NCBI GenBank assembly: GCA_963773185.1
Contig: CAVZAD010000015.1
Coordinates: forward strand, 849-64,848
Length of the DNA: 64,000 nucleotides
Direction of reading: 5' to 3'
Origin: an uncultured Verrucomicrobiae bacterium
GTDB lineage: Bacteria > Verrucomicrobiota > Verrucomicrobiia > Chthoniobacterales > UBA10450
In this document: one piece after another, positions 1-64,000 of the stretch
Layout: each line of letters starts with the position of its first letter
Position numbering within the stretch: the stretch's first letter is position 1
Made by a program: the position numbers and the translations under genes
Notes under the pieces: generated by a model
What the model was told of the DNA's origin: nothing
Databases searched by the model: none
The model's input: the letters and a program-made list of their open reading frames with translations, nothing else

Positions 1-861
1 GAAGATTTTGCCCGGCGGGCGGAAATCGAACTCGGCCGGCTGGTCGCGAAAAAATTCTCGGTGCACCCGCGTCCAGACCAGGCGGCCGTCGGTGTCGATG
101 TTCACCTTGGTCACGCCGAGTTTCGCCGCGGGAAGATATTCCTCTTCGTTCACGCCGCGGGCCGAGGGATCGAGCTTGCCGCCGGCGGCATTGATGCGCT
201 GCACCTCTTCGACTGGAACACTGGAACTTCCGTGCATCACGATCGGCAGGCCGGGAATCAATTTCTTGATTTCTTCGATCACCTCGAAATGGAGACTTTG
301 CTGGCCCTTGAATTTGTAGGCGCCGTGGCTCGTGCCGATGGCGGCCGCGAGCGAATCGCAACCGGTCCGCTTGACGAACTCCACCGCTTCGTTGGGATTG
401 GTCAGCCAGGCGTGGCCTTCGTCCACCTCGATGTCCTCTTCCACGCCGCCGAGCTGCCCGAGTTCCGCCTCGACGCTGATGCCTTTGGCGTGCGCGCGAT
501 CCACCACCCGCTTGGTGATCGCGATGTTTTCCTCGAACGATTCGTGGCACGCGTCGATCATGACCGAGCTGTAAAACCCCGAGTCGATGCAGTCGTAGCA
601 GGTCTCCTCGTCGCCGTGGTCGAGATGCACGGCGAAAATGGCATCGGGAAAAATCTCCTTGGCCGTGCGGATGATCGCTTCGAGCATCCGCTTATCGGCG
701 TATTTTCGCGCGCCTTTTGAGAGCTGGATGATAAACGGCGCCTGGCTTTGCTCGCAGCCGCGGAACAGCCCGAGGGGCTGCTCCGCGTTGTTAATGTTAT
801 AGGCGCCGACGGCGAATTTTCCGTAGGCGACTTTGTAGAGTTGAGCAGTGGTGACGATCAT
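1..861 (-). CDS. fba: Class II fructose-1,6-bisphosphate aldolase (C-terminus cut by window edge)
   Basis: Reverse translation from the ATG at complement 859-861 reads MIVTTAQLYKVAYGKFAVGAYNINNAEQ...AVHLDHGD...GTSHGAYKF...VMHGSS. The frame stays open to base 1, so it is missing from the ORF track. The + ORF 61..720 is its antisense shadow. Confidence 0.9.
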   Translation of the reverse strand, partial: MIVTTAQLYKVAYGKFAVGAYNINNAEQPLGLFRGCEQSQAPFIIQLSKGARKYADKRMLEAIIRTAKEIFPDAIFAVHLDHGDEETCYDCIDSGFYSSVMIDACHESFEENIAITKRVVDRAHAKGISVEAELGQLGGVEEDIEVDEGHAWLTNPNEAVEFVKRTGCDSLAAAIGTSHGAYKFKGQQSLHFEVIEEIKKLIPGLPIVMHGSSSVPVEEVQRINAAGGKLDPSARGVNEEEYLPAAKLGVTKVNIDTDGRLVWTRVHREFFRDQPAEFDFRPPGKIF

Positions 862-867
862 GAAGCA

Positions 868-917
868 GTTGAGAGTTGAGAGTTAATAGTTACGAGTCTT
901 GACTCTCAACTCTCAAC
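868..917. terminator. Perfect 16-bp inverted repeat made of tandem heptads (GTTGAGAGTTGAGAGT / ACTCTCAACTCTCAAC), 18-nt loop
   Basis: 868-883 is the exact reverse complement of 902-917. It lies just 3' of the kinase stop at 935. There is no U-tract, so terminator function is inferred from position only. Confidence 0.45.
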
Positions 918-934
918 CTTCAACCCCTAACTCT

Positions 935-2933
935 TCAGTGCCCGTTTGGACTGGCGGGGAGCATTACGCTCACGGAAGTGCCCTGGGGATTCGAATCAAT
1001 ATCGACCCGTCCATTGTGATCGAAGATCGTTCGTTTCACGATGGGAAGCCCCAATCCCATGCCGCGTGCTTTGGTCGTGCAAAAGGGCGAGAACACTTTT
1101 TCCTTCAGGTCTGCTGAGATGCCCTTGCCGTTGTCCTTTACGGTCACGACCACGCCGCTGGCGTGGTCGCCTTCGCGGATTTGTTTGGCCGCCAGGGTGA
1201 TCCGCGGTTTGGTCCGGCCCGAGGTGGCTTCCGCGGCATTGGCCACAAGGTGGGCGAACGCTTCGGTTAGCGCGTTTTCATCACCCAACACTTTGGGGAG
1301 GTCGTTCGGCAGCGTCGTGTCGATCGAGACGCCGTTTTTCTTCACGCGCGTCCGAGCCAGCTCGATGGCTTTTCTGACTGACGCTCGCAGGTCGATCGGT
1401 TTCATCACCAGTTCGGAGGGGTGGGCGAAGTTGTTGATCTGGGTGATGATCTTGTCGAGCCGGTCGATTTCCTGCACCACGATTTCGTTGAAATCCTTTC
1501 GGAAATCTGCGTCGTCGAATCGTTCCGGCAGAAGCTGGGCAAAGGTCTTGATCGCCACGAGCGGGTTGCGGATTTCGTGCGACATGCTCGCGGCGAGATC
1601 GGTCCAGAAGGCGGCCCGATCCACCAGATCCTGTTTCTGGCGCAGGCTGTCTTCCGCAGTCAGATCGTGGACGACTGCGACCGCGCCAAGGGGCGTTCTT
1701 TTGTCCGTCAGCCGCCGGGTTTCCACGGAAAGCGATCGGCGCGTGATGGGATCGATCCATTGCTGCGCGGGGAGGCTTTCTTTCGAATCGAGTGTCTCGC
1801 GCAAGAAAGGCTGCAAGGCGGCTGCCGGCCGCTTCGACGGGTTGATTTAGAGCATCGGCTGCGGTGATGCCGAGAATCCGTTCTGCCGTGGGATTAAACC
1901 AACGAACCATCGCTTCTTCGTCTGTCGCGACTATCCCGGGCGGGATCGACGTGAGAAGAGTTTCCGCCAGGGTTTTCTGGAGCGTGACCTCTTCATACAG
2001 CAACGCATTCTCCAGAACCGTCGAGACGTTTTCCGCGAGAAGCATCAGCCCTTCCAGGTCGTTGTAATCGAAGCGCTGGCCCGTGACGCGGTGACCAAAG
2101 AAAAGCCAGCCGATGATATTCCCTCGCGCGTGTAGCGGCACGATGACCTCGGCCCCAAAGGTGTCGAGAGCCCGCCGCATCAGGGTGCGATGCCTCTGGT
2201 CGGAAGTTTGGGTCAGGGTGCTCCGGGAGATCAGATGCGCGTGCAATTCGAACCAGCGGACCAACGGGTCGCGCTCGCCATATTCGATCTCGGCAGTCTC
2301 CGGAAGACACCGCAGGCCGGCCCGAAGTCGATAACGGTCGCCTTGCCGGATTTTCGAGAAAATGCCGACGCGTCCGATCCCGGTGGCGTCGGCCACGCCC
2401 TTCGACAACGCTGGCGAGTAAGGCCTCGACGTCGTCGAACCGGCGAAAGACCCTTGGAAAACGCAGCAGTGGCATCGAGGACTCGCGCCGCTCGGCGATC
2501 GCGTGGATTTGCCGGGGCTCAGGGGTTGCGATCGAGACGGATTGTTCGCGCAGTTCGCGATTCTCTTGCAAGACCCGCAGATGCTCTAATCCGCGTGAAA
2601 TCAGGGCTTGTAAGCTGCGGCGATTCGTCTGCAGATCCTCCGCCGCGTAGATATCGGACTGCTCTGCCTCGCGCAAAGGCTCGGAACGTGGCGTCCCGAG
2701 AGCTACGATCAATACCTCTGGCCAACCCTCCTGGATTTGTTCGAGAAGATCGCGGGCCTCTTTTGCCCGCAGGTCCACAAGGAGGATCGCCGGACCACTC
2801 TGCTGGAGCACTGCGTCCAATCGATCTGCCACGCTGACGTGACGGACTTCGGCCAGCGCGCTGAGGAACGCCTTGATGCGCCGGGCGAGGTCCGCGTCCT
2901 GCGAATAGAGGATACAAAGGGGGAAGGGCTCAC
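935..2933 (-). CDS. Cytoplasmic sensor histidine kinase, receiver-like/GAF/PAS/HisKA/HATPase_c (frameshifted as assembled)
   Basis: ORFs 1993..2832, 1281..2408 and 935..1816 join head to tail. Motifs: receiver-like LCILYSQDADLARRIKAF..ILLVDL; GAF-like VIVPLHARGNIIGWLFFGHR; PAS IVATDEEAMVRWFNPTAERILG; H-box SHEIRNPL; ATPase DNGKGI..GMGLGLPIV. Frame changes fall near 2920 (G5 run 2919-2923), ~2400 and ~1815. A likely GTG start at complement 2931-2933 overlaps the upstream stop (GTGA). Confidence 0.8.
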
Positions 2934-5428
2934 GCGGCTGCGACCTCCTGTTTGAACCGGACTAATGGCAGCAAGATATGAAAGGCCGTGCCTTTTGAGA
3001 GTTCGCTCTCCACTTCGATCTGTCCCGCATGTTCCTGAATGATGCCATGCACGACGGACAGGCCCAGTCCCGTGCCATAGTCCTTGGTGGTGAAAAAGGG
3101 ATCGAAAACATGGGGGATGTCTTCGGTCCGGATGCCCTCCCCATTATCGCGAATCGTGATGCGCAAAATCTCGTGCAAACCTCCATTGGTCCCCGTTACG
3201 GTCGCGACCCATTCTTCCGCCGGACGAATCTCGGTCGAAACCACCATTTCGCCGCCGCGCTTCATCGCGTCCATGGCGTTAAGGAAGAAGTTGAGGAAAA
3301 CCTGTTCAAGCTGGTCGGCATCGGCGCGGATTGTATCCACATCCGCCTGCCAGGAACGAGTCAATTTGATCTCTTTCTGATAAAGACGATGTCCAACGAG
3401 TTGGAGCGATTTTTCGAGGACGGTGTGGACATGCATCGGCTTCAAGAGGGGCTTGGCCGGCCGGGCGAAGCGCAAGAGCTGGTTCACGAGAGAGTCGATC
3501 CGATCGATTTCATGCCCGATCAGGTTCGAGAAAGTTTCGCGGAAATCGGAGTCCTGGTAACGTTCCGGCAGAAGTTGCGCGAATGTCTTGATCGAGACGA
3601 GCGGGTTCTTGATTTCGTGGGCCATACCGGCGGAAAGGGTGCCGAGGCTCGCGAGCCGGTCGCTGCGGCGAATCTGGAGCTCGAGCCGTTTCAGGGCGGT
3701 GATATCGGTAAGAACCACCAGGACGCCCAGCATCTCGCCCTGTTGTCCGTGAAAGATCGAGCTGCTCGCGCGCACCACCACTCCGCCCTCGGCCGCGTCC
3801 AGAATGAGCTCGCGATTTTCCGGCCGCTCCTTCGGAGTGGAGCGTCTCTTGCATCAACTCTCGGATGGAGGCCGGCAAATCTTCTATCGAATGCTCGAGA
3901 AGATCCTTGGATTTCGAACCGGTGATTTGTTCCGCTTCGTTATTGAAGACCGTAATACGGCCATCGGCGCCCGCGGCAATCACTCCGGTCGTGAGATTCT
4001 GGAGAAGAATCTCGTTATAGATTTTCGCGTTTTGGACTTCGGTGAACAGTTGGGCATTATCGATCGCGATGGCGAGCTGGCCGCAGAGGACCCGGAGCGC
4101 ATTTTGCTCGACGCTGCCATAAATCCGTCCCGATAGCCGCGGCCCCAGCAGCATCACCCCGGCGAGGTGTTCCCGGGCAAAAATGCCCATGGCTACCGCG
4201 ATTCTTAGAGACGCCATTTCTTTTTCCACCGCTTCCAGCTCCGGAGTCTGCCGCATGCGGTGCAACTCATCGAGGACGAGGGTTTCCTGATGGGTTTCCA
4301 GTACCTTATGATCGCGTCGTTCCGATTCAACACCAACTCGGGAGCAGCCAGTTCGGGTTTTGGGAGCGGGTAATGTTGAGCGAAAGAGTTATGGTCGGGG
4401 AGCAGGATAAACACGCTGTCCGTAGCGACGGCGCCCGCGATGGTCTTCGCGAAACGCTTGAGCAAGTCCTGCAAGGTCGTGACGGATTTCAGGATGGCTG
4501 CCGCTTCGTTCATGGTCGAGCGAAAGTCGAGCCGCCGTGTCCCGAGGAAGAGTTTATCGGCCAGACTTTGCGAGATTCCCCGTGCGGGAGCCATCGCGAA
4601 CGCCACCACGACCGCGGCCACGACGTGGGCAATCGGTTGAGCGTCACCAAGACGGCCCAGCGCCGTTGAGACGAGCCACCAGACCAACCCGTAGAGAGCA
4701 AGAAGATAGGCGGTAAGAACGGCATAACCCGTCACGCGGCGGATGAAAAGCCCGACCTCCATGATCTTCCGAGTTGCGATGCCGTAGGCGATAATCAGGC
4801 TGAAAACTACGATCCTGAATGGCGCGACTCTCACCGCCATGTTCCGGTCTCCAAAAAATGGGGTAAAAGCAACCAGCGCGAACAACGTTATGCTCCCGGC
4901 GATCACGAATTGTAGTTCGACTCTCTGCACTCCACTTCCACGGCGAAGATCCCGCAGATACAGGCCCATTACTGCGATGGCGCCAATCGCAAAAAAACCG
5001 AGATACAGAGGAACCAAGGGTCCGTAGATGGCCTTGGGGATTCGTCCGGTTCGGAGTTCCGCATCGCGCAGGAACAAGGGCGTATAACAGATCGCGATTA
5101 CGACCAGACTGGCAATGAGCAAGGGCGCTGAGCGTCTTAGTATTTCGCGCCAACCGCTCTCCCGATAGAGAATAGCCAGCCTCAGGAGATTGAATCCGCT
5201 TATGATCAAAGGTCCGCAGGCCGACGCGTTTCGGATCCAGACCTCAGCGTCACTCGATCGCGTCGCGGTATAGGCGAAATGTAGTGAGAGGAGCCACGCG
5301 GATAAACTGATCGAAACGAACAAGAAACTTTGATTGGTGTAACTCCGGGAGTTCGCCCGGAAGACCGCGACACCCAGACTCAACTGCATGAAAAGCGCCA
5401 ACCATAAGGGCAGGCTTTGGGAATTCAT
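2930..5428 (-). CDS. Membrane sensor histidine kinase, multi-TM N-terminal domain/GAF/PAS/HisKA/HATPase_c (frameshifted as assembled)
   Basis: ORFs 4205..5428, 3510..4265 and 2930..3781 join. The N-terminus has several hydrophobic helices. Motifs: GAF-like REHLAGVMLLGPRLSGRIYG; PAS VIAAGADGRITVFNNEAEQITG; H-box AHEIKNPL; ATPase DNGEGI..GTGLGLSVV. Frame changes fall near ~4270 and ~3790. Confidence 0.8.
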
Positions 5429-5532
5429 CTCGGGCGATCAGATTGCTTCAGCAAGACCAAATTCGGCGCATGAGACGACGGGTGTGTGCATGACAATGTC
5501 CCAATGGGCAACGCAATCATCGTACCATTCAC

Positions 5533-6777
5533 TTAGCAATTGGACGGTCGCTCAACGACCAATGAACTGGTGCTGCCTCCCAGACCTCGCACGTTCATCA
5601 AAATGCAATCCAATCTGAGCTTCCGGGCGCGATGCGGCACGAAATCCAGATCACAGGCTGGATCCGCGATTTCATAATTCGCGGTGGGCGACACCATTTG
5701 GTCGCGGAAGCTTAAGCCGCATGCGGCGATCTGCATGGGCCCTCCAGCCGCGAGCGGATTCCCGGTGCAGCCCTTGATTGAGCTGATTGGAATCGAGTAC
5801 GCCCGTTTGCCGAATACCTCCTTGATATAATAAACTTCGGCAGCATCCAAGACAGGGTGGCCCGGCCCGTAGGCGGAAATATAATCGACGTCGTCCGTCG
5901 TGCGTGAGGCGTTTGCCAAGGCAAGTCTCATTGTTTCAAGTAGCCCCGACCCGGGAGAATCCGGGGCGTAATCTCGCTGTCTAGCGTAACCAGAAATCTC
6001 GAGATAGATCTTTGCTCCGCGAGCTTTGGCCCGCTCGAGATTTTCGAGAATGAACATCCCGGCGCCTTCTGAAATTACGCCTGAATCGCGTTCGAGATCA
6101 AAAGGTCGACTCGCTCTTTCTGGGTCGTCATTTCGGCAGGAACTCATGCCAGACGCGGTAAATGCGGCGAACGTATGTTTTGTGATAGGAGCATCCGCTC
6201 CACCCGCTATGGCCAATTCTGCCTCTCCTGATTGAATCAGGGTGGTCGCTAACGCTACCGCGTCCAAGCCCGACGGACATGCAGACGAGACAGTCGTCGC
6301 ATGCGCATGGGTGCCGATCCGATCTGCGATAAAATTTGCAGCGGCCTGCGGTGTCAAGGCGCCAACCGCCGTTGGAGATATTCCGCGAATTCCTCGATGG
6401 TCGAACTCACTAATGGAATGCTCAATGATATCCATTGCGCTCGTGCTCACCCCAACCACGACCGGTGTCGGACTGGGCAAGTCTGACTCGTTAATCTCCA
6501 ACCCTGCGTCTCGCACGGCCATGGTCATTGCGGCGTAGGCCAGTTGGGTATGCCGCGCCAGTCTACCAGGTTTGAGTTGAGGTTCGATGTAATCCAGCGG
6601 ATCAAAGTTTTTTAGTTCCCCGGCGATCCGGCTTCTCAGATCGCTTGCATCGAAAAAGGTAATCGGCCCGACGCCGCTGCGACCGGCCAGGAGCGATTCC
6701 CAAAAAGCTTCGAGCCCGATACCGTTGGGGGCCAGCACGCCCATGCCGGTCACCACAACTCGATTTCGCTTATTCAT
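5533..6777 (-). CDS. Beta-ketoacyl-ACP synthase I/II-fold (FabF-like) protein with atypical active site
   Basis: Intact 414-aa ORF. It is collinear with FabF blocks: VVVTGMGVLAPNG, SSACPSG (active-site Cys), DPERASRPFD, AKIYLEISGY, CDLDFVPH. At the two FabF His positions it reads SAYGPGH (NAHGTST in FabF) and IKGCTGNPL (KSMTGHLL in FabF). Confidence 0.8.
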   Translation of the reverse strand: MNKRNRVVVTGMGVLAPNGIGLEAFWESLLAGRSGVGPITFFDASDLRSRIAGELKNFDPLDYIEPQLKPGRLARHTQLAYAAMTMAVRDAGLEINESDLPSPTPVVVGVSTSAMDIIEHSISEFDHRGIRGISPTAVGALTPQAAANFIADRIGTHAHATTVSSACPSGLDAVALATTLIQSGEAELAIAGGADAPITKHTFAAFTASGMSSCRNDDPERASRPFDLERDSGVISEGAGMFILENLERAKARGAKIYLEISGYARQRDYAPDSPGSGLLETMRLALANASRTTDDVDYISAYGPGHPVLDAAEVYYIKEVFGKRAYSIPISSIKGCTGNPLAAGGPMQIAACGLSFRDQMVSPTANYEIADPACDLDFVPHRARKLRLDCILMNVRGLGGSTSSLVVERPSNC

Positions 6778-7039
6778 GGGCTAAGGGGGAGTAAGCAGAT
6801 TGAATACAACAGGTTGAAACAGACGCATTCTAGGCTTTACATTAATTGGAGTCATTATGTTTTTCGCCTCCCGGTGATAATTGTTATTCACCAAATTTCC
6901 GAGTTATTCACAAGATCGATCTTGTGTGTAGACGTAAAAAGTTCATCATGGCCCGACGGTGCCACCACCAGCAAATGCCTCACTTTCATAAATTAGAATG
7001 CGTCAGCGGCACGGCCTTAGCTTTACTTCCCCCATCATA
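6778..7039. promoter_or_regulatory. AT-rich divergent intergenic region between the KS-like gene (-) and the REC-HK/small-LanB genes (+)
   Basis: The base composition is visibly much lower in GC than the flanks. It lies between divergently oriented starts. No specific promoter boxes are confidently assigned. Confidence 0.4.
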
Positions 7040-8191
7040 ATGACGATCGCCACTGATCTCCCTCAGGTTCTCGTCATTGATGACGAAATGGGTCCGCGTG
7101 AGAGCTTGCGGATGCTTTTGAAGCCCAATTATCAGGTCTACACCGCCGAGAACGTCGAGGCCGGTCTGCGTATCTTGCGCGACAAGAGACCCGACGCCGT
7201 TATCAGCGATATTCGCATGCCGGGCACCAGCGGCATCGATGGCTTGCGCAAGATCCGCGAGATCGATCCGCACGTCGCGGTGATCATGCTCACTGGGTTC
7301 GGGGCGCTCGAAACCGCCAAGGAAGCGTTGCGGCTCGGGGCGAACGACTACATCAGCAAACCCTTTGATGCCCGCGAAATGCGCGAAGTGATCGGACGCA
7401 ACGTCGAACGAACCCGCCTCCAGCGGACCGGCGTCAACGCCGCGGCGGAAATCAAGGAATTGAACAATCGCCTCCTGAAGGAACTGGCGCAAAAGGAGCG
7501 GCTAGCCTCGTTAGGCCAGGCCTCCGCCGAATTTGTGCACGACCTCGGCAATCCGCTCACGATCGTTTGGGGATATGTCCAGCTTCTGGCCAAACGGCTC
7601 GAGCAATCGGACAAGGAAAATGGATCGACGAACGCAACCTCGGCCAAGGAGCTCAATATCATCGAGCAAAACGTGCGGCTCTGCCGGGAGTTGCTTACGA
7701 TGTGGCAGAGCTACGGGAGTGTCGAGGCCTCACCCCACAAGCCGATCTCGGTCACTCAGATTGTGCGCGAGGTGGTAAAGGGCATTAGCCCGATGGCTGT
7801 CCAGAGCGGCATCGAATTGCAATGCGACATTTGTGACGATCCCTGCACGCTCCTGGGTGATTCCGTCCAGGTCACGCGCGCGATCCAAAACGTGATTATC
7901 AATGCCCTGCAAGCCTCTGCGGAAAAGAAAGGCCCCGTTAGCGTGGTCTGTAACTGCAAGGACTTTTACGTCGACGTTTGCATTGAGGATACCGGCTATG
8001 GAATCACGCCGGCCCAACTCGCGAAGATTTTCGAACCCTATTTCACTACGAAACAAGGGAAGAGCGGCACCGGACTTGGCCTCTACATCACGAAGAAAGT
8101 GATCGAGGACCACAACGGCTCGATCAAAGTGGACAGCACGCCGGAGGTGGGGACTACGTTCACGATTCGCCTGCCGCTTTTGAATAACTAG
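7040..8191 (+). CDS. Hybrid response regulator-histidine kinase (N-terminal REC, then HisKA and HATPase_c)
   Basis: REC: VLVIDDEMGPRE..PDAVISDIRMPGTSGIDGL..VIMLTGFG..ANDYISKPF. H-box: FVHDLGNPLT. ATPase: EDTGYGI..GTGLGLYI. The ORF opens at 6998, but the ATG at 7040 (MTIATDLPQVLVIDD) fits a REC N-terminus better. Confidence 0.85.
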   Translation: MTIATDLPQVLVIDDEMGPRESLRMLLKPNYQVYTAENVEAGLRILRDKRPDAVISDIRMPGTSGIDGLRKIREIDPHVAVIMLTGFGALETAKEALRLGANDYISKPFDAREMREVIGRNVERTRLQRTGVNAAAEIKELNNRLLKELAQKERLASLGQASAEFVHDLGNPLTIVWGYVQLLAKRLEQSDKENGSTNATSAKELNIIEQNVRLCRELLTMWQSYGSVEASPHKPISVTQIVREVVKGISPMAVQSGIELQCDICDDPCTLLGDSVQVTRAIQNVIINALQASAEKKGPVSVVCNCKDFYVDVCIEDTGYGITPAQLAKIFEPYFTTKQGKSGTGLGLYITKKVIEDHNGSIKVDSTPEVGTTFTIRLPLLNN

Positions 8192-8320
8192 GCGGCATCG
8201 CCTTTTCCTTTTCGGGAGGGACTTGTTACCGCGGGTCCCCAACGGGCCCTCGAGTCGCCGGGATCACGACCGGCTACACTTTCGCTTGTCACTGCCAGCG
8301 GCATCCGTTCTGTTGCTTGA

Positions 8321-10762
8321 GTGTCTGGAAGTTACCGCGTTGCTCCGATTTTCCTGATTCGCATGGCTGGCGTGCCATTCGAGCCGCTGGACCGTCTCGC
8401 CACCACAGCGACAGCCGGGGCGGCCCGCGAAGTACTCGTTAGGCGCGGAGAATTTTCTCGAGCGAAATCCGAATTGGAAGGGTTACTCCGGAGGCGTGAT
8501 CACGGGATACCGGTGGAGGCATATCGTGTTTTGCGTCGAGCGGTTCGCGCGGGCAGCCTTCCGGACTTTGGCGAAAATGAGCCTCCCGGGGAGTCCGTCT
8601 TGTATGCCCGAGCCGTTACCGCGTTCGCTGCGGCAGAGGCTTGTCTCCACGAAGCGCTGGAACGTGAACTCGACCCGGCCCGTCTCGCGCTCCTGGAATC
8701 GACCCGGGAGGTTTTGGCGCCTTATCTCGTTTTTGGCGGGGTAGGCGTACGTGAAGTTCTGTTCGACCTAATGATGGCTGGTTCAAGACCGGGCTCTACC
8801 TTGCTGCCCCGAAAAAAGAAAGAGCGGGCGCGAGAGCGACATCTCCTTCTTTTCCTGCAACGCATTTGCGCGAAAAACGATACTTTAAGCGAATTTGGAC
8901 CGGGCGGCTGGGGAAGAATTATTGGCAACATGTCCGGCATCAGCATGTCGCCCCAAATTGGCATTGCCGGGCGGGAGACTTTTCTCGAGCGCTGGACTGC
9001 GCACGGAGTTGCGGCGGCCTTGAATGCCGACCCGGAGGTTCGCCTCGAGCTTTCGCCCCGCCAGCATCCCAATGGACGGGTCGACGGCAACCAGTTCGTT
9101 TTTGCAGGCACGGATCAAGTTGACACGCTTGACTCGAAGACCGTTGAAATTCTCCTTCGTTGTGACGGTGCGACGCCGGCGCACTCGTTAGGCGAAGCCG
9201 AAACGCTCGAGCGACTCGCGGCGCAAAACATGATTCTTTGGGAAGTCGAGGTGCCAGCTCTTGACCCTCACGCGTTCGACGTACTCGTTTCGGATATCTT
9301 GCGCTGGCGCGACAATCCCGTCCGAGCGCGCTGGCTGGAGGCACTGCAACCCATCGCCGCCCTGCCCACCGTGTTCGCCGAAGCGACGGAAACGTCTCGA
9401 CGGGCGGAGATCATGGATGAAGCGCGGGGCCTGTTACAGGATCTCGGCACCGCGCGCGAGACGTCTGACCGTTTCCTTTACTCGGCAGCTAATCCGATAG
9501 GCGAAGAATGTTTTCGGGAATGCCATTTCTCGATCGGAGAAAATTTGATTAACGAAGTTACGACCGAGGCCGCGCCTTGGATTGATCTCTGGCGCGACAA
9601 CTACGCCTTTGTCGCCAGCCGTGTCGCCGCGGGCTTGCGCGCTCTCCTCGAAAAAGCGCCGTTGCAAGACGGAGCGCTTCCTTTACCGGCATTTTTGCAG
9701 CATTGCGCCATGCTCAAGATGCCTCTGACGGGTCCGGCCATGGTCGGTCTGGCCCATATGGCTTTTCAGGAAGTGAAGGCCGCGTTTCGGGAGCGGATGC
9801 GGGACCGGCCGGAAGCCGATGAATGGGAGCTCACCGTGGATGATTGCCATTTTATTCGCCGAAATTTTCAGTACGACAAGTTCGACGAATTCACCTATCC
9901 GTCAGCCGATCTGCAGCTCGAGGCGAAGTCCGTCGAAGCAGTGGGGCGCGGCGAGTACCGGTGGATTCTGGCTGAGCTTCATCCGCCCGTCGCGCTCCTT
10001 CATCACGGCTTTTACTGGAGTTGTCCGGACAAGGGAGCGCTCGGGGAGGCCCTGACCCAGGCCACGCAGGGTTGTCCGAGTTTTCACTTTGGTTTCTTCG
10101 CAGCGGATTTCACCTCGACTACGGCCGTTCGGATGCTCGATGCCATTCCCGATCGGACGAACTTTGTTGCCCCTCAACGTGGCGATCCACGCTGGCGGAT
10201 TATTCCTCCGGCGGAGATCGAGGTCTATGTCGAAGACAAGACCGGCGATGTTTGTTTGCGAACCCGCGGAGCCCGCGAATACCTCGGCTCTTTTGCGCGT
10301 GCGTGGGTGATTCCGCTCGGCTTTCATCCGTTTCATTTTGGCCGGACGCCCCACATGCCGCGCCTGCGCTGCGGCCGGGTGATCGTGCAACGCCGGTCGT
10401 GGACGATTACGCAGGAAGAGCTGGGACAAGGCGATTTCACGGGTATTTCGCGCGACCTTGTGCTCGCCATCGAGCGACTGCGAGCGGCGAAGGACTGGCC
10501 GCGCTACATCTACATTCGCCCCAGCGAACAAGCCTTGCGGCGAAGCGGTGCGGAAGGGCGCGACAAAGATACCAAGCCGGTCTTCATCGATCTCGAAAGT
10601 TATCTCTTCCTCGAAATCTTCCACCGCTGGCTGACCAAAGCCGGCGAGCTGGAGGTCAGCGAAATGCTGCCGAGTCCGGACGATTTGCTTTGGCAGGAGG
10701 AAGACGGCCGTCGCAGCTTCGAGCTCCGCACCCAGATTGTTCCAAGAGAAAGTGACGAGTGA
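8321..10762 (+). CDS. Small LanB-like protein (lantibiotic dehydratase N-terminal/glutamylation domain only; PEARL-like candidate)
   Basis: Intact 813-aa ORF with a GTG start. The N-terminus YRVAPIFLIRMAGVPFEPLDRL and the C-terminal block PRLRCGRVIVQRRSWTI...WPRYIYIRP...KPVFIDLESYLFLEIF resemble LanB N-domain family features as I recall them. It is about 200 aa shorter than full-length class I dehydratases. This was not verified by HMM search. Confidence 0.6.
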   Translation: MSGSYRVAPIFLIRMAGVPFEPLDRLATTATAGAAREVLVRRGEFSRAKSELEGLLRRRDHGIPVEAYRVLRRAVRAGSLPDFGENEPPGESVLYARAVTAFAAAEACLHEALERELDPARLALLESTREVLAPYLVFGGVGVREVLFDLMMAGSRPGSTLLPRKKKERARERHLLLFLQRICAKNDTLSEFGPGGWGRIIGNMSGISMSPQIGIAGRETFLERWTAHGVAAALNADPEVRLELSPRQHPNGRVDGNQFVFAGTDQVDTLDSKTVEILLRCDGATPAHSLGEAETLERLAAQNMILWEVEVPALDPHAFDVLVSDILRWRDNPVRARWLEALQPIAALPTVFAEATETSRRAEIMDEARGLLQDLGTARETSDRFLYSAANPIGEECFRECHFSIGENLINEVTTEAAPWIDLWRDNYAFVASRVAAGLRALLEKAPLQDGALPLPAFLQHCAMLKMPLTGPAMVGLAHMAFQEVKAAFRERMRDRPEADEWELTVDDCHFIRRNFQYDKFDEFTYPSADLQLEAKSVEAVGRGEYRWILAELHPPVALLHHGFYWSCPDKGALGEALTQATQGCPSFHFGFFAADFTSTTAVRMLDAIPDRTNFVAPQRGDPRWRIIPPAEIEVYVEDKTGDVCLRTRGAREYLGSFARAWVIPLGFHPFHFGRTPHMPRLRCGRVIVQRRSWTITQEELGQGDFTGISRDLVLAIERLRAAKDWPRYIYIRPSEQALRRSGAEGRDKDTKPVFIDLESYLFLEIFHRWLTKAGELEVSEMLPSPDDLLWQEEDGRRSFELRTQIVPRESDE

Positions 10763-10887
10763 CATGTGACATGTGACGAGTTCAGAAACAACGCTCGGTG
10801 CGTGGTGTCCTCGACCGAGCGAGTTCGTCCATTGTCATTCTTTCGTGCTTTTTCTTTACATGGCACACGTCACACGTCACACGTCAC
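10752..10887. repeat. Inverted arrays of GTGAC(A/G)T heptads flanking the parA upstream region
   Basis: 10752-10780 reads GTGACGAGTGACATGTGACATGTGACGAG. 10864-10887 reads CACACGTCACACGTCACACGTCAC, whose reverse complement is GTGACGTGTGACGTGTGACGTGTG. The right array ends 9 nt before the parA ATG. Confidence 0.7.
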
Positions 10888-10896
10888 TTTCTTCCC

Positions 10897-11667
10897 ATGA
10901 AGATCATCGCAGTCGCAAACCAGAAAGGCGGCGTCGGTAAAACGACGACGGCGGTGAATCTCGGCTGCGCCCTGGCGGAGCAAGGTCTGCGCGTGCTGAT
11001 TATCGACCTCGATCCCCAGGGCAATGCGACCAGCTCGTTCGGTTTGCAGGAGTTGGAAGGCGAAAGCCTCTATGAGCCGCTGCTGGGCGCCGCCACGATC
11101 GCCGACAAGATCCTTCCCACGCGAGTAGAGCGCGTTTTCATCGTTCCCGCCGATCTCGATCTCGCCGGGGCCGAAGTCGAAATCGCGCGGCTCGACAACC
11201 ATCTCACCCGGCTCGCCGAGACCCTCGCTCCGCTCCGCTCCGACAACACTTTTGATTTCGTTCTGCTCGATTGCCCACCCTCGCTCGGCATCCTGATGAC
11301 GAACGCGCTCGCCGCCGCCGACGAGCTCCTCACGCCAATCCAATGCGAATTTTTCGCGCTCGAAGGCCTGGTGAAAATCGTCCGCATCATTGAGCAGGTG
11401 CGCAATTCCGGCGCGAACGATCGACTCGAGATCGGCGGCATCGTCATGACGATGTTCGACAGCCGGACGAACCTGAGCGCGCAGGTGGTCGCGGATGTCC
11501 GGGCCCACTTCGGCGAACGGGTTTACGAGACCGTCATCCCACGCACCGTTCGCCTCAGCGAAGCGCCCAGCTTCGGCAGATCGATCCTCGAACACGATCC
11601 GAACGGGACCGGTGCTCGCGCCTACCGCGCCCTCGCGAAAGAGTTCATCCAACGCCACTCCACCTAA
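10897..11667 (+). CDS. parA: ParA/Soj-family partition ATPase (no parB follows)
   Basis: MKIIAVANQKGGVGKTTTAVNL (deviant Walker A), LIIDLDPQGNAT, LLDCPPSLG, EFFALEGL. The start is taken at the ATG at 10897; the ORF track starts at an upstream alternative codon, 10798. Confidence 0.9.
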   Translation: MKIIAVANQKGGVGKTTTAVNLGCALAEQGLRVLIIDLDPQGNATSSFGLQELEGESLYEPLLGAATIADKILPTRVERVFIVPADLDLAGAEVEIARLDNHLTRLAETLAPLRSDNTFDFVLLDCPPSLGILMTNALAAADELLTPIQCEFFALEGLVKIVRIIEQVRNSGANDRLEIGGIVMTMFDSRTNLSAQVVADVRAHFGERVYETVIPRTVRLSEAPSFGRSILEHDPNGTGARAYRALAKEFIQRHST

Positions 11668-11687
11668 GTCTATTGGCCCCCCCCGCC

Positions 11688-12376
11688 ATGAAAGCGAAAT
11701 GCGTCAACGCGATCGCTCTGCTCGTCCTCAGCAGCGTTGCCCTGGCAACCCCGCCTGGATTCCAAGAGCTCTACGACCACTATTTTCCGAACGATGAATA
11801 TCAGAATGGAGAATATCGACGGTGGTTTGACACGACCCTTTTTGGCGCTCCGCCGAACCGCGGTGAAGACCGTCACTCAGTTTATTATGCGTTTCGTGGT
11901 AACGCAGAGCTTTCCACGCGTTCGCGCGCCATCCAGACCGCGATGGCGAAGGAGAATTTAAACTCGCTTGGATTAAGGAATGTCTTGTCCTGCTTTTGCG
12001 ACTCGGAGACGACCGCTTTTTCGGGCTCCTCGCTCGAGAAGATCAACAAACTCGCGAAGCCGTTGGCTCGATGATTGACTGCGAAGTCGACTGGACTAGG
12101 CATCAATTTCCAAGAACGCGGAAGCTTTATGCCTATCGTTACATCTCGCCGTCGCATCAAGCGTTCGAGAAGAAGCACGGTCACGCCCTGAGGAGCCTTA
12201 TCGCGCGAGTGGCAGCGGAGCCCCGTTTTTCCGGAGTGCGATTTCACAACGATCCCCAAGGACCGGCCCCGATATTGATTACCGCTCCAAAGTCCTTATC
12301 TCAGAGGGACCGCGCAGAACTGCATCACTTCATTCGTCGACACATCGGTGATGATGGCAATTTAGTTTTTGATTAA
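11688..12376 (+). CDS. Hypothetical exported protein (frameshifted as assembled)
   Basis: Signal-like N-terminus MKAKCVNAIALLVLSSVALA. ORFs 11673..12074 and 11996..12376 overlap in different frames and appear to be one gene with a shift near ~12000-12070. No family was recognised. Confidence 0.4.
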
Positions 12377-12432
12377 GGTGCTGGGAAAAGTGTGCTCGGG
12401 CGGGGCAGACCGGCCAAACAAGTAGTGGCATA

Positions 12433-13107
12433 ATGCGACGCAGGAAAACGAGAAGAGGCGCGGTGACGAAGGGAGACGACCCGGATAGTGGGGAGCCGGT
12501 CCCGGTGCCGGAGACATCGAGCCTGAGCACGCTGGCGAAGGCAGCCAAGAATTGTACGGCCTGCCACCTTTACAAACGCGCTACGCAAACGGTCTGTGGC
12601 GAAGGCCCGAAGGGCGCGACATTCCTGCTGCTCGGAGAGCAACCGGGCGACCAGGAGGACCTGGCCGGAAAACCCTTTGTGGGGCCCGCCGGTAAAATTC
12701 TGGATCGCGCGCTCGCAGAAGCGGGCATCGAGCGCGGCGAGGTTTACGTCACGAACACGGTGAAACACTTCAAATGGGAACCACGCGGAAAACGCCGCAT
12801 TCATAAAAAGCCGAACTCACGCGAGATTGCCGCGTGTCGTCCGTGGCTCGAAGCCGAGCTTCGACTTGTTAGGCCGGAGCTGCTCATTTGCCTGGGCGCG
12901 ACCGCGGCCCAGTCAATTCTTGGTCCGGCTTTCCGGGTGACGCGCGAACGCGGAAAAATTTTGAAATCCGAACTGGCTCCCAGGGTCTTGGCGACGGTGC
13001 ATCCGTCGTCGTTGCTCCGCCAGCCGGATGAAGAATCGCGGGAACGCGAGTACGCACAGTTCGTCGCCGACTTGCGGGCCGCACGCAGAGCGGCGGTGGC
13101 ACGGTAG
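12433..13107 (+). CDS. udgX: UdgX-type family-4-like uracil-DNA glycosylase
   Basis: Motif A GEQPGDQED, KRRIH loop, motif B VHPSSLLR, and Cys ligands CTACHL..C..AACRPW typical of the Fe-S UDG fold. Confidence 0.8.
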   Translation: MRRRKTRRGAVTKGDDPDSGEPVPVPETSSLSTLAKAAKNCTACHLYKRATQTVCGEGPKGATFLLLGEQPGDQEDLAGKPFVGPAGKILDRALAEAGIERGEVYVTNTVKHFKWEPRGKRRIHKKPNSREIAACRPWLEAELRLVRPELLICLGATAAQSILGPAFRVTRERGKILKSELAPRVLATVHPSSLLRQPDEESREREYAQFVADLRAARRAAVAR

Positions 13108-13134
13108 CCCCGCGGGGGATTGCCGCCGCGGGGC
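13107..13134. terminator. GC-rich hairpin between convergent genes
   Basis: GCCCCGCGG (13107-13115) pairs with CCGCGGGGC (13126-13134), with a 10-nt loop. It sits between the udgX-like stop and the stop of the - strand gene at 13158. Confidence 0.5.
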
Positions 13135-13157
13135 CCGGATTAGATTGTTCGGCTGGC

Positions 13158-13583
13158 TTACGAACCAGGGGGCGTCTCAGGCTTTGCCTTCTTTTTGGAA
13201 CTCTTCGAGTTGGCAGCCTTTTCAGCGTCAGTCACCGGCCCGAGCTTGACGACCCTCGTTTCGAGGCTGCCATCGACAGCCTTCACGTAAGAGCCGCGGA
13301 CCTCTTCATTCGCCAGCACTTCCTTCATGGTTGCGGGCGCGCCGGCTTTGGTCAGGACCGACTTGTCGGTCACCTTAAAGACACGCGCTTTTTCCTTTCC
13401 GGCGATGGTGAAGGTCTTCGCAGTTTGATCGACTGCGGAGATCGTACCGTGGAACGGAATAGCCCGTTCTGTTTTGTTTTTCTCCGCCGGAGGAGACTTT
13501 TCTTCGGCGGCGTGAAGAGCCATCGACGGACAAACGGCGAGAGCGGCAATGCAAGCCGCTAGTACATGTAATCTAGTTTTCAT
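13158..13583 (-). CDS. Small exported protein, unknown function
   Basis: An internal ATG at complement 13581-13583 gives MKTRLHVLAACIAALAVCPSMALHAAEE (signal peptide). The C-terminal tail is Lys-rich. The longer listed ORF (to 13835) overlaps the next gene. Confidence 0.5.
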   Translation of the reverse strand: MKTRLHVLAACIAALAVCPSMALHAAEEKSPPAEKNKTERAIPFHGTISAVDQTAKTFTIAGKEKARVFKVTDKSVLTKAGAPATMKEVLANEEVRGSYVKAVDGSLETRVVKLGPVTDAEKAANSKSSKKKAKPETPPGS

Positions 13584-13713
13584 GGGGGGTTGTTTTTTTG
13601 GGTTAATGTCGCCAAAGACCCAAGAGTATGCCCTGGGGGGTGGCGCACCTTTCGGGAGCGTTTTATCCAACCAGTGGCCGGAAGGCAACCAGATTTTGCG
13701 CCTGCAGCGGGTG

Positions 13714-14829
13714 CTACTCTTCCGGTTTGCCCTGGAGCAACGGTTCGCAGGGCAATGTCTCCGGACCCTTCTCGGTGCAGAGGGCGTAACTGGCTGCCGG
13801 ATACATGGAGACACCGGCATATTCGCCCTTCGCATTCAACGCGTAGAAGTTGATGTTGAAATTCGGATTGCCTTTGCTGTTCAGGAGACGCTTTTCAATG
13901 GTGTTGCTCTTGATCCGACGACAGGCCTCTAGTCCAGCATCTTTCGGATGCATGCCGCGACGCATGTTCTCGACGATCAGGAACGAACAGAGGTTGTAGA
14001 GATTCGCTTCGCCGCGCCCGGTGGAACCCGCCGCGCCGATTTCTCCGTCCACGTAAAGGCCGGCGCCCAGGATCGGAGAATCACCGACGCGTCCTGGAAT
14101 TTTCCAGGCCAGCCCGCTGGTGGTAGTCACGCCGCAGATCTCTCCCTTCGTGTTGATCCCATTGCAATTGATCGTGCCGTAGATGTGTTGCCGGTCGATC
14201 AAACCTTCGGCCACCATTTGCCGCATGACGCGGGCGCCGGCCTCGGCCCGTTTCTGCGGGTCGAGGTAATGCGCGGGATCGGTCCGGCGCTTCCACTCGA
14301 GCCAGAGCTTTCTCGATTCCTCGGTGTTGAGATCGTCTTCGATCTTGAAACCAAGCCCGCGCGCAAAAACCTGCGCCCCGTTTCCGACAATGAGGTGGTG
14401 GTCCGTCTGCTCCATGACGGCTTTCGCCACGAGTGATGGAGTACGCACTCCTTCGATCGCGGCGACTCCGCCGGCGCGCTTCTTTGGCCCGTGCATGCAA
14501 CAGGAATCGAGCTGCACGATGCCGTCCGCGTTCGGCAACCCGCCGAACCCGACGCTGGTATCGAGCGGGTCGAGCTCCACGATGTTTACCCCCGCGATCA
14601 GGGCATCGAGGACATCGGCACCACCTTGCGTCATCATGGTGAAGGCCGTTTGGACACAGGTCATGTCGCCGCCGTTCTTGAACTTGTTGCCGTTCGCGGA
14701 AGCGATCACCACGGGCTTGACGGATTTCGAGCTCATAATGGTAGGAGATTGCGCGAGGAGCGTGCGCGGAGCGACGGCCAGGGTCAACCCAGCCGCGGCA
14801 CTGGAACAAACAAAACGGCGCCTATTCAT
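13714..14829 (-). CDS. Ntn-hydrolase of the asparaginase-2 family (glycosylasparaginase / isoaspartyl peptidase), Tat-type signal
   Basis: MNRRRFVCSSAAAGLTLAV (twin-Arg). GTINCNGIN..TTTSGLAWKIPGRVGDSPILGAGLYVD matches the autoproteolytic Thr and GRVGDSP blocks. Confidence 0.8.
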   Translation of the reverse strand: MNRRRFVCSSAAAGLTLAVAPRTLLAQSPTIMSSKSVKPVVIASANGNKFKNGGDMTCVQTAFTMMTQGGADVLDALIAGVNIVELDPLDTSVGFGGLPNADGIVQLDSCCMHGPKKRAGGVAAIEGVRTPSLVAKAVMEQTDHHLIVGNGAQVFARGLGFKIEDDLNTEESRKLWLEWKRRTDPAHYLDPQKRAEAGARVMRQMVAEGLIDRQHIYGTINCNGINTKGEICGVTTTSGLAWKIPGRVGDSPILGAGLYVDGEIGAAGSTGRGEANLYNLCSFLIVENMRRGMHPKDAGLEACRRIKSNTIEKRLLNSKGNPNFNINFYALNAKGEYAGVSMYPAASYALCTEKGPETLPCEPLLQGKPEE

Positions 14830-14974
14830 GTCCGATCAAACCACGACGCGGCCCTCGATGGCAATCCGCACTTTAGGCAAGCAACGGCCTCTGCTGTTGC
14901 GGTCGCGCAGCAATTGCCAAAACACAATCCCCAACCCCACGGTCAGGGGCTAGAGGCTTCGAACGGACTGAGCG

Positions 14975-15874
14975 CTACCGAGCGGTAGCGATTCCGGCAG
15001 GGGTTTGCGCAAAGGTCGCCGACAGCTCGGCCAGAACCCTTTCAGGACCGACGAACTGCTTTCCGACGTAGCTATCGGAGAGGACTTTCCCGCTGGCATC
15101 CAGCAGCACGAGGCAGGGAATGGCTTCTCCGCCATATTTCTTGAGCGCGCCTTTTGTTGGAAGCTTGGAGAATTCGATCGCCGGCCAGGGCATTTTCAGA
15201 TCGCGCATATAGGCCTCCATCGCACCGGCCGAGTGATCGTTGCTGACGAAAACAATTTCGAATTCCGGATGCTGGGCTGCGACGCGGTTATAGAATTCGA
15301 CCAGCTGCGGGGTGAACGCGCGACAGGGCCCGCACCACTGGGCGGAAAAATAGAGTGCAATCAGTTTTTTCTTGGAGAGCGCTTCGTCTTCGAAAGGGGC
15401 AAGACTCGCGAGATTTCCATTTCTCCAGGCGACCAGATCACCTTTGAATTGATTTGCCAGAATAGTGGAGGCCTGGCCGGTGGAAGGTGGCGCCGCAGTT
15501 CGGGCACGGAGAAGTTTGTCCTGGTAGAGGGTGTTGAATTTGCGCGATTGCTCAATCTCGCGCGCACGCCTCGCGGTCTGCGTCGCCAATTCGTCCTGGG
15601 CTTTTTGCGCATCAGCTGGCGAGACGGTGTAGGAACCGGCTTTGATGGCGTTGACGAGCGCCGGAGCGGCCCCGGCTTCCCGAAGGGTTTGCTCGGCAAC
15701 GGCGTTAAGCGGTTCGGACAATCGTCTAACGGAGAGCTCCTTCTGCACGGTCTCACTCGCAAAGCCGGATCGCAGCATAAGGATGACTTCTTTTATCGTG
15801 AGAGGCAGCGTGCGGGCGGGAAGGGAGCTGAGCGCAGTTCCAGCCACGATGACGAGGGCAAGCAGGTAGCGCAT
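14975..15874 (-). CDS. Exported thioredoxin-fold protein (TlpA/nucleoredoxin-like, WCGPC)
   Basis: Signal peptide MRYLLALVIVAGTALSSLPA. C-terminal domain LIALYFSAQWCGPCRAFTPQLVEFYN..FEIVFVSNDHS. Confidence 0.75.
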   Translation of the reverse strand: MRYLLALVIVAGTALSSLPARTLPLTIKEVILMLRSGFASETVQKELSVRRLSEPLNAVAEQTLREAGAAPALVNAIKAGSYTVSPADAQKAQDELATQTARRAREIEQSRKFNTLYQDKLLRARTAAPPSTGQASTILANQFKGDLVAWRNGNLASLAPFEDEALSKKKLIALYFSAQWCGPCRAFTPQLVEFYNRVAAQHPEFEIVFVSNDHSAGAMEAYMRDLKMPWPAIEFSKLPTKGALKKYGGEAIPCLVLLDASGKVLSDSYVGKQFVGPERVLAELSATFAQTPAGIATAR

Positions 15875-15972
15875 TCTTCCATGCGAGCAGGAGATGCGCC
15901 ATTGGGTGGCTGGTTGGTTGCGGACGGTGCAACGCGCCGGCCCTACCAGAGGTGGATTGGGGTGGTGTTTGA

Positions 15973-16758
15973 CTACGGAGGCCCGCCACGGTCGTAGACC
16001 TCAACGAGGCCGACACCGGTGCCGTTGTTCAATCCCGCCAGCAGTGCAGTATAGAGGCCAGGCGGTAGCGTCTTTGCTATCCCCGACTCGAGATCGCTTC
16101 CCAGCGCGAGGCCGGCCGCGGTCAACTCAGCGGCTTGAGCGGGATCATCCTGCCAATCGTTGTTGGCGGCGAGAAGCGCTCCATTACTGTCGCGCAGTTC
16201 CAGAGTTGGATTGGCCAGCGCACCAGCAACTCCCAAGGCCGTGAGGCTGGGGCCGATGCCACGGGCGATGATCCTGTCGTCACCGCTATGGCTGCCCAGG
16301 ATGAACCCGGCGATGACGATTTCGCTAGAGGTGCCGACAAACGCCCGGGTGCTGATATTGGCCAGCTTCGCCGGAACGGCCAGGCTCAGATCGTACAACT
16401 CAATTAATCCGACCCCCGATGTATTATTCTGGCCTCTCACGAGCGCCGTGTAGGCTCCGGGATTTAGGGTGGCGTCAATCGCCGATTCGAGATCGTTGCT
16501 CGGTGGGATGCCGGTGGCGATGATCGCTGCTTCCTGGACGGGGTCGTCTTTCCAATTGTTGTTGGTGATCGTGGTGAAGCCATCGGGTCCGTGCAGTTCG
16601 AGCACGGGATCCGCGAGCGCGTCGGGAACCCCGAGCTTGGTGAGAGATGGGCCGATGGCGCGAAGAAGCACATGCTTGGGAGCACTTCCCGTAATGATGA
16701 ATCCGCCGATGCCGACATTGTCACCGATCTGAACCCGCATTCGGGTCGAGAGGTTGAT
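15973..16758 (-). repeat. Copy 1 of the shared tandem C-terminal module (2 x ~130 aa, ends VEVYDRGGPP)
   Basis: INLSTRMRVQIGDNVGIGGFIITG..LADPVLELHG..NNNWKDDP..DLESAIDATLNPGAYTALVRG..LIELYDL, followed by LANISTRAFVG..LANPTLELRDSNG..NNDWQDDP..DLESGI..PPGLYTALLAG..LVEVYDRGGPP. It is about 85% identical at the nt level to 24409-25195 (16141-16320 compared by eye with 24576-24755). Confidence 0.85.
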
Positions 16759-19700
16759 GGCCTGTGCTGGAGTAGCGGAAGGTGTCACGGTCGGCGTTGG
16801 TGCTGGTGTGACGCCGGGAGTTGGAGTGGGTGCGATCGTGGCTGTCGCGGTCGCGGTGACTGTAGCTGTAGCTGTCGGACTAGGTGTAACACCCGGAGTC
16901 AGCGAAGGCGTCGGGCTGGGTGGAACGGTGGCAGTCGCGGTCGCAGTAGCCGTGGCGGTAGGAGTCGGACTCGGTGTAATCCCAGGGGTTAATGATGGCG
17001 TTGGACTGGGGGGCACGGTGGCTGTCGCAGTAGCCGTGGCTGTGGCTGTAGCGGTCGCCGTGGCGGTCGGACTCGGCGTGGGCGTAATACCTGGCGTTAT
17101 GCTTGGTGTGGGAGTTGGCGTTCCGCCTGGGCCTGAGGGCAACGGCCAGACATATGCGCCGCGACCGCGGGTCCAGACGGAAAGAGTGGTGAAGCCGCGA
17201 TCATACTGCATGTCCCAGATCATCGCGTGAGGCAGTCCGTTCTCGAAGCGCGACCAGGTGGGATTGCCGCGGTGATATCGTTCGTATAAGTACAGGCCCC
17301 AATCCGTGCCGGCGAAGACTTGTTGCGGGAATTTTGGGTTGGCAATGATCGAATCGACCGGGATGTCCGGGAGATTGCCGGTCTTGTTGTTCCAGGTGAA
17401 GGAGGCGCAGTCCGTCGTGCAGACCACCTGGAAAACGTGGCCGGGCGTGGTGGGAGTGTTGGCATTGAAGCCGCCCACCGCCGCGTAACCAATGGGCGCG
17501 GTCGTGGTTGTCGGATCGAAGACGACGTCGAGGATCGGGCGATTGGGCAGAACGGTATTACCGCCGGTCACGTTCACCCAGGTAGATTGGTTCGAGCCGG
17601 TTCCCAGGCCGCGGCCGATTTGCACGTTGCCGTCGTTGGTCCCCACGATCACGGTCGATTGCAGGGCCTGCGAAATGGCGAGTTGATTGATGAAGGAGCG
17701 ATTGCCGAGCGTTTGCTTGGTCAGGTTTGCCGGGCTGTTTACGTACCAGGTCACCGTGTTGGCGGCGCCCGTGATTGTTTCCCAAACTCTCACGGTGCCA
17801 GCAACCAGATGGCCGCAGCCGGTGGCCGGGCCCGCTGGTCCGCAATCGTTACCCGGCGTATTCGGATCGCCCTTGAAAATTTCGTAGGGCAGAATGAATG
17901 ACTGGGTATCGCCGGTCCAGCCGCCGGTGAGATCGCTCCAGCTCGCGCCGGAAGCGGTGCAATTGTTGATGCAGCGATTGAGGTGACCGCTGTTGTTTCC
18001 CTGCCAGAAGCGCGGGCTTGTTCCGGTGCCGACCGGGTCGATCCGGCCATAGAATCCATCGCCGCCTTTGCCCATCTGCCATTGCACAGGTCCCGTCGGA
18101 CTGCCGGAAAACGTGACCGACATGGCGCCGTTATCCTGGGCGCCACCATTGGCCTGCGGTGCCGCCGAAGTGGCGAAGTTACCGCTGATATCGCCGGAGT
18201 AGAATTCGATCGTGTTCAGGCCGGTGTCCATGTTGAACCACGTCGGATCGACCGTCAGGCTGGCGAGATTGGCGTTGGTGGTGCCGTGGACGCCGCCGTC
18301 GTTGCCTGCCAGCAGGATGCTGGAAGAACCGGGAACGAACGCCAGCGCGTGCTGATCCACGTGCACGATATTCCCGCCGCTGTAACCGCAAGAGGTATCG
18401 TTCCAGGTGGCGTTGCCGTTTTGCCAGAACCAGACATCGAAGGTGTTGAAGAAGACGCGGTCCGGATTATTCGGATCCACGGCGATGGCCTGGTCGTACC
18501 AATTCTGCGGGTAGTCGCCCGCGCCGCCGCTGCAGTTAAGGAGCGAGGCGCCGGGCGAGCCGGTGATCTGAGTCCAGGTGGCGCCGCCGTCGGTGGTGCG
18601 AAAGGCGCCGAGCTGGCAGCCGTTGGCGTTGCCGCAGCCGCTATTCGGATTGGGCGTGATGGACTGGACCTGCGCATACATGTAGTTCGAGTTGCTCGGC
18701 GCGACGGCGATGTCGACCCGGCCAAGCTGATTGCCGGTAGTCGCGTTGACGTAGGCCGTGCCGCTGGTCGCATTGGTTCCGGTCCACCCATTGGCGTTCG
18801 TGGAAATCGGAACGAAATCTGCCGGGCAACCGCTCGCCGGCATCGTTCCCTCGTAAATCCCGTTCGCGCCGTTCTGATTGAGATTGGATTGCACGGTGGT
18901 GGCAAAGCCGCGCACGCCGACTGCGGCAATGATGCGTGTGCTCGCGCCGGTATTGATGAGAGCGAGGCCGGTAATGTCCTGACGCATCGTGCTGAAACTG
19001 TTGGTGGTGCACGGCCCGGTCCAGTTAGTGCCGCCATCGTAGGAGAAGTAGAGGCCGGTCTTCGTGCCGGCCACGACATTGTTGCTGTTGCGCGGATCGA
19101 CGCGCACTTTGCCGACTGCCTGGTATTGCGGGAACTGGCCCGGGCGGCAGCGGCAAGGCTGGCCCAAAAACGCTGCCTCCCTGCAGCGTCCAGGTGGCGC
19201 CGGCGTCGGTCGATTTGAGAACGCCCTGGCTGCCCATGGAGAAAGAGCCGTAGTTCAGATCGCCGGTTCCAGCGTAGATCGTGTTGTGATTGTTCGGATC
19301 GATGGTGACGGTGTCGATGCTGATGGTGGCGAGCAGCGGATCGTCGGTGACCGCGGTCCACGACGTCGTGCTGCTGCAGCAGTTCGTGGTTTTCCAGACG
19401 CCGCCGCCGACCGTTGCCAGATAGGCGACGTTGGTCGTCGCCGGATCGATCGCGATGTCGTTCACCCGGCCCTCGGTCAATTGATAATTAAAACAGCCGG
19501 AGCAGCCGGTCATGCGCAGGGGTTGGGGGCCGAGCGCGGTGAAGCTGTTAGGGGAAAGCGTCACCGCCGGATTGTTCTGATTCGCGGGCAAGCCTGAGGG
19601 GATGCTGCGCGCGACGCGGGCGTCCTGGGCGGCGGCCTGTCGCACCCACTCCGGGTCGAAACGGCCCGTCGGGTAGGTCAACCGATTGTGCCAGTCGAGT

Positions 19701-19933
19701 TCCAAATCGTCGAGTTCATCCACTTCGCCGCCGGGAACCGGCATATAGTGCTCCCGACGATCTTTATCGCCGCGCTCATTCCGGTCGTCCGGATCGCCCT
19801 CGGGGCCGGCTAAGTGTCGCCCTATCCCCGTGAAGCTGTACATCGCCAGCAGCACACCGGTGGAACACAGGACAAGGGCGAAAAGAACGCGTGGAGCGAA
19901 GCGGCCAGATCTGGAAATGCGTTTTCTTTTCAT
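15973..19933 (-). CDS. Large secreted BNR/Asp-box beta-propeller protein (sortilin/GH74-like) + PT linker + tandem C-terminal module (one frameshift as assembled)
   Basis: ORFs 19025..19933 (N-terminus with a hydrophobic anchor/signal) and 15973..19167 join near ~19150. Asp-box motifs: KSTDAGATW, SYDGGTNW, RTTDGGATW. There are many Cys pairs. The C-terminus is described under the repeat features. Confidence 0.75.
16759..17139 (-). repeat. In-frame low-complexity tandem repeat encoding a Pro/Thr/Ala linker
   Basis: It encodes TPTPTPSITPGITPTPSPTATATATATATATATATVPPSPTPSLTPG... with the ~30-aa unit TVPPSPTPSLTPG(I/V)TPSPT(P)TATATATA repeated. Confidence 0.85.
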
Positions 19934-20013
19934 GAAATGCGCTCGTTCATGTCCCCGTGCAGACCCCGCCGCGAATTCCCATTGGGTTCGGCCGAAGAGC
20001 CGTGAATGGGAAG

Positions 20014-20487
20014 TTACTCTTCGTCACCGGAATCATCGGGCGCCGGCGTCGCAACGACCAGACCGGCCAGAAGAAAAGTCAGGGCGGCCGAGAATAAGCA
20101 AAAACGACAGAAGGCATGGAGGACGAACACTTGCACGTAGAGGAACCACAACGTCGCGGCGAACATTGTCCAGACGGTTACGGTGAACCATTTCCACGCC
20201 CGTTGGTGGCCGAAGCCGGAGAAGACGGCGAAAGTGAAGGCTGCGAAATAACCCAAGGCGCCTAAAGCCGCCACGGGGATCCCAGCGATTCTCGCGTACG
20301 AGCTGCCGAGCACCTCGAAGCAACCGGTGGATTGGCCACACGCCGCCGTCTCGCCCGTCAGCGCGATTACAGTGAGATAAGTCGCGTCGGCCAGTCCCGC
20401 CAACGCGATCAGGGCCGCGATCGTGTTGAGAACGGCTCGCACGTTTATTCCCTCGCCCTCGGTCTGTCTTTTTGCGTTGTTTTTCAT
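20014..20487 (-). CDS. Vitamin K epoxide reductase (VKOR) family membrane protein
   Basis: 4-TM protein with CGQSTGC (loop Cys pair) and CRFC (CxxC in the last TM region). Confidence 0.75.
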   Translation of the reverse strand: MKNNAKRQTEGEGINVRAVLNTIAALIALAGLADATYLTVIALTGETAACGQSTGCFEVLGSSYARIAGIPVAALGALGYFAAFTFAVFSGFGHQRAWKWFTVTVWTMFAATLWFLYVQVFVLHAFCRFCLFSAALTFLLAGLVVATPAPDDSGDEE

Positions 20488-20600
20488 CGGAAGAATATCA
20501 AGGAAGGCGTCTCGTCAAAATCCGAGCGGAGAGCTTGCCGGTGGGCGCTCACACTTCCTAAGCTCTTGTTTAGCATGGCTGAAAAGACGACGATAGCGGA

Positions 20601-21203
20601 ATGATTGCCAGAACTTTCGCTCTGTTTTGTTTCCTGCTCGGGAGCTTCACCCTCGCTTTGAGCGAGAAGGCTGAGGCGGCTTCGACCGCGCCCGGAACGT
20701 ACCGAAACTGGGACGGAGACCTCGATGAGGTGACAATTGTTCAGCCGTTTCGTCTCGATGCCTACAACGACATTGCCGTCGAGTCTTTCGACATCACCGG
20801 CGTGCCCCTGCCGAATCCGAAGGAGAACACATTTGCGGCCGTGCAAGGCGCTCTTCGCTCGCTCAAGCCCGCCTTCCTCGAAGGATTTCAACAGAACCTG
20901 CGTCGAAAACCTGGCGCGGCCAACACGGCGCGGGGCAAGGGAGAGACGCTGGTGATCATCGCGCGTGTGATCAAAGCCGATCCTGGCTCACAGGCGGCGC
21001 GTTACTGGGGCTTCGGCGCAGGGGCGGTAAAGGTCGCGCTGATGGGAGAGATCATTGATGCCCGTTCCCGGAAGGTTTTGATCAGGTTCAAGCAGGAACG
21101 AAGGGCTGGATTTGGAATGTTCGGCGGCGGCTACGGCGCCCTCTTTGACCGGACCGCGCGTCAAATCGGAGGCGATATTGCCGAACTGCTGAACGCGTTT
21201 TGA
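20601..21203 (+). CDS. Exported protein, possibly DUF4410-like
   Basis: Signal peptide MIARTFALFCFLLGSFTLALS. The C-terminal block AARYWGFGAGAVKVALMGEIID is reminiscent of DUF4410 lipoproteins. This is a weak call. Confidence 0.4.
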   Translation: MIARTFALFCFLLGSFTLALSEKAEAASTAPGTYRNWDGDLDEVTIVQPFRLDAYNDIAVESFDITGVPLPNPKENTFAAVQGALRSLKPAFLEGFQQNLRRKPGAANTARGKGETLVIIARVIKADPGSQAARYWGFGAGAVKVALMGEIIDARSRKVLIRFKQERRAGFGMFGGGYGALFDRTARQIGGDIAELLNAF

Positions 21204-21266
21204 TTTACGGCGTTTGGGCGTTCTTGAAAAGGGCTGCGGGTCGGTTAACATGACGCCCGCAAAGTC

Positions 21267-21342
21267 GGGGGTATAGCTCAGTTGGTAGAGCGCGTCGTTC
21301 GCAATGACGAGGCCTGGGGTTCGAATCCCCATACCTCCACCA
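21267..21342 (+). tRNA. tRNA-Ala (anticodon CGC), CCA encoded
   Basis: Cloverleaf folded by hand: acceptor GGGGGTA/TACCTCC with the G3:U70 Ala identity pair; D arm GCTC-AGTTGGTA-GAGC; anticodon arm CGTCG-TTCGCAA-TGACG; T arm TGGGG-TTCGAAT-CCCCA; then ACCA. Confidence 0.95.
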
Positions 21343-21420
21343 TTCTTTGGGATGGCGGCCGTTTCCGGCGTGGAACGAATTGATCGGGTCGCGAAGTGGT
21401 CCCCCGGACCCCGCCCCCAA

Positions 21421-22205
21421 TTAGGGTGCGCCGCGGTCGTAGACTTCCACCACGCCAACACCGGTTCCGTTGTTCGATCCAGCGAGCAGCGCGGTGTAAA
21501 GACCGGGAGGAAGCGTGATGGCCACGCCCGACTCTAGCGGGTCTGTTAGTGCGAGTCCCGCGGAGGTCAACTCCACAGCATAGGCGGCGTTATCCTGCCA
21601 GTTGTTGTCCGCAATTAGAAGCGCTCCGTTGCTGTCGCGCGCCTCGAGTGTTGGATCGGGCAGAGCGTTTGTGACGCCGAGAGCAGTCAGGCTCGGCCCA
21701 ATCCCTCGCACGACGATCCGGGCGTTGCCGTTGTGATTGCCCAGAATGAAACCCGCAATCACGAGATCATTCCCCGTGCCGACAAAAGCCCGGGTGCTGA
21801 GGTTGGCCAGCCTTGCCGGCACGGCCTGACTCAGGTCGTACACTTCAATCAGGGCAATACCCGATGTGCTGTTCTTTCCTCTCACTACCGCGGTATACGC
21901 GCCTGGATTCAAGGTCACATCGATGGCTGACTCGAGAGCGTTCGCTGGCGCTATGCCAGTGGCGATAATCGCGGCTTCCTGAGCAGGGTCGTCTCGCCAG
22001 TTGTCATTGGTGATCGGCGGGAGCCCATCTGAACGATGCAATTCCAGCGTTGGGTCAGCCAGAACATTAGGAATTCCGGATTGCGCCAGGGAAGGTCCGA
22101 TGGCTCGGAGCAGCACATGTTTGGGAGCACTGCCGGTGATGATGAACCCGCCGATGCCGACGTTGTCCCCTGTCTGAACTCGCATCCGCGTTGAGAGATT
22201 GACCG
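21421..22205 (-). repeat. Copy 2 of the shared tandem C-terminal module (ends VEVYDRGAP)
   Basis: VNLSTRMRVQTGDNVGIGGFIITGSAPKHVLLRAIGPSL..LIEVYDLS, followed by LANLSTRAFVGTGNDLVIAGFILG..VVEVYDRGAP. Confidence 0.85.
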
Positions 22206-24298
22206 TCTGAGCCGGATTGGGAATTGGTGAAGCTCCGGGTGTGGCGGTCGGCGTTGGCGTCGGCCCTACCACCTCAAATAGCGTCATCATTCCGTCATCC
22301 TCATGTTCCAGGATGTGGCAGTGGAGCATGTAGATGCCGACGTGATCCGTGAACTTCAGCTTCAGCTCCAGCGTCTCGCCCGGCCCGACTGTCCAGGTCT
22401 CCTTCATCGTTTCGTACGGATAACAGGGCCCTCCGTCGCGGCTGATGCACTGCTGATCGACGTCATGGATGTGAACCATGTGGGTCGATCCCGGTCGGAT
22501 TGGTGAAAACCCACTTCTCGGTCGTGCCCAGGACTGGGCTGGGCGTCGATCCGGTTCGGATCGAATTCCAGGCCGTTGATCGTCCAATGGTTCGAAGTGA
22601 AATCGAAGCTGAAGTTCCGCGTCACGGTGGGCTGCCGATATCAGGCAGCGGACGCAGGGTCGATGGGATCGAGCTTGTGTCGATGAATGCTGGTTGACCC
22701 GGAACTTCAGCAGCGGGACCATCTGGTAGGCATCCATCAGATAGATGTCCTGTCCGAATTTTCCGGCGAAATCGACCACCACGTCCAGGCGTTCCGCCGG
22801 TCCCACGTCCATCGCTGTCCGCGCCACCGGTGCCGGCAGCAGGCCGCTCTCCGTCCCGATCTGGGTAAAGGCTCGCCAGTGCTGAGGGTAAAAATATAGA
22901 TGCGGGCGTTGGCGCCGTTGAGAATGCGGAGCCGATACTTGCGGTCGGCCACGTCCAGATACGGCTGGTAAACGCCGTTGACCAAGACCTTGTCGCCGAC
23001 GACACCCGAGGGATCGTAGAAATATTGCAGCTGGTTGTCTTCGTCGAATTGCCGATCGGCGATCAGCAGCGGAAGCTCATACGCCCCGGAAGGAAGCGTC
23101 GACGGATCCGCCGGATCATCGACGATGAAGAGACCCGTGCAGCCCCATCCAGACATTCATCCCGGTCTCGCCCATGCGGTGATCGTGATACAACTGCATC
23201 GTGCCCCGCTCGTTCTCGCCATTCTCGGTCCCGTCGTAGGTGTAGGTCCGCGATTGACCCGGCTCGAAGAGGAAACTGCTGCCGGCAGCCTGGCCATCAT
23301 CTACCGAAGCCGAATGGGCTCCCGTGGTGATGCACGGTCTTCCCGCCAGCGAGGAGCAGGGAGATTATTGGTGAAAGTCATGCGCGTGGTCTGCCCGGTC
23401 GGGCGCGAATCGTCAGGCCGGGATACGTCCCTCCGATAGGTCCACATGTAGGTGCATGGCCCATCGAGGATCGAGCACGCATGCTTCGGCAATGCTGATC
23501 GGGATTTCCGCAGCAGTGCTCGTGGGCGGGAAGAGCAACGGATGTGATGAAAAAGGCGCCGGTGTCGGAGTTGGCGTGGCGTCGGTGAGGGAGTCGGCGT
23601 TGGCGTTGGCGTCGGCGTGGGAACTGGCGTCGGTGTTGGCGTGGGTGTTGGCGTCGCGGCTGGAGTTGAAGTCGCGGTTGCAGTTGCCGTCGCGGTCGCT
23701 GTCGGGGCGGCCGTCGAAGTTGGAGTCGCAGTGGGAACTGGGGTCGCGGTCGACGCTGGTGTCGCGGTGGCGCAGTGGCGGTGGCGGTGGCAGTCGCGGT
23801 CGCGGTCGCGGTTGGGATTGGGGACGGAGTCGGAGTCGGAGTCGGAGTCGCCGCGGGCGATAGCGTTGCTGTGGGAGTTGGGGTCGCTGTCGAAGCCGGG
23901 GTGGGTGTTGCCTGCACAACGGTCACCGTGCCCGTCATCATCGACCCGTGGACTCTGCAATAATAAGGAAAAGTTCCTACGGTGTTGAACGTTACCTGAA
24001 AAGAGAACCCGCTGGTGTGTGTGCCCGAATCAAATATGCCGTTCGGATTCCCGGGATTACCGGACGTCACGCTGTGGTTATTGCCGGCCCAGGTCCAATT
24101 GACGATGTCGCCGGGGTGGATGGTGACCTCGCTCGGCTCGTAGCTGAAGACGGTTTGCCCCACGATCACATTCGTTGTCGCCGCGGGAGCGAGAGCCGGG
24201 AGCAAGATCAGAAATGCGAGAAGCAGTCGGAAATTCACTTTGAAGATTCTCGCAGCGCGTATTGGGCGGCAGGCTATCACGGAAACGTGCGACCGCAA
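21421..24298 (-). CDS. Secreted cupredoxin domain + PT linker + three-domain multicopper oxidase + PT linker + tandem C-terminal module (multiple frameshifts as assembled)
   Basis: ORFs 23378..24298, 22737..23156, 22622..23005, 22404..22625 and 21421..22827 join. Motifs: plastocyanin-like NHSVTSG..FPYYCRVHGSMMTG; MCO LYHDHRMGETG and HIHDV..MLHCHILEHEDDGMM. At least 5 frame changes fall at ~23900-23400, ~23160, ~22850, ~22620 and ~22500. Confidence 0.75.
23530..23900 (-). repeat. In-frame Pro/Thr/Ala-coding low-complexity DNA (linker between the cupredoxin and oxidase domains)
   Basis: All three - frames give PT/AT/RQ-type low complexity. Runs such as GTCGGAGTCGGAGTCGGAGTCG are visible. This is a likely site of reading-frame ambiguity. 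Confidence 0.7.
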
Positions 24299-24408
24299 TT
24301 GATCTGGGACGAACGGCCGCGGTTTTGGGACGAAAAGGAGTCCGCGACACCAGCGGCGCGCGACGAGGTAGCGGTTGCGGACGGCGCAGCGCGGTGTCCT
24401 ACCAGCGA

Positions 24409-25195
24409 CTACGGCGGGCTGCCGCGGTCGTAGACTTCAACAAGGCCCACGCCGGTGCCGTTGTTCAATCCCGCCAACAGCGCGGTGTAGAGACCCGGCG
24501 GAAGTGTCCTTGCGATGCCAGACTCGAGGTCGCTTCCGGCGCGAGACCGGCCGCGGTCAACTCCGCGGCTTGAGCGGGATCATCCTGCCAGTCGTTATTC
24601 GCGAAGAGGAGCGCTCCATTACTGTCGCGCAGTTCCAGCGTTGGATTGGCCAGCGCGCCAGGCAACCCCAAAGCCGTCAGGCTGGGCCCGATACCGCGCG
24701 CGATGATCCTGTCATTGCCGCTGTTGCCGCCCAGGATGAAACCCGCGATGACGATGTCGCTCGCCGGTGCTGACAAAGGCCCGGGTGCTGATGTTGGCCA
24801 GCTTCGCCGGAACGGTCGGGCTCAGATCATACACTTCAATCAATGCGACCCCGGAGGTGTTATTGTTGCCTCTCACGATCGCCGTATAGGCTCCGGGATT
24901 TAGGGTGGCGTCAATCGCCGCTTCGAGATCATTGCTCGGCGGGATGCCGGTGGCGATGATCGCTGCTTCCTGGCTCGGATCGTCTCTCCAGTTGTTATTG
25001 GTGATCGTGGCAAAGCCGCCGGGCCCGTGCAGCTCCATTACCGGATCGGCCAGCACATCGGGAACGCCGAGCTGGGCGAGGGAAGGTCCGATGGCGCGGA
25101 GTAGCACATGCTTGGGAGCGCTTCCCGTGATGATGAACCCGCCGATGCCGACATTGTCTCCTGTTTGAACCCGCATCCGGGTCGAGAGATTGACG
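24409..25195 (-). repeat. Copy 3 of the shared tandem C-terminal module (ends VEVYDRGSPP)
   Basis: MRVQTGDNVGIGGFIITGSAPKHVLLRAIGPSLAQLGVPDVLADPVMELHG..LIEVYDLS, followed by ..IARGIGPSLTALGLPGALANPTLELRDSNGALLFANNDWQDDPAQAAELTAAGL. Confidence 0.85.
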
Positions 25196-26685
25196 GCCTG
25201 CGACGGAGTAGCGGACGGCGTTACGGTCGGCGTGGGTGCTGGAGTAATGCCGGGGGTTGGCGTGGGTGCGATCGTCGCCGTCGCGGTAGCCGTTGGCAGT
25301 TGCGGTCGCTGAAGGGGTAGGCGTCTGCGGCGGTGGGGTCAAGCTGTGGGGTCGCGGCTTGGTGTAGCTGTTGGCGTGGCCGTAGGAGTGACTGTCGGCG
25401 TAGCCGTTGGGCGTTGCGCTTGGAGTAGCCGTCGGCGTTGGCGTGGGCCCTCCGGTCTGGTAGGCGACGTAGATGGCGTTCCCACCGCCAGTGAATTGCA
25501 CTCCAAACGCCACGTCGCCGCCGTTGTTGAGGCTTACCCCGCCCATGAGAAACGCGACCACCTGCGGGCCGACATCGGTCATCAGGGTGTCGTTGACTCC
25601 GGCGATTCGTTGAAAGGTGACGCCGTCGGTGACGAAGACCGAATCTCGAGGAGTCGCCTGATTGTCGTTCCCGCGGAAGGCCACCAATCCCGTGTCGTTG
25701 ATGGAGGGAGCGAAGAAGTCGATGCTGGTAAAACCGGCGCCGTCGCTGACGGTCGGGAACATCGTCGTGGTCGTGCCATCGGAGACCACGATTCGGCGCG
25801 TCGAGGCAGCGGTGCTCGTCCGGGTAGTGAACGCGACCTGATCGAGGTTGTTCATTGAGATGCTGTTGTCCATCGCGAAGAAGACCGGGCCGGTGGTGCT
25901 GTCACCGGACGCGACCAGAGTGGAAGTTCCGTCGGCGTTCCAGACTCGAAGTTCTTTATAGGTCGCTGGCTGGAGGTTGATATTCGCCTGGGCCGCGAGG
26001 CGGTTGTTGTTGTTGAAAGCCGGTGCGTAGAGAAACGAATAACGGCTGTTGGGATCGCCGGACGTTTCGGTGACGTAGTTGATGAAGGCGTTAGTCGCGA
26101 CGTTGTAGGTCATCGAGCGCCTGGGGGGTGTTAAATTTCACCCGCATCCCGATGAGACCGTTGTCGTTGATCTCCGGGTTGGTGTAGGAAGTGGCGCCCA
26201 GCGGTCCGTTCGTGACGCGGGTCGTCAGGCCGGAGGCGTTATCGTAAAGATACAAACCGTCATCGGCGGCGCTGGAGCTGGCAAAGCGAGGAAACGAGAC
26301 CTGGTTGCTCTGGTTCACAAATGGATCGCTCAGGAGGGCGTCATTATCGTTCGCGTTGTAAACGGCCGCGCCGGTCCCGTGGCCGCCAAACCAGAGTCCC
26401 GGACTGGTCGTCAGTCCGATCGTGTTCACTTTCACGGCGACATTGCCGGCGTCGTTGAGATTCGCCGTGACGCTATTGAAGGTGGATCCATTGGGCAGGT
26501 TGAACGCCGTGCCGCCGAGTGTCGGCGCGCACTTGCAGCTGAATCTGATAAACGATCGGCAGGGAGCCGGCGGCGCCGTCACTTCGATGAGGAACGATCG
26601 TTGCGTGCTCCGTCGTTCCTGAGCCCAATAAGATGAGAGCAGGAGCGAGAAAGGCGACGGCAAGGGTAATTCTAATTTTGGCCAT
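24409..26685 (-). CDS. Secreted NxxGxxAF-type repeat protein + PT linker + tandem C-terminal module (multiple frameshifts as assembled)
   Basis: Signal peptide MAKIRITLAVAFLAPALILLG. Repeats: NDAGNVAVKV, NDNGLIGMRV, NNLDQVAFTT, NDTGLVAFRG, NNGGDVAFGV. ORFs 26473..26685, 26091..26663, 24995..26113, 24712..25176 and 24465..24776 join. The stop is at complement 24409-24411 (VYDRGSPP*). Confidence 0.7.
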
Positions 26686-27337
26686 TGGTGGAAAGAAACG
26701 TCACGGCAGTTTCGCGGATTGAATTACGAATGCGAAGCTCGAATGTCAAAATCGCCAAGAAAGAAGGTTCAAAACGGATCGTCTGCCGATTAATATGCTT
26801 GCACAGGACCGCAGTTTTCTCTTCCCATCTACCATATGAAATCTGATCCGAGCAAGAAGACGGCGGACGCGATCATCGGGAAAAAATCGGTCGAGAATGC
26901 CGATCAGTGCCCTCGAGTAGCTGGTGTAACGCAAGTGCCGGACTCTGAAGTGGAGGGGCGCGGCACGGTCCGGAAACTGGTTCAGGACCCGTATTGCCTG
27001 GCGTATGTCTTTGCCAATCTGCCGGATGACGGTTCGAATGTCGCCATTACCTGCCCAGTCTCGGCCACACGTTCTACGCGTCGGTGACAGAGCGTTTGTA
27101 AACGCTGACGGTCAACGCTGAGTCCAGCGTTCGCTGCCAGGCGATCCTTGCTGGGACGGAATTCAGACAGGAGAGCGCTTTACTGCGTGGAAATACGGAG
27201 CCGGCCCTCTTAGTTTCGCATGCAAAATTCGCCCAAAAATGGCGTTATGGAAATTATAAGAATGGCCTGTATCCTGCTTTTCTCCACTCATCGATCTTCC
27301 AGGCGCCGGGCGCTCGGAGATCCAACAAAAAACAACC

Positions 27338-27859
27338 ATGTGTTTATCACTTTATTTGGCGGCGCCACAGGAATTGCCTGTGATTGCCTGGGATGAAACG
27401 AAACCGGCCTTCCACGTCATTCATTTGCCCAAGAATGCGGAAGGCGTCCGTAAACATTTTCGTTCCGACTACGTTTACTATGCCGGTTCGGCTCAGGGTT
27501 GCTCCTGCGCCTTCAACTACGAGCATGAGTACGACTCCATCGTGGAGTTGAGGAATTATCTTCGTAACGCGCTCATCTGCGTGGAACAAGTTGAACTGTT
27601 CGCCTGTCAGGCCGGCGCGGAAGAGAAGAGTCGAAAACATGCCGTGATTACTTCTCCCGAAGGAATTGCGCTGCCTGAGTTTCTTTTCCGGGATGGACAG
27701 CATGTTCTGATTCGCCCGGGAAAGGACGCACAACGTGCGACCGAGGCCGAGAAATGCCTGCGCCGTGTCACGCAATTGGTCCCCGTATCCAAGAGCCGAC
27801 GCACCCGTGTCATTGCCGCAAGGCCCACGACTTTGACGCCCCTTTGCGCAACGAGCTAG
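27338..27859 (+). CDS. Hypothetical protein (starts MC..., contains GSAQGCSCAF)
   Basis: Intact 173-aa ORF with an ATG start. No family was recognised. Its antisense 184-aa ORF (27347..27901) looks like a shadow. Confidence 0.45.
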   Translation: MCLSLYLAAPQELPVIAWDETKPAFHVIHLPKNAEGVRKHFRSDYVYYAGSAQGCSCAFNYEHEYDSIVELRNYLRNALICVEQVELFACQAGAEEKSRKHAVITSPEGIALPEFLFRDGQHVLIRPGKDAQRATEAEKCLRRVTQLVPVSKSRRTRVIAARPTTLTPLCATS

Positions 27860-27884
27860 CCGCGTCGGACAGCCATTCGCTGCC

Positions 27885-29060
27885 TCAGCCAGCCGCGCCA
27901 AACGCGAGCCCCAGTCCGTAGGACACGACGGCGACGATCACACCGATCCACGTCATCTCGAGGCCCGAGGCCCACCATGAGCGAATCGTGATGAGCGATT
28001 TCACCGCGCCAACTGCGAAGTGCGCGACCAGGCTGATGCCGAAGGAAACGATCACCGCGCGAAGACCGCTCATGAAAAAGAATGGGATGATCGGGACGAA
28101 GGCGCCGATCGCCGTTGAGATGCCGGCCGAGAATGCGGACGTCCACGGATTTGGGAACCGGTGCTCCGAGAGGCCAAGCTCGCTCTGAGCCATCGCCTGC
28201 ACGAATTGCTCCGGCTGAGTAGCGAGATGTTCCGCCATGCGCTGCGACTCTTCGGCGCCAAATCCCTGGAGCTGATAGAACAGCGCCATCTCTTCAATTT
28301 CCTCCTCGGGATTTTCTTCCACCTCCGCTCGCTCCCGCGAGATCTCCGCCTCGTAAACTTCCGCTTCGCTCTTCGCCGCGAGGTAGGCTCCCGCCCCCAT
28401 GGAAAGAGTCGAAGCCAGCATGCCCGCCAGGCCAGAGATCAGCACATAATGCTGCTGGTTATTGGTCGCTCCAGCCACGCCTGAGACAATGCCGAAGACC
28501 GCGCCCAATCCATCATTCGCGCCATAAATCGCATCGGCCACCCAACTTCCGCCGCGCCCGTGCCAGCGCTCCCGTTTCAAGATTGCATCCAGCGCTGTCC
28601 TCGGGCTCGACGGCGAAATCATCGTGTTCAACACCCGGGCGTGCGCTTTCTCTTCAACCGCGCTCTCGCGCAGGAAATCCCGCACGTCCTCTTCCCCGGC
28701 CAAAGCACGGTCGCGCTGGTCGCGGAACTCCGCTTCATGCCGCTCTTCGGCCGCTTCCATTCGCCGGATGGCGATATCGGCGCCCGCGATCTTGTTCCAC
28801 CAGCGATTAAGACGACGCCGAACAGTATTTTCGAGGACCGGCGGTTCCGCGCCGAGATCGCGAAGTTTCTGCTCCCAGCGCTGGGCGTGGCGCTCCTCGG
28901 CTTCCGCCATGCGGATCAGAATGGCTTTGCGTTTTTCGTCCTTCTCTCGCGTTGCGAGATCGCGATAGGCCTGCGCGGTTTCCACTTCCGCACGCCAGTT
29001 CCGCTGGACCACCTCGATCGTCTCCGCTGCCTGTGGCTTGTCGCTTTTCATCGGGCGCAA
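27885..29060 (-). CDS. VIT1/CCC1-family Fe/Mn transporter with N-terminal ferritin/rubrerythrin-like domain
   Basis: N-terminus: EVETAQAYRDLA..MAEAEERHAQRWE..MEAAEERHEAEF. C-terminus: IYGANDGLGAVFGIVSGVAGA followed by TM helices. Confidence 0.8.
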   Translation of the reverse strand: MRPMKSDKPQAAETIEVVQRNWRAEVETAQAYRDLATREKDEKRKAILIRMAEAEERHAQRWEQKLRDLGAEPPVLENTVRRRLNRWWNKIAGADIAIRRMEAAEERHEAEFRDQRDRALAGEEDVRDFLRESAVEEKAHARVLNTMISPSSPRTALDAILKRERWHGRGGSWVADAIYGANDGLGAVFGIVSGVAGATNNQQHYVLISGLAGMLASTLSMGAGAYLAAKSEAEVYEAEISRERAEVEENPEEEIEEMALFYQLQGFGAEESQRMAEHLATQPEQFVQAMAQSELGLSEHRFPNPWTSAFSAGISTAIGAFVPIIPFFFMSGLRAVIVSFGISLVAHFAVGAVKSLITIRSWWASGLEMTWIGVIVAVVSYGLGLAFGAAG

Positions 29061-30011
29061 TCCGCAGATTCAATGATGGCGGGAATGGAAGAGTCCTTTG
29101 GGCTCTTTCGCTGGGCCATGATTACAACCGCGACCGAACCGACAATCAAACCCGCGGCGATCAGCGTGCGCAACGACAAGGCCTCGTCCGCGAACAGCGC
29201 GCCCAGCAAGACGGCGACGATCGGATTCACGTAGGCGTAAGTCGCCACTTTTGCCGGGTCGCAATAACGCAGCAGCCAGGCATACGAGACGAAGCCGATT
29301 ATTCCGCCGATAAAGATCAGATAAACAAATGCAACAAGTGATTGGGTGGTGATCAGCCGCGGATCGAAGTGCTGCAACTCTCCGCGGGCGATTCCGGCGA
29401 TGAGCAGAAGCGTCCCGCCACAAAGCATCTGCTGGCCCGCTGCCAGGAAGGGCGACGGCGCATTTTTCGCCGTTCGGGAATACAGCGACCCTGCCGACCA
29501 GATGAGCGAGGAGCAAAGCAGAATCGTCATCCCGAGCCAGGCGTGCGGCGACTCCCAGGCGTCGAAAAGCGCGCGCCGGACCCAGGAGCAGCCGACCCCG
29601 GCAAAGCCGCCCCCCAATCCCGCCCAGGTGAGTGCGCTTGGCCGTTTCGACATGCCAAAGATCCAGCTCAACAGCGCAATGTAAATCGGAACCGTTGCGA
29701 CAAGCAGGGCGGCGAGCCCTGTAGGCACATATTGCTCCGCCAGCGTGACGCCGCCGTTGCCACCAAGCAGCAGACAGGCGCCGACGATTAGCGCCGTTCG
29801 CCAATCCCCTCGTGGCGACGGGGGTGCGCCGGTCAAACGCGCTCCTGTATACATAATGATGCCGGCGAGAAAAACTCGAACCCGCCATCAGCAACGGCGG
29901 AATCGATTGGATCGCGAAAAGATCCCGAGGTAGGTCGAGCCCCAGATCAGGTAGAGCGCCGCAAAGGCGGCAAGGATCGCGATCTTTTTTGGTGGGGCAG
30001 CCACCAATCAT
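29048..30011 (-). CDS. EamA/DMT-family transporter (frameshifted as assembled)
   Basis: Segments MIGGCPTKK / IAILAAFAALYLIWGSTYLG / AIQSIPPLLMAGS / RFFLAGIIMYTGARL... then a 268-aa ORF with EamA-type helices. The shifts coincide with homopolymers, e.g. the T6 run at 29985-29990. Confidence 0.75.
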
Positions 30012-30066
30012 GGTGTCATGAGGGCGAGTTTTCGCCAACGAGGTAGCTCCAAGGTCACACGTTGCC

Positions 30067-30186
30067 TGTCATCCCGAGCCGCGTCAGACGGCATTGACCC
30101 CGCAACTGTAATAGAAGCGTTTATCGTCGCTAGCGTGATCGACAATTGATTTGGAGTTCCTCGCCGTCTACACGGCTCGGGATGAC
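30067..30186. repeat. MITE/REP-like palindromic element, copy A (TGTCATCCCGAGCCGCGTCAGACGGC ... GCCGTCTACACGGCTCGGGATGAC)
   Basis: The terminal inverted repeats were read directly. The same termini occur at 36250, 36373, 44900, 47711 and 54319. Confidence 0.8.
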
Positions 30187-30195
30187 CGCAAGAAA

Positions 30196-30461
30196 TTACG
30201 GACGCTTCGGGGCGATCAAGCGATAGAGCAGCAGCAACAGCATCGCACCGACGATCGAGCCAATGAAGCTGGAGGTTGCACCCGGTTCGTACCAGCCAAT
30301 CATTTTCCCGAGAAAGAGGCGACGAATGCGCCGGCGATACCGATCAGCATGGTAATGATGCATCCGCCGGGATCTTTGCCCGGCATCAAAAGTTTTGCAA
30401 TGAAGCCGATGACGAGACCGATACACAGGATCCAAATAATTGAGTTAGCGCTGAAGTCCAT
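30196..30461 (-). CDS. GlsB/YeaQ/YmgE-family small membrane protein (frameshifted as assembled)
   Basis: From the ATG at complement 30459-30461: MDFSANSIIWILCIGLVIGFIAKLLMPGKDPGG... then a frame change near ~30320 into ...GKMIGWYEPGATSSFIGSIVGAMLLLLLYRLI. Confidence 0.7.
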
Positions 30462-30607
30462 AGGCGAGCGAGTCTGGCGAGCGAGCCGCGTTTGGTCAAT
30501 CCTGCAAATTGACGTAGAGGCGCTCGGCGTCAGGCCCCTGCGCCTATGGCTTGCACTCGAACCAGCCGAGCTGGATCAGGCGCTTGGCCAAGCGCTTCTA
30601 CAGGCAA

Positions 30608-32189
30608 TCACCTGCGCGATTTGATGTCTTCGCTCGCCCGAATCGTTTCGAGCAGCGCGTCATCGGGCGTCGTGTCGAGATTCAGAACGGTCAACGCTGT
30701 GCCGCCCGCCTGGTTCCGGCTCAGCGACATCGTCGCGATATTCACCCCGTGGTCGCCGAGGAGCGTTCCGATCGCCCGACGATGCCGGGGCGGTCCGTGT
30801 TCTCCAGCACCAGCACGACCCCGTGCGGGCGCGCCTCCACCGGCCGGCTGTTCACATTCACAATTCGCGGGGTCGCGCCAAAAAAAGCGCCGGCCACCGA
30901 AACCGTTTTGCCTTCAGCCACGGCGGAAAGTTCCAGCAGATCGGTGTAATCGCCGGCCGCGCTCAAGCCGTGTCTCCGTGACTTTCAGTCCGAGACTTTC
31001 CGCGAAAGCCGGCGCGTTCACTTCGTTGATTTCGCTGCCGCCGGCGTGTTCCAGGAATCCCTTCAAGACCGAGCGCGTGATGGCGGTGGTATCGACCTCG
31101 TTTACTTTTCCGCTGTAATTGATGTTCAGCCGCTCGACCCGTTTCGGCGCGAGCTGCGCCAGGAAACGCCCGAGTTTTTCGCCGAAGCGCAGATGCGGGC
31201 CGACGACGGCCAGCGTTTTCGCGTCGAGATTCGGCATGTTGATCGCGTTGCGAATGGTCCCTTCGAGGAGCGCGGCGCGAATGGATTGCGCAATTTCGAG
31301 GCCGACGCTTTCCTGCGCCTCGACCGTAGACGCGCCGAGATGCGGAGTCAGAACCAGGTTCGGCGACTTCGCGCAACGGCGAATCAGCGGGAGCGGCTCC
31401 GTTTCGAAAACATCGAGAGCGGCCGCCGCCACCTGTCCCGATCGCAACGCTTCGGCCAGGGCCAGCTTCATCGAGAGACCGCCCCGCGCGCAGTTGATCA
31501 CGCGCACGCCGCGTTTTGTTTTCTCCAAGCCGCGCGCGATCAAGCAGGTGGTGCGTCTCCGGCGTGAGCGGGGTGTGCAACGTAATGAAATCCGCCGCGG
31601 CCAGGAGATCGTCGAGTTCCTCGATCAGCTCGACCTGCAACGTGCGGGCGCGCGTCGCGGAGAGATAAGGATCGTAGGCGGCGACGCGCATTCCGAAGGC
31701 GATCGCGCGCCGGCTTAATTCGCTGCCGATCCGCCCCATTCCCACGATCCCGAGCGTCTTGTTGAAAAGCTCGACCCCTTCCAGATTCTTCCGGTCCCAC
31801 TTTCCGCCGCGAAGCATCGCATCGGCCTGCGGAATTTTCCGGGCCACGCAAAGCAGGAGCGAGAAGGCATGTTCCGCGGTGGAAATGGTGTTGCCGCCCG
31901 GCGCGTTCATCACGATCACGCCGCGCCGGGTCGCTTCCGCCACGTCCACATTATCGATTCCCACGCCGGCGCGCCCGACGACCCGCAGCTTCGATCCCGC
32001 GTTCAACACCGCCGCCGTGATCTTGGTCTGGCTGCGCACCACGACCGCGCTGAAATCCGGGATGATTTCGACGAGCGCAGATTCGCTCAGGCCGGTCTGG
32101 GTCGAGACTTCGAGCGCGCCGTCGCGCGCCAATTCGTCCACGCCGCTTTGCGAAATGGAATCCGCGATCAGGATTTTCGGAACGGTCAT
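30608..32189 (-). CDS. serA: D-3-phosphoglycerate dehydrogenase with C-terminal ACT domain (frameshifted as assembled)
   Basis: MTVPKILIADSI..VVGRAGVGIDNVDV..LGIVGMGRIGSE..ITLHTPLTPET, then INCARGG..AALDVFETEP..LTPHLGAST, then an ACT-like segment VLVLENTDRPGIVG..GVNIATMSLS. Frame changes fall near ~31545, ~30965 and ~30775. Confidence 0.9.
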
Positions 32190-32235
32190 GTCCGCGCCAG
32201 TGTAGCAGTCCTGCTCAATCGAGGCGATGAGCGTT

Positions 32236-33905
32236 TCAAATCGCCGGTCTCGGCCGCCGCCAGAAGGCGAACGATTGATAGATCAGCAGAATCAGAAAGC
32301 AGGAATAGAGCGGCAGGACCGGAAAGAGATAACGCTCATAGCCGCCAACCCACCAGGTGGCATCGAGAAGGTAAAAGGAGCACCCTCAGGAAAATCGTGG
32401 CGCCAAGAAGGATTAGCGCGGCGTTGACTGGATCGCTTGCGCGAAGCCGCCGAAAGCGCCAGGCGATCGCCAAGACGGCGACGCGATCCTGCCACGGACA
32501 GACCGATAACAAGAAAGCGATGGTAGTTGCCGATAAAGTTTTCCAGCGCGGCCGAAATCCCCAAGCTTCCGGCCCGGTCGCGACTGGGGCCGCGGTGGGT
32601 CATCTCATCATAAAGCGCACGTTGCGGTTCGGTCAGGATGTCGTCATCCCGACCTTCGAACATATGGTATCGAAGCAAAAATAAAGCAGCGATTCGCGGA
32701 AAAGATTGCGGCATGTGGTGAAGGCTGGCGAGGCCCCGGGATCGAGAAACGTGGAAAGCACAAAGCGACACGGAATCCGGCCTTCATCGCAGGCGCGATT
32801 GATCTCACCGGCCACATTTCGGTAGAAGCGGTCCGGCGTCGCAGCGCTCTTGTGGACGTCCTGCATGCTGGCTGTGCTGCGCAAGGCCCACAACAACCAG
32901 GGTGTGCCAATTTCATGAAGGCCGAGGGCCTCGAAAAGTTCGGAACTTGCCAATTACGTCCTAGCTCACCTTCGAGTTGTGGTTTGAGCTGGGCAAAGGC
33001 AGGACTAACGCTGTAGGCCTTCTCAAGAGCATCGGTGGAAACAGCGACAAAGCGGTGCTCGCGGACGGGCTTGATCCGAAGCAATGCTTTATAGGCGGCC
33101 CTGAAACTGGACGCGTTGAACTCAGATTTAGAGAAGCTGTGAAAGGCCCGGTAATTGGCGGCGTTGATCGCCACGTTTAGGAGAAGCAGCGTTCCAAGCA
33201 TCACGCTCATCGGTTTCAGCCAATAGCGCACCGCCGGTTTCCACGAACCAGCTCATTGACCTCTGCCGAATGAACGCGGCGACAAGAAACACGGCAATCA
33301 ACGGAGGAATGAGGACACTTTCTTCCCGCGTATTCCAAAGCGCGAGCGAGAGCTAGTCCTGTCCACATTGCGTGGATCGGTTTCGCCGTGAGGAGAGTCA
33401 AAAGGAGACCTCCGAGAACCAGGGGCAGCAGAGCGGCATAATAAGTATCAGCCATGGTGTGGTTGTTGAGCTGGAAACTGCCTGGGTGCAGGACCATGGC
33501 GGCGAAGCTTGCCAGGCAAACCAGTCGGGGCACACCGGCTTTGCGGAAGCCCGCAATCAACGCCAGGTATCCAGTTATTTGCATGAGCTCGATCCCTGTC
33601 CGCAGTGGAATTTCGCAGAGGTGAAGCAAGCCGACGAACAACGGGTAGGCCGGCGGTCGAACGAAAGCGGTCCAACTATATTCGGATCCCCAATACCAAT
33701 GCTTAGCGGAATTTAAGAACCAAAGCGCATCGAACTCGGTCGCGCTTCCGTAGATCTCTTCCGCGCGGACCAGCCAAAGCTTGAAGGCGACGAGAAGCAG
33801 AAGGCCGAGCACCAGGCGATGCCGGCGGAAAAACTCTTGGGCGAAGGAGATTTTAGCCAAGGGATTCACTGGCAGATTCGATAAAGCGCGCATCGCCGTT
33901 CTCAA
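32236..33905 (-). CDS. Polytopic membrane protein, GT-C (ArnT/PMT-like) glycosyltransferase-like (frameshifted as assembled)
   Basis: The N-terminus ...FVRPPAYPLFVGLLHL... followed by many TM helices resembles family 39/83 glycosyltransferases. ORFs 33216..33905, 32644..33231, 32633..32953 and 32292..32771 join with 3-4 shifts. The family call is weak. Confidence 0.4.
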
Positions 33906-33937
33906 TCAGGACGGATTCGATCCGCCTTCATGAGAAT

Positions 33938-34008
33938 AGCGGGTGAAGGGAATCGAACCCTCGTGTCCAGCTTGGGAAGCTGGCGTTCTACCATTGAACT
34001 ACACCCGC
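33938..34008 (-). tRNA. tRNA-Gly (anticodon CCC), CCA not encoded
   Basis: Reverse complement: GCGGGTG-TA-GTTC-AATGGTA-GAAC-G-CCAGC-TTCCCAA-GCTGG-ACAC-GAGGG-TTCGATT-CCCTT-CACCCGC-T. Confidence 0.9.
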
Positions 34009-34065
34009 GTGAATTCGATTTGAGATTGTGGATTGCGGAAGTCAGGATGTTGCAAGGACGGGCGG

Positions 34066-34826
34066 TTACTGCCAGGAAATGACGTCGTCTTTGTTCGTTC
34101 CGGCGTTCTTGTCGGACGGGCGTGGTTGAAGTGCTTTGCGACAGAGCGTCTTTTCCGAGTGACCACGCGATGACGCAGCTTCGGAGAGCGGGCGCGGCCC
34201 CCGCGTTCTGCGAATAGGGATTGCTGACTTGATTATCGTAGTCGGTGTCGATGCGAACCAGGTACGGTTTTCCCCAGGGATCGAAGTATTGACCCGCGGT
34301 GCCGAAGCGGAACTAATGCCGGCGCGGGGATTGTTTGCGTCTTTCGCGTCCGGCGGTGAGAGAAAGACGATTTCTCGCGGATTTTGGATGGCGTTGACGG
34401 AGCGAAGTTCATTGAACAACTGTGCGTTCGTCGTGGTTGCTCCGTAGGTCGTGTCGGCGGGAGGTCGCCGGAGTGAGAGGATACTTCCGTACTCGGCGTA
34501 GTAGGCGGTCACTGGCGGTGACGATTTGGACCAGGTCAGTACCTGGCTTGCGCTTTCCTGGCCTGGTTCTGGACGCCTTGAAAGGCGGGAAAGGCGAGAC
34601 CGATCAGGACCGCGATGATCGCGATGACGACGAGAAGCTCGATAAGGGTGAAGGCGGCCACACTCGGACGGGAAGAACATCCTGGTAGGGCGAGACTCTG
34701 TCGAGCCGATCGGTGCCGCGCGTAATCTGGTGCGGCTCGACAGAGTCTCGCCCTACCAAAGGCGAAGGCGTCGCGCAGATTCATTTCCATTTCCGCATTT
34801 GCTCGGGGAAGGGGCATTGCGCGCAA
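34066..34826 (-). CDS. Prepilin-type N-terminal cleavage/methylation domain protein (type II secretion/pilin-like; frameshifted as assembled)
   Basis: AAFTLIELLVVIAIIAVLIGLAFPAF..., VTAYYAEYG, YFDPWGKPYLVRIDTDYDN, VIAWSLGKD, and the ending DDVISWQ are spread over three frames (shifts at ~34540, ~34300 and ~34110). The N-terminal extent is uncertain. Confidence 0.7.
34684..34757. repeat. Perfect 24-bp inverted repeat (GGTAGGGCGAGACTCTGTCGAGCC / GGCTCGACAGAGTCTCGCCCTACC), 26-nt spacer
   Basis: Read directly. It lies inside the open leader region upstream of the FTLIELL motif of the pilin-like gene. Confidence 0.85.
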
Positions 34827-34893
34827 TCGGAATTATCCTGCAAACAGAAATCTTCGTAGATCTGAAGCAATCCTTGCTGGTGCGCGATGGTTC

Positions 34894-36153
34894 TCAGTGA
34901 AGCGCGAATGCCGTCGGGTCGCCTCCAAAGAGCCGGGCGGCTCCGGTCTCGAGTCGACGGTTGGTAAGGCGCGCGGGCAATTTCTCGTAGGCGGTCCAGA
35001 TATCGGCGCCTTCCGCGAGAAAGAAGGGCAGGAGCACATTCGCCAGGATGTCGGCAATTCGCGATTGGCCCACGAGCGCCATCTCTTTTTCGGCTGGGTC
35101 AGAGGCGAGGGTGTAATGAAAATTCCAAAACGGATGGCGAAGTCCGAGGAAAAAGCTTTCGGCGTTTTCGCGTTCTTCTTCGTGAGTGATTTCGTGAAGC
35201 GAGCGCCAGGCGTCGACGAGGGTGGCGAGCGCGCCGAGCCGGCGCTGGGGATGATTCAGAGGACGAGTGCCGCTCAGCCGCCAGAGCTTTGCTGGCAGGA
35301 CCAGCCGCTGCATTTCGTCGCGATGCGGCCACCAGCGGTCCCAAAGTTTTCTCACATAACCGCGCGTCTTGTCCGGATAGACGGCCAGGTCCGGCGCCTC
35401 GAGAAACCCCGCCACTCCGAAAAGGATCGCCTCGGCGTCGTCGTTTCGGGTTGCGCAGGAAGTTGAGCGGCAACCGTTGCGCGAGAAGCGTAAAGGCCAG
35501 CTTGTTTTCCTTGTAACCCAGCGCCGCGGCGATCTCCTGGAAGAGCGCTTCGTCGCGCCCGTGATTCTCCACGATGTTTTTGATCCGCGCGGCTTTGCGT
35601 TGCAGGCGAAATTGCGACGCGGCGGCGAGGATGCAGCAAAGCCGTTCTTCCGGCAAATCAGAGAGCGGCGCCTGACAACGGCCCGGTCGGGCCAGCGGGA
35701 CATTGGCGGAGAAAGAGTCCGGCAAGGTCCGCTGGATCGACTCGCACCTGCGGCACATTGCGATGCGATTTCGTGCGGGTGAAAAACGTGCGATCGCTTT
35801 GATGAACGAAAGACGTGCAGGACGGCGTCGTCGAAGGCCGGGTTGGTGGCGTGTCCGTGTGTTTCCCAGCTTCGATCCGCCAGGTCGAACTCAATTGGGC
35901 CGCGGACCGGGTCGCCGCCATTGATCCGGACGACGGCGTCGGAGAAATCTGGTCCGGCGGCGCGATTCCAGGTGCCGAATTGGACGACCTCAATGTCATC
36001 GCCGGAGACGGAACGGAACTGCCTGCCGAAGTCGCCGGCGAACCAGCGCGCCTGTAATTCCAATTCGCTGGGCGTGCGTTGCGGCGGAAAAAGCGCGCGC
36101 TCGTGGACACGCGCGAAATCGCGCGACTCGGCATAACGATCGGCCAGCAGCAT
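34894..36153 (-). CDS. DUF2851-family protein (compensated internal frameshifts as assembled)
   Basis: ELQARWFAGDFGRQF..GTWNRAAGPDFSDAV..HGHATNPAFDDAVLHVF. The middle segment is found only in another frame (ORF 35099..35758: IAAALGYKENKLAFTLLAQRLPL). The C-terminus returns to the first frame. The start is taken at the ATG at complement 36151-36153. Confidence 0.65.
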   Translation of the reverse strand: MLLADRYAESRDFARVHERALFPPQRTPSELELQARWFAGDFGRQFRSVSGDDIEVVQFGTWNRAAGPDFSDAVVRINGGDPVRGPIEFDLADRSWETHGHATNPAFDDAVLHVFRSSKRSHVFHPHEIASQCAAGASRSSGPCRTLSPPMSRWPDRAVVRRRSLICRKNGFAASSPPRRNFACNAKPRGSKTSWRITGATKRSSRRSPRRWVTRKTSWPLRFSRNGCRSTSCATRNDDAEAILFGVAGFLEAPDLAVYPDKTRGYVRKLWDRWWPHRDEMQRLVLPAKLWRLSGTRPLNHPQRRLGALATLVDAWRSLHEITHEEERENAESFFLGLRHPFWNFHYTLASDPAEKEMALVGQSRIADILANVLLPFFLAEGADIWTAYEKLPARLTNRRLETGAARLFGGDPTAFALH

Positions 36154-36249
36154 GGGGGGAGGGGGACCGGCCAAGTGTTGGAGTTTTGCCGCGTTTTGGC
36201 GACAAAAAAATGAGCGAAGGATGTGGCCCAGGGACTGTCGCCTCTCCGC

Positions 36250-36452
36250 TGTCATCCCGAGCCGCGCGGACGGCGAGGGACCCCGCAGGCGGTCTTTCGC
36301 TTCCGCGCAAATGATGGCGTGTGCGTCAGGTTAAGCCTGCCAATTTATTTCGAAAACGCGAGTGTAGGTGACAGTCATCCTGAGCGGAGCGGAGTCGAAG
36401 GACCCCGTCGCCCGTTCTTCCGCGGGGTCCCTCGACTGCGCTCGGGATGACA
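36250..36452. repeat. MITE/REP-like elements, copy B (solo left arm 36250-36282 plus complete 80-bp palindromic unit 36373-36452)
   Basis: TGTCATCCCGAGCCGCGCGGACGGCGAGGGACC, then AGTCATCCTGAGCGGAGCGGAGTCGAAGGACC ... GGTCCCTCGACTGCGCTCGGGATGACA. Confidence 0.8.
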
Positions 36453-36459
36453 ACTACTA

Positions 36460-37515
36460 CTAAACGTGCCCGACAGGTTCCGGCGCCAACGGCTCGGCTG
36501 GCACGGTCGCTGGCGAACTCAGCCGCTCGCGCAAGTATTCCGCGATTTGCTCGACGAGCGCGCCGCGTGACCGCGTGAACATGAAGGAATACTTCGGTCC
36601 GCGACCGGCTGACGGGAAAATGACCAGATTCTCGGAGAGAAACTGCGGCTCGTGCACAATGGTCGAGCCCTCCAGGTCGATCGTCTGGCCAAAGCCGCGT
36701 CCGGTTTTTTTTGCGACGAAAACAATCTTATGCGGCTCTTCGTTCGTGGCGACGAGCGCGCCGAAAAGATTCGCCGGGATCCGCCGGCCCCGCCCGCTAA
36801 TGCAGGGAACCGCCCAGGCGATTGTTTCTCCGAGAACATTCTGCTTGCTGAAGATCGGCGCCAATCGTGCCGGGAGCGCCATCGGCAGGGTAGAGGGTCT
36901 TCGTAGGTCGGCCGGGCCGTTCAACTTGGTCAGGGCCAGCCAGATTTTCGCTTTCATCGAGCGGAGAATCTTCGGGGCGAAGTAAAGGAATGCGACGATG
37001 GCGAGTGCGAAAAGCGAGATCGCCAGGACCGGGTTGTAATGGATGAGGGCGAGTCCGCCGAAGACGGCTACATCTTCGGCCACGCTAAGCCCGATATTCG
37101 AGAATGGCTCCGGTGAGCTGTTCGCCATCAGGCGCGACGAGGCCTTTGCCGTATGGGTTACCAGACTGGTGCCGCCGGCCAACAGCACCAGCAGCACATC
37201 GAAGGTGGGAGTGGAATGGCCGAGCACTTGAATGGCCAGCAGCGCGCCGCCGATCGGCCGGATGACCGTGTGAACAGCGTCCCAGGCCGAATCGACCCAA
37301 GGGATTTTGTCGGCGAAGAATTCGAGGAAGTAGAGGACGCCTGCGACCGCTATGATCCACGGGTGACCGAGGGCTTCGAGCGAATGGTAATTCGGCGAGA
37401 GAACGATCCAGTGCAGGTTGATGGCCAGGCCGGTGACGAAGACGGTGAGATAAAGATTGATCCCGGCGAGACAGGCCAGGCCGAGCGCTACGCTCAAAAG
37501 GTTGAATCTTTCCAC
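36460..37515 (-). CDS. DUF4126-family membrane protein with a soluble C-terminal extension
   Basis: LEFFADKIPWVDSAWDAVHTVIRPIGGA is the DUF4126 signature. About 150 C-terminal residues follow the last TM helix (IAWAVPCISGRGRR..KIVFVAKKTGRGFGQTIDLEGSTIV..YSFMFTRS). Confidence 0.6.
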   Translation of the reverse strand: MERFNLLSVALGLACLAGINLYLTVFVTGLAINLHWIVLSPNYHSLEALGHPWIIAVAGVLYFLEFFADKIPWVDSAWDAVHTVIRPIGGALLAIQVLGHSTPTFDVLLVLLAGGTSLVTHTAKASSRLMANSSPEPFSNIGLSVAEDVAVFGGLALIHYNPVLAISLFALAIVAFLYFAPKILRSMKAKIWLALTKLNGPADLRRPSTLPMALPARLAPIFSKQNVLGETIAWAVPCISGRGRRIPANLFGALVATNEEPHKIVFVAKKTGRGFGQTIDLEGSTIVHEPQFLSENLVIFPSAGRGPKYSFMFTRSRGALVEQIAEYLRERLSSPATVPAEPLAPEPVGHV

Positions 37516-37702
37516 GCCGAAATATCAAACGCGCCCCGGGATTGTCATGCGGTTTTGCCGGAGCGACGTCTCTTCGTAATCGTGCTCGTGCTCCCGCTCG
37601 TGTCTAAAAACGAAGATCGATCACGAGCACGGGCAGGAGCACAAGCGCGAGTGAACTGTTCAGAGTGTTTGCGCGCGAGCTATCCCGCTGATATTCCAAG
37701 CC

Positions 37703-38977
<1,275 letters not shown>

Positions 38978-38978
<1 letters not shown>

Positions 38979-39050
38979 CCTCCTGCTCTTGATCTTCTGG
39001 GATCGCGCTAGAGAGCCGATCGATCCGACGGAGGATCAAGAGCAGGAGGT
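38978..39050. terminator. Perfect 17-bp inverted repeat (ACCTCCTGCTCTTGATC / GATCAAGAGCAGGAGGT) between convergent serS and the DUF72 gene
   Basis: Read directly: 38978-38994 versus 39034-39050, with a 39-nt loop. It overlaps the serS stop codon. Confidence 0.5.
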
Positions 39051-39981
39051 GGCAGAGCCTTCCGCCGCTACGGCGCGCTCCGAAAAAGATCGAGCTGACC
39101 GGGGTCGGCCGAGGCGGTTTCCTCGGGCGGAGGGAAGCGAAAGGTCGAAGCCGAGGCGATTAGCGAGGCGTTGACAGGTCTCGGGCGCGAAACCTTCGAA
39201 ATGGTTGTTCACGAAGGTCCAGACATTCCGCGTATCGGCCAGATGCCGCTCGATCTTGAGCGCCCAGCTCTCTAGCGCTGCTTCCCGTTTCCAAAGGAGC
39301 TTGCCGTAACTGTGGACGCGTCCGCCGTCGCGATCGTATTTCGTGGCATAATCGCCCAGGAGGCGCAGGTAAAGGAAGTCGGCCGTGCGCGGAAGGAATT
39401 CGAACGGAGCTAGATTGCGTTCGTTTAGGGGACTGGTGTCGGCCCAAACCCAGCAAATACGGTGTTTCTCAAGCAGGCGAATAACCGGCGGACGATGCCA
39501 GCCCGGGTGGCGAAACTCGATCGCGAAGCGAAAGTCGTGTGGAAGCTGCCTCCAGAAATTGCCGCAAGACTGGTCGGCCTTCCTTGGGCGCGAGGGAGGG
39601 AGGCAATTGGATCAGGATGACCCGGAGCTTGGACTCGAGCGGTTCGATGGCGCGGAGAAAATCCTTGAGCTGGGCGCCGCAATCGCGGAGCCGCCGGCCG
39701 TGTGTGATTTCCCCGGGCAGCTTGCAAGCGAAACGAAAGGCGGCCGGCGTATTTTCCACCCAGCGCTGTACCGTCGATTCCACGGGAGGGCTGTAGAAGG
39801 TAGAGTCGATCTCAACGGCGGGGAAATAATGCGAATAGAACTCGAGCCAGCGGTCTTGGGGCAATTCCGCCGGATAAAAGCTGCCCCGCCATTCCTCGAA
39901 GCTCCAGGCGCAAGTGCCGAGCCTGATTTTTTGCTGTGCCGAGAGATTCAATGGACCTTTCGCAGAATAATCGCACGCCAC
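39036..39981 (-). CDS. DUF72-family protein (frameshifted as assembled)
   Basis: RLGTCAWSFEEWRGSFYP..FYSHYFPAVEIDSTFY..FRFACKLPGEITH..VILIQLPPSL, then in another frame FRFAIEFRHPGW...WVWADTS..FLYLRLLG..VWTFVNNHFEG. The shift is near ~39480. The 3' end is approximate. Confidence 0.7.
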
Positions 39982-40118
39982 CCCCTGAAAAGCTGTCCCA
40001 CCTTCGTTGAGCTACGGCGCGGCAGGCTCGGAGCCTGGGATTCGGGGCCCCGGAACGGCCATTTGTTTGCCCCGGCCAACTTGACTGGGCGGGTAAGGTA
40101 GCTACCCTGCGCAACGCG

Positions 40119-41339
40119 ATGAAATATTCCCTTCGCCTGCTTATTTTGCCTCTCCTGATGTGGTGCACCCTGCCCGGGTCCACCTTTGCCTCCGTGATCT
40201 TTAAGCCCGGCGAAAAAGCCAAATACCAGACCCCGGGTGAGGAGGAAATGAGCGGCAACGCACAGCAGCTCTTCTCGAAGGCGCAGGAGGAGGAGAAGAC
40301 TGGAGATTTTAAGGGGGCGATCAAGGCCTACCGCACTCTGGTGCGACGGCATCCCAATGACACCCTCGCTGCCGGCGCACTTTATCGGATGGCCCAGTTG
40401 CACGAGCAAATCCACCAGCCTCTCAAGGCGGCGCAGGCCTATGCGATCCTCGTGGAAAGATTCCCGAAGAGCGAACGCTTCGATGAATCCATTGAGAGTC
40501 TCTTTCGAATCGGCGAGATGTACCTGGCCGGGAAAAAGGTGAAGATATTGGGCATTCCTTTCAAGGCGTCGATGGAGGAGGCCGCGAATATTTTCATGGC
40601 CATCATTCGGACCTCACCCTTCGGAAAATACACGGCGCGAGCGACCTTCGACCTGGGCCGAGCCCGCGAAAAACAGGGATCGAACGACGCTGCCATCGCG
40701 GCTTATCAATCAGTCGTGGAAAAATTCCCGAATGATCCGGTCGCGATCGATGCGCAATACCAAATCGGGTACATCTGGACGCAGACGACGCGTTCCGGAA
40801 GCTACGACCCGGCGGCCGCAGCCAAAGCCAAGACCGGTTTCCAGGACTTCCTCTATCGCTATCCCAACAGCGAAAAGTCGGCGCAAGCCAAGGAAAACTT
40901 GAAGCGGATGGAGACCCAACAGAGCAGCACCGCTTTCGAGATCGCCAGATTTTACGATAAGCAAAAACATTATCGCGCGGCCGCGATCTATTATAACGAC
41001 GTTATCCGCCAACAACCCGGATCTCAGGAGGGCGATCGCGCGAAAAAAAGAATTTCCGAACTGCGCGCTAAGCTGGGCGACGCCGCCCTTCAACCACCCG
41101 CCGTGACCGCCGCCGCGGCCGACAAGAAGAATCGGAAGACGGAGAAATCGTCCACGTCTCGCTCCGAGGCCGAGATACATAATGAGGCGCCGCTGCCTCC
41201 GCCAGATACCGACGTATCCTTGCCCCCACCTGCCTCGCTCCTGCCCGATACCACGACTGCGCCGCCGCCAACGGAGAGCGAAGCGCTACCGGCACCGGCG
41301 CCTGAGGCTACCCCGGAAGCAGCCGCCACCCCGGAGTAG
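40119..41339 (+). CDS. TPR lipoprotein, BamD/YfiO-like outer-membrane assembly factor
   Basis: Signal peptide, then repeated TPR-like helices (FKGAIKAYRTLVRRHPND, AAQAYAILVERFPKSE, AIAAYQSVVEKFPNDP, FQDFLYRYPNSE, AAAIYYNDVIRQQPGS). The tail is Pro/Ala-rich. Confidence 0.55.
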   Translation: MKYSLRLLILPLLMWCTLPGSTFASVIFKPGEKAKYQTPGEEEMSGNAQQLFSKAQEEEKTGDFKGAIKAYRTLVRRHPNDTLAAGALYRMAQLHEQIHQPLKAAQAYAILVERFPKSERFDESIESLFRIGEMYLAGKKVKILGIPFKASMEEAANIFMAIIRTSPFGKYTARATFDLGRAREKQGSNDAAIAAYQSVVEKFPNDPVAIDAQYQIGYIWTQTTRSGSYDPAAAAKAKTGFQDFLYRYPNSEKSAQAKENLKRMETQQSSTAFEIARFYDKQKHYRAAAIYYNDVIRQQPGSQEGDRAKKRISELRAKLGDAALQPPAVTAAAADKKNRKTEKSSTSRSEAEIHNEAPLPPPDTDVSLPPPASLLPDTTTAPPPTESEALPAPAPEATPEAAATPE

Positions 41340-41842
41340 TGAAAGCGCTCTCCACTTTCCTGCTTGCTTCCCTCTTGAGCGGGTGCGCCGGTTACCATCT
41401 CGGTCCGGCGAAGCCGGCTTACCTTCGCGAGGTCCACTCCATCGCGGTGCCGACGTTCCGGAACACGACGCTCATCCCGCGGACCGAGGTTTTGGTCACC
41501 GGCACCATCATCAAGCAATTCCAGCAGGACGGCACTTATCGGATCGTAAACGAGGGGAATGCCGACGCGATTCTGAAGGGTGAAATCGTTATTGTGGGAC
41601 GTTCACCGGCGCGTTCTGTCCGCGGCAACGTCCTGGCGACGACCGAGTTCAATCTTACGCTCCGGGTTCGCTACACGCTTGTCGGTCGGGATGGGAAGAC
41701 TTTGGCTGGGCCGGCAGACGCATCCGGCTCGACCAGCTTTTTCGTGGGCGAGGATGTGAGCACAGACGAAAGACAGGCATTGCCGCTCGCCGCCGAGGAA
41801 CTGGCCAAGCAACTTGTCAGCCAGTTGAGTGAGGGTTGGTAA
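41339..41842 (+). CDS. lptE: LptE-like LPS-assembly lipoprotein
   Basis: Lipobox LLSGC followed by AGYHLG (GCGWHLR in E. coli LptE). The size is 167 aa. The GTG start overlaps the upstream stop. Confidence 0.65.
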   Translation: MKALSTFLLASLLSGCAGYHLGPAKPAYLREVHSIAVPTFRNTTLIPRTEVLVTGTIIKQFQQDGTYRIVNEGNADAILKGEIVIVGRSPARSVRGNVLATTEFNLTLRVRYTLVGRDGKTLAGPADASGSTSFFVGEDVSTDERQALPLAAEELAKQLVSQLSEGW

Positions 41843-41848
41843 TGTCGA

Positions 41849-42727
41849 ATGAAAGGCAGCGAAAAGCTTTGGGGCATCCTCAACGACAAGCTGGACATGC
41901 TCCGGGCCAGCAATCGGCTGCCTGAGGCGATTCGCATCGCCGAGACCGCGCTCGACCTGGCCAAGCGCTCTTTCGAACCCGGCGACATCAAATACACCCT
42001 GAGCCTGGAGAAACTCGGCCAGCTCCACGATCAGGCCGGAGATCGGGCCGCGGCCAAGCCTTACCTGATCAAGGCCCACGAGTTCCTGGAAAAGGCCGAC
42101 CCGATCGACGGGCGCGCCCTCTTTCGGTCGGCCCGCCGGCTTGGATTTCTCAGCGACAATCTGGGCGAAACCGATGCGGCCATCGGATATTACGAGACCG
42201 CCTTCAAGACCGGCTCCAAACTCGAGGACATCCCTTATTCCGATCTCGGGACGATGTTAAACAACGTCGCCCTGATCTATCGCAAGACGGGGCGGCAAAA
42301 AGCGGCGGAACCCTATTATCTTCACGCCCTGGAGATTTACGAAAAACAGCTGGGTCCGGATCATCCGGACGTTGCATCGGTCCTGAATAACCTCGCCGTT
42401 TTCTATACCAACGAACGCCGCTTTGCCGAGGCGGAGAAAACCCATCTGCGCGCGCTCGCGATTCGGGAGAAAGCGCACCCGCCTACGCATCCCGACATCG
42501 CGCAGTCGAAATGTAACCTCGCAGTCGTTTATCATTCGAACGGCGATTACGCGCGAGCTTCCGAACTCTATCGCGCCTCCATCAAGACCTGGGAGGAGGC
42601 GAGCGAGAAGCCGCCGGAGGATTATGAGATCGTGGCGTCCAATTACGCCGATCTTCTGCGCTCGTTAGGCAAGGCACGCCAGGCGAACCAGCTCGAGGAG
42701 CGCGCGCGGAAGAAGCGGCGCTCCTGA
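41849..42727 (+). CDS. Tetratricopeptide repeat protein (TPR_12 / kinesin-light-chain-like)
   Basis: Repeated units: LNNVALIYRKTGRQKAAEPYYLHALEIYEKQLGPDHPDVASVLNNLAVFYTNERRFAEAEKTHLRALAIREK... Confidence 0.75.
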   Translation: MKGSEKLWGILNDKLDMLRASNRLPEAIRIAETALDLAKRSFEPGDIKYTLSLEKLGQLHDQAGDRAAAKPYLIKAHEFLEKADPIDGRALFRSARRLGFLSDNLGETDAAIGYYETAFKTGSKLEDIPYSDLGTMLNNVALIYRKTGRQKAAEPYYLHALEIYEKQLGPDHPDVASVLNNLAVFYTNERRFAEAEKTHLRALAIREKAHPPTHPDIAQSKCNLAVVYHSNGDYARASELYRASIKTWEEASEKPPEDYEIVASNYADLLRSLGKARQANQLEERARKKRRS

Positions 42728-42753
42728 TTTCAGCGCCCAATAGATACGAAGTC

Positions 42754-42813
42754 GTGAATAGTGACTGGTGATCGGTGAATGGATCCATTCACCAGCCACT
42801 GATCACCATTCAC
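42754..42813. terminator. Imperfect long palindrome of GTGAAT/GTGATC words centred on GGTGAATGGATCCATTCACC
   Basis: The central 20-bp perfect palindrome at 42774-42793 was read directly. The outer arms are partly complementary. It sits between the TPR gene stop and tRNA-Leu. Confidence 0.45.
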
Positions 42814-42884
42814 ATTCTCTCCACCCCCTTTCCCCTTGCGCGAATCGGCCCCGCGCGCACCTTAGCAACCGCTTCCCGACAGTC

Positions 42885-42968
42885 GCTCACGTGGCGGAAT
42901 GGCAGACGCGTACGGCTCAGGACCGTATGGGGAAACCCGTGGAGGTTCGACTCCTCTCGTGAGCACCA
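42885..42968 (+). tRNA. tRNA-Leu (anticodon CAG), long variable arm, CCA encoded
   Basis: Acceptor GCTCACG/CGTGAGC; anticodon arm TACGG-CTCAGGA-CCGTA; variable arm TGGGGAAACCCGT; T arm GGAGG-TTCGACT-CCTCT; then ACCA. Confidence 0.92.
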
Positions 42969-42985
42969 CCTTCTACTGGCCGATC

Positions 42986-44152
42986 TCAGCGGGACGGAGA
43001 AGGATCGGGATACGTCATCCAGTTGGAACGGACGATCTTCAACCCATTCGCGCGCTTCACCAGATCCCACTCCACCCGGGTGTGGCCGGTGCCGTTGTTC
43101 CCAATGACATCCCGTGCCGAATAACGGACGTCAAAGATTACCGTCGCGATCGTCGGTTTTGAGGAGTCCTGCACCTTGACGTCCCCAACCTCAAAACTTC
43201 GCATGGAGAGAGCGGCTATGAACTGTCGCATCTGGTCGGTGACAAAGGCTTTGTCCTTGGGACCGAAGACGTAGTAGTCGACGGTTTCATCGAGGTACGA
43301 TGCTGCTTTGGTCACGTCGCCTCGTTCCATCTCCCGATAGAATGCTTTCGCATAACTTTCCGCCTCGGCGGCGCTGACGAGCGCGCTGGTGCCTGGCGGA
43401 AGCGCGGTGCTCGGTGACGGAGTAGACAGAGAAAGCTCAGCGTTCAGGTTTGTTTGAACTACTGGCGGCGTCTGTGTTGCCGGCGTGGTGTTCGAGGGAG
43501 GCGCTGCGATCGTTGCCGCCGGTTTGGACCGCGCTGGGCCGAAGACCAGGAAAAAGACGACGCCCCCCAGCAGTGTCACAGCGACGGCGGCAAGCGCCAC
43601 CCACTTCCAAATGTTTGGCGACGACTTCGGTGCGACCGGAGGCGGAGCCGTTGTAACAGGCGCCGGCACGCGCAGTTCGGCGACAGGTTCGATCCTGCCC
43701 GCGGGGCGTGCTTCCATCGGTTCGGTCTTCGCCGTCTCCTCGGCGCGCGGCAAAGCCAGGAGCGCTTTCAGCGAGGTTTGGAGCTGCTCGATATGATTTT
43801 CCAGCGGGGGCGTGACTGCATCCAGCCAATGGGGACCACTCAGGTAGTATTCGAGGTCATCGCTGGGGACGACCGGATCGATGCGAAACTGGATGATGTG
43901 CAAGCGGGAGTTCGCCGCCAGTTGGACCTCGCGCAGGACCTGCTCGGAATTATTCGAGTGTTCCGAGAAAATGAGCACGAACGCCCGGCTCTGCTGAATG
44001 GCGCGGGTGATCTCGCCCGAGTACGGGCGCCCCGGCATGACATCGCGCGGAGCGATCCAGCACCGGATTGCGATGCGCTCGAGTGCGGCGCATACGGCGT
44101 TGGCTACCGAACGATTATTCGTCGAGTGGGAAATGAAAACATCGTGCGCCAT
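42986..44152 (-). CDS. TIR domain - single TM helix - NTF2/SnoaL-like domain protein
   Basis: N-terminus: HDVFISHSTNNRSVANAVCAALERIAIRCWIAPRDVMPGRPY..AFVLIFSEHSNNSEQVLREVQLA (TIR_2-type blocks including the Glu position). TM: IWKWVALAAVAVTLLGGVVFFLVF. C-terminus: AKAFYREMERGDVTKAASYLDETVDYYVFG..RVEWDLVKRANGLKIV. Confidence 0.8.
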   Translation of the reverse strand: MAHDVFISHSTNNRSVANAVCAALERIAIRCWIAPRDVMPGRPYSGEITRAIQQSRAFVLIFSEHSNNSEQVLREVQLAANSRLHIIQFRIDPVVPSDDLEYYLSGPHWLDAVTPPLENHIEQLQTSLKALLALPRAEETAKTEPMEARPAGRIEPVAELRVPAPVTTAPPPVAPKSSPNIWKWVALAAVAVTLLGGVVFFLVFGPARSKPAATIAAPPSNTTPATQTPPVVQTNLNAELSLSTPSPSTALPPGTSALVSAAEAESYAKAFYREMERGDVTKAASYLDETVDYYVFGPKDKAFVTDQMRQFIAALSMRSFEVGDVKVQDSSKPTIATVIFDVRYSARDVIGNNGTGHTRVEWDLVKRANGLKIVRSNWMTYPDPSPSR

Positions 44153-44188
44153 AACGCGTGGGTTCTATGGCTCGCGCAATGTGCGCAT

Positions 44189-44800
44189 TTATTTCCTGGC
44201 CGGCTGATACTTCCAGTGTCGTGTCTTGCCTTCGGCCATCCACTTGATCGAGGTCGCGAGCCGTTCCTTGCGGGTTTCTTCGCGTTTCGCTTCGGTGATC
44301 CATTCGAGATACTCGCGCTTCTTGCTTGGCGGAAAATTCTCGAATGTCTTGCCCGCCTTCGCGTTTTTTTTCAAGGCCGCGCTGAAGTAGGCGGGGACGG
44401 AAAGCGGTTCCCGCTTTTTTGGCTGGGTCCGGCCGGGCGCCTTGATGCCGGCCTCGTTGAGCGCGACCGCCTTCTTCACGTAGCCGATGAGCACCTTCTC
44501 GCTGGGTAGATCGGCCAGCGACTTGATGCACCCGAAGCTTCCCATCGCTGTCTTCTCCGCCGCTTTGTCGCGGTCGAAAATCAACGCTTCTTTCCAGAAG
44601 CCGAAGACACAGTGCTGCTTGAAGGCCGCCATCCCGCACATCACTCCCTTGTAATCGAAATGGGGCATGGACCACTTCATCGTTTCTTCGACTCCGGGAC
44701 ATCCGGCATGCACCACCTTGCGGAGGTGCTTCAAGATCGGCTTCGCGAAATCGGCCGACTTGGCGATGTAGGCGTCGATTCTTGGGTCTTTGGCGGCCAT
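44189..44800 (-). CDS. DUF1801 / YdeI-OmpD-associated family protein
   Basis: RIDAYIAKSADFAKPILKHLRKVVH..ETMKWSMPHFDYKGVMCGMAAFKQHCVFGFW and C-terminal FENFPPSKKREYLEWITEAKREETRKERL. Confidence 0.7.
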   Translation of the reverse strand: MAAKDPRIDAYIAKSADFAKPILKHLRKVVHAGCPGVEETMKWSMPHFDYKGVMCGMAAFKQHCVFGFWKEALIFDRDKAAEKTAMGSFGCIKSLADLPSEKVLIGYVKKAVALNEAGIKAPGRTQPKKREPLSVPAYFSAALKKNAKAGKTFENFPPSKKREYLEWITEAKREETRKERLATSIKWMAEGKTRHWKYQPARK

Positions 44801-44899
44801 TAATCTTCTTCTGTTTGATTGGCAGCGAGATTACAAGGCCGCGAAACTTTTTGTCGAGCCGCAAGGCGCGGAAGCAGGGCTCAAGATGACGCAGGGAAA

Positions 44900-44988
44900 A
44901 GTCATCCCGAGCGCAGCGAAGCGAAGTCGAGGGACCCCGAGGAGTCACTAGACGTGCGACGAGGTCCCTCGACTTGCTTGGGATGACA
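44900..44988. repeat. MITE/REP-like palindromic element, copy C
   Basis: AGTCATCCCGAGCGCAGCGAAGCGAAGTCGAGGGACC ... GGTCCCTCGACTTGCTTGGGATGACA. Confidence 0.8.
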
Positions 44989-45076
44989 GTTTTGTTTGTG
45001 CCCTTCCCTACGGGATTTCCTTGAAAAGCAAATCGCGCGTCGCTATCTAAACGGCGGCTCGGAAGCGCTCTTAGCA

Positions 45077-45881
45077 ATGGCTCACGCAGAAATTACCATC
45101 CCGCCGCGAACGTTTGGTCAAACGATGCGTCCTGACGCCTGGTGGGCGCAGCCGCTCCTGGTCTTTTGTGGTCTGGGGGCTTTTATCCTCTATTCGACCT
45201 GGGCGGCGTTCCAGGGAGAGCATTACCACTTCGGCCCTTATCTCTCGCCGTTCTATTCGCCCGAAATTTTCGGCGCGTCGCCGCACAGTTGGTTTGGACC
45301 GAAACCGGCCTGGTGGCCCGGGTGGCTCTTGTTTTCACCGGCGTTGCTGATTCTTTGGGCGCCGGGCGGGCTGCGGCTCACCTGTTATTACTACCGAGGC
45401 GCCTATTACAAGGCGTTCTGGGCCGACCCGCCGGCCTGCACCGTGGGCGAGCCGAGGAAAACCTATCTGGGCGAACGCTCCTTTCCTCTCATCATGCAGA
45501 ACGTGCATCGCTATTTTCTCTATCTCGCGATTCTGTTTATTTTCGTCTTGAGCTGGGACGTCTGGAAAGCGCTCTGGTTCGTTGACCCAGTCACAGGCAA
45601 GACTTCGTTCGGAATCGGTGTCGGCACACTCGTGCTCGCGTTGAACGTTGTTCTTGCTCGGCGGCTTCACTTTTGGATGCCACGCGTTCCGGCACTTGAT
45701 CGGCGGATTCCGCGATCAACTCTCGAAATCGCCCGCCTGCTATCGCGCCTACGCCTGCGTCAGCTGCTTCAATCGCCGCCATATGCTTTGGGCCTGGCTG
45801 AGTTTGTTCTGGGTCGGGTTCTCCGATCTTTACGTGCGACTATGCTCGATGGGCGTCTGGCATGACCTGAGGTTTTTCTGA
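45077..45881 (+). CDS. sdhC: Succinate dehydrogenase/fumarate reductase membrane anchor (single cytochrome-b-type subunit; one frameshift as assembled)
   Basis: A polytopic protein immediately upstream of sdhA. ORF 44996..45865 and ORF 45648..45881 (GGFTFGCHAFRHLIGG) join near ~45650. The assignment rests on position in the CAB operon plus conserved His-containing helices. Confidence 0.6.
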
Positions 45882-45885
45882 GTCG

Positions 45886-47697
<1,812 letters not shown>

Positions 47698-47710
47698 GGT
47701 CCAAAAGAAC

Positions 47711-47831
47711 TGTCATCCCGAGCCGCGTAGACGGCGAGGGACCTCTCAAATGGAAGTCGCGTCACACTAATGTCGGAAAGCGTTCAATTGCAGTTGAAAG
47801 GTCCTTAGTCGTCTGCGCGACTCGGGATGAC
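47711..47831. repeat. MITE/REP-like palindromic element, copy D, inserted between sdhA and sdhB
   Basis: TGTCATCCCGAGCCGCGTAGACGGCGAGGGACC ... GGTCCTTAGTCGTCTGCGCGACTCGGGATGAC. Confidence 0.85.
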
Positions 47832-47863
47832 GGCGCGAGAGATAGCAGATCGCACGAGGCAGT

Positions 47864-48605
47864 ATGAGCATGGCCACTTTCAGGATCTGGCGCGGCGACG
47901 CGAACGGCGGAGCATTCGAAGACTACTCGACGGAAGTCTCCGAAGGCATGGTCGTGCTCGATGCCGTGCACGACATCCAGGCGAAACAGGCGAACGACCT
48001 GGCCTGCCGCTGGAACTGCAAGGCTGGCAAATGCGGCTCGTGCTCAGCCGAGGTCAACGGCATGCCGAAACTGATGTGCATGTCGCGCATCAGCGATCTG
48101 CCGCTGGACAAACCGATCACGATTGAGCCGATCAAAGCCTTCCCGCTCCTGAAAGACCTGATCACCGACGTCTCCTGGAATTTCCAGGTGAAGAAAAAGA
48201 TCAAGAAATTCAAGCCGCGCGCGCCGGATGCCGCCGGATGGCACCTGGCGCATGGCGCAGGTGGACATCGATCGCGTCCAGGAATTCCGAAAGTGCATCG
48301 AGTGCTTCCTTTGCCAGGATGTATGCCACGTTCTGCGCGACCATCGGAAACACGATGAGTTTATCGGTCCGCGTTTCCTGATCTATGTCGCCGCGCTGGA
48401 GATGCATCCGCTCGATACCGAAGATCGCGTCCCGGAACTGAAAGCCACGCAGGGGATCGGCTATTGCAATATAACAAAATGTTGCACGAAAGTTTGCCCG
48501 GAGAACATTCAGATCACCGATAACGCGATCATTCCCTTGAAGGAACGCGTGGTGGATCGGTATTACGATCCGCTGGGCTGGATTTGGAGAAAGCTGAAGA
48601 GGTGA
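47864..48605 (+). CDS. sdhB: Succinate dehydrogenase/fumarate reductase iron-sulfur subunit (one frameshift as assembled)
   Basis: CRWNCKAGKCGSCSAEVNG (2Fe-2S), then after a shift at ~48230: CIECFLCQDVC and CNITKCCTKVCP (4Fe-4S/3Fe-4S). Confidence 0.9.
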
Positions 48606-48608
48606 AAA

Positions 48609-48688
48609 GTTACAGGAGTTACAAGGTTACAAATGTGGCCGACTAAAACCTTCCCGTTTTAACGATGTAATCCTTGTAACCTCTTAAC
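48609..48688. terminator. Imperfect hairpin of GTTACA(A/G)G words after the sdhB stop
   Basis: GTTACAGGAGTTACAAGGTTACAA (48609-48632) and TGTAATCCTTGTAACCTCTTAAC (48666-48688). GTTACAAGG-TTACA pairs with TGTAATCCTTGTAAC with one bulge. Confidence 0.4.
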
Positions 48689-48699
48689 TTCCGCAACGC

Positions 48700-49198
48700 A
48701 TGTTTGAATTGAAACCACTCTCGGGCAGCGCCATTCCCGCCGCGCTGGAAAAGGCTGAGCGTTATCGGCTTCTCAATGAACCCGCGGAGGCGGAGAGCAT
48801 TTGCCGGGATGTGTTGAAGGCCGATCCGGACGAACCAGCGGGCGTTGATCATGCTTCTGCTGGCCGTGAGCGATCGCTTCGGCAAGGGCTATGGCGTTAG
48901 CGACACCCAGGCGAAGGAATTCCTGGCCCAGGTGACGAGTGAATACGACCGCGCCTATTATGCCGGCATTCTGGCGGAGCGCCGGGCCAAGGCAAAGCTG
49001 GCGCAGGGGACACCCGGCTCCCGGTTCTACGCCTATGATGGTTTTCGTGACGCCATGAGCTGGTTCGAAAAGGCGGAGGCCATCCGCCCGGCGGAGAACG
49101 ATGACGCGTTGCTGCGCTGGAACACCTGCGCCCGCATCATCATGCAAAACAAGCTGGTCCCGCGTGATGAAGAGCGCGTGGAGCCGCCTCTGGAGTGA
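48700..49198 (+). CDS. Hypothetical protein (frameshifted as assembled)
   Basis: ORFs 48700..48900 and 48845..49198 overlap in different frames and read as one ~165-aa helical protein (shift ~48840). No family was recognised. Confidence 0.4.
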
Positions 49199-49205
49199 AT
49201 GCAAG

Positions 49206-49256
49206 GGCGCTTGTGCCAAGCGCCTGTTGTTTGGTTAGGCGCTTGGCACAAGCGCC
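49206..49256. repeat. Pair of REP-like stem-loops in inverted orientation (GGCGCTTGTGCCAAGCGCC / GGCGCTTGGCACAAGCGCC)
   Basis: Each unit is an 8-bp stem (GGCGCTTG/CAAGCGCC) with a 3-nt loop. The two units are exact reverse complements of each other. Confidence 0.8.
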
Positions 49257-49271
49257 TCTACATTTCTCGCA

Positions 49272-50004
49272 GTGAAGCCGGAGGCGAAGTCACCCAGAAC
49301 CGATTCCCGCGATCCCGGTGCGGTTCGCGCCATGTTCGACCGAATCGCGCCACGCTACGATCGCGCGAACCATCTGCTCAGCGGGGGCGCCGATTTCTGG
49401 TGGCGACGACGCGCGGCGAAAATCGTGAATGCAATGGCGACCGGACCGCGTGCTTGATCTGGCCGCTGGCAGCGGGGACCTCGCTCTGGCCCTTCAAGGT
49501 CGATTGCCAGAAGTCACGATTATCGCCGCCGATTTTTCACCGGAAATGTTGGAAGTGGCGCGAAGCAAAGGCGTGCGAGAAACCGTCTGGGCCGACGCGC
49601 TTCAGCTCCCGTTCGAAACGGAATCGTTCGACTGTGTGACGGTCGCATTCGGATTGCGCAACATGGCGGATTGGGGTCGGGCTTTGCGTGAAATGGCTCG
49701 CGTCTTGCGCCCGGGTGGGCACTTGCTGGTTCTCGATTTTTCGTTGCCGGCCGGATGGCTGCGGCCGGCCTATCGTTTTTATCTGCACCGTTGCCTGCCG
49801 ATCCTGGCTTCGCTCGTGACCGGTCAGAAGGCAGCGTACGATTATCTCGGCGGCTCGATCGAAGAATTTCCGTGCGGTGATGAGATGCGGCGGCTGGTCG
49901 AGGCAAATGGATTCGCTGCGGCATCGGCTGACGCATTGACCGGCGGAATCGCGACGATCTACACCGCGCAGCAAGTTGTAGAGGCGCTTGTGCCAAGCGC
50001 CTAA
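49272..50004 (+). CDS. ubiE: Demethylmenaquinone/ubiquinone C-methyltransferase (one frameshift as assembled)
   Basis: [22 protein letters not shown], then after a shift at ~49440: [13 protein letters not shown] (SAM motif I), [37 protein letters not shown]. Confidence 0.88.
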
Positions 50005-50037
50005 TCGAATGACAGGCGCTCGCCGCAGCGAGCGCCT
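49983..50037. repeat. Third GGCGCTTGTGCCAAGCGCC unit plus related hairpin AGGCGCTCGCCGCAGCGAGCGCCT
   Basis: 49983-50001 is identical to 49206-49224. 50014-50037 is a 10-bp stem variant. Both downstream contexts share GCGCCTCT(A/G)CATT. Confidence 0.8.
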
Positions 50038-50042
50038 CTGCA

Positions 50043-51911
50043 TTAGCGCTTCGGAGACGCCGAAACGGCAGGCGTTGCCTTCGTATTCGGTGCCGGCGTC
50101 CCGGCCGCAGCCGGTGTTGGACTGGCGGCGGTCACCGTTGCCACCAGCGGCAAACGCAACGCCCCTAAATCCGGCTTGCTGATGACGAACGTGCCTTCGC
50201 GCTCATCGGTGCGGGCGAACCACATGTCGTTACCGGCAGGGCCGCCCACTACCAGTTTGTGGCCGGCCTTGTCGTCGGGCGAAGTGGTAAATGTGATCGA
50301 GACCTGGGGCTTATCGAAACCGTCAGTTGGCGCGTTCGCCCCGGCCCAGCGCACGGCGCGCAAACCCGCGAGGGTATTCACGAGCGACTGCACATTTGTT
50401 TGATTGATCGGCTCCGTTCCGGTTACCCAGGTCCACTCGTTGCCCGCGTTGTGGATCAGAGCCAATTCGTGGTCCGTCACGACGCTGAGTTTGTGGACCT
50501 CCTCGGGTTTGAACCGAAAGATCGCAAGCTCCTGCCACTGCAGCGGATCGGCGAAAATGTTGTCGAGAAGGCTGCGGCGCACGGCGACAACAAAGGGCTC
50601 ATCGCCCAGGCGGGCATAGACATTCTCGCCCTCGGTTTTCCCGAACGCGATCGTCGCAAACGGATGTTCACCGGCCTGGGTCTCGGCGGTATTTTCTGAA
50701 GCAAACGAGCTGAAGGTCAATTGGAGCTGCGGCTTATCGAGTCCGTACTTCGGCAGATCGGAGGCTACGTCTTCGACGAATTGCGTGACCTGTTCGTTGC
50801 CAAGCAGTTCGAGCATCCGATTTACCTCGGCCGCGTTCGCGGTCTGGTCCTTCCGGCTTGCGATGGTCCAGCCTTCCGCAGTGCGGGCGAGCACGGTCTT
50901 GCCTTTCCCGGCTGCGTCGATCGTGACCCGGTCGAGAATATTCATGTCGATACGGACCAGGTGCCGATCGCGGATATCGGACGGCTTCGTTGCGAGAACG
51001 TCTTCAATTTTCTTCGGCAAGGTGTAGACGGCATTGCGCGCTGCGAATCGCACGTAGACCTGTTCCTTTGCTTTCTCCGGGATGCCGCCGATCTGGAGCA
51101 TTTGTCCTGTCTTATCCTCGGCCGTGAAGAGAGTGATCGAACCGCGCGGCTCGGCCAAACCATATGGGTGCAGGTCGCCGCGGTCTTCGGCTACGAATTG
51201 GTCGATGCGGGCCGTAGTGATTTGCGAGAGCAGATCGCCAATTTTTTGATCGTCGCCGCGCGCCCGCAACGGCTTGACGATCTCCCAATGGTCGGCCTTT
51301 TTTTCGAGCTCCATTTCGCCCGCGGCCGTCTTCAGGAGCACTCGCGTGACTTGCGCTGTGATGAGGTCCGTTAATTTCTTGTCCCGAAATTCCTCCGGCT
51401 TTTTCGAGATATCGTTGCGGACCGAACTTGCCGCCAAAAAGACATCGCTTTTTCCTTCCAACCGCACATACATCCTGCCTTCGAAAGCGGCGTCGCCGCC
51501 GAAAATGATCTCGGGCGGCATATCCTTGCCGAGCAATTTGAGGCGCAGCTTCGCGTTGCTCAAACCGAACTCGTCCAGGCGGCTCTTGTCCTTCGTAATC
51601 TCCTTTGACGGAATGGTGGAATACTTTTGCCAGCTCTCCAGTCCGGACAGGAAACCCTCAATCGCACTGTTATCGGCCAGATCTTTGAACGGCGCTTCAA
51701 TCCGCCATTTCCGATCCTGTCGCCGCAACTCGATCTTGTCGTCACCATTTTGAATCACGATTCCCTCAAGGTTATCCGGATCGAAATTGACCACGCTCTC
51801 GGCTTGCCGCCTGGCTTCGGAAGTGTTTGTGCCTTTGCTCTCGTAGAACTTGATGTAAAGGCCGAGCGCCACCACCGCCATCAGCAGGAAGAGCGTAGTC
51901 TTGGTTTTCAT
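50043..51911 (-). CDS. DUF4340-domain protein (last gene of the ABC-2/GldG-like operon)
   Basis: Intact. N-terminal anchor MKTKTTLFLLMAVVALGLYIKFYE. It has a repeated beta-rich architecture and sits after a GldG-like gene, which is typical for DUF4340. The start is taken at the ATG at complement 51909-51911. Confidence 0.55.
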   Translation of the reverse strand: MKTKTTLFLLMAVVALGLYIKFYESKGTNTSEARRQAESVVNFDPDNLEGIVIQNGDDKIELRRQDRKWRIEAPFKDLADNSAIEGFLSGLESWQKYSTIPSKEITKDKSRLDEFGLSNAKLRLKLLGKDMPPEIIFGGDAAFEGRMYVRLEGKSDVFLAASSVRNDISKKPEEFRDKKLTDLITAQVTRVLLKTAAGEMELEKKADHWEIVKPLRARGDDQKIGDLLSQITTARIDQFVAEDRGDLHPYGLAEPRGSITLFTAEDKTGQMLQIGGIPEKAKEQVYVRFAARNAVYTLPKKIEDVLATKPSDIRDRHLVRIDMNILDRVTIDAAGKGKTVLARTAEGWTIASRKDQTANAAEVNRMLELLGNEQVTQFVEDVASDLPKYGLDKPQLQLTFSSFASENTAETQAGEHPFATIAFGKTEGENVYARLGDEPFVVAVRRSLLDNIFADPLQWQELAIFRFKPEEVHKLSVVTDHELALIHNAGNEWTWVTGTEPINQTNVQSLVNTLAGLRAVRWAGANAPTDGFDKPQVSITFTTSPDDKAGHKLVVGGPAGNDMWFARTDEREGTFVISKPDLGALRLPLVATVTAASPTPAAAGTPAPNTKATPAVSASPKR

Positions 51912-52013
51912 GCGCTCCGGAGGGACGGGCTTTCGCACGTCCGCGTTTGCTCCTCGATGAACGAATGTTTGGACCTGCAGAAGCAGGTCCATCCGATTGA
52001 ACGTTCACGCTAT

Positions 52014-53550
52014 TCATGTCCGGCGCTGCCACCAAACGACCAAGCCCAGAACGGCCGGGACAAGTGGCATGATGAGAAGGATCAACCAGCGAAGATTTCC
52101 CAGGGCCTTTTCATCAAGGCTGAAAATGAGCGTGTGTGGAACTTTCGGCGCGATGCCAATGAGTTGCTCGCGGCTTAAGAGCCAGTTGACCGCGCCGGAG
52201 ACGAAGTCGAGCGCCTGCTGGTCCTCCGTGATTGTGGAGTCTTGGATGAAGAGGCATTGCTGACCACCACCAGGCGGGAGGAATTGGCCTGGACGCGTTC
52301 GTCCGCACTGCCTCCTTTTTCGATCGACGCCGAAATCGTGTGGATGGCCTCGCCATTGCGCGCCATGTCTTCCTGGAATTTCGCCTGGTCTTCCGAATTG
52401 TAATCGGCTTCGGCCCAGTAGCCTTTCTCCGCCTGGACCAGCGGTTGCAAACGGATATTGAGCGGCACGGACTCGCTCCGCTTCGAGTGCCAGCGAGGAT
52501 GCACCCCCCGGGAAAATCCCACGCGCTTCCGCCGAGGCGCTTCGTGATCGGGTTATCTCCCAGGAACTGAGCCTGCACGTCGCGGAGCAGGGCGACTTCC
52601 TGGATGCCCGTCTTAACCATGGCCATGAGCCGGTCGTCATTCACTTTCACGCCCAGCTCATTGAGAAAGGCGGTGAGCTTCGGTGTCTTCGCGCTGGGAT
52701 CGAGCAGGAGCAGAATGCGCCCTTGTTTCTCCCAAAAATCGCGAAGCAATTTCATTTCGCGATCGGAGAAATCGTACTGGGGGCCGAGCGATCATGATGG
52801 CCTTGAGCTCGGCCGGCACTGCACCCACGTCGAAGAGACTCAATTCCTGGAGCTTGATGTTTTCGTCCTTCGATAAAAGCCTTCAAGATCGGACTGGACT
52901 GGTTGGGGCCTCCGTTGGCATTGCGGTCGGGGGCGGCGGATCGGCGATCGGCGGCTCCTTGTGCCCGAGCACGTATCCGATGGTGTTCTTTTTCCCTTCG
53001 ACTAACTCCATCAGGGCGCCGGTCAACGCCTGCTCCCCCTTAAAGGCGGTGACCTTGGGGGGATCGCCGAACATTGGATTCCCCGGATCGATGTCAGCCA
53101 TCTCAGACGCCTTCACCGTTTTGTTCCGGCCATCGTAATCGAGAATCAAAAGGTCTTCGCCCGTGACCACCTTGTACTTGTCGAAGAGCGCCTTGGCCCG
53201 CGAGAGATTGCGCTCGGGATCAATGCTCTCCACATCCAGCTTCCCTTTGCCGGCATACTGATATTCCGTCAGCAATCCCTGGACATCGTTGGCGATCGGA
53301 TTGGTGGGGCCGAAGAAAACCGTGATCCGGGCCTTGCCCGGCATGCTCTGGAGAAAGCGTTTTGTTTTGTCCGAAAGCGCATACTTCTGGTCGCGGGAAA
53401 GGTCCCAGCGCCGGTAATGCTCAAACCCGAGATAATTCACCATGATGGCGATCACCAGCAGGATCGCGATTTGCACCACGACGTTGAGGCCGATCCGTAT
53501 GCGATGGATCTTCTGTGGCTTGGCCGGAGCTGGAGGTGTCGCTCGTCCAT
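52014..53550 (-). CDS. GldG-like ABC-transporter auxiliary component (multiple frameshifts as assembled)
   Basis: VVVQIAILLVIAIMVNYLGFEHYRRWDLSRDQKYALSDKT..ITVFFGP..YVLGHKE.., then pieces in ORFs 52658..52843, 52114..52755, 52175..52522 and 52014..52640, ending with a C-terminal TM helix LILLIMPLVPAVLGLVVWW. Confidence 0.6.
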
Positions 53551-53552
53551 CT

Positions 53553-54309
53553 TCACAGCCTCCATTTCCGCGCCTGAAAGGCCTGATAAGTCAGCGTCAG
53601 CATCACGATCGTCATGCTGAGATAAAGAACCATGGGACGCGTATCGATCTCCCCGCGCGAGAGCGTTCACCATTTGCTCGATCGCGGAAAAATATCCGAG
53701 CACCTGCCGCGTCGCGGAACTTACGTCCTGCAAGACATACGAAATGAGGCCGGAGAAAAAATGCAGCGTGATCGCGCAGAACGAGATGACCGCGGCCACG
53801 ATCTGGTTTTTGGTCAGGACCGAGGCCAGGCAGCCGACGGAAAGGTAGAACATCCCCAGCAGGAGAAGCATCAGATACGTGCCGCAATAAGCGCCGATCG
53901 AGTTGGCCGCCGGTTGATGGGTCACCGCTTGAAAGATCCAAAAGTAAAGAAGCGTGGGCAGCCAGAGGATCAAATAAAAGACCAGGGCGCCGAAGAATTT
54001 CGCCAGCACGACCTGCCAATCGCGGACCGGTGCGGTCATGAGCGGTTCGATCGTGCCCAGCTTAAATTCCTCCGCAAACAGGCGCATCGTGATCAGAGGA
54101 AAAATCAGGACGAACGCGAACCAGAAGAAGACTGAGTTGAAAAATGCTTCCTGCACGGAATAGGCCACGGCCTTTTGGTTCATGAACGAGAGCTGGAAAT
54201 AGAAATCCGCCCCGCTCAGAAAGAGAAAGAAGACCAGGACGATGTACGCGATCGGCGAGTAGAAGTAGCTGCGAACTTCGCGCGTGAGCAGAGTGTAGAA
54301 CTTACGCAT
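53553..54309 (-). CDS. ABC-2 type transporter permease (one frameshift near the 3' end as assembled)
   Basis: MRKFYTLLTREVRSYFYSPIAYIVLVFFLFLSG... with 6 TM helices. After ~53670 the correct frame reads SRGEIDTRPMVLYLSMTIVMLTLTYQAFQARKWRL*. Confidence 0.75.
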
Positions 54310-54318
54310 GACTTAGTT

Positions 54319-54474
54319 TGTCATCCTGACGCACGCAGACGCGGATAGACCCCGCAAATGCAATATTTGAGTTCTTGAAAACGTCGCGCGTGATCCACGG
54401 CTTGCGCCGATTGTAACGCAGAAGCGGTTGACCGATTGCGAGGTCCTTCGCCGTCTACGCGGCTCAGGGTGACA
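54319..54474. repeat. MITE/REP-like palindromic element, copy E, between the ABC ATPase and permease genes
   Basis: TGTCATCCTGACGCACGCAGACGCGGATAGACC ... GGTCCTTCGCCGTCTACGCGGCTCAGGGTGACA. Confidence 0.8.
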
Positions 54475-54513
54475 CGCATTCCTTTCTGCACGTTGGTTCG
54501 GGTCCTCATCGCT

Positions 54514-55452
54514 TTACACGGCGTCCGGGTGCGTAATCTCAACGAACACATCTTCCAGCGTCGCTTTTCGCTGCGACAGCTCGCGCAAGGTCCAGTGCCG
54601 CTCGCTGCGCCAGGCGAAAAATTTCCTCGCGCACATCCGTGTCTGGCTTCCACCCGAAGCGCAAAAATTCCCCATTCCCCATCAGTCGATGCGGTGACAT
54701 CGCGCACCCCCGGGATTTTCTTCAATTCCTCCGCGCCACTGTCCGAACCCACCTTCGCTTCGACCGTCACTCCGCCCGCCGTCCGGATTCGCCCGAGCAA
54801 ATTCTCCGGAGTGTCGCACGCCTCGATCCGGCCCTTGTTGATGATGATGACGCGACTGCAGGTCATCTCCACTTCCGGCAAAATGTGGGTGGAGAGAAGA
54901 ATCGTGTGCTGCTTGCCGAGATTCTTGATCAGGTCGCGCACCTGGCGAATCTGATTGGGATCGAGCCCGCTGGTCGGCTCATCAAGGATCAGCAAGTCCG
55001 GCTCGTGCACGAGCGCGTCGGCCAGGCCGACGCGTTGCCGGTAGCCCTTGGAAAGCGCGCCGATCAGTTTCTTTTCCACTTCCTTCAGTCCGCACAGCTC
55101 CTTCACGTCGCCGACCCGCTCCACCATGCGGCGACGCGGCACGCCCTTCAGCGCGGCGCGGTAATCGAGGTATTCGGTCACCCGCATATCGTTGTAGAGC
55201 GGGACGTTTTCCGGCATGTAACCGAGATGGGCCCGGGCCTGGAGCGATTGGCTCGAAAATGTCGAAGCCGGCGATCGAGGCGCGCCCGGAAGTCGGCGGC
55301 ATGAAGCTCGAGAGAATCCGCATCGTCGTGCTCTTGCCGGCGCCGTTGGGTCCGAGAAAACCCATGATCTCGCCTTTGCCGACCTCGAAATTCAGATCCT
55401 GGATCGCGGTCTGCCCGGCGTAGCGTTTGGTGAGATTTTCGACTTTGATCAT
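54514..55452 (-). CDS. ABC transporter ATP-binding protein (two frameshifts as assembled)
   Basis: FLGPNGAGKSTTMRIL (Walker A), LSKGYRQRVGLA (signature), LLILDEPTSGLD (Walker B), LSTHIL. Shifts fall near ~55260 and ~54640. The C-terminus reads ...TLEDVFVEITHPDAV*. Confidence 0.9.
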
Positions 55453-55500
55453 GAAGCGGTAGTGCTGTCAGACAACTGAAACGGAATTTGCGTTTAATTT

Positions 55501-56740
55501 TCACCGCGCGGTCAAAGGAACAGTTTCGACCTGTTGGCCCTGGCCGTTCGCGCGCACGATGCCGACGGTGAAATCGACACTCGTGCCGGATTCGACCCGC
55601 GCGAGCAGATTTTCCAGCTGTTTGATCGACGAAACATTGTAGCGGCCCACCCGATAAATGACGAGGCCGCGCCGGATTCCCGCCTGGTCGGCCGGGCTGT
55701 CGGGCTCGACCGCGCTGACCAGCACCCCGCGGCCCTGGACATATCCGAGCGCATCGGTCAGGTCCGGCGTCAGGTCTTGCAGCTGCATTCCGAAAAGCCG
55801 CACGGCCTGCGAACCGGCCGCTCCGGCTCAGCGGCTTGTTGTTTCGATGGCGGCTTGCTTCTGCGCGATTTCTTTGAATTGCGTGACGCTGGTCGCGGAC
55901 CGTTTCCGCGGGAATGGCGAAGCCCAATCCCTGGGTGGGAACGCCTTGCGGCGTGAAAGCCATTTTGGCCGAGCTGACTCCGACGAGGCGGCCGGAGAGA
56001 TCGATGAGCGGGCCGCCGCTGTTGCCCGGATTGATGGCGGCGTCGGTTTGCAGCAAATCCTTGTAATCGATTTCGTCGATGGTGATGTCGCGTTTGGTCC
56101 CGCTCAAGATTCCCCGGCTGATCGAGCTGCCGTATCCGGCCGCGTTACCGACCACGAGCACCGTTTGGCCCAGGAGGTTCGGGGAGATGTTGTCGAGATT
56201 GATAAAAGGGAAATCCGCTTTGGCGTCGATTTTGATGAAGGCGAGGTCCTTCTTCTCGTCGCCCGTGATGTAGTGGGCGTTGTAGGTCTTCCCGTCGTTC
56301 ATCGTCACCTCGATCTTCAAATCGGCCGCGCGCTGCACGACGTGCTCGTTGGTCACGATATAACCCGCGGGATCGACGATGAATCCCGAGCCAAGGCTCT
56401 GAAGGGTTTGCCGGATTTCGCGGGGCCGGCTGCGATAATTGCCGAAGAATTGCGCCGCGAAATCTTCAAACGGATCGCGCACCCGGCGCCGGACGATCCG
56501 CTCCGTATTGATGTTGACGACAGCGGGCAGAACCTTGGCCACAGCCAGCACCGCCGGCTCGGCGGCGGGGTCCGCCTGCGCAAAAAGAGAGGGCGCTGAG
56601 AGCGCGAGCAGTACAGCAGGGTCGGGACGGCGCGCTGCGCCGCTCCTGCTATGCGCACGGCATCGCGGCCAAACAAGAAGACGCGGACGCCGCAGCGCGG
56701 CGTCCCTACCCTGGCATGCCAACGGTTTTTTCGCAGTCAT
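55501..56740 (-). CDS. htrA: HtrA/DegP-family serine protease with PDZ domain (one frameshift as assembled)
   Basis: GSGFIVDPAGYIVTNEHVV (His), DLAFIKI (Asp), DAAINPGNSGGPL (Ser). The PDZ domain is in ORF 55501..55803. The shift is near ~55890. The N-terminal extent is uncertain. Confidence 0.88.
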
Positions 56741-56817
56741 CCGGCGCTGCAAGTAACGGAGCACCGCCGACACTGTCAACTTGCCGCCCTCGCAGAAGCC
56801 TTGCAGATTGAAGCGCC

Positions 56818-59573
56818 ATGCGTCCCTCTTTTGCCACTCGGCTAAACCTCGACCTGCTCGAGGAGAACTACGAGCGTTGGCAGAGCGATCCCGAATCGGT
56901 CGATTCCAGCTGGTCGGCGTTTTTCGAAGGCTTCGAGCTGGGCGATCTCCATTTGCTCAATGGCGCGGCGACAGCTGCCCAGCCGGGCGCGGAGGCGGGC
57001 GAGAGTCCGCTTCAGACCCGGATCGATGGGCTGGTCTACGCCTATCGGACGCTCGGGCACACCATTGCGCGGCTCGATCCTCTCGCGGAAAAGCGGCCGG
57101 AAAATCCGCTCCTGAGCCTGCGCGAGCTGGGCTTCAGCGAGAAGGACCTGGACATGCAGGTCTCGTCCAAGTTCTTTTTGGACAATCGCCAGATGACGCT
57201 GCGCGAAATGATCGCGGCGCTCGAAGGCATTTATGCGGATACGATCGGCGCCGAGTTTCAGCACATCCAGAACCCGCGCATTCGCAATTGGGTCCTGCAT
57301 CGGCTCGAATCACGTCCGGCCAAGCGCGATACCTCGCGGGAAACGCAGATCGCGATGCTTCGCACGCTTCTGGAAGCCGAAACGTTCGAGACTTTTCTGC
57401 ACACGCGCTACGTCGGGCAAAAGCGTTTTTCGCTCCAGGGCGCGGAATCGCTCATGGTCATTCTCGATACGATTCTCCACCGCTGCCCGGGAAGGGGATC
57501 GAGGAGATTTGCATGGGCATGGCGCATCGGGGCCGGCTCAATGTCCTGGCGAATTTCCTGAAAAAATCGCTCGAAGTAATCTTCACCGAATTCTCGACCA
57601 ACTACATTCCCAGACCTCGTGGCCGGTGACGGCGACGTGAAATATCACCTCGGTTATCGGACGGTCCGAAAACTCGGACGACGGCGCCGAGGTTGAGATC
57701 CGGCTCGCCGCCAATCCCAGCCATCTGGAAGCGGTCAATCCCGTGGTGGAGGGAACGGCGCGCGCCCGGCAGCGCATCCGGGGCGACACGGAATTGCGCC
57801 GGAAAGTTTTGCCGCTGCTCATTCACGGCGACGCCGCTTTTGCCGGCCAGGGCATCGTGGCGGAGACGCTCAACATGTCGCAGCTCCACGGCTACGGCAC
57901 CGGCGGCACCGTGCACGTGGTCGTGAATAATCAGATCGGTTTCACCACGCTGCCGGAGGATGCGCGCTCGTCGATGTATGCGACAGACATCGCGAAAATG
58001 ATCGAGGTGCCGATTTTCCACGTGAATGGCGACGACCCGCTCGCGGTGTTGTTTGTCGACCCAGATGTCGCTCGATTTTCGGCAGGAGTTCGGACGCGAC
58101 GCCGTGATCGACATGTATTGCTACCGGCGCTTCGGCCACAACGAAGGGGACGAGCCTTCCTTCACCCAGCCCGATCTTTACGCGGAAATCCGGAGCGCGC
58201 CCTCCGGTGGCCCAGCTCTACAAGAAAGAGCTGATCGAGGCTGGCACGTTGAGTGACGACGAAGCCGCCAGCCTGGAAGCGGAATTCGAGATGCGCCTCG
58301 AGTTGGTCTTGCAGGAAGTGAAGTCGATCGAGGAAGAAGCGGCCGGCGGCCAGGCGCGCTTCAAGGAATCGACCGCGGTTTTCCAGCCGCAATATACCGA
58401 CGAAGGCCAGCCGACCGCGATCAGTCCCGAGATGCTGCGCCAGATTGTCGATGGACTCACGACGCGTGCCGGAGGATTTCAACGTCATCCCGAAGATCCG
58501 CCGCACGGTGCTCGATCGGCGCCGCGAAGTTTTCGAGGCGGGCGGCCCCTACGAGTGGCATTACGCGGAAGCGCTGGCTTTCGGATCGTTGCTCCTCGAG
58601 GGAATCCCGGTCCGGCTTTCCGGGCAGGACAGCCGGCGCGGGACGTTCAGCACGCGTCACTCGGTCATCTTACGACGCGAAGACCGGCGAGCCCTACATG
58701 CCGCTGCGTCATCTCGCGGAGAAACAGGCGCGCTTCTGCGTTTACAACAGCCTTCTCTCCGAAGCCGCCGTCCTGGGGTTCGATTACGGTTACTCGCTCG
58801 ATTACCCGAACATGCTTTGCCTGTGGGAGGCGCAGTTCGGCGATTTTGCCAACGGCGCGCAGGTCATCATCGACCAATTCATTGTTCCGGCGGAATCGAA
58901 ATGGCAGCGGCCAAGCGGCATCGTTTTGCTCCTGCCGCACGGTTACGAAGGGCAGGGGCCGGAGCATTCCAGCGCGCGGCTCGAGCGTTTTCTCCAAGCG
59001 TGCGCCGAGAACAATATCCAGGTCTGCAACGTCACAACTTCCGCCCAATATTTTCACGTCCTGCGCCGCCAGATGAAGCGCGATTTCGTCAAGCCGCTCA
59101 TCATCATGACGCCGAAAAGTCTGCTCCGCTCGGAGCAAGCATCGTCCCGGACAGAGGATTTCACGAGCGGCGGGTTCGCGGAAATTCTGGGATCGCCCGA
59201 AGTGGGGCCGCCCGAAAAAATAAAGCGCGTCATTCTTTGCTCAGGCAAAGTTTACTACGATCTCCTGAATCATCGGGAGACCGAGAAGATTACCAACGCC
59301 GCCATCGTCCGCGTGGAACAACTCTATCCGCTGGCCGAAGACAAATTGCGGGAGGCGGTCAAGCCGTTTCCAGCGAAGGCGAAATTGATCTGGTGCCAGG
59401 AAGAATCGCAGAACATGGGGGCCTGGACTTACATGGAGCCACGGCTGTGGGCGCTTTTCCGCCGCGAAATCACCTATGCAGGCCGGAACGCCAGCGCCAG
59501 CCCGGCGGTCGGTTCGCTCGCCATTCACAAGCGCGAGCAGGAGCAATTGATCGCCGAGGCCTTCAGTTTGTAG
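56818..59573 (+). CDS. sucA: 2-oxoglutarate dehydrogenase E1 component (about 7 frameshifts as assembled)
   Basis: The pieces read in order across three frames: [21 protein letters not shown]; [16 protein letters not shown]; GDVKYHLGY; [38 protein letters not shown]; [22 protein letters not shown]; [42 protein letters not shown]. Shifts fall near 57490, 57612, 57670, 58055, 58205, 58465 and 58675. Confidence 0.9.
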
Positions 59574-59655
59574 AGCGAGGCTCGTGATAGTTTCCCCATT
59601 CCCAATTCACTGATCACTATTCACTTTCCACATTTCCGCATAAGGTAACGCCTTC

Positions 59656-60906
59656 ATGAGCACCGAAGTAAAAGTTCCGGCCGTTGGCGAATCGATCACC
59701 AGCGGTGTCGTTTCCGTCTGGCACAAGAAATCCGGCGACCAGGTCAAAGCCGGCGATGCGCTCTTTACCCTGGAGACAGACAAGGTCTCCACTGAAATCA
59801 CGGCCGAGAAGGACGGCGTTCTGCAAACGCGGGTCGCGGAAGGCGCGGAGGTGAAGATCGGCGACGTCGTGGCAGTGATCGAAGAGAGCTCCGGCGGCGC
59901 CGCGAAACCGGCGACGGAGCCGAGTGCATCCAGAGCGGAGACCAAGACTGGCGGAAAGCAAGATGCGCCGAAGCAGGCCCCTCCGGCAAAATCATCCGAC
60001 GCCATGTCTCCGGCGGTGCGACGCGTGGTGGCGGAGGAGAAGCTTGATCCTGAGAAGATCACCGGGAGCGGCAAAGGCGGCCGTTTGACGAAGGGCGACG
60101 CGCTTGCCGCCGCGCAGAATCGCGAGGCTTCTCCGGATGCGTCATCCGCACCGGACGCGAGTGCCGGTGAACGCGCGGAAGAAAAACCCGCGGCTCCGGC
60201 CAGCAGCGAACGGTTCACGCGCAAGAAAATGTCGCCGCTCCGGCGCAAAATCGCGGCGCAGCTCGTCATGGCTCAGCACACGACTGCGATGCTTACCACC
60301 TTCAACGAATGCGACATGACAGCTGTGCAGGAGTTGCGGGCGAAGTCACAGGACGCTTTCACGAAAAAGAACGGACTGAAGCTCGGCTTCATGTCGTTCT
60401 TCATCAAAGCGGCCGTGGAAGGATTGAAAGCGGTGCCGCCGATCAACAGCCGGATCGAGGGCGACGACATCATTCAGAATCACTTCTTCGACATCGGCGT
60501 CGCGGTCGGAACCGAGCGGGGGCTGGTCGTGCCGGTGGTGCGCGATGCGGACAAGAAAAGCTTCGCTGAGATTGAGCGCGACATCGCGGATTACGCGACG
60601 CGAGCGCGCGAAGGAAAGATCAAGATCGAAGATTTGCAGGGCGGCACGTTCACGATTTCGAATGGCGGCGTTTACGGCTCATTGATGGGCACTCCGATCT
60701 TGAATCCGCCGCAGAGCGGAATCCTCGGCATGCACGCGATTCTCAAGCGGCCGATCGCGATCAAGGACGAGGTGGTTATCCGCCCGATGATGTATCTCGC
60801 GTTGAGCTATGATCACCGCGCCGTGGATGGGAAGGAAGCGGTCACGTTCCTCATTACGGTGAAGCAGTGCATCGAGGATCCGACGAAGCTTTCGCTCGAT
60901 TTTTAG
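59656..60906 (+). CDS. sucB: Dihydrolipoamide succinyltransferase, E2 component
   Basis: Intact. Lipoyl domain [23 protein letters not shown]; E3-binding domain [15 protein letters not shown]; catalytic domain [13 protein letters not shown]. Confidence 0.92.
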
Positions 60907-61456
60907 CGGGTTCTCGGTCTGGCAGAAAGACGGGCGCGCGTCATGCGTTCGCGCAGGCCGCCTTCGCTCAGGAAGGCTTTCTCCAACTGGCGAAGTTGCT
61001 GGTCGAGCAGGTAGTTGGTTTGTTGAATAAGGCAGACAAGGATGTTCGCTACTACTTGCGCGGGCGCGTCTCGATATAGGTCCATAGGCTCATAGGACCT
61101 ATTTGTGCGGCTGCCCAGGCGCCGCACGAATCGCGCTTCCCGGCTGTTTTTTCCCAGAGCGATAGCTTCCGCACCCGCAGAAAATCGCGATAATCTTCCA
61201 ATGACTCCTCCAGGCTCGCGCGCGCCACATTTATGAGTTTTATCTCCGCCTCCTTCGAGGTTCCCGAGGCCTGGCTTCCTTCGAGGATATTCTGTTTCCC
61301 GGAGCGAGCGGCCTGTACCATCTGTGCGACGGTTCGGTCTCGCCTATCGAGAAACCGTTCGCAAAATCGCACCGTGCCGTCATAGACAATCCTCGCTTTC
61401 TGGAACGAAAGCAGGTCTTCATAACCGCCATGGGGCGGAATAAAGTTCTGGGGCAC
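60903..61456 (-). CDS. Four-helix-bundle protein (23S rRNA intervening-sequence protein family) with suffix domain (one frameshift as assembled)
   Basis: [41 protein letters not shown] is typical of the family. The C-terminal part lies in ORF 60903..61127. The shift is near the ATAGGTCC..GGACCTAT hairpin at ~61077-61103. Confidence 0.6.
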
Positions 61457-61500
61457 GGTAGACAGGCTATAGGTCGCATGAGACTTATACGATTCAGAAA

Positions 61501-62910
61501 ATGAGCGATAAATTTGACGTCGTTATCATCGGTTCGGGACCCGGCGGTTACGTGGCGGCGATCCGCGCGGCGCAGCTTGGGTTGAAAACGGCTATTGTCG
61601 AAAAAGACAAGGAGCTCGGCGGCACCTGTCTCAACATCGGGTGTATCCCGAGCAAGGCGCTCCTCACTTCGAGCGACCATTATGTGTTCGCGAAAAAGGA
61701 AGCCGCCAAGCACGGCATTATTCTGGAAAACGTCGGCCTCGACCTGGCCAAAATGCTCGCGCGCAAGGACAAGGTCGTGAAGACGATGAATGGCGGCGTG
61801 AAGGCGTTGATGAAAGGAAATAAGATCACGACGTTTCAAGGTCTGGGAACGGTCACGGCTCCAGGCCGCGTCGCCATCAAGCCGGACGAAGGGGACAGCC
61901 AGGAGATCGAGGCGACCAATATTCTGATCGCCACCGGCAGTGTGCCGGTCGAGCTGACCAACATGAAATTCGACGGGGAGGTGATCGTGAGCAGCACTGA
62001 GGCGCTCACATTTGAAAAAGCGCCGGAAAAACTTCTCGTCATCGGCGGCGGCGCGATCGGCCTTGAACTTGGCTCCGTCTGGAGCCGTCTCGGTTCGGAA
62101 GTGACCGTGCTGGAGTTTCTCCCCCGGATCGCGCTCGGCTTCGATCTCGAGCTCGCGAATTTACTTCAGCGTTCCCTTGCCGCGCAGGGCATGGCCTTTC
62201 ATCTCGAGACGAAGGTCGGCTCGGTGAAAGTGGAGAAGGGCCGCGCGGTGGCCACCGCGACGAAGGGCGGCGAGGAACTGAAATTCGAAGCCGACAAAGT
62301 GCTGGTCTCGGTCGGGCGCCGCGCCTTTGCCAAAGGTGTATTCGGAGAAAAACTCGGCGTCGTACTCGACGATCGTGGGCGGGTAAAAGTGGACGAGCAT
62401 TTTCGCACGAACGTCGAAGGCATCTACGCGATCGGCGACGTTATCGCAGGCCCGATGCTGGCACACAAAGCCGAGGAGGAAGGCATCGCCTGTGTCGAAA
62501 TGATGGCCGGCAAAGCCGGGCACGTGAACTACGATGTCATTCCCGGAATCATTTATACGAATCCGGAGCTGGCCGGCGTCGGATTCACGGAAGATTTGGC
62601 GAAGGAGAAGGGGATGGACGTGCGGATCGGCAAGTTTCCCTTCCGCGCCAATGGCCGCGCGGTGGCGAACGAAGACTACGAAGGTGTCGTGAAGTTTGTG
62701 GCGGACGCGAAGACGGATCGCATTCTCGGTGCCCATATTCTTTCCCACGCCGCCTCGGAGTTGATCGCGGAAACGGTCGCCGTGATGGAATTCGGCGGCA
62801 GCTCGGAAGATCTCGGCCGCACCGTTCACGCACATCCCACGCTGAGCGAAGCAGTGAAAGAAGCCGCACTCGCGGTGGAGAAACGCGCTCTGCACATCGG
62901 CAATCGTTGA
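61501..62910 (+). CDS. lpdA: Dihydrolipoyl dehydrogenase, E3 component
   Basis: Intact. FDVVIIGSGPGGYVAAIRAAQLG, GGTCLNIGCIPSK (redox disulfide), VIGGGAIGLE, HAHPTLSE. Confidence 0.93.
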   Translation: MSDKFDVVIIGSGPGGYVAAIRAAQLGLKTAIVEKDKELGGTCLNIGCIPSKALLTSSDHYVFAKKEAAKHGIILENVGLDLAKMLARKDKVVKTMNGGVKALMKGNKITTFQGLGTVTAPGRVAIKPDEGDSQEIEATNILIATGSVPVELTNMKFDGEVIVSSTEALTFEKAPEKLLVIGGGAIGLELGSVWSRLGSEVTVLEFLPRIALGFDLELANLLQRSLAAQGMAFHLETKVGSVKVEKGRAVATATKGGEELKFEADKVLVSVGRRAFAKGVFGEKLGVVLDDRGRVKVDEHFRTNVEGIYAIGDVIAGPMLAHKAEEEGIACVEMMAGKAGHVNYDVIPGIIYTNPELAGVGFTEDLAKEKGMDVRIGKFPFRANGRAVANEDYEGVVKFVADAKTDRILGAHILSHAASELIAETVAVMEFGGSSEDLGRTVHAHPTLSEAVKEAALAVEKRALHIGNR

Positions 62911-63034
62911 CCTAAATAGCTGGTCAGCGTCGACCACCGCGTCGGAAGGAAAATAGGAATCGACTTCTTATCATGGAAGTAGGATATCTGTCTTTATGCG
63001 GCTGAGAGCATTCTTGCCGGCTTGGAGGTACCCC

Positions 63035-64000
63035 ATGATCAAAATCAAGTATTCCTGGTTTGTCGCGTTCTTCGCTGTCGTCGCTCTTCCAAATCTTTTG
63101 CCGATCGCGAAGGCAGACATTCCCGGACTAACTCTCGCGGACACCATCGATCCATCTCCTTACGTCGATGTTTACGGCGTAATGCAATTCAAGCTCAACC
63201 ATGCCACCCATAAGCTCTACGTGTCCGGTTATTCAAATCATAACGACTTTGGAATAAAGGTCATCGACACCACTTCGAACTCCATAATCGGCGGAATCGC
63301 CCTCGGTCGATACGCGGGAACGTCGAATGGTTTCTGGCCACTAGGCCTGGACGTCGATGAAAGCCCGGGGCCCGTGGGCGACAAAGTCTATGTTATCGGC
63401 CAATCTGAAACGAGTGCGAATGTCGCTCTGCGCGTTATCGATGGCCTGAGTAACTCTAGCATGACGGGAGAAGGCACCGATCTTTTTGTCCCGGTCGGCG
63501 TTCAGGAATTCGCAAGCGTGACCGTCAATTCGAGCAACCACAAACTTTATGTCGCAAAGGAAAATGGCTTCATCGTGGTGGTCGACGGTCCTAATCGGCA
63601 AATCGTTAGAACGTTCAATCCACAATTTGGCAGTTTCCTGGTGGCGAGCCCGGCGACGAACAAGATTTTTGTTCTCAATAACAACGGCGGCGGCGTCATC
63701 AACAGCGCGGACGACACGTTTGCGCCGCTCTCGTTATTCTTCACCGCCACGGCCGCGGCGGTCGATTCCACCCATGGACGAATTTATTTTGTCGGAAGAA
63801 ACCTGGGTGACAACAACGGCATTTTTGTCGTGGATGCGGCCACTGGGGCGATTGTTGGATCCAGAACCGACCTCGCTGCTCCTGCCCTAAGCGTCGCGGT
63901 CAATCCTAGCGACAATACGCTCTACGTTGGTTCCGCCAGTGACCTGCTTGTCTTTGACGCCGCTGACCTTACGCCCCGGGGAGGCTTCGCCCGTCCCGCG
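63035..64000 (+). CDS. Exported YVTN/YncE-like beta-propeller repeat protein (3' end beyond window)
   Basis: Hand translation from the ATG at 63035 stays open to the window end: MIKIKYSWFVAFFAVVALPNLLPIAKA (signal). Repeats: HKLYVSG.., DKVYVIG.., HKLYVAKENGFIVVVDG, NKIFVLN, GRIYFVG..GIFVVDAATG, NTLYVGS. It is absent from the ORF track because no stop lies in the window. Confidence 0.5.
   Translation, partial: MIKIKYSWFVAFFAVVALPNLLPIAKADIPGLTLADTIDPSPYVDVYGVMQFKLNHATHKLYVSGYSNHNDFGIKVIDTTSNSIIGGIALGRYAGTSNGFWPLGLDVDESPGPVGDKVYVIGQSETSANVALRVIDGLSNSSMTGEGTDLFVPVGVQEFASVTVNSSNHKLYVAKENGFIVVVDGPNRQIVRTFNPQFGSFLVASPATNKIFVLNNNGGGVINSADDTFAPLSLFFTATAAAVDSTHGRIYFVGRNLGDNNGIFVVDAATGAIVGSRTDLAAPALSVAVNPSDNTLYVGSASDLLVFDAADLTPRGGFARPA

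What the first reader, a model, noticed from the sequence alone, without database searches (positions are those of the whole stretch)
5533..10762. Orphan small LanB (PEARL-like) enzyme clustered with an atypical ketosynthase and sensor kinases; no LanC, elimination domain or visible precursor
The 813-aa ORF at 8321..10762 carries what I recognise as the LanB N-terminal (tRNA-Glu-dependent glutamylation) architecture. It is about 200 aa too short to include a SpaB_C-type elimination domain. No LanC cyclase, separate elimination protein, YcaO, protease/exporter or Cys-rich short ORF is adjacent.

In characterised systems, small LanBs are either split dehydratases (thiopeptides) or peptide aminoacyl-tRNA ligases that extend a scaffold peptide (TglB, AmmB-type). 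Here the neighbours are different. A REC-HisKA hybrid lies directly upstream in the same orientation. A divergently transcribed FabF-fold enzyme lacking the decarboxylation histidines lies across an AT-rich 260-bp promoter region, and two large GAF-PAS kinases follow that gene.

The whole 5533-11667 block has no frameshifts, although it sits in a window where many genes are broken. This combination (KS-like + small LanB + dedicated signalling) does not match any RiPP or PEARL cluster layout I know, so it may be an undescribed peptide- or amino-acid-derived natural product or signalling system.
Basis: partly seen in the sequence, partly recalled or inferred. Interest (0 to 1): 0.75.

Follow-up and report, generated by a model that had tools for sequence, protein, structure and literature searches.

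The report
Order-wide conserved PEARL-type tRNA-dependent ligase locus
The 813-residue protein is not a lantibiotic dehydratase but a stand-alone PEARL-type enzyme, which probably joins an amino acid from a charged tRNA onto a carboxylic acid. Unusually, it sits in a fixed gene block with a histidine-less ketosynthase, three sensor kinases and a ParA ATPase in every related soil Verrucomicrobia (Chthoniobacterales) genome examined that had enough flanking DNA.

Summary
ORF 8321-10762 encodes an intact 813-aa protein. Its whole length has the LanB glutamylation fold (AF2 pLDDT 89; Foldseek TbtB TM 0.63-0.67). There is no elimination domain, LanC or nearby precursor gene.

The active site is PEARL-type, not dehydratase-type. 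D530, E552-x-H554 and E801-x-R803 are near-invariant down to 21% identity. They are replaced in control LanBs that carry elimination domains.

The neighbours are as described:
- a REC-histidine kinase upstream;
- a divergent FabF-like protein with Cys167 but Tyr303/Asn340 in place of both histidines (65/65 orthologues);
- two large kinases behind it, each frameshifted twice in this window.

A Soj-type ParA follows the ligase gene, usually with overlapping stop and start codons. The six-gene block is kept in essentially all of about 80 Chthoniobacterales species loci that have enough flank.

More distant clade members sit in NRPS, PKS, siderophore-like or multi-PEARL clusters, like the published SnaE. 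Six species carry a small-molecule O-methyltransferase between the ligase gene and parA.

[quoted passage not shown] The substrate and any link to the ketosynthase or ParA are only inferred. It is a new variant of a known kind, of moderate to high interest.

The parts
935..2935 (-). Orthologue of the 665-aa GAF/PAS-HisKA-HATPase sensor kinase, last gene of the KS operon. It is split over three reading frames in this window (two frameshifts).
   Evidence: tblastn of the L001 665-aa kinase gives pieces in frames -2, -3 and -1. Pfam GAF/PAS on the fragment. Present in 58 loci.
2930..5428 (-). Orthologue of the 843-aa kinase (weak 7TM N-terminus, PAS, HisKA, HATPase), with two frameshifts here. 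Its tail codons (...QEVAAA*) carry the AGGAGG ribosome-binding site and the GTGA overlap for the next kinase gene.
   Evidence: In L001 the KS, 843-aa and 665-aa genes overlap stop to start.
5533..6777 (-). FabF-fold ketosynthase-like protein (414 aa) with Cys167 kept, Tyr303 and Asn340 in place of the two catalytic histidines, and Lys335 kept. First gene of the KS-kinase-kinase operon.
   Evidence: Pfam ketoacyl-synt N and C domains. TIGR03150 fabF scores 356.7 bits, below its 493.75 cut-off. Alignment to FabF structures. C/Y/K/N in 65/65 orthologues.
6778..6997 (.). AT-rich divergent promoter region (220 bp, 42% GC). It contains a direct repeat, TTATTCAC at 6884-6891 and 6904-6911, which is a probable regulator binding site.
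   Evidence: GC content. TTATTCAC occurs in 65/69 orthologous intergenic regions, as a tandem pair about 20 bp apart in most loci checked. Promoter-like hexamers on both strands. No conserved small ORF.
6998..8191 (+). Receiver (REC) domain fused to a HisKA-HATPase histidine kinase (397 aa), directly upstream of the ligase gene.
   Evidence: Pfam Response_reg 24-132, HisKA 173-233, HATPase_c 287-394. 66-93% identical across 75 loci.
8321..10762 (+). PEARL-type (LanB glutamylation-fold) enzyme, 813 aa, with no elimination domain. Key residues: Arg14; aromatic residue 178 and Arg181 (tRNA CCA-end helix); Asp530, Glu552-x-His554 and Glu801-x-Arg803 (ATP site); Arg691 and Tyr731 (adenine pocket). 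Residues about 252-301 form a three-strand, three-helix element resembling a peptide-recognition (RRE) domain.
   Evidence: Residue roles are taken from PMC11117183 and PMC11962472.
10747..10892 (+). Structured spacer between the ligase gene and parA: 42-nt imperfect inverted-repeat arms built from GTGACA/GTGACG repeats.
   Evidence: Inverted repeat I1, 81% complementary. RNA fold -66.4 kcal/mol, z = -6.65. Hairpin spacers of similar size but different sequence occur in about 10 other loci, while most loci have a 0-6 bp gap.
10897..11667 (+). Soj/ParA-type P-loop ATPase (256 aa) with the KGGVGKT deviant Walker A motif. In most relatives it is translationally coupled to the ligase gene.
   Evidence: AAA_31 at 191 bits. 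247 bits to ParA 8ray and 227 bits to T. thermophilus Soj 1wcv. Median gap to the ligase gene is 3 bp over 80 loci.

Best explanation
Shown:
- ORF 8321-10762 encodes a stand-alone enzyme with the LanB glutamylation fold and no elimination domain.
- Its conserved residues match the published signature of peptide aminoacyl-tRNA ligases (PEARLs), not that of lanthipeptide or thiopeptide dehydratases.
- It is an order-wide orthologue in Chthoniobacterales. It lies in a fixed block: [kinase - kinase - Cys-only KS] <divergent promoter> [REC-kinase - PEARL-like - ParA].

Inferred from the family's established chemistry: the enzyme binds ATP in its ATP-grasp-like pocket and phosphorylates a carboxylate to an acyl-phosphate. 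It then condenses this with the alpha-amine of an aminoacyl-tRNA held by its CCA end, and releases the tRNA. The net result is one amino acid added through an amide bond.

Inferred from context (weakest step): the acceptor is a small carboxylate rather than a locally encoded scaffold peptide. The KS-like protein can still take an acyl group on Cys167 but cannot decarboxylate malonyl-ACP, so it may supply or process an acyl moiety. The co-encoded kinases regulate or sense the product. In six species a natural-product-type O-methyltransferase sits between the ligase gene and parA and may act on the product.
For: Fold:
- AF2 pLDDT 89.3.
- Foldseek TbtB E=1e-24, TM 0.63-0.67, then GodF, MibB, NisB and MadB.
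- Profile against PDB: TbtB E=3e-28.

Signature:
- 59 full-length representatives, down to 21% identity, almost all keep R14, R181, D530, E552, H554, R691, E801 and R803 (R181, D530, E552, R691, E801 and R803 in all 59).
- In the same alignment, LanBs with SpaB_C (P0313, P0317) and Streptomyces LanB-likes have Y/S/L at 530, no E-x-H, and V/C at 803, while keeping E801.
- This matches PMC11117183: TglB D542 and R803 are PEARL-specific, being Tyr and Leu in split LanBs.
- The D-to-E spacing of 22 residues equals TglB's D542 to E564.

Small-molecule acceptor:
- No conserved small ORF in the block or within about 10 kb. REC-kinase to ligase gaps are as short as 58 bp.
- Distant clade members lie in NRPS, PKS and type II FAS-like clusters (L086, L087, L088). 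One is fused to NRPS C-T domains (P0300).
- Another lies beside an aaRS paralogue and siderophore-type genes (L089).
- A PF00891 O-methyltransferase is inserted directly after the ligase gene in six species.
- Precedent: SnaE (PMC11212132).

Block integrity.
Against: - No bona fide PEARL sequence (TglB, BhaB, AmmB, SnaE) could be put in the alignment. The residue mapping rests on published residue numbers and descriptions, plus LanB controls.
- The block has no ACP, adenylation or condensation gene, and the 64-kb window has no ACP motif. A pathway that feeds the ligase is therefore not visible.
- A three-strand, three-helix RRE-like element is retained and conserved (PqqD hits in 2 of 24 relatives). 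This would fit a peptide substrate.
- KS divergence is uncorrelated with the other five genes (rho about 0-0.24).
- All conserved synteny lies within one order.
- The closest physical partner is a housekeeping-type ParA, which has no obvious role in small-molecule synthesis.
Confidence: 0.5

Rival explanations
1. It is a classical PEARL that extends the C-terminus of a ribosomal scaffold peptide encoded elsewhere in the genome, or the C-terminus of a cellular protein. This would be a tubulin-tyrosine-ligase- or RimK-like modification, possibly tied to ParA or to the kinases.
For: - An RRE-like three-strand, three-helix element spans aa 252-301, with a conserved D282-G283-x-T285 motif.
- Weak PqqD hits in 2 of 24 relatives.
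- Weak Foldseek match to the lasso-peptide RRE 6jx3_B.
- Relatives at 43-45% identity occur in tandem multi-PEARL arrays, like the amm and bha clusters (L085, L090).
- The ligase stop codon overlaps the parA start in most loci.
- One locus reads the two genes as a single frame (L046).
Against: - No conserved small ORF within about 10 kb in about 80 loci.
- The C-termini of the KS, ParA and REC-kinase proteins are variable or end at the domain boundary.
- The one conserved tail (kinase ...EVAAA) is explained by an embedded ribosome-binding site and start-codon overlap.
- A small-molecule O-methyltransferase is inserted after the ligase gene in six species.
- The L046 fusion is a single case in a long-read MAG.
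Confidence: 0.22
2. The enzyme class is right, but the neighbourhood means nothing mechanistically. The block is inherited gene order in a core-genome region of one order, and the ligase works with partners encoded elsewhere.
For: - All 80 listed loci are Chthoniobacterales or Verrucomicrobiota MAGs.
- Relatives outside the orthologue group have entirely different neighbours.
- ParA is a Soj-type housekeeping ATPase.
- KS identity does not co-vary with the other genes.
- Fructose-bisphosphate aldolase and other housekeeping genes flank the block.
Against: - Gene order downstream of parA is scrambled between species, while the six-gene block stays intact down to 55% ligase identity.
- Stop/start overlaps link KS-kinase-kinase and ligase-parA.
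- The divergent promoter keeps a shared TTATTCAC repeat in 65/69 loci.
- A response regulator and kinase pair also lies directly upstream of a distant clade member (L087).
Confidence: 0.2
3. It is a split class I lanthipeptide or thiopeptide dehydratase: a glutamyl-tRNA-dependent Ser/Thr glutamylase whose elimination partner and precursor lie elsewhere.
For: - The Pfam Lant_dehydr_N match.
- The best structural and sequence matches in the PDB are the split LanBs TbtB and GodF. No PEARL structure is in the PDB, so this ranking is biased.
Against: - Asp530 and Arg803 stand where dehydratases have Tyr and Leu or Val. The E552-x-H554 motif is present here and absent from control LanBs (PMC11117183).
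- No SpaB_C in cis, in the neighbouring genes, or by tblastn in the window or the fetched loci.
- No LanC, YcaO or precursor-like ORF.
Confidence: 0.03
4. The ligase-like and KS-like proteins are enzyme-derived sensors (pseudoenzymes). They would report aminoacyl-tRNA/ATP status and acyl-ACP status to the co-encoded kinases and ParA, without making a product.
For: - The KS-like protein has lost both catalytic histidines but is under strong constraint (100 positions at least 98% conserved).
- It is translationally coupled to two sensor kinases.
- The locus is rich in signalling genes and lacks carrier proteins.
Against: - Every catalytic residue expected for an active PEARL is near-invariant across the clade, including members inside clear biosynthetic clusters.
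- The KS-like protein keeps its nucleophilic Cys167 and Lys335.
- An O-methyltransferase insertion implies a chemical product.
Confidence: 0.05

Closest known systems
SnaE-type PEARL-like amide ligases in NRPS/PKS clusters (threopeptin pathway, Stackebrandtia nassauensis; PMC11212132)
   Same: - Annotated as a lantibiotic dehydratase, with only the PF04738-type domain.
- No elimination domain and no scaffold or precursor peptide gene.
- Proposed ATP- plus aminoacyl-tRNA-dependent amidation of a small carboxylate.
- Distant members of the window protein's clade lie in NRPS/PKS clusters, and one is fused to C-T domains.
   Different: - The window locus has no NRPS, PKS module, ACP or adenylation enzyme. 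It has only a lone histidine-less KS.
- It is a fixed, vertically inherited block across an order, not a sporadic biosynthetic cluster.
- It is coupled to parA and to three kinases.
- Sequence relatedness to SnaE itself was not tested.
Scaffold-peptide PEARLs (TglB, AmmB1-4, BhaB proteins; LanBC class)
   Same: - Size of about 800 aa, and the LanB glutamylation fold without an elimination domain.
- N-terminal Arg (R14 here, TglB R10).
- CCA-end helix aromatic-x2-Arg (F/Y178 and R181 here, BhaB Y205 and R208).
- ATP-site Asp, Glu-x-His and Glu-x-Arg (D530, E552-x-H554 and E801-x-R803 here; TglB D542, E564 and E801/R803).
   Different: - No adjacent scaffold peptide.
- A single copy rather than several paralogues.
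- No tailoring oxidases or proteases nearby.
- Core-genome context.
Split LanB glutamylation proteins TbtB (6ec7/6ec8) and GodF (9jhq)
   Same: - The best solved-structure matches (TM 0.62-0.67).
- Shared adenine-pocket Arg, aromatic residue and Glu (R691, Y731 and E801 here; TbtB R743, F783 and E851).
   Different: - The dehydratases lack the ATP-site Asp, His and Arg.
- They need a partner PF14028 elimination protein and a Ser/Thr-rich precursor. None of these is present here.
Non-elongating or non-decarboxylating ketosynthase homologues (KS0 domains of trans-AT PKSs, chain-length factors, C-O bond-forming NonJ/NonK) - named from general knowledge, not tested here
   Same: FabF/KS fold in which decarboxylative condensation residues are replaced. 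The nucleophilic Cys is kept, as in transacylating KS0 domains.
   Different: - It is a free-standing 414-aa protein with a strictly conserved Cys-Tyr-Asn set.
- It is co-translated with two sensor kinases.
- No partner KS or ACP is nearby. I found no described family with this triad.

Membership tests
LanB glutamylation-domain superfamily (Pfam PF04738) | Significant match to the Lant_dehydr_N profile | tested here: met
   46.4 bits against a cut-off of 28, but only aa 674-739 align. 21 of 24 relatives match, best E=3e-40.
LanB glutamylation-domain superfamily (Pfam PF04738) | Full-length fold shared with solved LanB and split-LanB structures | tested here: met
   AF2 pLDDT 89.3. Foldseek: TbtB TM 0.63-0.67; GodF 0.62; MibB, NisB and MadB 0.53-0.58, all prob 1.00.
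LanB glutamylation-domain superfamily (Pfam PF04738) | Adenine-pocket Arg, aromatic residue and Glu (TbtB R743, F783, E851) | tested here: met
   R691 and Y731 align to TbtB chain residues R746 and F786, which are UniProt R743 and F783. E801 is kept in all clade members and in the LanB controls.
Class I lanthipeptide dehydratase (full-length LanB) or split LanB | SpaB_C (PF14028) elimination domain in cis or as a neighbouring protein | tested here: not met
   No PF14028 hit. The protein ends at aa 813 inside the glutamylation fold. None found in neighbours or by tblastn (low sensitivity).
Class I lanthipeptide dehydratase (full-length LanB) or split LanB | Adjacent precursor peptide and cyclase (LanC) or azole/pyridine machinery | tested here: not met
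   The neighbours are KS-like, REC-kinase and ParA. No conserved small ORF.
Class I lanthipeptide dehydratase (full-length LanB) or split LanB | Non-PEARL residues (Tyr and Leu/Val) at the positions of TglB D542 and R803 | tested here: not met
   The window protein has D530 and R803. Control LanBs have Y/S/L and V/C at these positions.
PEARL (peptide aminoacyl-tRNA ligase, LanBC) | ATP-site residues Asp, Glu-x-His and Glu-x-Arg (TglB D542, E564-x-H566, E801-x-R803) | tested here: met
   D530, E552-L-H554 and E801-L-R803 are near-invariant in 59 representatives and absent from the LanB controls. Caveat: no characterised PEARL sequence was in the alignment; the mapping uses PMC11117183 and PMC11962472.
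PEARL (peptide aminoacyl-tRNA ligase, LanBC) | N-terminal Arg (TglB R10, BhaB R34) and the CCA-end helix aromatic-x2-Arg (BhaB Y205, R208) | tested here: met
   R14 and R181 are near-invariant to invariant. Position 178 is Phe here and Tyr in most orthologues.
PEARL (peptide aminoacyl-tRNA ligase, LanBC) | Cognate scaffold peptide gene in the cluster | tested here: not met
   This feature is also unmet by the published SnaE.
PEARL (peptide aminoacyl-tRNA ligase, LanBC) | ATP- and aminoacyl-tRNA-dependent amide bond formation | not testable with these tools
   Needs enzyme assays.
SnaE-like PEARLs of NRPS/PKS pathways | Co-localisation with an NRPS/PKS assembly line that supplies a free carboxylate | tested here: not met
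   The window has only a lone KS-like gene, with no ACP, adenylation or condensation genes. The feature is met in the distant clade members L086-L088 and P0300.
Beta-ketoacyl-ACP synthase II (FabF) | Cys-His-His catalytic triad and the NCBIfam equivalog score | tested here: not met
   Cys167, Tyr303 and Asn340 in 65/65 orthologues. TIGR03150 scores 356.7, below 493.75.
Chromosomal ParA/Soj | Deviant Walker A motif (KGGxGK[ST]) and close similarity to Soj structures | tested here: met
   KGGVGKT motif. 247 bits to 8ray and 227 bits to 1wcv.
Chromosomal ParA/Soj | Adjacent parB | tested here: not met
   No ParB box motif in the 64-kb window (a motif-only test). The genes after parA vary between species.

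The most novel reading that the evidence does not exclude
This is a PEARL recruited from secondary metabolism into core physiology. Together with the Cys-only ketosynthase it would make an amino-acid-conjugated, possibly lipid-like, molecule, or modify a cellular protein. That product would be sensed by the co-encoded 7TM and GAF/PAS kinases and coupled to the ParA chromosome-segregation ATPase. tRNA-dependent amide ligation would then act as a signalling or cell-cycle device conserved across a whole bacterial order.
Probability: 0.15. Interest if true: 0.85.

Novelty: new variant of a known kind. Interest (0 to 1): 0.58.

Why it matters
All PEARL-type enzymes characterised in the papers read here work in sporadic natural-product clusters, either on scaffold peptides or, in SnaE's case, on an NRPS product. 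Here the same catalytic signature is a vertically inherited, strongly conserved gene in at least about 80, and up to 262, species-representative genomes of an abundant soil lineage. It is locked to a signalling-rich block, to a unique Cys-Tyr-Asn ketosynthase and to parA.

If the product is found, it would extend tRNA-dependent amide ligation to conserved physiology or signalling. It would also give a function to a histidine-less ketosynthase family. Even on the ordinary reading, three practical points follow:
- The gene is not a lantibiotic dehydratase and should not be counted as a lanthipeptide cluster by genome miners.
- The public gene model that starts at Met15 removes a catalytic Arg.
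- The D...E-x-H...E-x-R residues separated this clade from the control dehydratases examined here.

Tried and rejected
1. Conserved C-terminal tail ...EVAAA* of the 843-aa kinase as a possible PEARL substrate or degron. Rejected: the codons encode AGGAGG plus the GTGA start overlap for the next gene.
2. A precursor gene in the KS/REC-kinase or REC-kinase/ligase spacers. The ORF clusters found there are only conserved DNA read in shifting frames, and some spacers are just 58 bp.
3. A precursor within about 10 kb. The only conserved small protein is a very basic one of about 55 aa, roughly 9.5 kb upstream in relatives, with a variable C-terminus. It is not scaffold-like.
4. NCBIfam gives no family for the ligase. 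phmmer of the single sequence against the PDB finds nothing; a family profile was needed.
5. Pfam PqqD on aa 250-320 alone gives no hit. The RRE assignment therefore stays inconclusive.
6. PADLOC defence models give nothing meaningful.
7. Obtaining TglB or BhaB enzyme sequences from paper supplements failed. Only the BhaA peptide was found.
8. Checking whether the kinase frameshifts lie at homopolymers, which would point to assembly error, was inconclusive. A sister long-read MAG (L002/L011) shows similar breakage.
9. The KS genes beside the distant PEARL-like gene in L086 are canonical Cys-His-His. The Cys-Tyr-Asn KS is therefore not a general partner of the clade.
10. Literature searches found no description of this locus or of a Cys-Tyr-Asn KS.
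11. The terminator scan of the block is below chance expectation.

Full report
**Observation.**
- KS-like, 5533-6777 (-).
- REC-HisKA-HATPase, 6998-8191 (+).
- The 813-aa ORF, 8321-10762 (+, GTG start).
- A ParA-type ORF ending at 11667, whose homology-supported start is the ATG at 10897.

Pfam gives Lant_dehydr_N for the 813-aa protein at 46.4 bits (cut-off 28), but only for residues 674-739, and it gives no SpaB_C. NCBIfam has no family for it, and single-sequence phmmer against the PDB finds nothing. The KS/REC-kinase spacer is 220 bp at 42% GC, against 59% for the window. The two kinases behind the KS gene are present, but each carries two frameshifts here. The four genes from 5533 to 11667 are intact.

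**What the 813-aa protein is.** Close relatives are abundant and strongly conserved. They are 67-87% identical, about 797 aa long, and are labelled Chthoniobacterales or Verrucomicrobiota where named. A 22-sequence alignment has 79% mean column identity. An exhaustive profile search finds 2,485 cluster representatives at E<=1e-3 and 480 at E<=1e-30. These include full-length proteins of about 800 aa down to about 21% identity.

A profile of diverse members matches the split LanB TbtB (6ec7) at E=3e-28, at both the N-terminal (10-257) and C-terminal (672-792) regions, and also matches GodF. An AlphaFold2 model is confident (pLDDT 89.3, pTM 0.88). Foldseek aligns the whole chain to TbtB (TM 0.63-0.67), GodF, MibB, NisB and MadB, all at probability 1.00. 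The chain ends inside this fold, so there is no room for an elimination domain.

**PEARL-type or dehydratase-type.** Published work separates the two classes:
- All LanB-fold enzymes share an adenine-pocket Arg, Phe and Glu (TbtB R743, F783, E851).
- PEARLs additionally conserve TglB Asp542 and Arg803, which are Tyr and Leu in split LanBs, and a Glu-x-His (PMC11117183).
- PEARLs also have an N-terminal Arg (TglB R10, BhaB R34) and a helix that contacts the tRNA CCA end (BhaB Y205, R208) (PMC11962472).

Across 59 full-length representatives, almost all keep the following residues (several are strictly invariant): R14, G17, R169, Q180, R181, K185, N186, F192-G-P, E223, E395, D530, E552, H554, R681, R691, W694, K752, D757, E781, E801 and R803.

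R691 and Y731 align to TbtB's Arg and Phe. As an internal control I aligned the clade with two LanBs that carry SpaB_C (P0313, P0317) and four Streptomyces LanB-likes. These controls have Y/S/L at position 530, no E-x-H, and V/C at 803, but they keep E801.

The window protein therefore carries the ATP-dependent, PEARL-type site. One caveat applies: no characterised PEARL sequence could be obtained for the alignment. The mapping rests on published residue descriptions, on the matching 22-residue Asp-to-Glu spacing, and on the controls. Because R14 precedes Met15, the 813-aa GTG start is preferable to the 799-aa public model.

**The neighbours.**
- *KS-like protein.* It aligns end to end with FabF structures. 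It keeps Cys167 and Lys335 but has Tyr303 and Asn340 in place of the two histidines. This holds in 65/65 orthologues, with 100 positions at least 98% conserved. It scores below the FabF equivalog cut-off.
- *ParA.* It is a Soj-type ATPase (247 bits to 8ray, 227 bits to T. thermophilus Soj). No ParB-box or ACP motif occurs in the 64-kb window.

**Synteny.** A scan of species-representative genomes found 262 stretches that encode a relative. The best 80 are all Chthoniobacterales or Verrucomicrobiota MAGs. In essentially every locus with enough flank the order is 665-aa kinase, 843-aa kinase, KS (all on the minus strand), then REC-kinase, ligase, ParA.
- The ligase-parA gap has a median of 3 bp (stop/start overlap).
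- The REC-kinase to ligase gap is mostly 58-170 bp.
- The divergent spacer is 180-370 bp.
- In L001 the KS and the two kinase genes also overlap stop to start.
- Gene order downstream of parA varies between species.
- The divergent promoter keeps a TTATTCAC repeat in 65/69 loci, as a tandem pair about 20 bp apart in most loci checked.
- Pairwise identities of the kinases, REC-kinase, ligase and ParA co-vary (rho 0.5-0.8). KS identity does not (rho about 0-0.24). I cannot explain this.

**Substrate clues.**
- No conserved small ORF lies in the spacers or within about 10 kb.
- The C-termini of the KS, REC-kinase and ParA proteins are not conserved as tails. The conserved ...EVAAA* kinase tail is explained by an embedded ribosome-binding site and start overlap.
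- Residues 252-301 form a three-strand, three-helix element like a peptide-recognition (RRE) domain. Support is weak: PqqD hits in 2 of 24 relatives, a non-significant lasso-RRE fold match, and no hit for the region alone.

Outside the orthologue group, clade members with the same catalytic signature sit in biosynthetic contexts:
- L086 (Acidobacteria): KS, KR, DH, KSIII, A-T, thioesterases and a condensation domain.
- L087: a response regulator and kinase directly upstream, then AMP-binding, ACP and PKS genes.
- L088: an NRPS plus a second LanB-like gene.
- P0300: a C-T-ligase fusion.
- L089: an aaRS paralogue, B3_4 domain, M20 peptidase, GNAT and Lys/Orn N-oxygenase.
- L090 and L085: tandem arrays of LanB-like paralogues.

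The KS genes next to the L086 ligase are canonical Cys-His-His.

In six Chthoniobacterales species a PF00891-type small-molecule O-methyltransferase is inserted between the ligase gene and parA. These observations, together with the SnaE precedent (PMC11212132), favour a small carboxylate acceptor over a local peptide.

**Mechanism.**
- *Shown:* fold, catalytic signature, absence of dehydratase partners, and block conservation.
- *Inferred from family chemistry:* ATP-dependent phosphorylation of a carboxylate, attack by the amine of an aminoacyl-tRNA, and release of the tRNA.
- *Inferred from context, with low confidence:* the acceptor is a small acid. The Cys-only KS may hold, deliver or process an acyl group without decarboxylative condensation. 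The kinases regulate or sense the product.

The roles of ParA, of the single in-frame ligase-ParA reading in L046, and of the structured spacer are unexplained.

**Comparison and novelty.** The enzyme is a new member of the PEARL / PEARL-like family. It is not a lantibiotic dehydratase: three defining features were tested and not met. The scaffold-free situation has a published precedent.

What I did not find described is a PEARL-type gene that is a fixed, order-wide core-genome block. This block is joined to a strictly conserved Cys-Tyr-Asn ketosynthase co-translated with two sensor kinases, to a REC-kinase, and to a Soj-type ParA. I rate it a new variant of a known kind, with interest about 0.58. 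The enzyme-class call is solid. The biology of the block is open and testable.

Noticed in passing
window 10747-10892: The ligase-parA spacer is a long imperfect hairpin: 42-nt arms built from GTGACA/GTGACG repeats, RNA fold -66.4 kcal/mol, z = -6.65. About 10 other loci have hairpin spacers of the same size and position but with different repeat sequences (for example TTCGAAATCCGAA... in L016, L020, L022, L027, L029 and L078). Most loci have no spacer at all.
   Followed up: partly
window 6884-6891 and 6904-6911: A direct repeat, TTATTCAC-N12-TTATTCACAAG, lies in the divergent KS/REC-kinase promoter. The TTATTCAC motif occurs in 65 of 69 orthologous spacers. It is a probable operator, but no DNA-binding regulator is encoded in the block.
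   Followed up: partly
window 935-5428: Both large sensor-kinase genes carry two frameshifts each, while the adjacent four genes are intact. A related long-read MAG (L002/L011) shows similar breakage, so assembly error is plausible but unproven. The junctions are not obvious homopolymers.
   Followed up: partly
window 5533-6777 versus loci L001-L083: KS-like protein identity to the window does not co-vary with that of the other five block genes (Spearman about 0-0.24, against 0.5-0.8 among the others). This suggests rate heterogeneity or allele exchange for the KS gene.
   Followed up: no
L046:10001-13186: The ligase-like and ParA reading frames are continuous with no stop codon (…RTFELRTLIVTSHMKIVAIANQKGGVGKT…), predicting a fusion protein. 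It is a single case in a long-read MAG, so it could be an indel artefact.
   Followed up: no
L050:12716-13861, L075, L068, L030, L034, L038: A PF00891/PF08100 small-molecule O-methyltransferase (83-100% identical among the six) is inserted directly after the ligase-like gene and before parA. It is absent from the window.
   Followed up: partly
L082, L024, L018, L069, L074 (ligase-parA junction): A palindromic, MITE-like element (GGGGAGCGCACGCGCC...GGCGCGTGCGCTCCCC) is inserted just after the first eight or so parA codons. The duplicated parA 5' end (ATGAAAATCGT...) is left upstream, and a restored start lies downstream.
   Followed up: no
L003:447-602 and 13 other loci, about 9.5 kb upstream of the ligase gene (outside the window): A conserved, very basic small protein of about 55 aa (MGQQHRVRVKRRRRSAYLDRKK...) lies next to a NYN/YacP gene. 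Its function is unknown.
   Followed up: no
window 8321-8362: The identical public protein (799 aa) starts at Met15 and omits the family-invariant Arg14, the equivalent of a catalytic Arg in PEARLs. The GTG at 8321 is the better start.
   Followed up: yes
window 11673-12376: Two overlapping ORFs (133 and 126 aa) in different frames follow parA. They have no homologue at that position in the other loci and could be another frameshifted gene.
   Followed up: no
window 15973-19167 (-): A 1064-aa ORF has long Thr/Pro/Ala linkers (TPTPSPTATATATATATATV...) and two repeated C-terminal modules. It is probably a secreted, BNR/sialidase-like glycoside hydrolase type protein.
   Followed up: no
L015:5469-10000: A 4.5-kb insertion between the REC-kinase and ligase genes encodes proteins of 595, 265 and 140 aa with no Pfam match.
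   Followed up: partly

Follow-up and report, generated by a model that had tools for sequence, protein, structure and literature searches.

Three neighbouring, co-oriented secreted-protein genes on the minus strand of the window, the whole 64,000-nt stretch of DNA from a soil bacterium of the Verrucomicrobiae analysed here, end in one common C-terminal cassette in which a Pro/Thr/Ala linker is followed by a tandem pair of domains of 125-126 aa each. Both domains fall in an uncatalogued family of very large size, concentrated and greatly expanded in soil Chthoniobacterales (Verrucomicrobiota). Their fold is familiar, their sequence family is uncatalogued, and their function we infer: the module is possibly, in our judgement just short of probably, a common binding or retention handle and not a cleavable sorting signal.

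Three secreted proteins with one C-terminal module

All features described here lie on the minus strand. Gene A (15973..19933) codes for a BNR/Asp-box sortilin-type propeller behind a signal peptide (MKRKRISRSGRFAPRVLFALVLCSTGVLLA), followed by a Pro/Thr/Ala linker (16759..17139, the last ~130 nt of which, up to 16887, fall within a tract common to gene C) and the di-domain module, composed of a type-1 domain (16384..16758, 125 aa; HMM 222 bits, E 5e-70; AlphaFold pLDDT 90) and a type-2 domain (15985..16362, 126 aa; E 1.6e-62), with GPP and the stop codon after it. In gene B (21421..24298), a signal peptide (FRLLLAFLILLPALAPA) precedes a cupredoxin (about 23912-24175), a Pro/Thr (PT) linker (about 23557-23911), a multicopper oxidase whose reading spans several frames (about 22264-23556), a short PT linker (22204-22266) and the module, with its type-1 domain at 21829..22203 (E 1.3e-68) and its type-2 domain at 21430..21807 (E 3.8e-62), which runs into AP and the stop codon. 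Gene C (24409..26685) has NxxGxxAF 'choice-of-anchor' repeats between its signal peptide (MAKIRITLAVAFLAPALILLGSG) and a PT linker (25195-25449), which leads to a type-1 domain (24820..25194, E 1.9e-69) and a type-2 domain (24421..24798) that was read in three pieces. The signal peptides of these genes and of their orthologues were called by eye. Domain searches agreed with the passengers named in an earlier, sequence-only reading of this DNA (a BNR propeller, a cupredoxin plus multicopper oxidase, and an NxxGxxAF-repeat protein): gene A showed Asp-box motifs together with F510_1955 and sortilin-type matches, gene B matched Copper-bind (1e-9) and Cu-oxidase_2 (1e-13), and gene C matched the NxxGxxAF repeat (7e-11) and the MXAN_5453 family (3.5e-29).

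An HMM made from five module copies was run against the six-frame translation of the whole window, and it matched exactly the six copies in genes A, B and C, with per-domain E values of 1e-62 to 1e-70; no further copy was found by the HMM in that translation. Thus, all six copies are where the sequence-only reading had put them, behind PT linkers at the ends of three unrelated secreted proteins, and the near-identical termini it had described were read as VEVYDRGGPP*, VEVYDRGAP* and VEVYDRGSPP*. Its length of ~130 aa has to be corrected to 125-126 aa, and the repeated domain that it saw in each gene is in fact a pair of distinct types, arranged in all three genes as type 1 followed by type 2.

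The sequence-only reading was silent on the 1-nt indels that break all three genes. In gene A, two indels at 17287/17262 compensate each other and a 1-nt insertion lies at ~19144, while gene C carries 1-nt indels at about 26518, 26112, 25409, 25294, 24760 and 24535, two of which split its type-2 domain and so account for the three pieces. The frameshifts of the three genes look like window-wide assembly indels. Intact orthologues were found for gene A (1271 aa, locus L040, 2968-6783) and for gene C (749-761 aa, loci L076 and L028).

Exchange of the cassette between genes

At the protein level, type-1 copies are 78-88% identical among themselves, and type 1 is 43-49% identical to type 2. The nucleotide identity of 16141-16320 to 24576-24755, put at ~85% by the sequence-only reading, was recomputed as 87%, and the tract common to genes A and C extends over 920 nt (15971-16887 versus 24407-25324, 84.9% identity), with ~130 nt of linker included. 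The module of gene A is 85.5% identical at the nucleotide level to that of gene C but only 72-74% identical to the modules of gene A's own orthologues, whose passengers are ~80% identical. Since module A is nearer to module C than to the modules of its own orthologues, cassette exchange between genes A and C has taken place. In this respect the proposal of recent shuffling or gene conversion holds, but the exchange is not very recent, given that dS between A1 and C1 is 0.54 and the remaining pairs are saturated. The dN/dS between paralogous modules is 0.06-0.12 (about 0.1, with dS saturated for A/B and B/C), and the modules are under strong purifying selection. The reading as a transferable cassette of linker and di-domain on unrelated Sec-type passengers is supported. 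The repetitive DNA of linker and module would let the cassette move between genes through gene conversion or recombination, a movement favoured by the clustering of carriers, with 46 of 79 loci holding two or more co-oriented arrays.

Family size and predicted fold

Counting carriers, a check that the sequence-only reading had proposed, gave 17,887 clusters at 50% identity with E<=1e-3 (8,159 with E<=1e-30) and at least 538 genomic loci. The best 80 of these at least 538 loci are all from Chthoniobacterales, Spartobacteria or Verrucomicrobiota soil MAGs, and among these 80 there are at least 13-15 carriers per genome. The type 1 - type 2 pair was present in 223 of 269 proteins. The passengers of the family are very diverse and mostly not peptidases, including propellers, oxidases, peptidases, lectin-like and repeat proteins, FG-GAP and PD40, and a reprolysin domain was seen in only 1 of 60 representatives; autoproteolytic removal of the module is therefore unlikely.

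Searches of Pfam, NCBIfam and PDB sequences with the window copies gave no match, so the module is, as had been suggested, a domain without a name in Pfam or NCBIfam. PF04151 (PPC) did not match the window copies or divergent relatives at E<=10, PDB sequence searches with profiles A1 and A3 gave no match, and hhalign of the module against ColG s3a/s3b gave E 0.25. The single-domain AlphaFold model (pLDDT 90, pTM 0.84) had as its top Foldseek matches only jelly rolls of PPC domains and collagen-binding domains (CBDs), all with probability 1.00. The best was 5sv5 (E 3.7e-6, TM 0.56/0.68, the latter on the target), and others were Tk-SP (3afg and 9ues), ColG s3b (1nqj and 2o8o), ColH s3 (3jqw), the ColG tandem s3a-s3b (5iku) and C-CPE; Ena2A fibre subunits were also among the matches. 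The TM-scores to PPC/CBD are moderate (0.5-0.68), and the model has two extra short helices. The predicted fold is thus a beta-jelly-roll of the PPC/collagen-binding kind, with a likeness at the fold level only, and at that level the sequence-only description of the module's end as vaguely PPC-like was right. In PPC/CBD domains a Ca2+ site is built by the N-terminal linker together with the loop preceding strand 2; the module carries its conserved N-x-S-T-R and G-D-N motifs at equivalent positions, and metal binding there is putative.

Candidate functions and known counterparts

We propose that the cassette, a Pro/Thr linker with type-1 and type-2 non-catalytic jelly rolls, usually at the C-terminus of unrelated Sec-exported passengers, would remain on the mature protein, where the di-domain would bind one common ligand. 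As a guess, this would probably be a glycan or another part of the producer's own envelope or matrix, the binding may be Ca2+-dependent by analogy with ColG, and diverse exoproteins would thereby be tethered close to the cell. One shared ligand would account for the close likeness of all paralogous copies. A surface-attachment or retention role is a plausible candidate. A bolder reading, improbable in our estimate, takes the ordered di-domain for a docking unit with which soil Chthoniobacterales display proteins on their surface in an as yet undescribed system; all carriers would then plug, through this near-invariant module, into one envelope receptor, lattice or export/attachment machinery, and a PPC-like fold would do the work that dockerin-cohesin, SLH or T9SS-CTD systems do elsewhere. 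The Chthoniobacterales are still almost uncultured. A large part of their secreted proteome carries this one uncatalogued domain pair, which public gene calls and annotations systematically miss or split. The order, with the 'Ca. Udaeobacter' group in it, is described as one of the most dominant among soil bacteria (PMC7343977). With a family definition, thousands of gene models that are now truncated could be repaired, one HMM would give access to the Chthoniobacterales exoproteome, and attention would turn to a single ligand or receptor; knowing it could explain how these oligotrophs hold extracellular enzymes near the cell.

The sequence-only reading had suggested a sorting or attachment role. 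In an export or sorting role, an outer-membrane translocation or attachment machinery would recognise the module as a T9SS CTD or a PEP-CTERM/exosortase signal is recognised, with removal or covalent processing to follow; we consider this quite unlikely. In 129 of 150 representatives (86%), no more than 15 aa separate the end of the last copy from the C-terminus, a bias that would fit secretion or processing as well as retention, and the very strong sequence constraint would suit one recognising machinery. Passengers are often members of Haft's 'choice-of-anchor' and sortase-dependent families, and the module therefore occupies the slot that anchors fill in other phyla. Many passengers fall into families whose proteins elsewhere end in PEP-CTERM, MYXO-CTERM, GlyGly-CTERM or T9SS signals (NxxGxxAF, choice-of-anchor J and Z, MXAN_5453, MtsC, SVAGG), as the earlier reading had pointed out for one carrier class. 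When ~900 kb of related genomes was scanned with a crude regex, no tails of the PEP-CTERM kind turned up. PPC domains are removed after secretion in many proteases (cf. PMC3327674 and PMC11379387). However, the module is internal or N-terminal in the other 21 of 150, with linkers and further domains behind it: P0194, P0143, P0241 and P0211 have true internal copies with PT linkers on either side, some copies sit directly behind the signal peptide, and P0004 and P0121 are module-only secreted proteins with 3-4 copies, all of which argues against an obligate terminal sorting signal. PEP-CTERM, MYXO-CTERM and GlyGly-CTERM signals consist of a short motif, a hydrophobic helix and a basic tail at the extreme C-terminus, whereas these proteins stop at VEVYDRG(G/A/S)P(P)* right after the folded domain, without TM helix or basic tail. 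No T9SS CTD or sortase-type HMM matched the module, the predicted jelly roll is not of the T9SS type, and the neighbouring genes (asparaginase, thioredoxin-like protein, VKOR, DUF4410, tRNA-Ala) include no candidate processing enzyme. These findings do not support a sorting signal in the strict sense.

Alternatively, the module could act like a carbohydrate-binding module (CBM) and attach to a polymer or surface abundant in the environment, for example polysaccharide of plants or fungi, protein, or mineral/organic matter; passengers would be concentrated there and not on the producer cell, which we regard as unlikely but the least so of the alternatives to a retention handle. The beads-on-a-string arrangement with PT linkers and variable position is typical of CBMs, the best-studied members of the PPC/CBD fold bind insoluble collagen, the tandem model shows a weak two-domain resemblance to tandem CBM51, and the aromatics W72, Y106 and Y125 are invariant or nearly so. 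Most passengers, on the other hand, are not polymer-degrading (propellers, FG-GAP, PD40, multicopper oxidase, NxxGxxAF repeats), Pfam CBM families did not match the module, and a single self-ligand would better explain why dozens of proteins per genome, unrelated in function, carry a near-identical module. Very unlikely, to our mind, is a purely structural appendage, in which the domains would be Ca2+-dependent stabilisers, folding aids, spacers or oligomerisation units lacking a specific external ligand. One of the best structural matches is the C-terminal jelly roll of Tk-SP, which has a stabilising function, and Ena2A fibre subunits were matched as well, but such a role would not lead one to expect module-only proteins, attachment to such unrelated passengers behind long flexible linkers, or 78-88% identity across paralogues with saturated synonymous sites.

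The module can be set beside several known systems. T9SS CTD, PEP-CTERM/exosortase, MYXO-CTERM and GlyGly-CTERM elements take the same slot on homologous passengers (NxxGxxAF, choice-of-anchor J/Z, MXAN_5453) and are likewise common to many unrelated secreted proteins of one genome; the module differs in its fold, in not being obligately terminal and in having no TM helix or basic tail. Among curated sequence models, NF038127 ('DVUA0089 family protein', FDP_fam, NCBIfam) alone touches the family. It scored 30-51 bits (curated cutoff 29) inside module copies of the relatives P0127 (51 bits), P0141 (46.6 bits in one stretch, profile positions 38-111), P0129, P0167, P0201 and P0121, mostly as a sum over several weak stretches, and it did not match the window proteins at E<=0.1. 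NF038127 describes proteins of ~150 aa, whereas the module is a C-terminal di-domain cassette; DVUA0089 itself is known only as a target of sigma54/DVUA0057 that appears alongside genes for exopolysaccharide and biofilm (PMC4641369). Apart from the weak resemblance to tandem CBM51, glycoside hydrolase CBMs and the dockerin, SLH and choline-binding retention modules do not match the module in sequence or fold, but they share its beads-on-a-string layout with Pro/Thr linkers and the reuse of one conserved module on many passengers, spread by recombination. A PPC domain in the sense of a domain attached to a secreted peptidase was rejected, the window passengers being a propeller, a multicopper oxidase and a repeat protein. 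Compared with PPC (PF04151) and the collagenase CBDs (ColG s3a/s3b, ColH s3, the B. anthracis collagenase PPC 5sv5), the module shows no significant sequence similarity, has the two additional helices, forms a fixed heterotypic pair, sits on passengers that are overwhelmingly not peptidases and has undergone a massive lineage-specific expansion with paralogues 75-88% identical. Tandem C-terminal CBDs are the known architecture of ColG. Like the modelled module, PPC and CBD domains are eight-stranded beta-jelly-rolls, non-catalytic, C-terminal on Sec-exported multidomain proteins and often tandem (ColG s3a-s3b, 5iku), and in hhalign the 'PG.Y..lv' strand of the module aligns with 'PGKYYLLV' of ColG.

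An ordered two-domain cassette in three secreted proteins

Three genes in the same orientation, referred to here as A, B and C, occupy 15973-26685 (-) of the window. Gene A (15973-19933, -) encodes a Sec-type signal peptide, an Asp-box (BNR) sortilin-type propeller, a Pro/Thr/Ala linker of ~120 residues and two domains in tandem. Gene B (21421 to ~24298, -) begins with a signal peptide and a cupredoxin (Copper-bind, 1e-9), which a PT linker joins to a multicopper oxidase (Cu-oxidase_2, 1e-13); after a further, short PT linker comes the same domain pair. In gene C (24409-26685, -) a signal peptide precedes NxxGxxAF 'choice-of-anchor' repeats (TIGR05002, 7e-11; MXAN_5453 family, 3.5e-29), and the pair again follows a PT linker. 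A profile HMM built from five of the copies and run against the six-frame translation of the window detected six copies, with per-domain E-values of 1e-62 to 1e-70, and none outside genes A-C. The cassette that the sequence-only reading had assigned to three unrelated secreted proteins is thus real and statistically unambiguous, and the ~85% nucleotide identity it had given for 16141-16320 versus 24576-24755 was reproduced, at 87%. Its description of two copies of the same domain held as regards the tandem arrangement; the pair is, however, ordered and heterotypic. In every one of the three genes a type-1 copy (consensus STRMRVQ.GDNVGIGGFIITG..PKHVLLRAIGPSL...) comes first and a type-2 copy (STRAFV....IVIAGFILG......I..RGIGPSL...) second, and the window copies showed 78-88% protein identity between type-1 domains against 43-49% between type 1 and type 2. 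Gene A is flanked by a secreted thioredoxin-like protein (14975-15874 (-)) and a VKOR-family protein (20014-20487 (-)), components of an extracytoplasmic disulfide-forming pair.

All three genes are interrupted by 1-nt indels, located at 26518, 26112, 25409, 25294, 24760 and 24535 (-) in gene C and at 19144 and a compensated pair, 17287/17262 (-), in gene A; gene B is readable only across several frames from ~22830 to 23560. The compensated pair, +1 then -1, swaps ~8 propeller residues at 17262-17287 (-), giving GLYLYERYHRGNPTW in the window versus GLYFTNDITAAVPVW in relatives. Pseudogenisation specific to the carriers was rejected, since orthologous carriers elsewhere are intact (1271, 749 and 761 aa) and non-carrier genes are split as well: 2-oxoglutarate dehydrogenase has its Transket_pyr domain across two overlapping ORFs (58207-59587 (+)), and a GAF-PAS/HisKA-HATPase kinase is also divided between frames (935-2832 (-)). 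The indels are therefore most likely window-wide assembly errors, which points to an assembly prone to error and probably built from long reads. Elsewhere in the window, an 813-aa ORF (8321-10762 (+)) has a weak lantibiotic-dehydratase N-terminal match (2e-12) over its C-terminal part only, with a ParA/MinD-type ATPase downstream (10798-11667).

Fold and extent of the domain family

The earlier reading had not recognised the window copies as a named domain, and searches agreed: no Pfam-A or NCBIfam model matched them even at permissive thresholds, domain profiles found nothing among PDB sequences, and divergent relatives had no Pfam match. The only curated sequence model touching the family is NCBIfam NF038127 ('DVUA0089 family'), which scored 30-51 bits within module copies of several multi-copy relatives and left the window copies unmatched; this link would be a distant one, made via relatives only. 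The earlier remark that the domain looked vaguely PPC-like proved right at the level of fold. An AlphaFold model of a single domain (pLDDT 90, pTM 0.84) is a beta sandwich of eight strands with two short helices, and its Foldseek matches in the PDB were dominated by the PPC/collagen-binding jelly roll, all with probability 1.00 and TM 0.5-0.68. These included the PPC domain of B. anthracis collagenase (5sv5, E 3.7e-6), the C-terminal jelly roll of Tk-SP (3afg, 9ues), ColG s3b (1nqj, 2o8o, 4hpk), ColH s3 (3jqw) and the ColG s3a-s3b tandem (5iku), together with the claudin-binding C-CPE domain and the KP-43 C-domain. A two-domain model was discarded as fold-search query, having given only meaningless multi-domain matches (TM <0.26). 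Profile-profile comparison with ColG s3a/s3b by hhalign aligned the module's 'PG.YTALV' strand with ColG 'PGKYYLLV' at a non-significant E of 0.25, and homology to the ColG collagen-binding domains (CBDs) at sequence level was rejected.

An exhaustive HMM search over 1.84 billion cluster representatives matched 17,887 clusters at E<=1e-3, of which 8,159 reached E<=1e-30, and a word-indexed search returned at least 8,000 candidates, all matches listed being metagenomic 'hypothetical proteins'. In GTDB contigs (one genome per species) there were at least 538 module loci; the best 80 were all from soil MAGs of Chthoniobacterales, Spartobacteria or Verrucomicrobiota (palsa, meadow soil, SMAG and Microflora Danica), and these 80 alone include 13 loci from one closed 4.18-Mb MAG and 15 from another. 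Divergent members come from MAGs that bear the labels Pseudomonadota (XOV89508.1), 'Ca. Binatia' and Rhodoferax. Two divergent proteins of the 'Ca. Binatia' type (P0324, P0344) have an extra Cys-containing segment, DPC.PNPGQ...PP.C, inserted in the loop preceding the LESAI strand, which suggests a putative disulfide-stapled variant. The ordered type 1-type 2 pair was present in 223 of 269 retrieved proteins, the remainder having arrays of 2 to 5 copies. Passengers were extremely diverse: He_PIG, FG-GAP, DUF5122 and PD40 propellers, Laminin_G_3, sortilin/BNR, Calx-beta, apiosidase-like GH, phosphoesterase, reprolysin, CHRD and delta-60 repeats, as well as Haft's 'choice-of-anchor'/sortase-dependent families (J, Z, NxxGxxAF, MXAN_5453, MtsC, SVAGG). 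Literature searches turned up no account of the module. The domain is a distinct, uncatalogued and very large new sequence family with a known fold, the PPC/CBD jelly roll.

Gene calls in public data systematically truncate the carriers (L081 3622-4762, P0003 and ~80 other matches of 252-255 aa), the module appearing as a 253-255-aa protein from the Met of STRMRVQ though the passenger-linker-module frame continues upstream. The repetitive PT-linker DNA gives rise to a competing ORF in another frame, and several contigs end inside the linker (L011 and L036, where the match begins at base 85).

Selection on and exchange of the cassette

Strong purifying selection acts on the paralogous modules (dN/dS 0.06-0.12); A/B and B/C are saturated at synonymous sites, with protein identity still near 78%. 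Genes A and C share a 920-nt tract of 84.9% identity reaching ~130 nt into the linker. Over the module itself A and C are 85.5% identical in nucleotides, whereas the orthologues of gene A at two related loci (L040, L010) have modules only 72.5-73.7% identical to module A and passenger regions ~80-81% identical to that of gene A. The linker-module cassette of A and C was therefore exchanged or converted in this lineage. The earlier proposal of recent cassette shuffling or gene conversion thus stands as to exchange between A and C but not as to a very recent date, which is ruled out by a dS of 0.54 between the type-1 domains of A and C and by the saturation of A/B and B/C.

Carriers tend toward co-oriented clusters, which would supply direct repeats for linker/module recombination: 46 of 79 12-kb loci hold at least two separate module arrays, and some up to five. 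Several loci (L019, L072, L073, L027, L056 and others) have 3-5 co-oriented carriers within 12 kb, and L073 has a single array with five domain copies. The window is ~80-84% identical in nucleotides to some Chthoniobacterales loci, orthologous genes A and C included, and this similarity, with that of the tRNA-Ala described next, assigns the window to the same order. Between the gene C orthologue and a tRNA-Ala that is 98.8% identical in related loci (window 21267-21342, L076 6903-6983, L028 9976-10055) the segment varies, containing the multicopper-oxidase carrier in the window, nothing in L076 and unrelated ORFs on the opposite strand in L028; the flanks and the tRNA-Ala orientation relative to the carrier also differ among the three. 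About 26 nt round the gene B stop codon can be aligned with the end of the carrier in L076 (24/26). Gene B is at most a candidate for insertion by recombination between modules beside the tRNA-Ala.

Position of the module and its possible role

In 129 (86%) of the 150 best representatives no more than 15 residues separate the last copy from the C-terminus, and in the other 21 the module is internal or N-terminal, which weakens the earlier suggestion of a sorting signal. Internal cassettes with PT linkers on either side occur in P0194 (680-936 of 1965), P0143, P0211, P0241 and P0197; in P0204 and P0266 the module directly follows the signal peptide with other domains downstream, and P0004 and P0121 consist of a signal peptide and 3-4 module copies only. 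Carriers in the window end in ...VEVYDRGxP(P)* without a hydrophobic or basic tail. Given these internal and N-terminal copies and this plain terminus, the module behaves as a modular binding domain that favours the C-terminus rather than as an obligate terminal sorting signal. Its fold, its position and the sequence of the tail led to rejection of a T9SS CTD or PEP-CTERM-type signal.

A true export or sorting domain draws some support from the C-terminal bias, from the choice-of-anchor passengers and from a crude regex search that found no PEP-CTERM-like tails in ~900 kb of related sequence, but the neighbours of the carriers (asparaginase, a thioredoxin-like protein, VKOR, DUF4410 and tRNA-Ala) include no candidate processing enzyme, and we regard this explanation as improbable. 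It is unlikely, if somewhat less so, that the module acts like a CBM in targeting an environmental polymer, and a stabilising or oligomerising appendage seems very doubtful. A near-invariant pair on dozens of unrelated exoproteins per genome, long flexible linkers and constraint beyond the needs of the fold support a non-catalytic, folded and retained module that would recognise one common partner.

Surface anchoring or retention is accordingly offered as the best available hypothesis, ahead of these rivals. The di-domain would be kept on mature exoproteins, held apart from the passenger by the long flexible linker, and through it the exoproteins would be tethered to some constituent of the envelope or matrix of the producer; we propose such tethering tentatively, as a real possibility somewhat short of an even chance, by analogy with the tandem CBDs of ColG and other retention modules. 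The use made of the PPC/CBD fold is unusual in its ordered pair, its non-peptidase passengers and its massive expansion in the soil order Chthoniobacterales.
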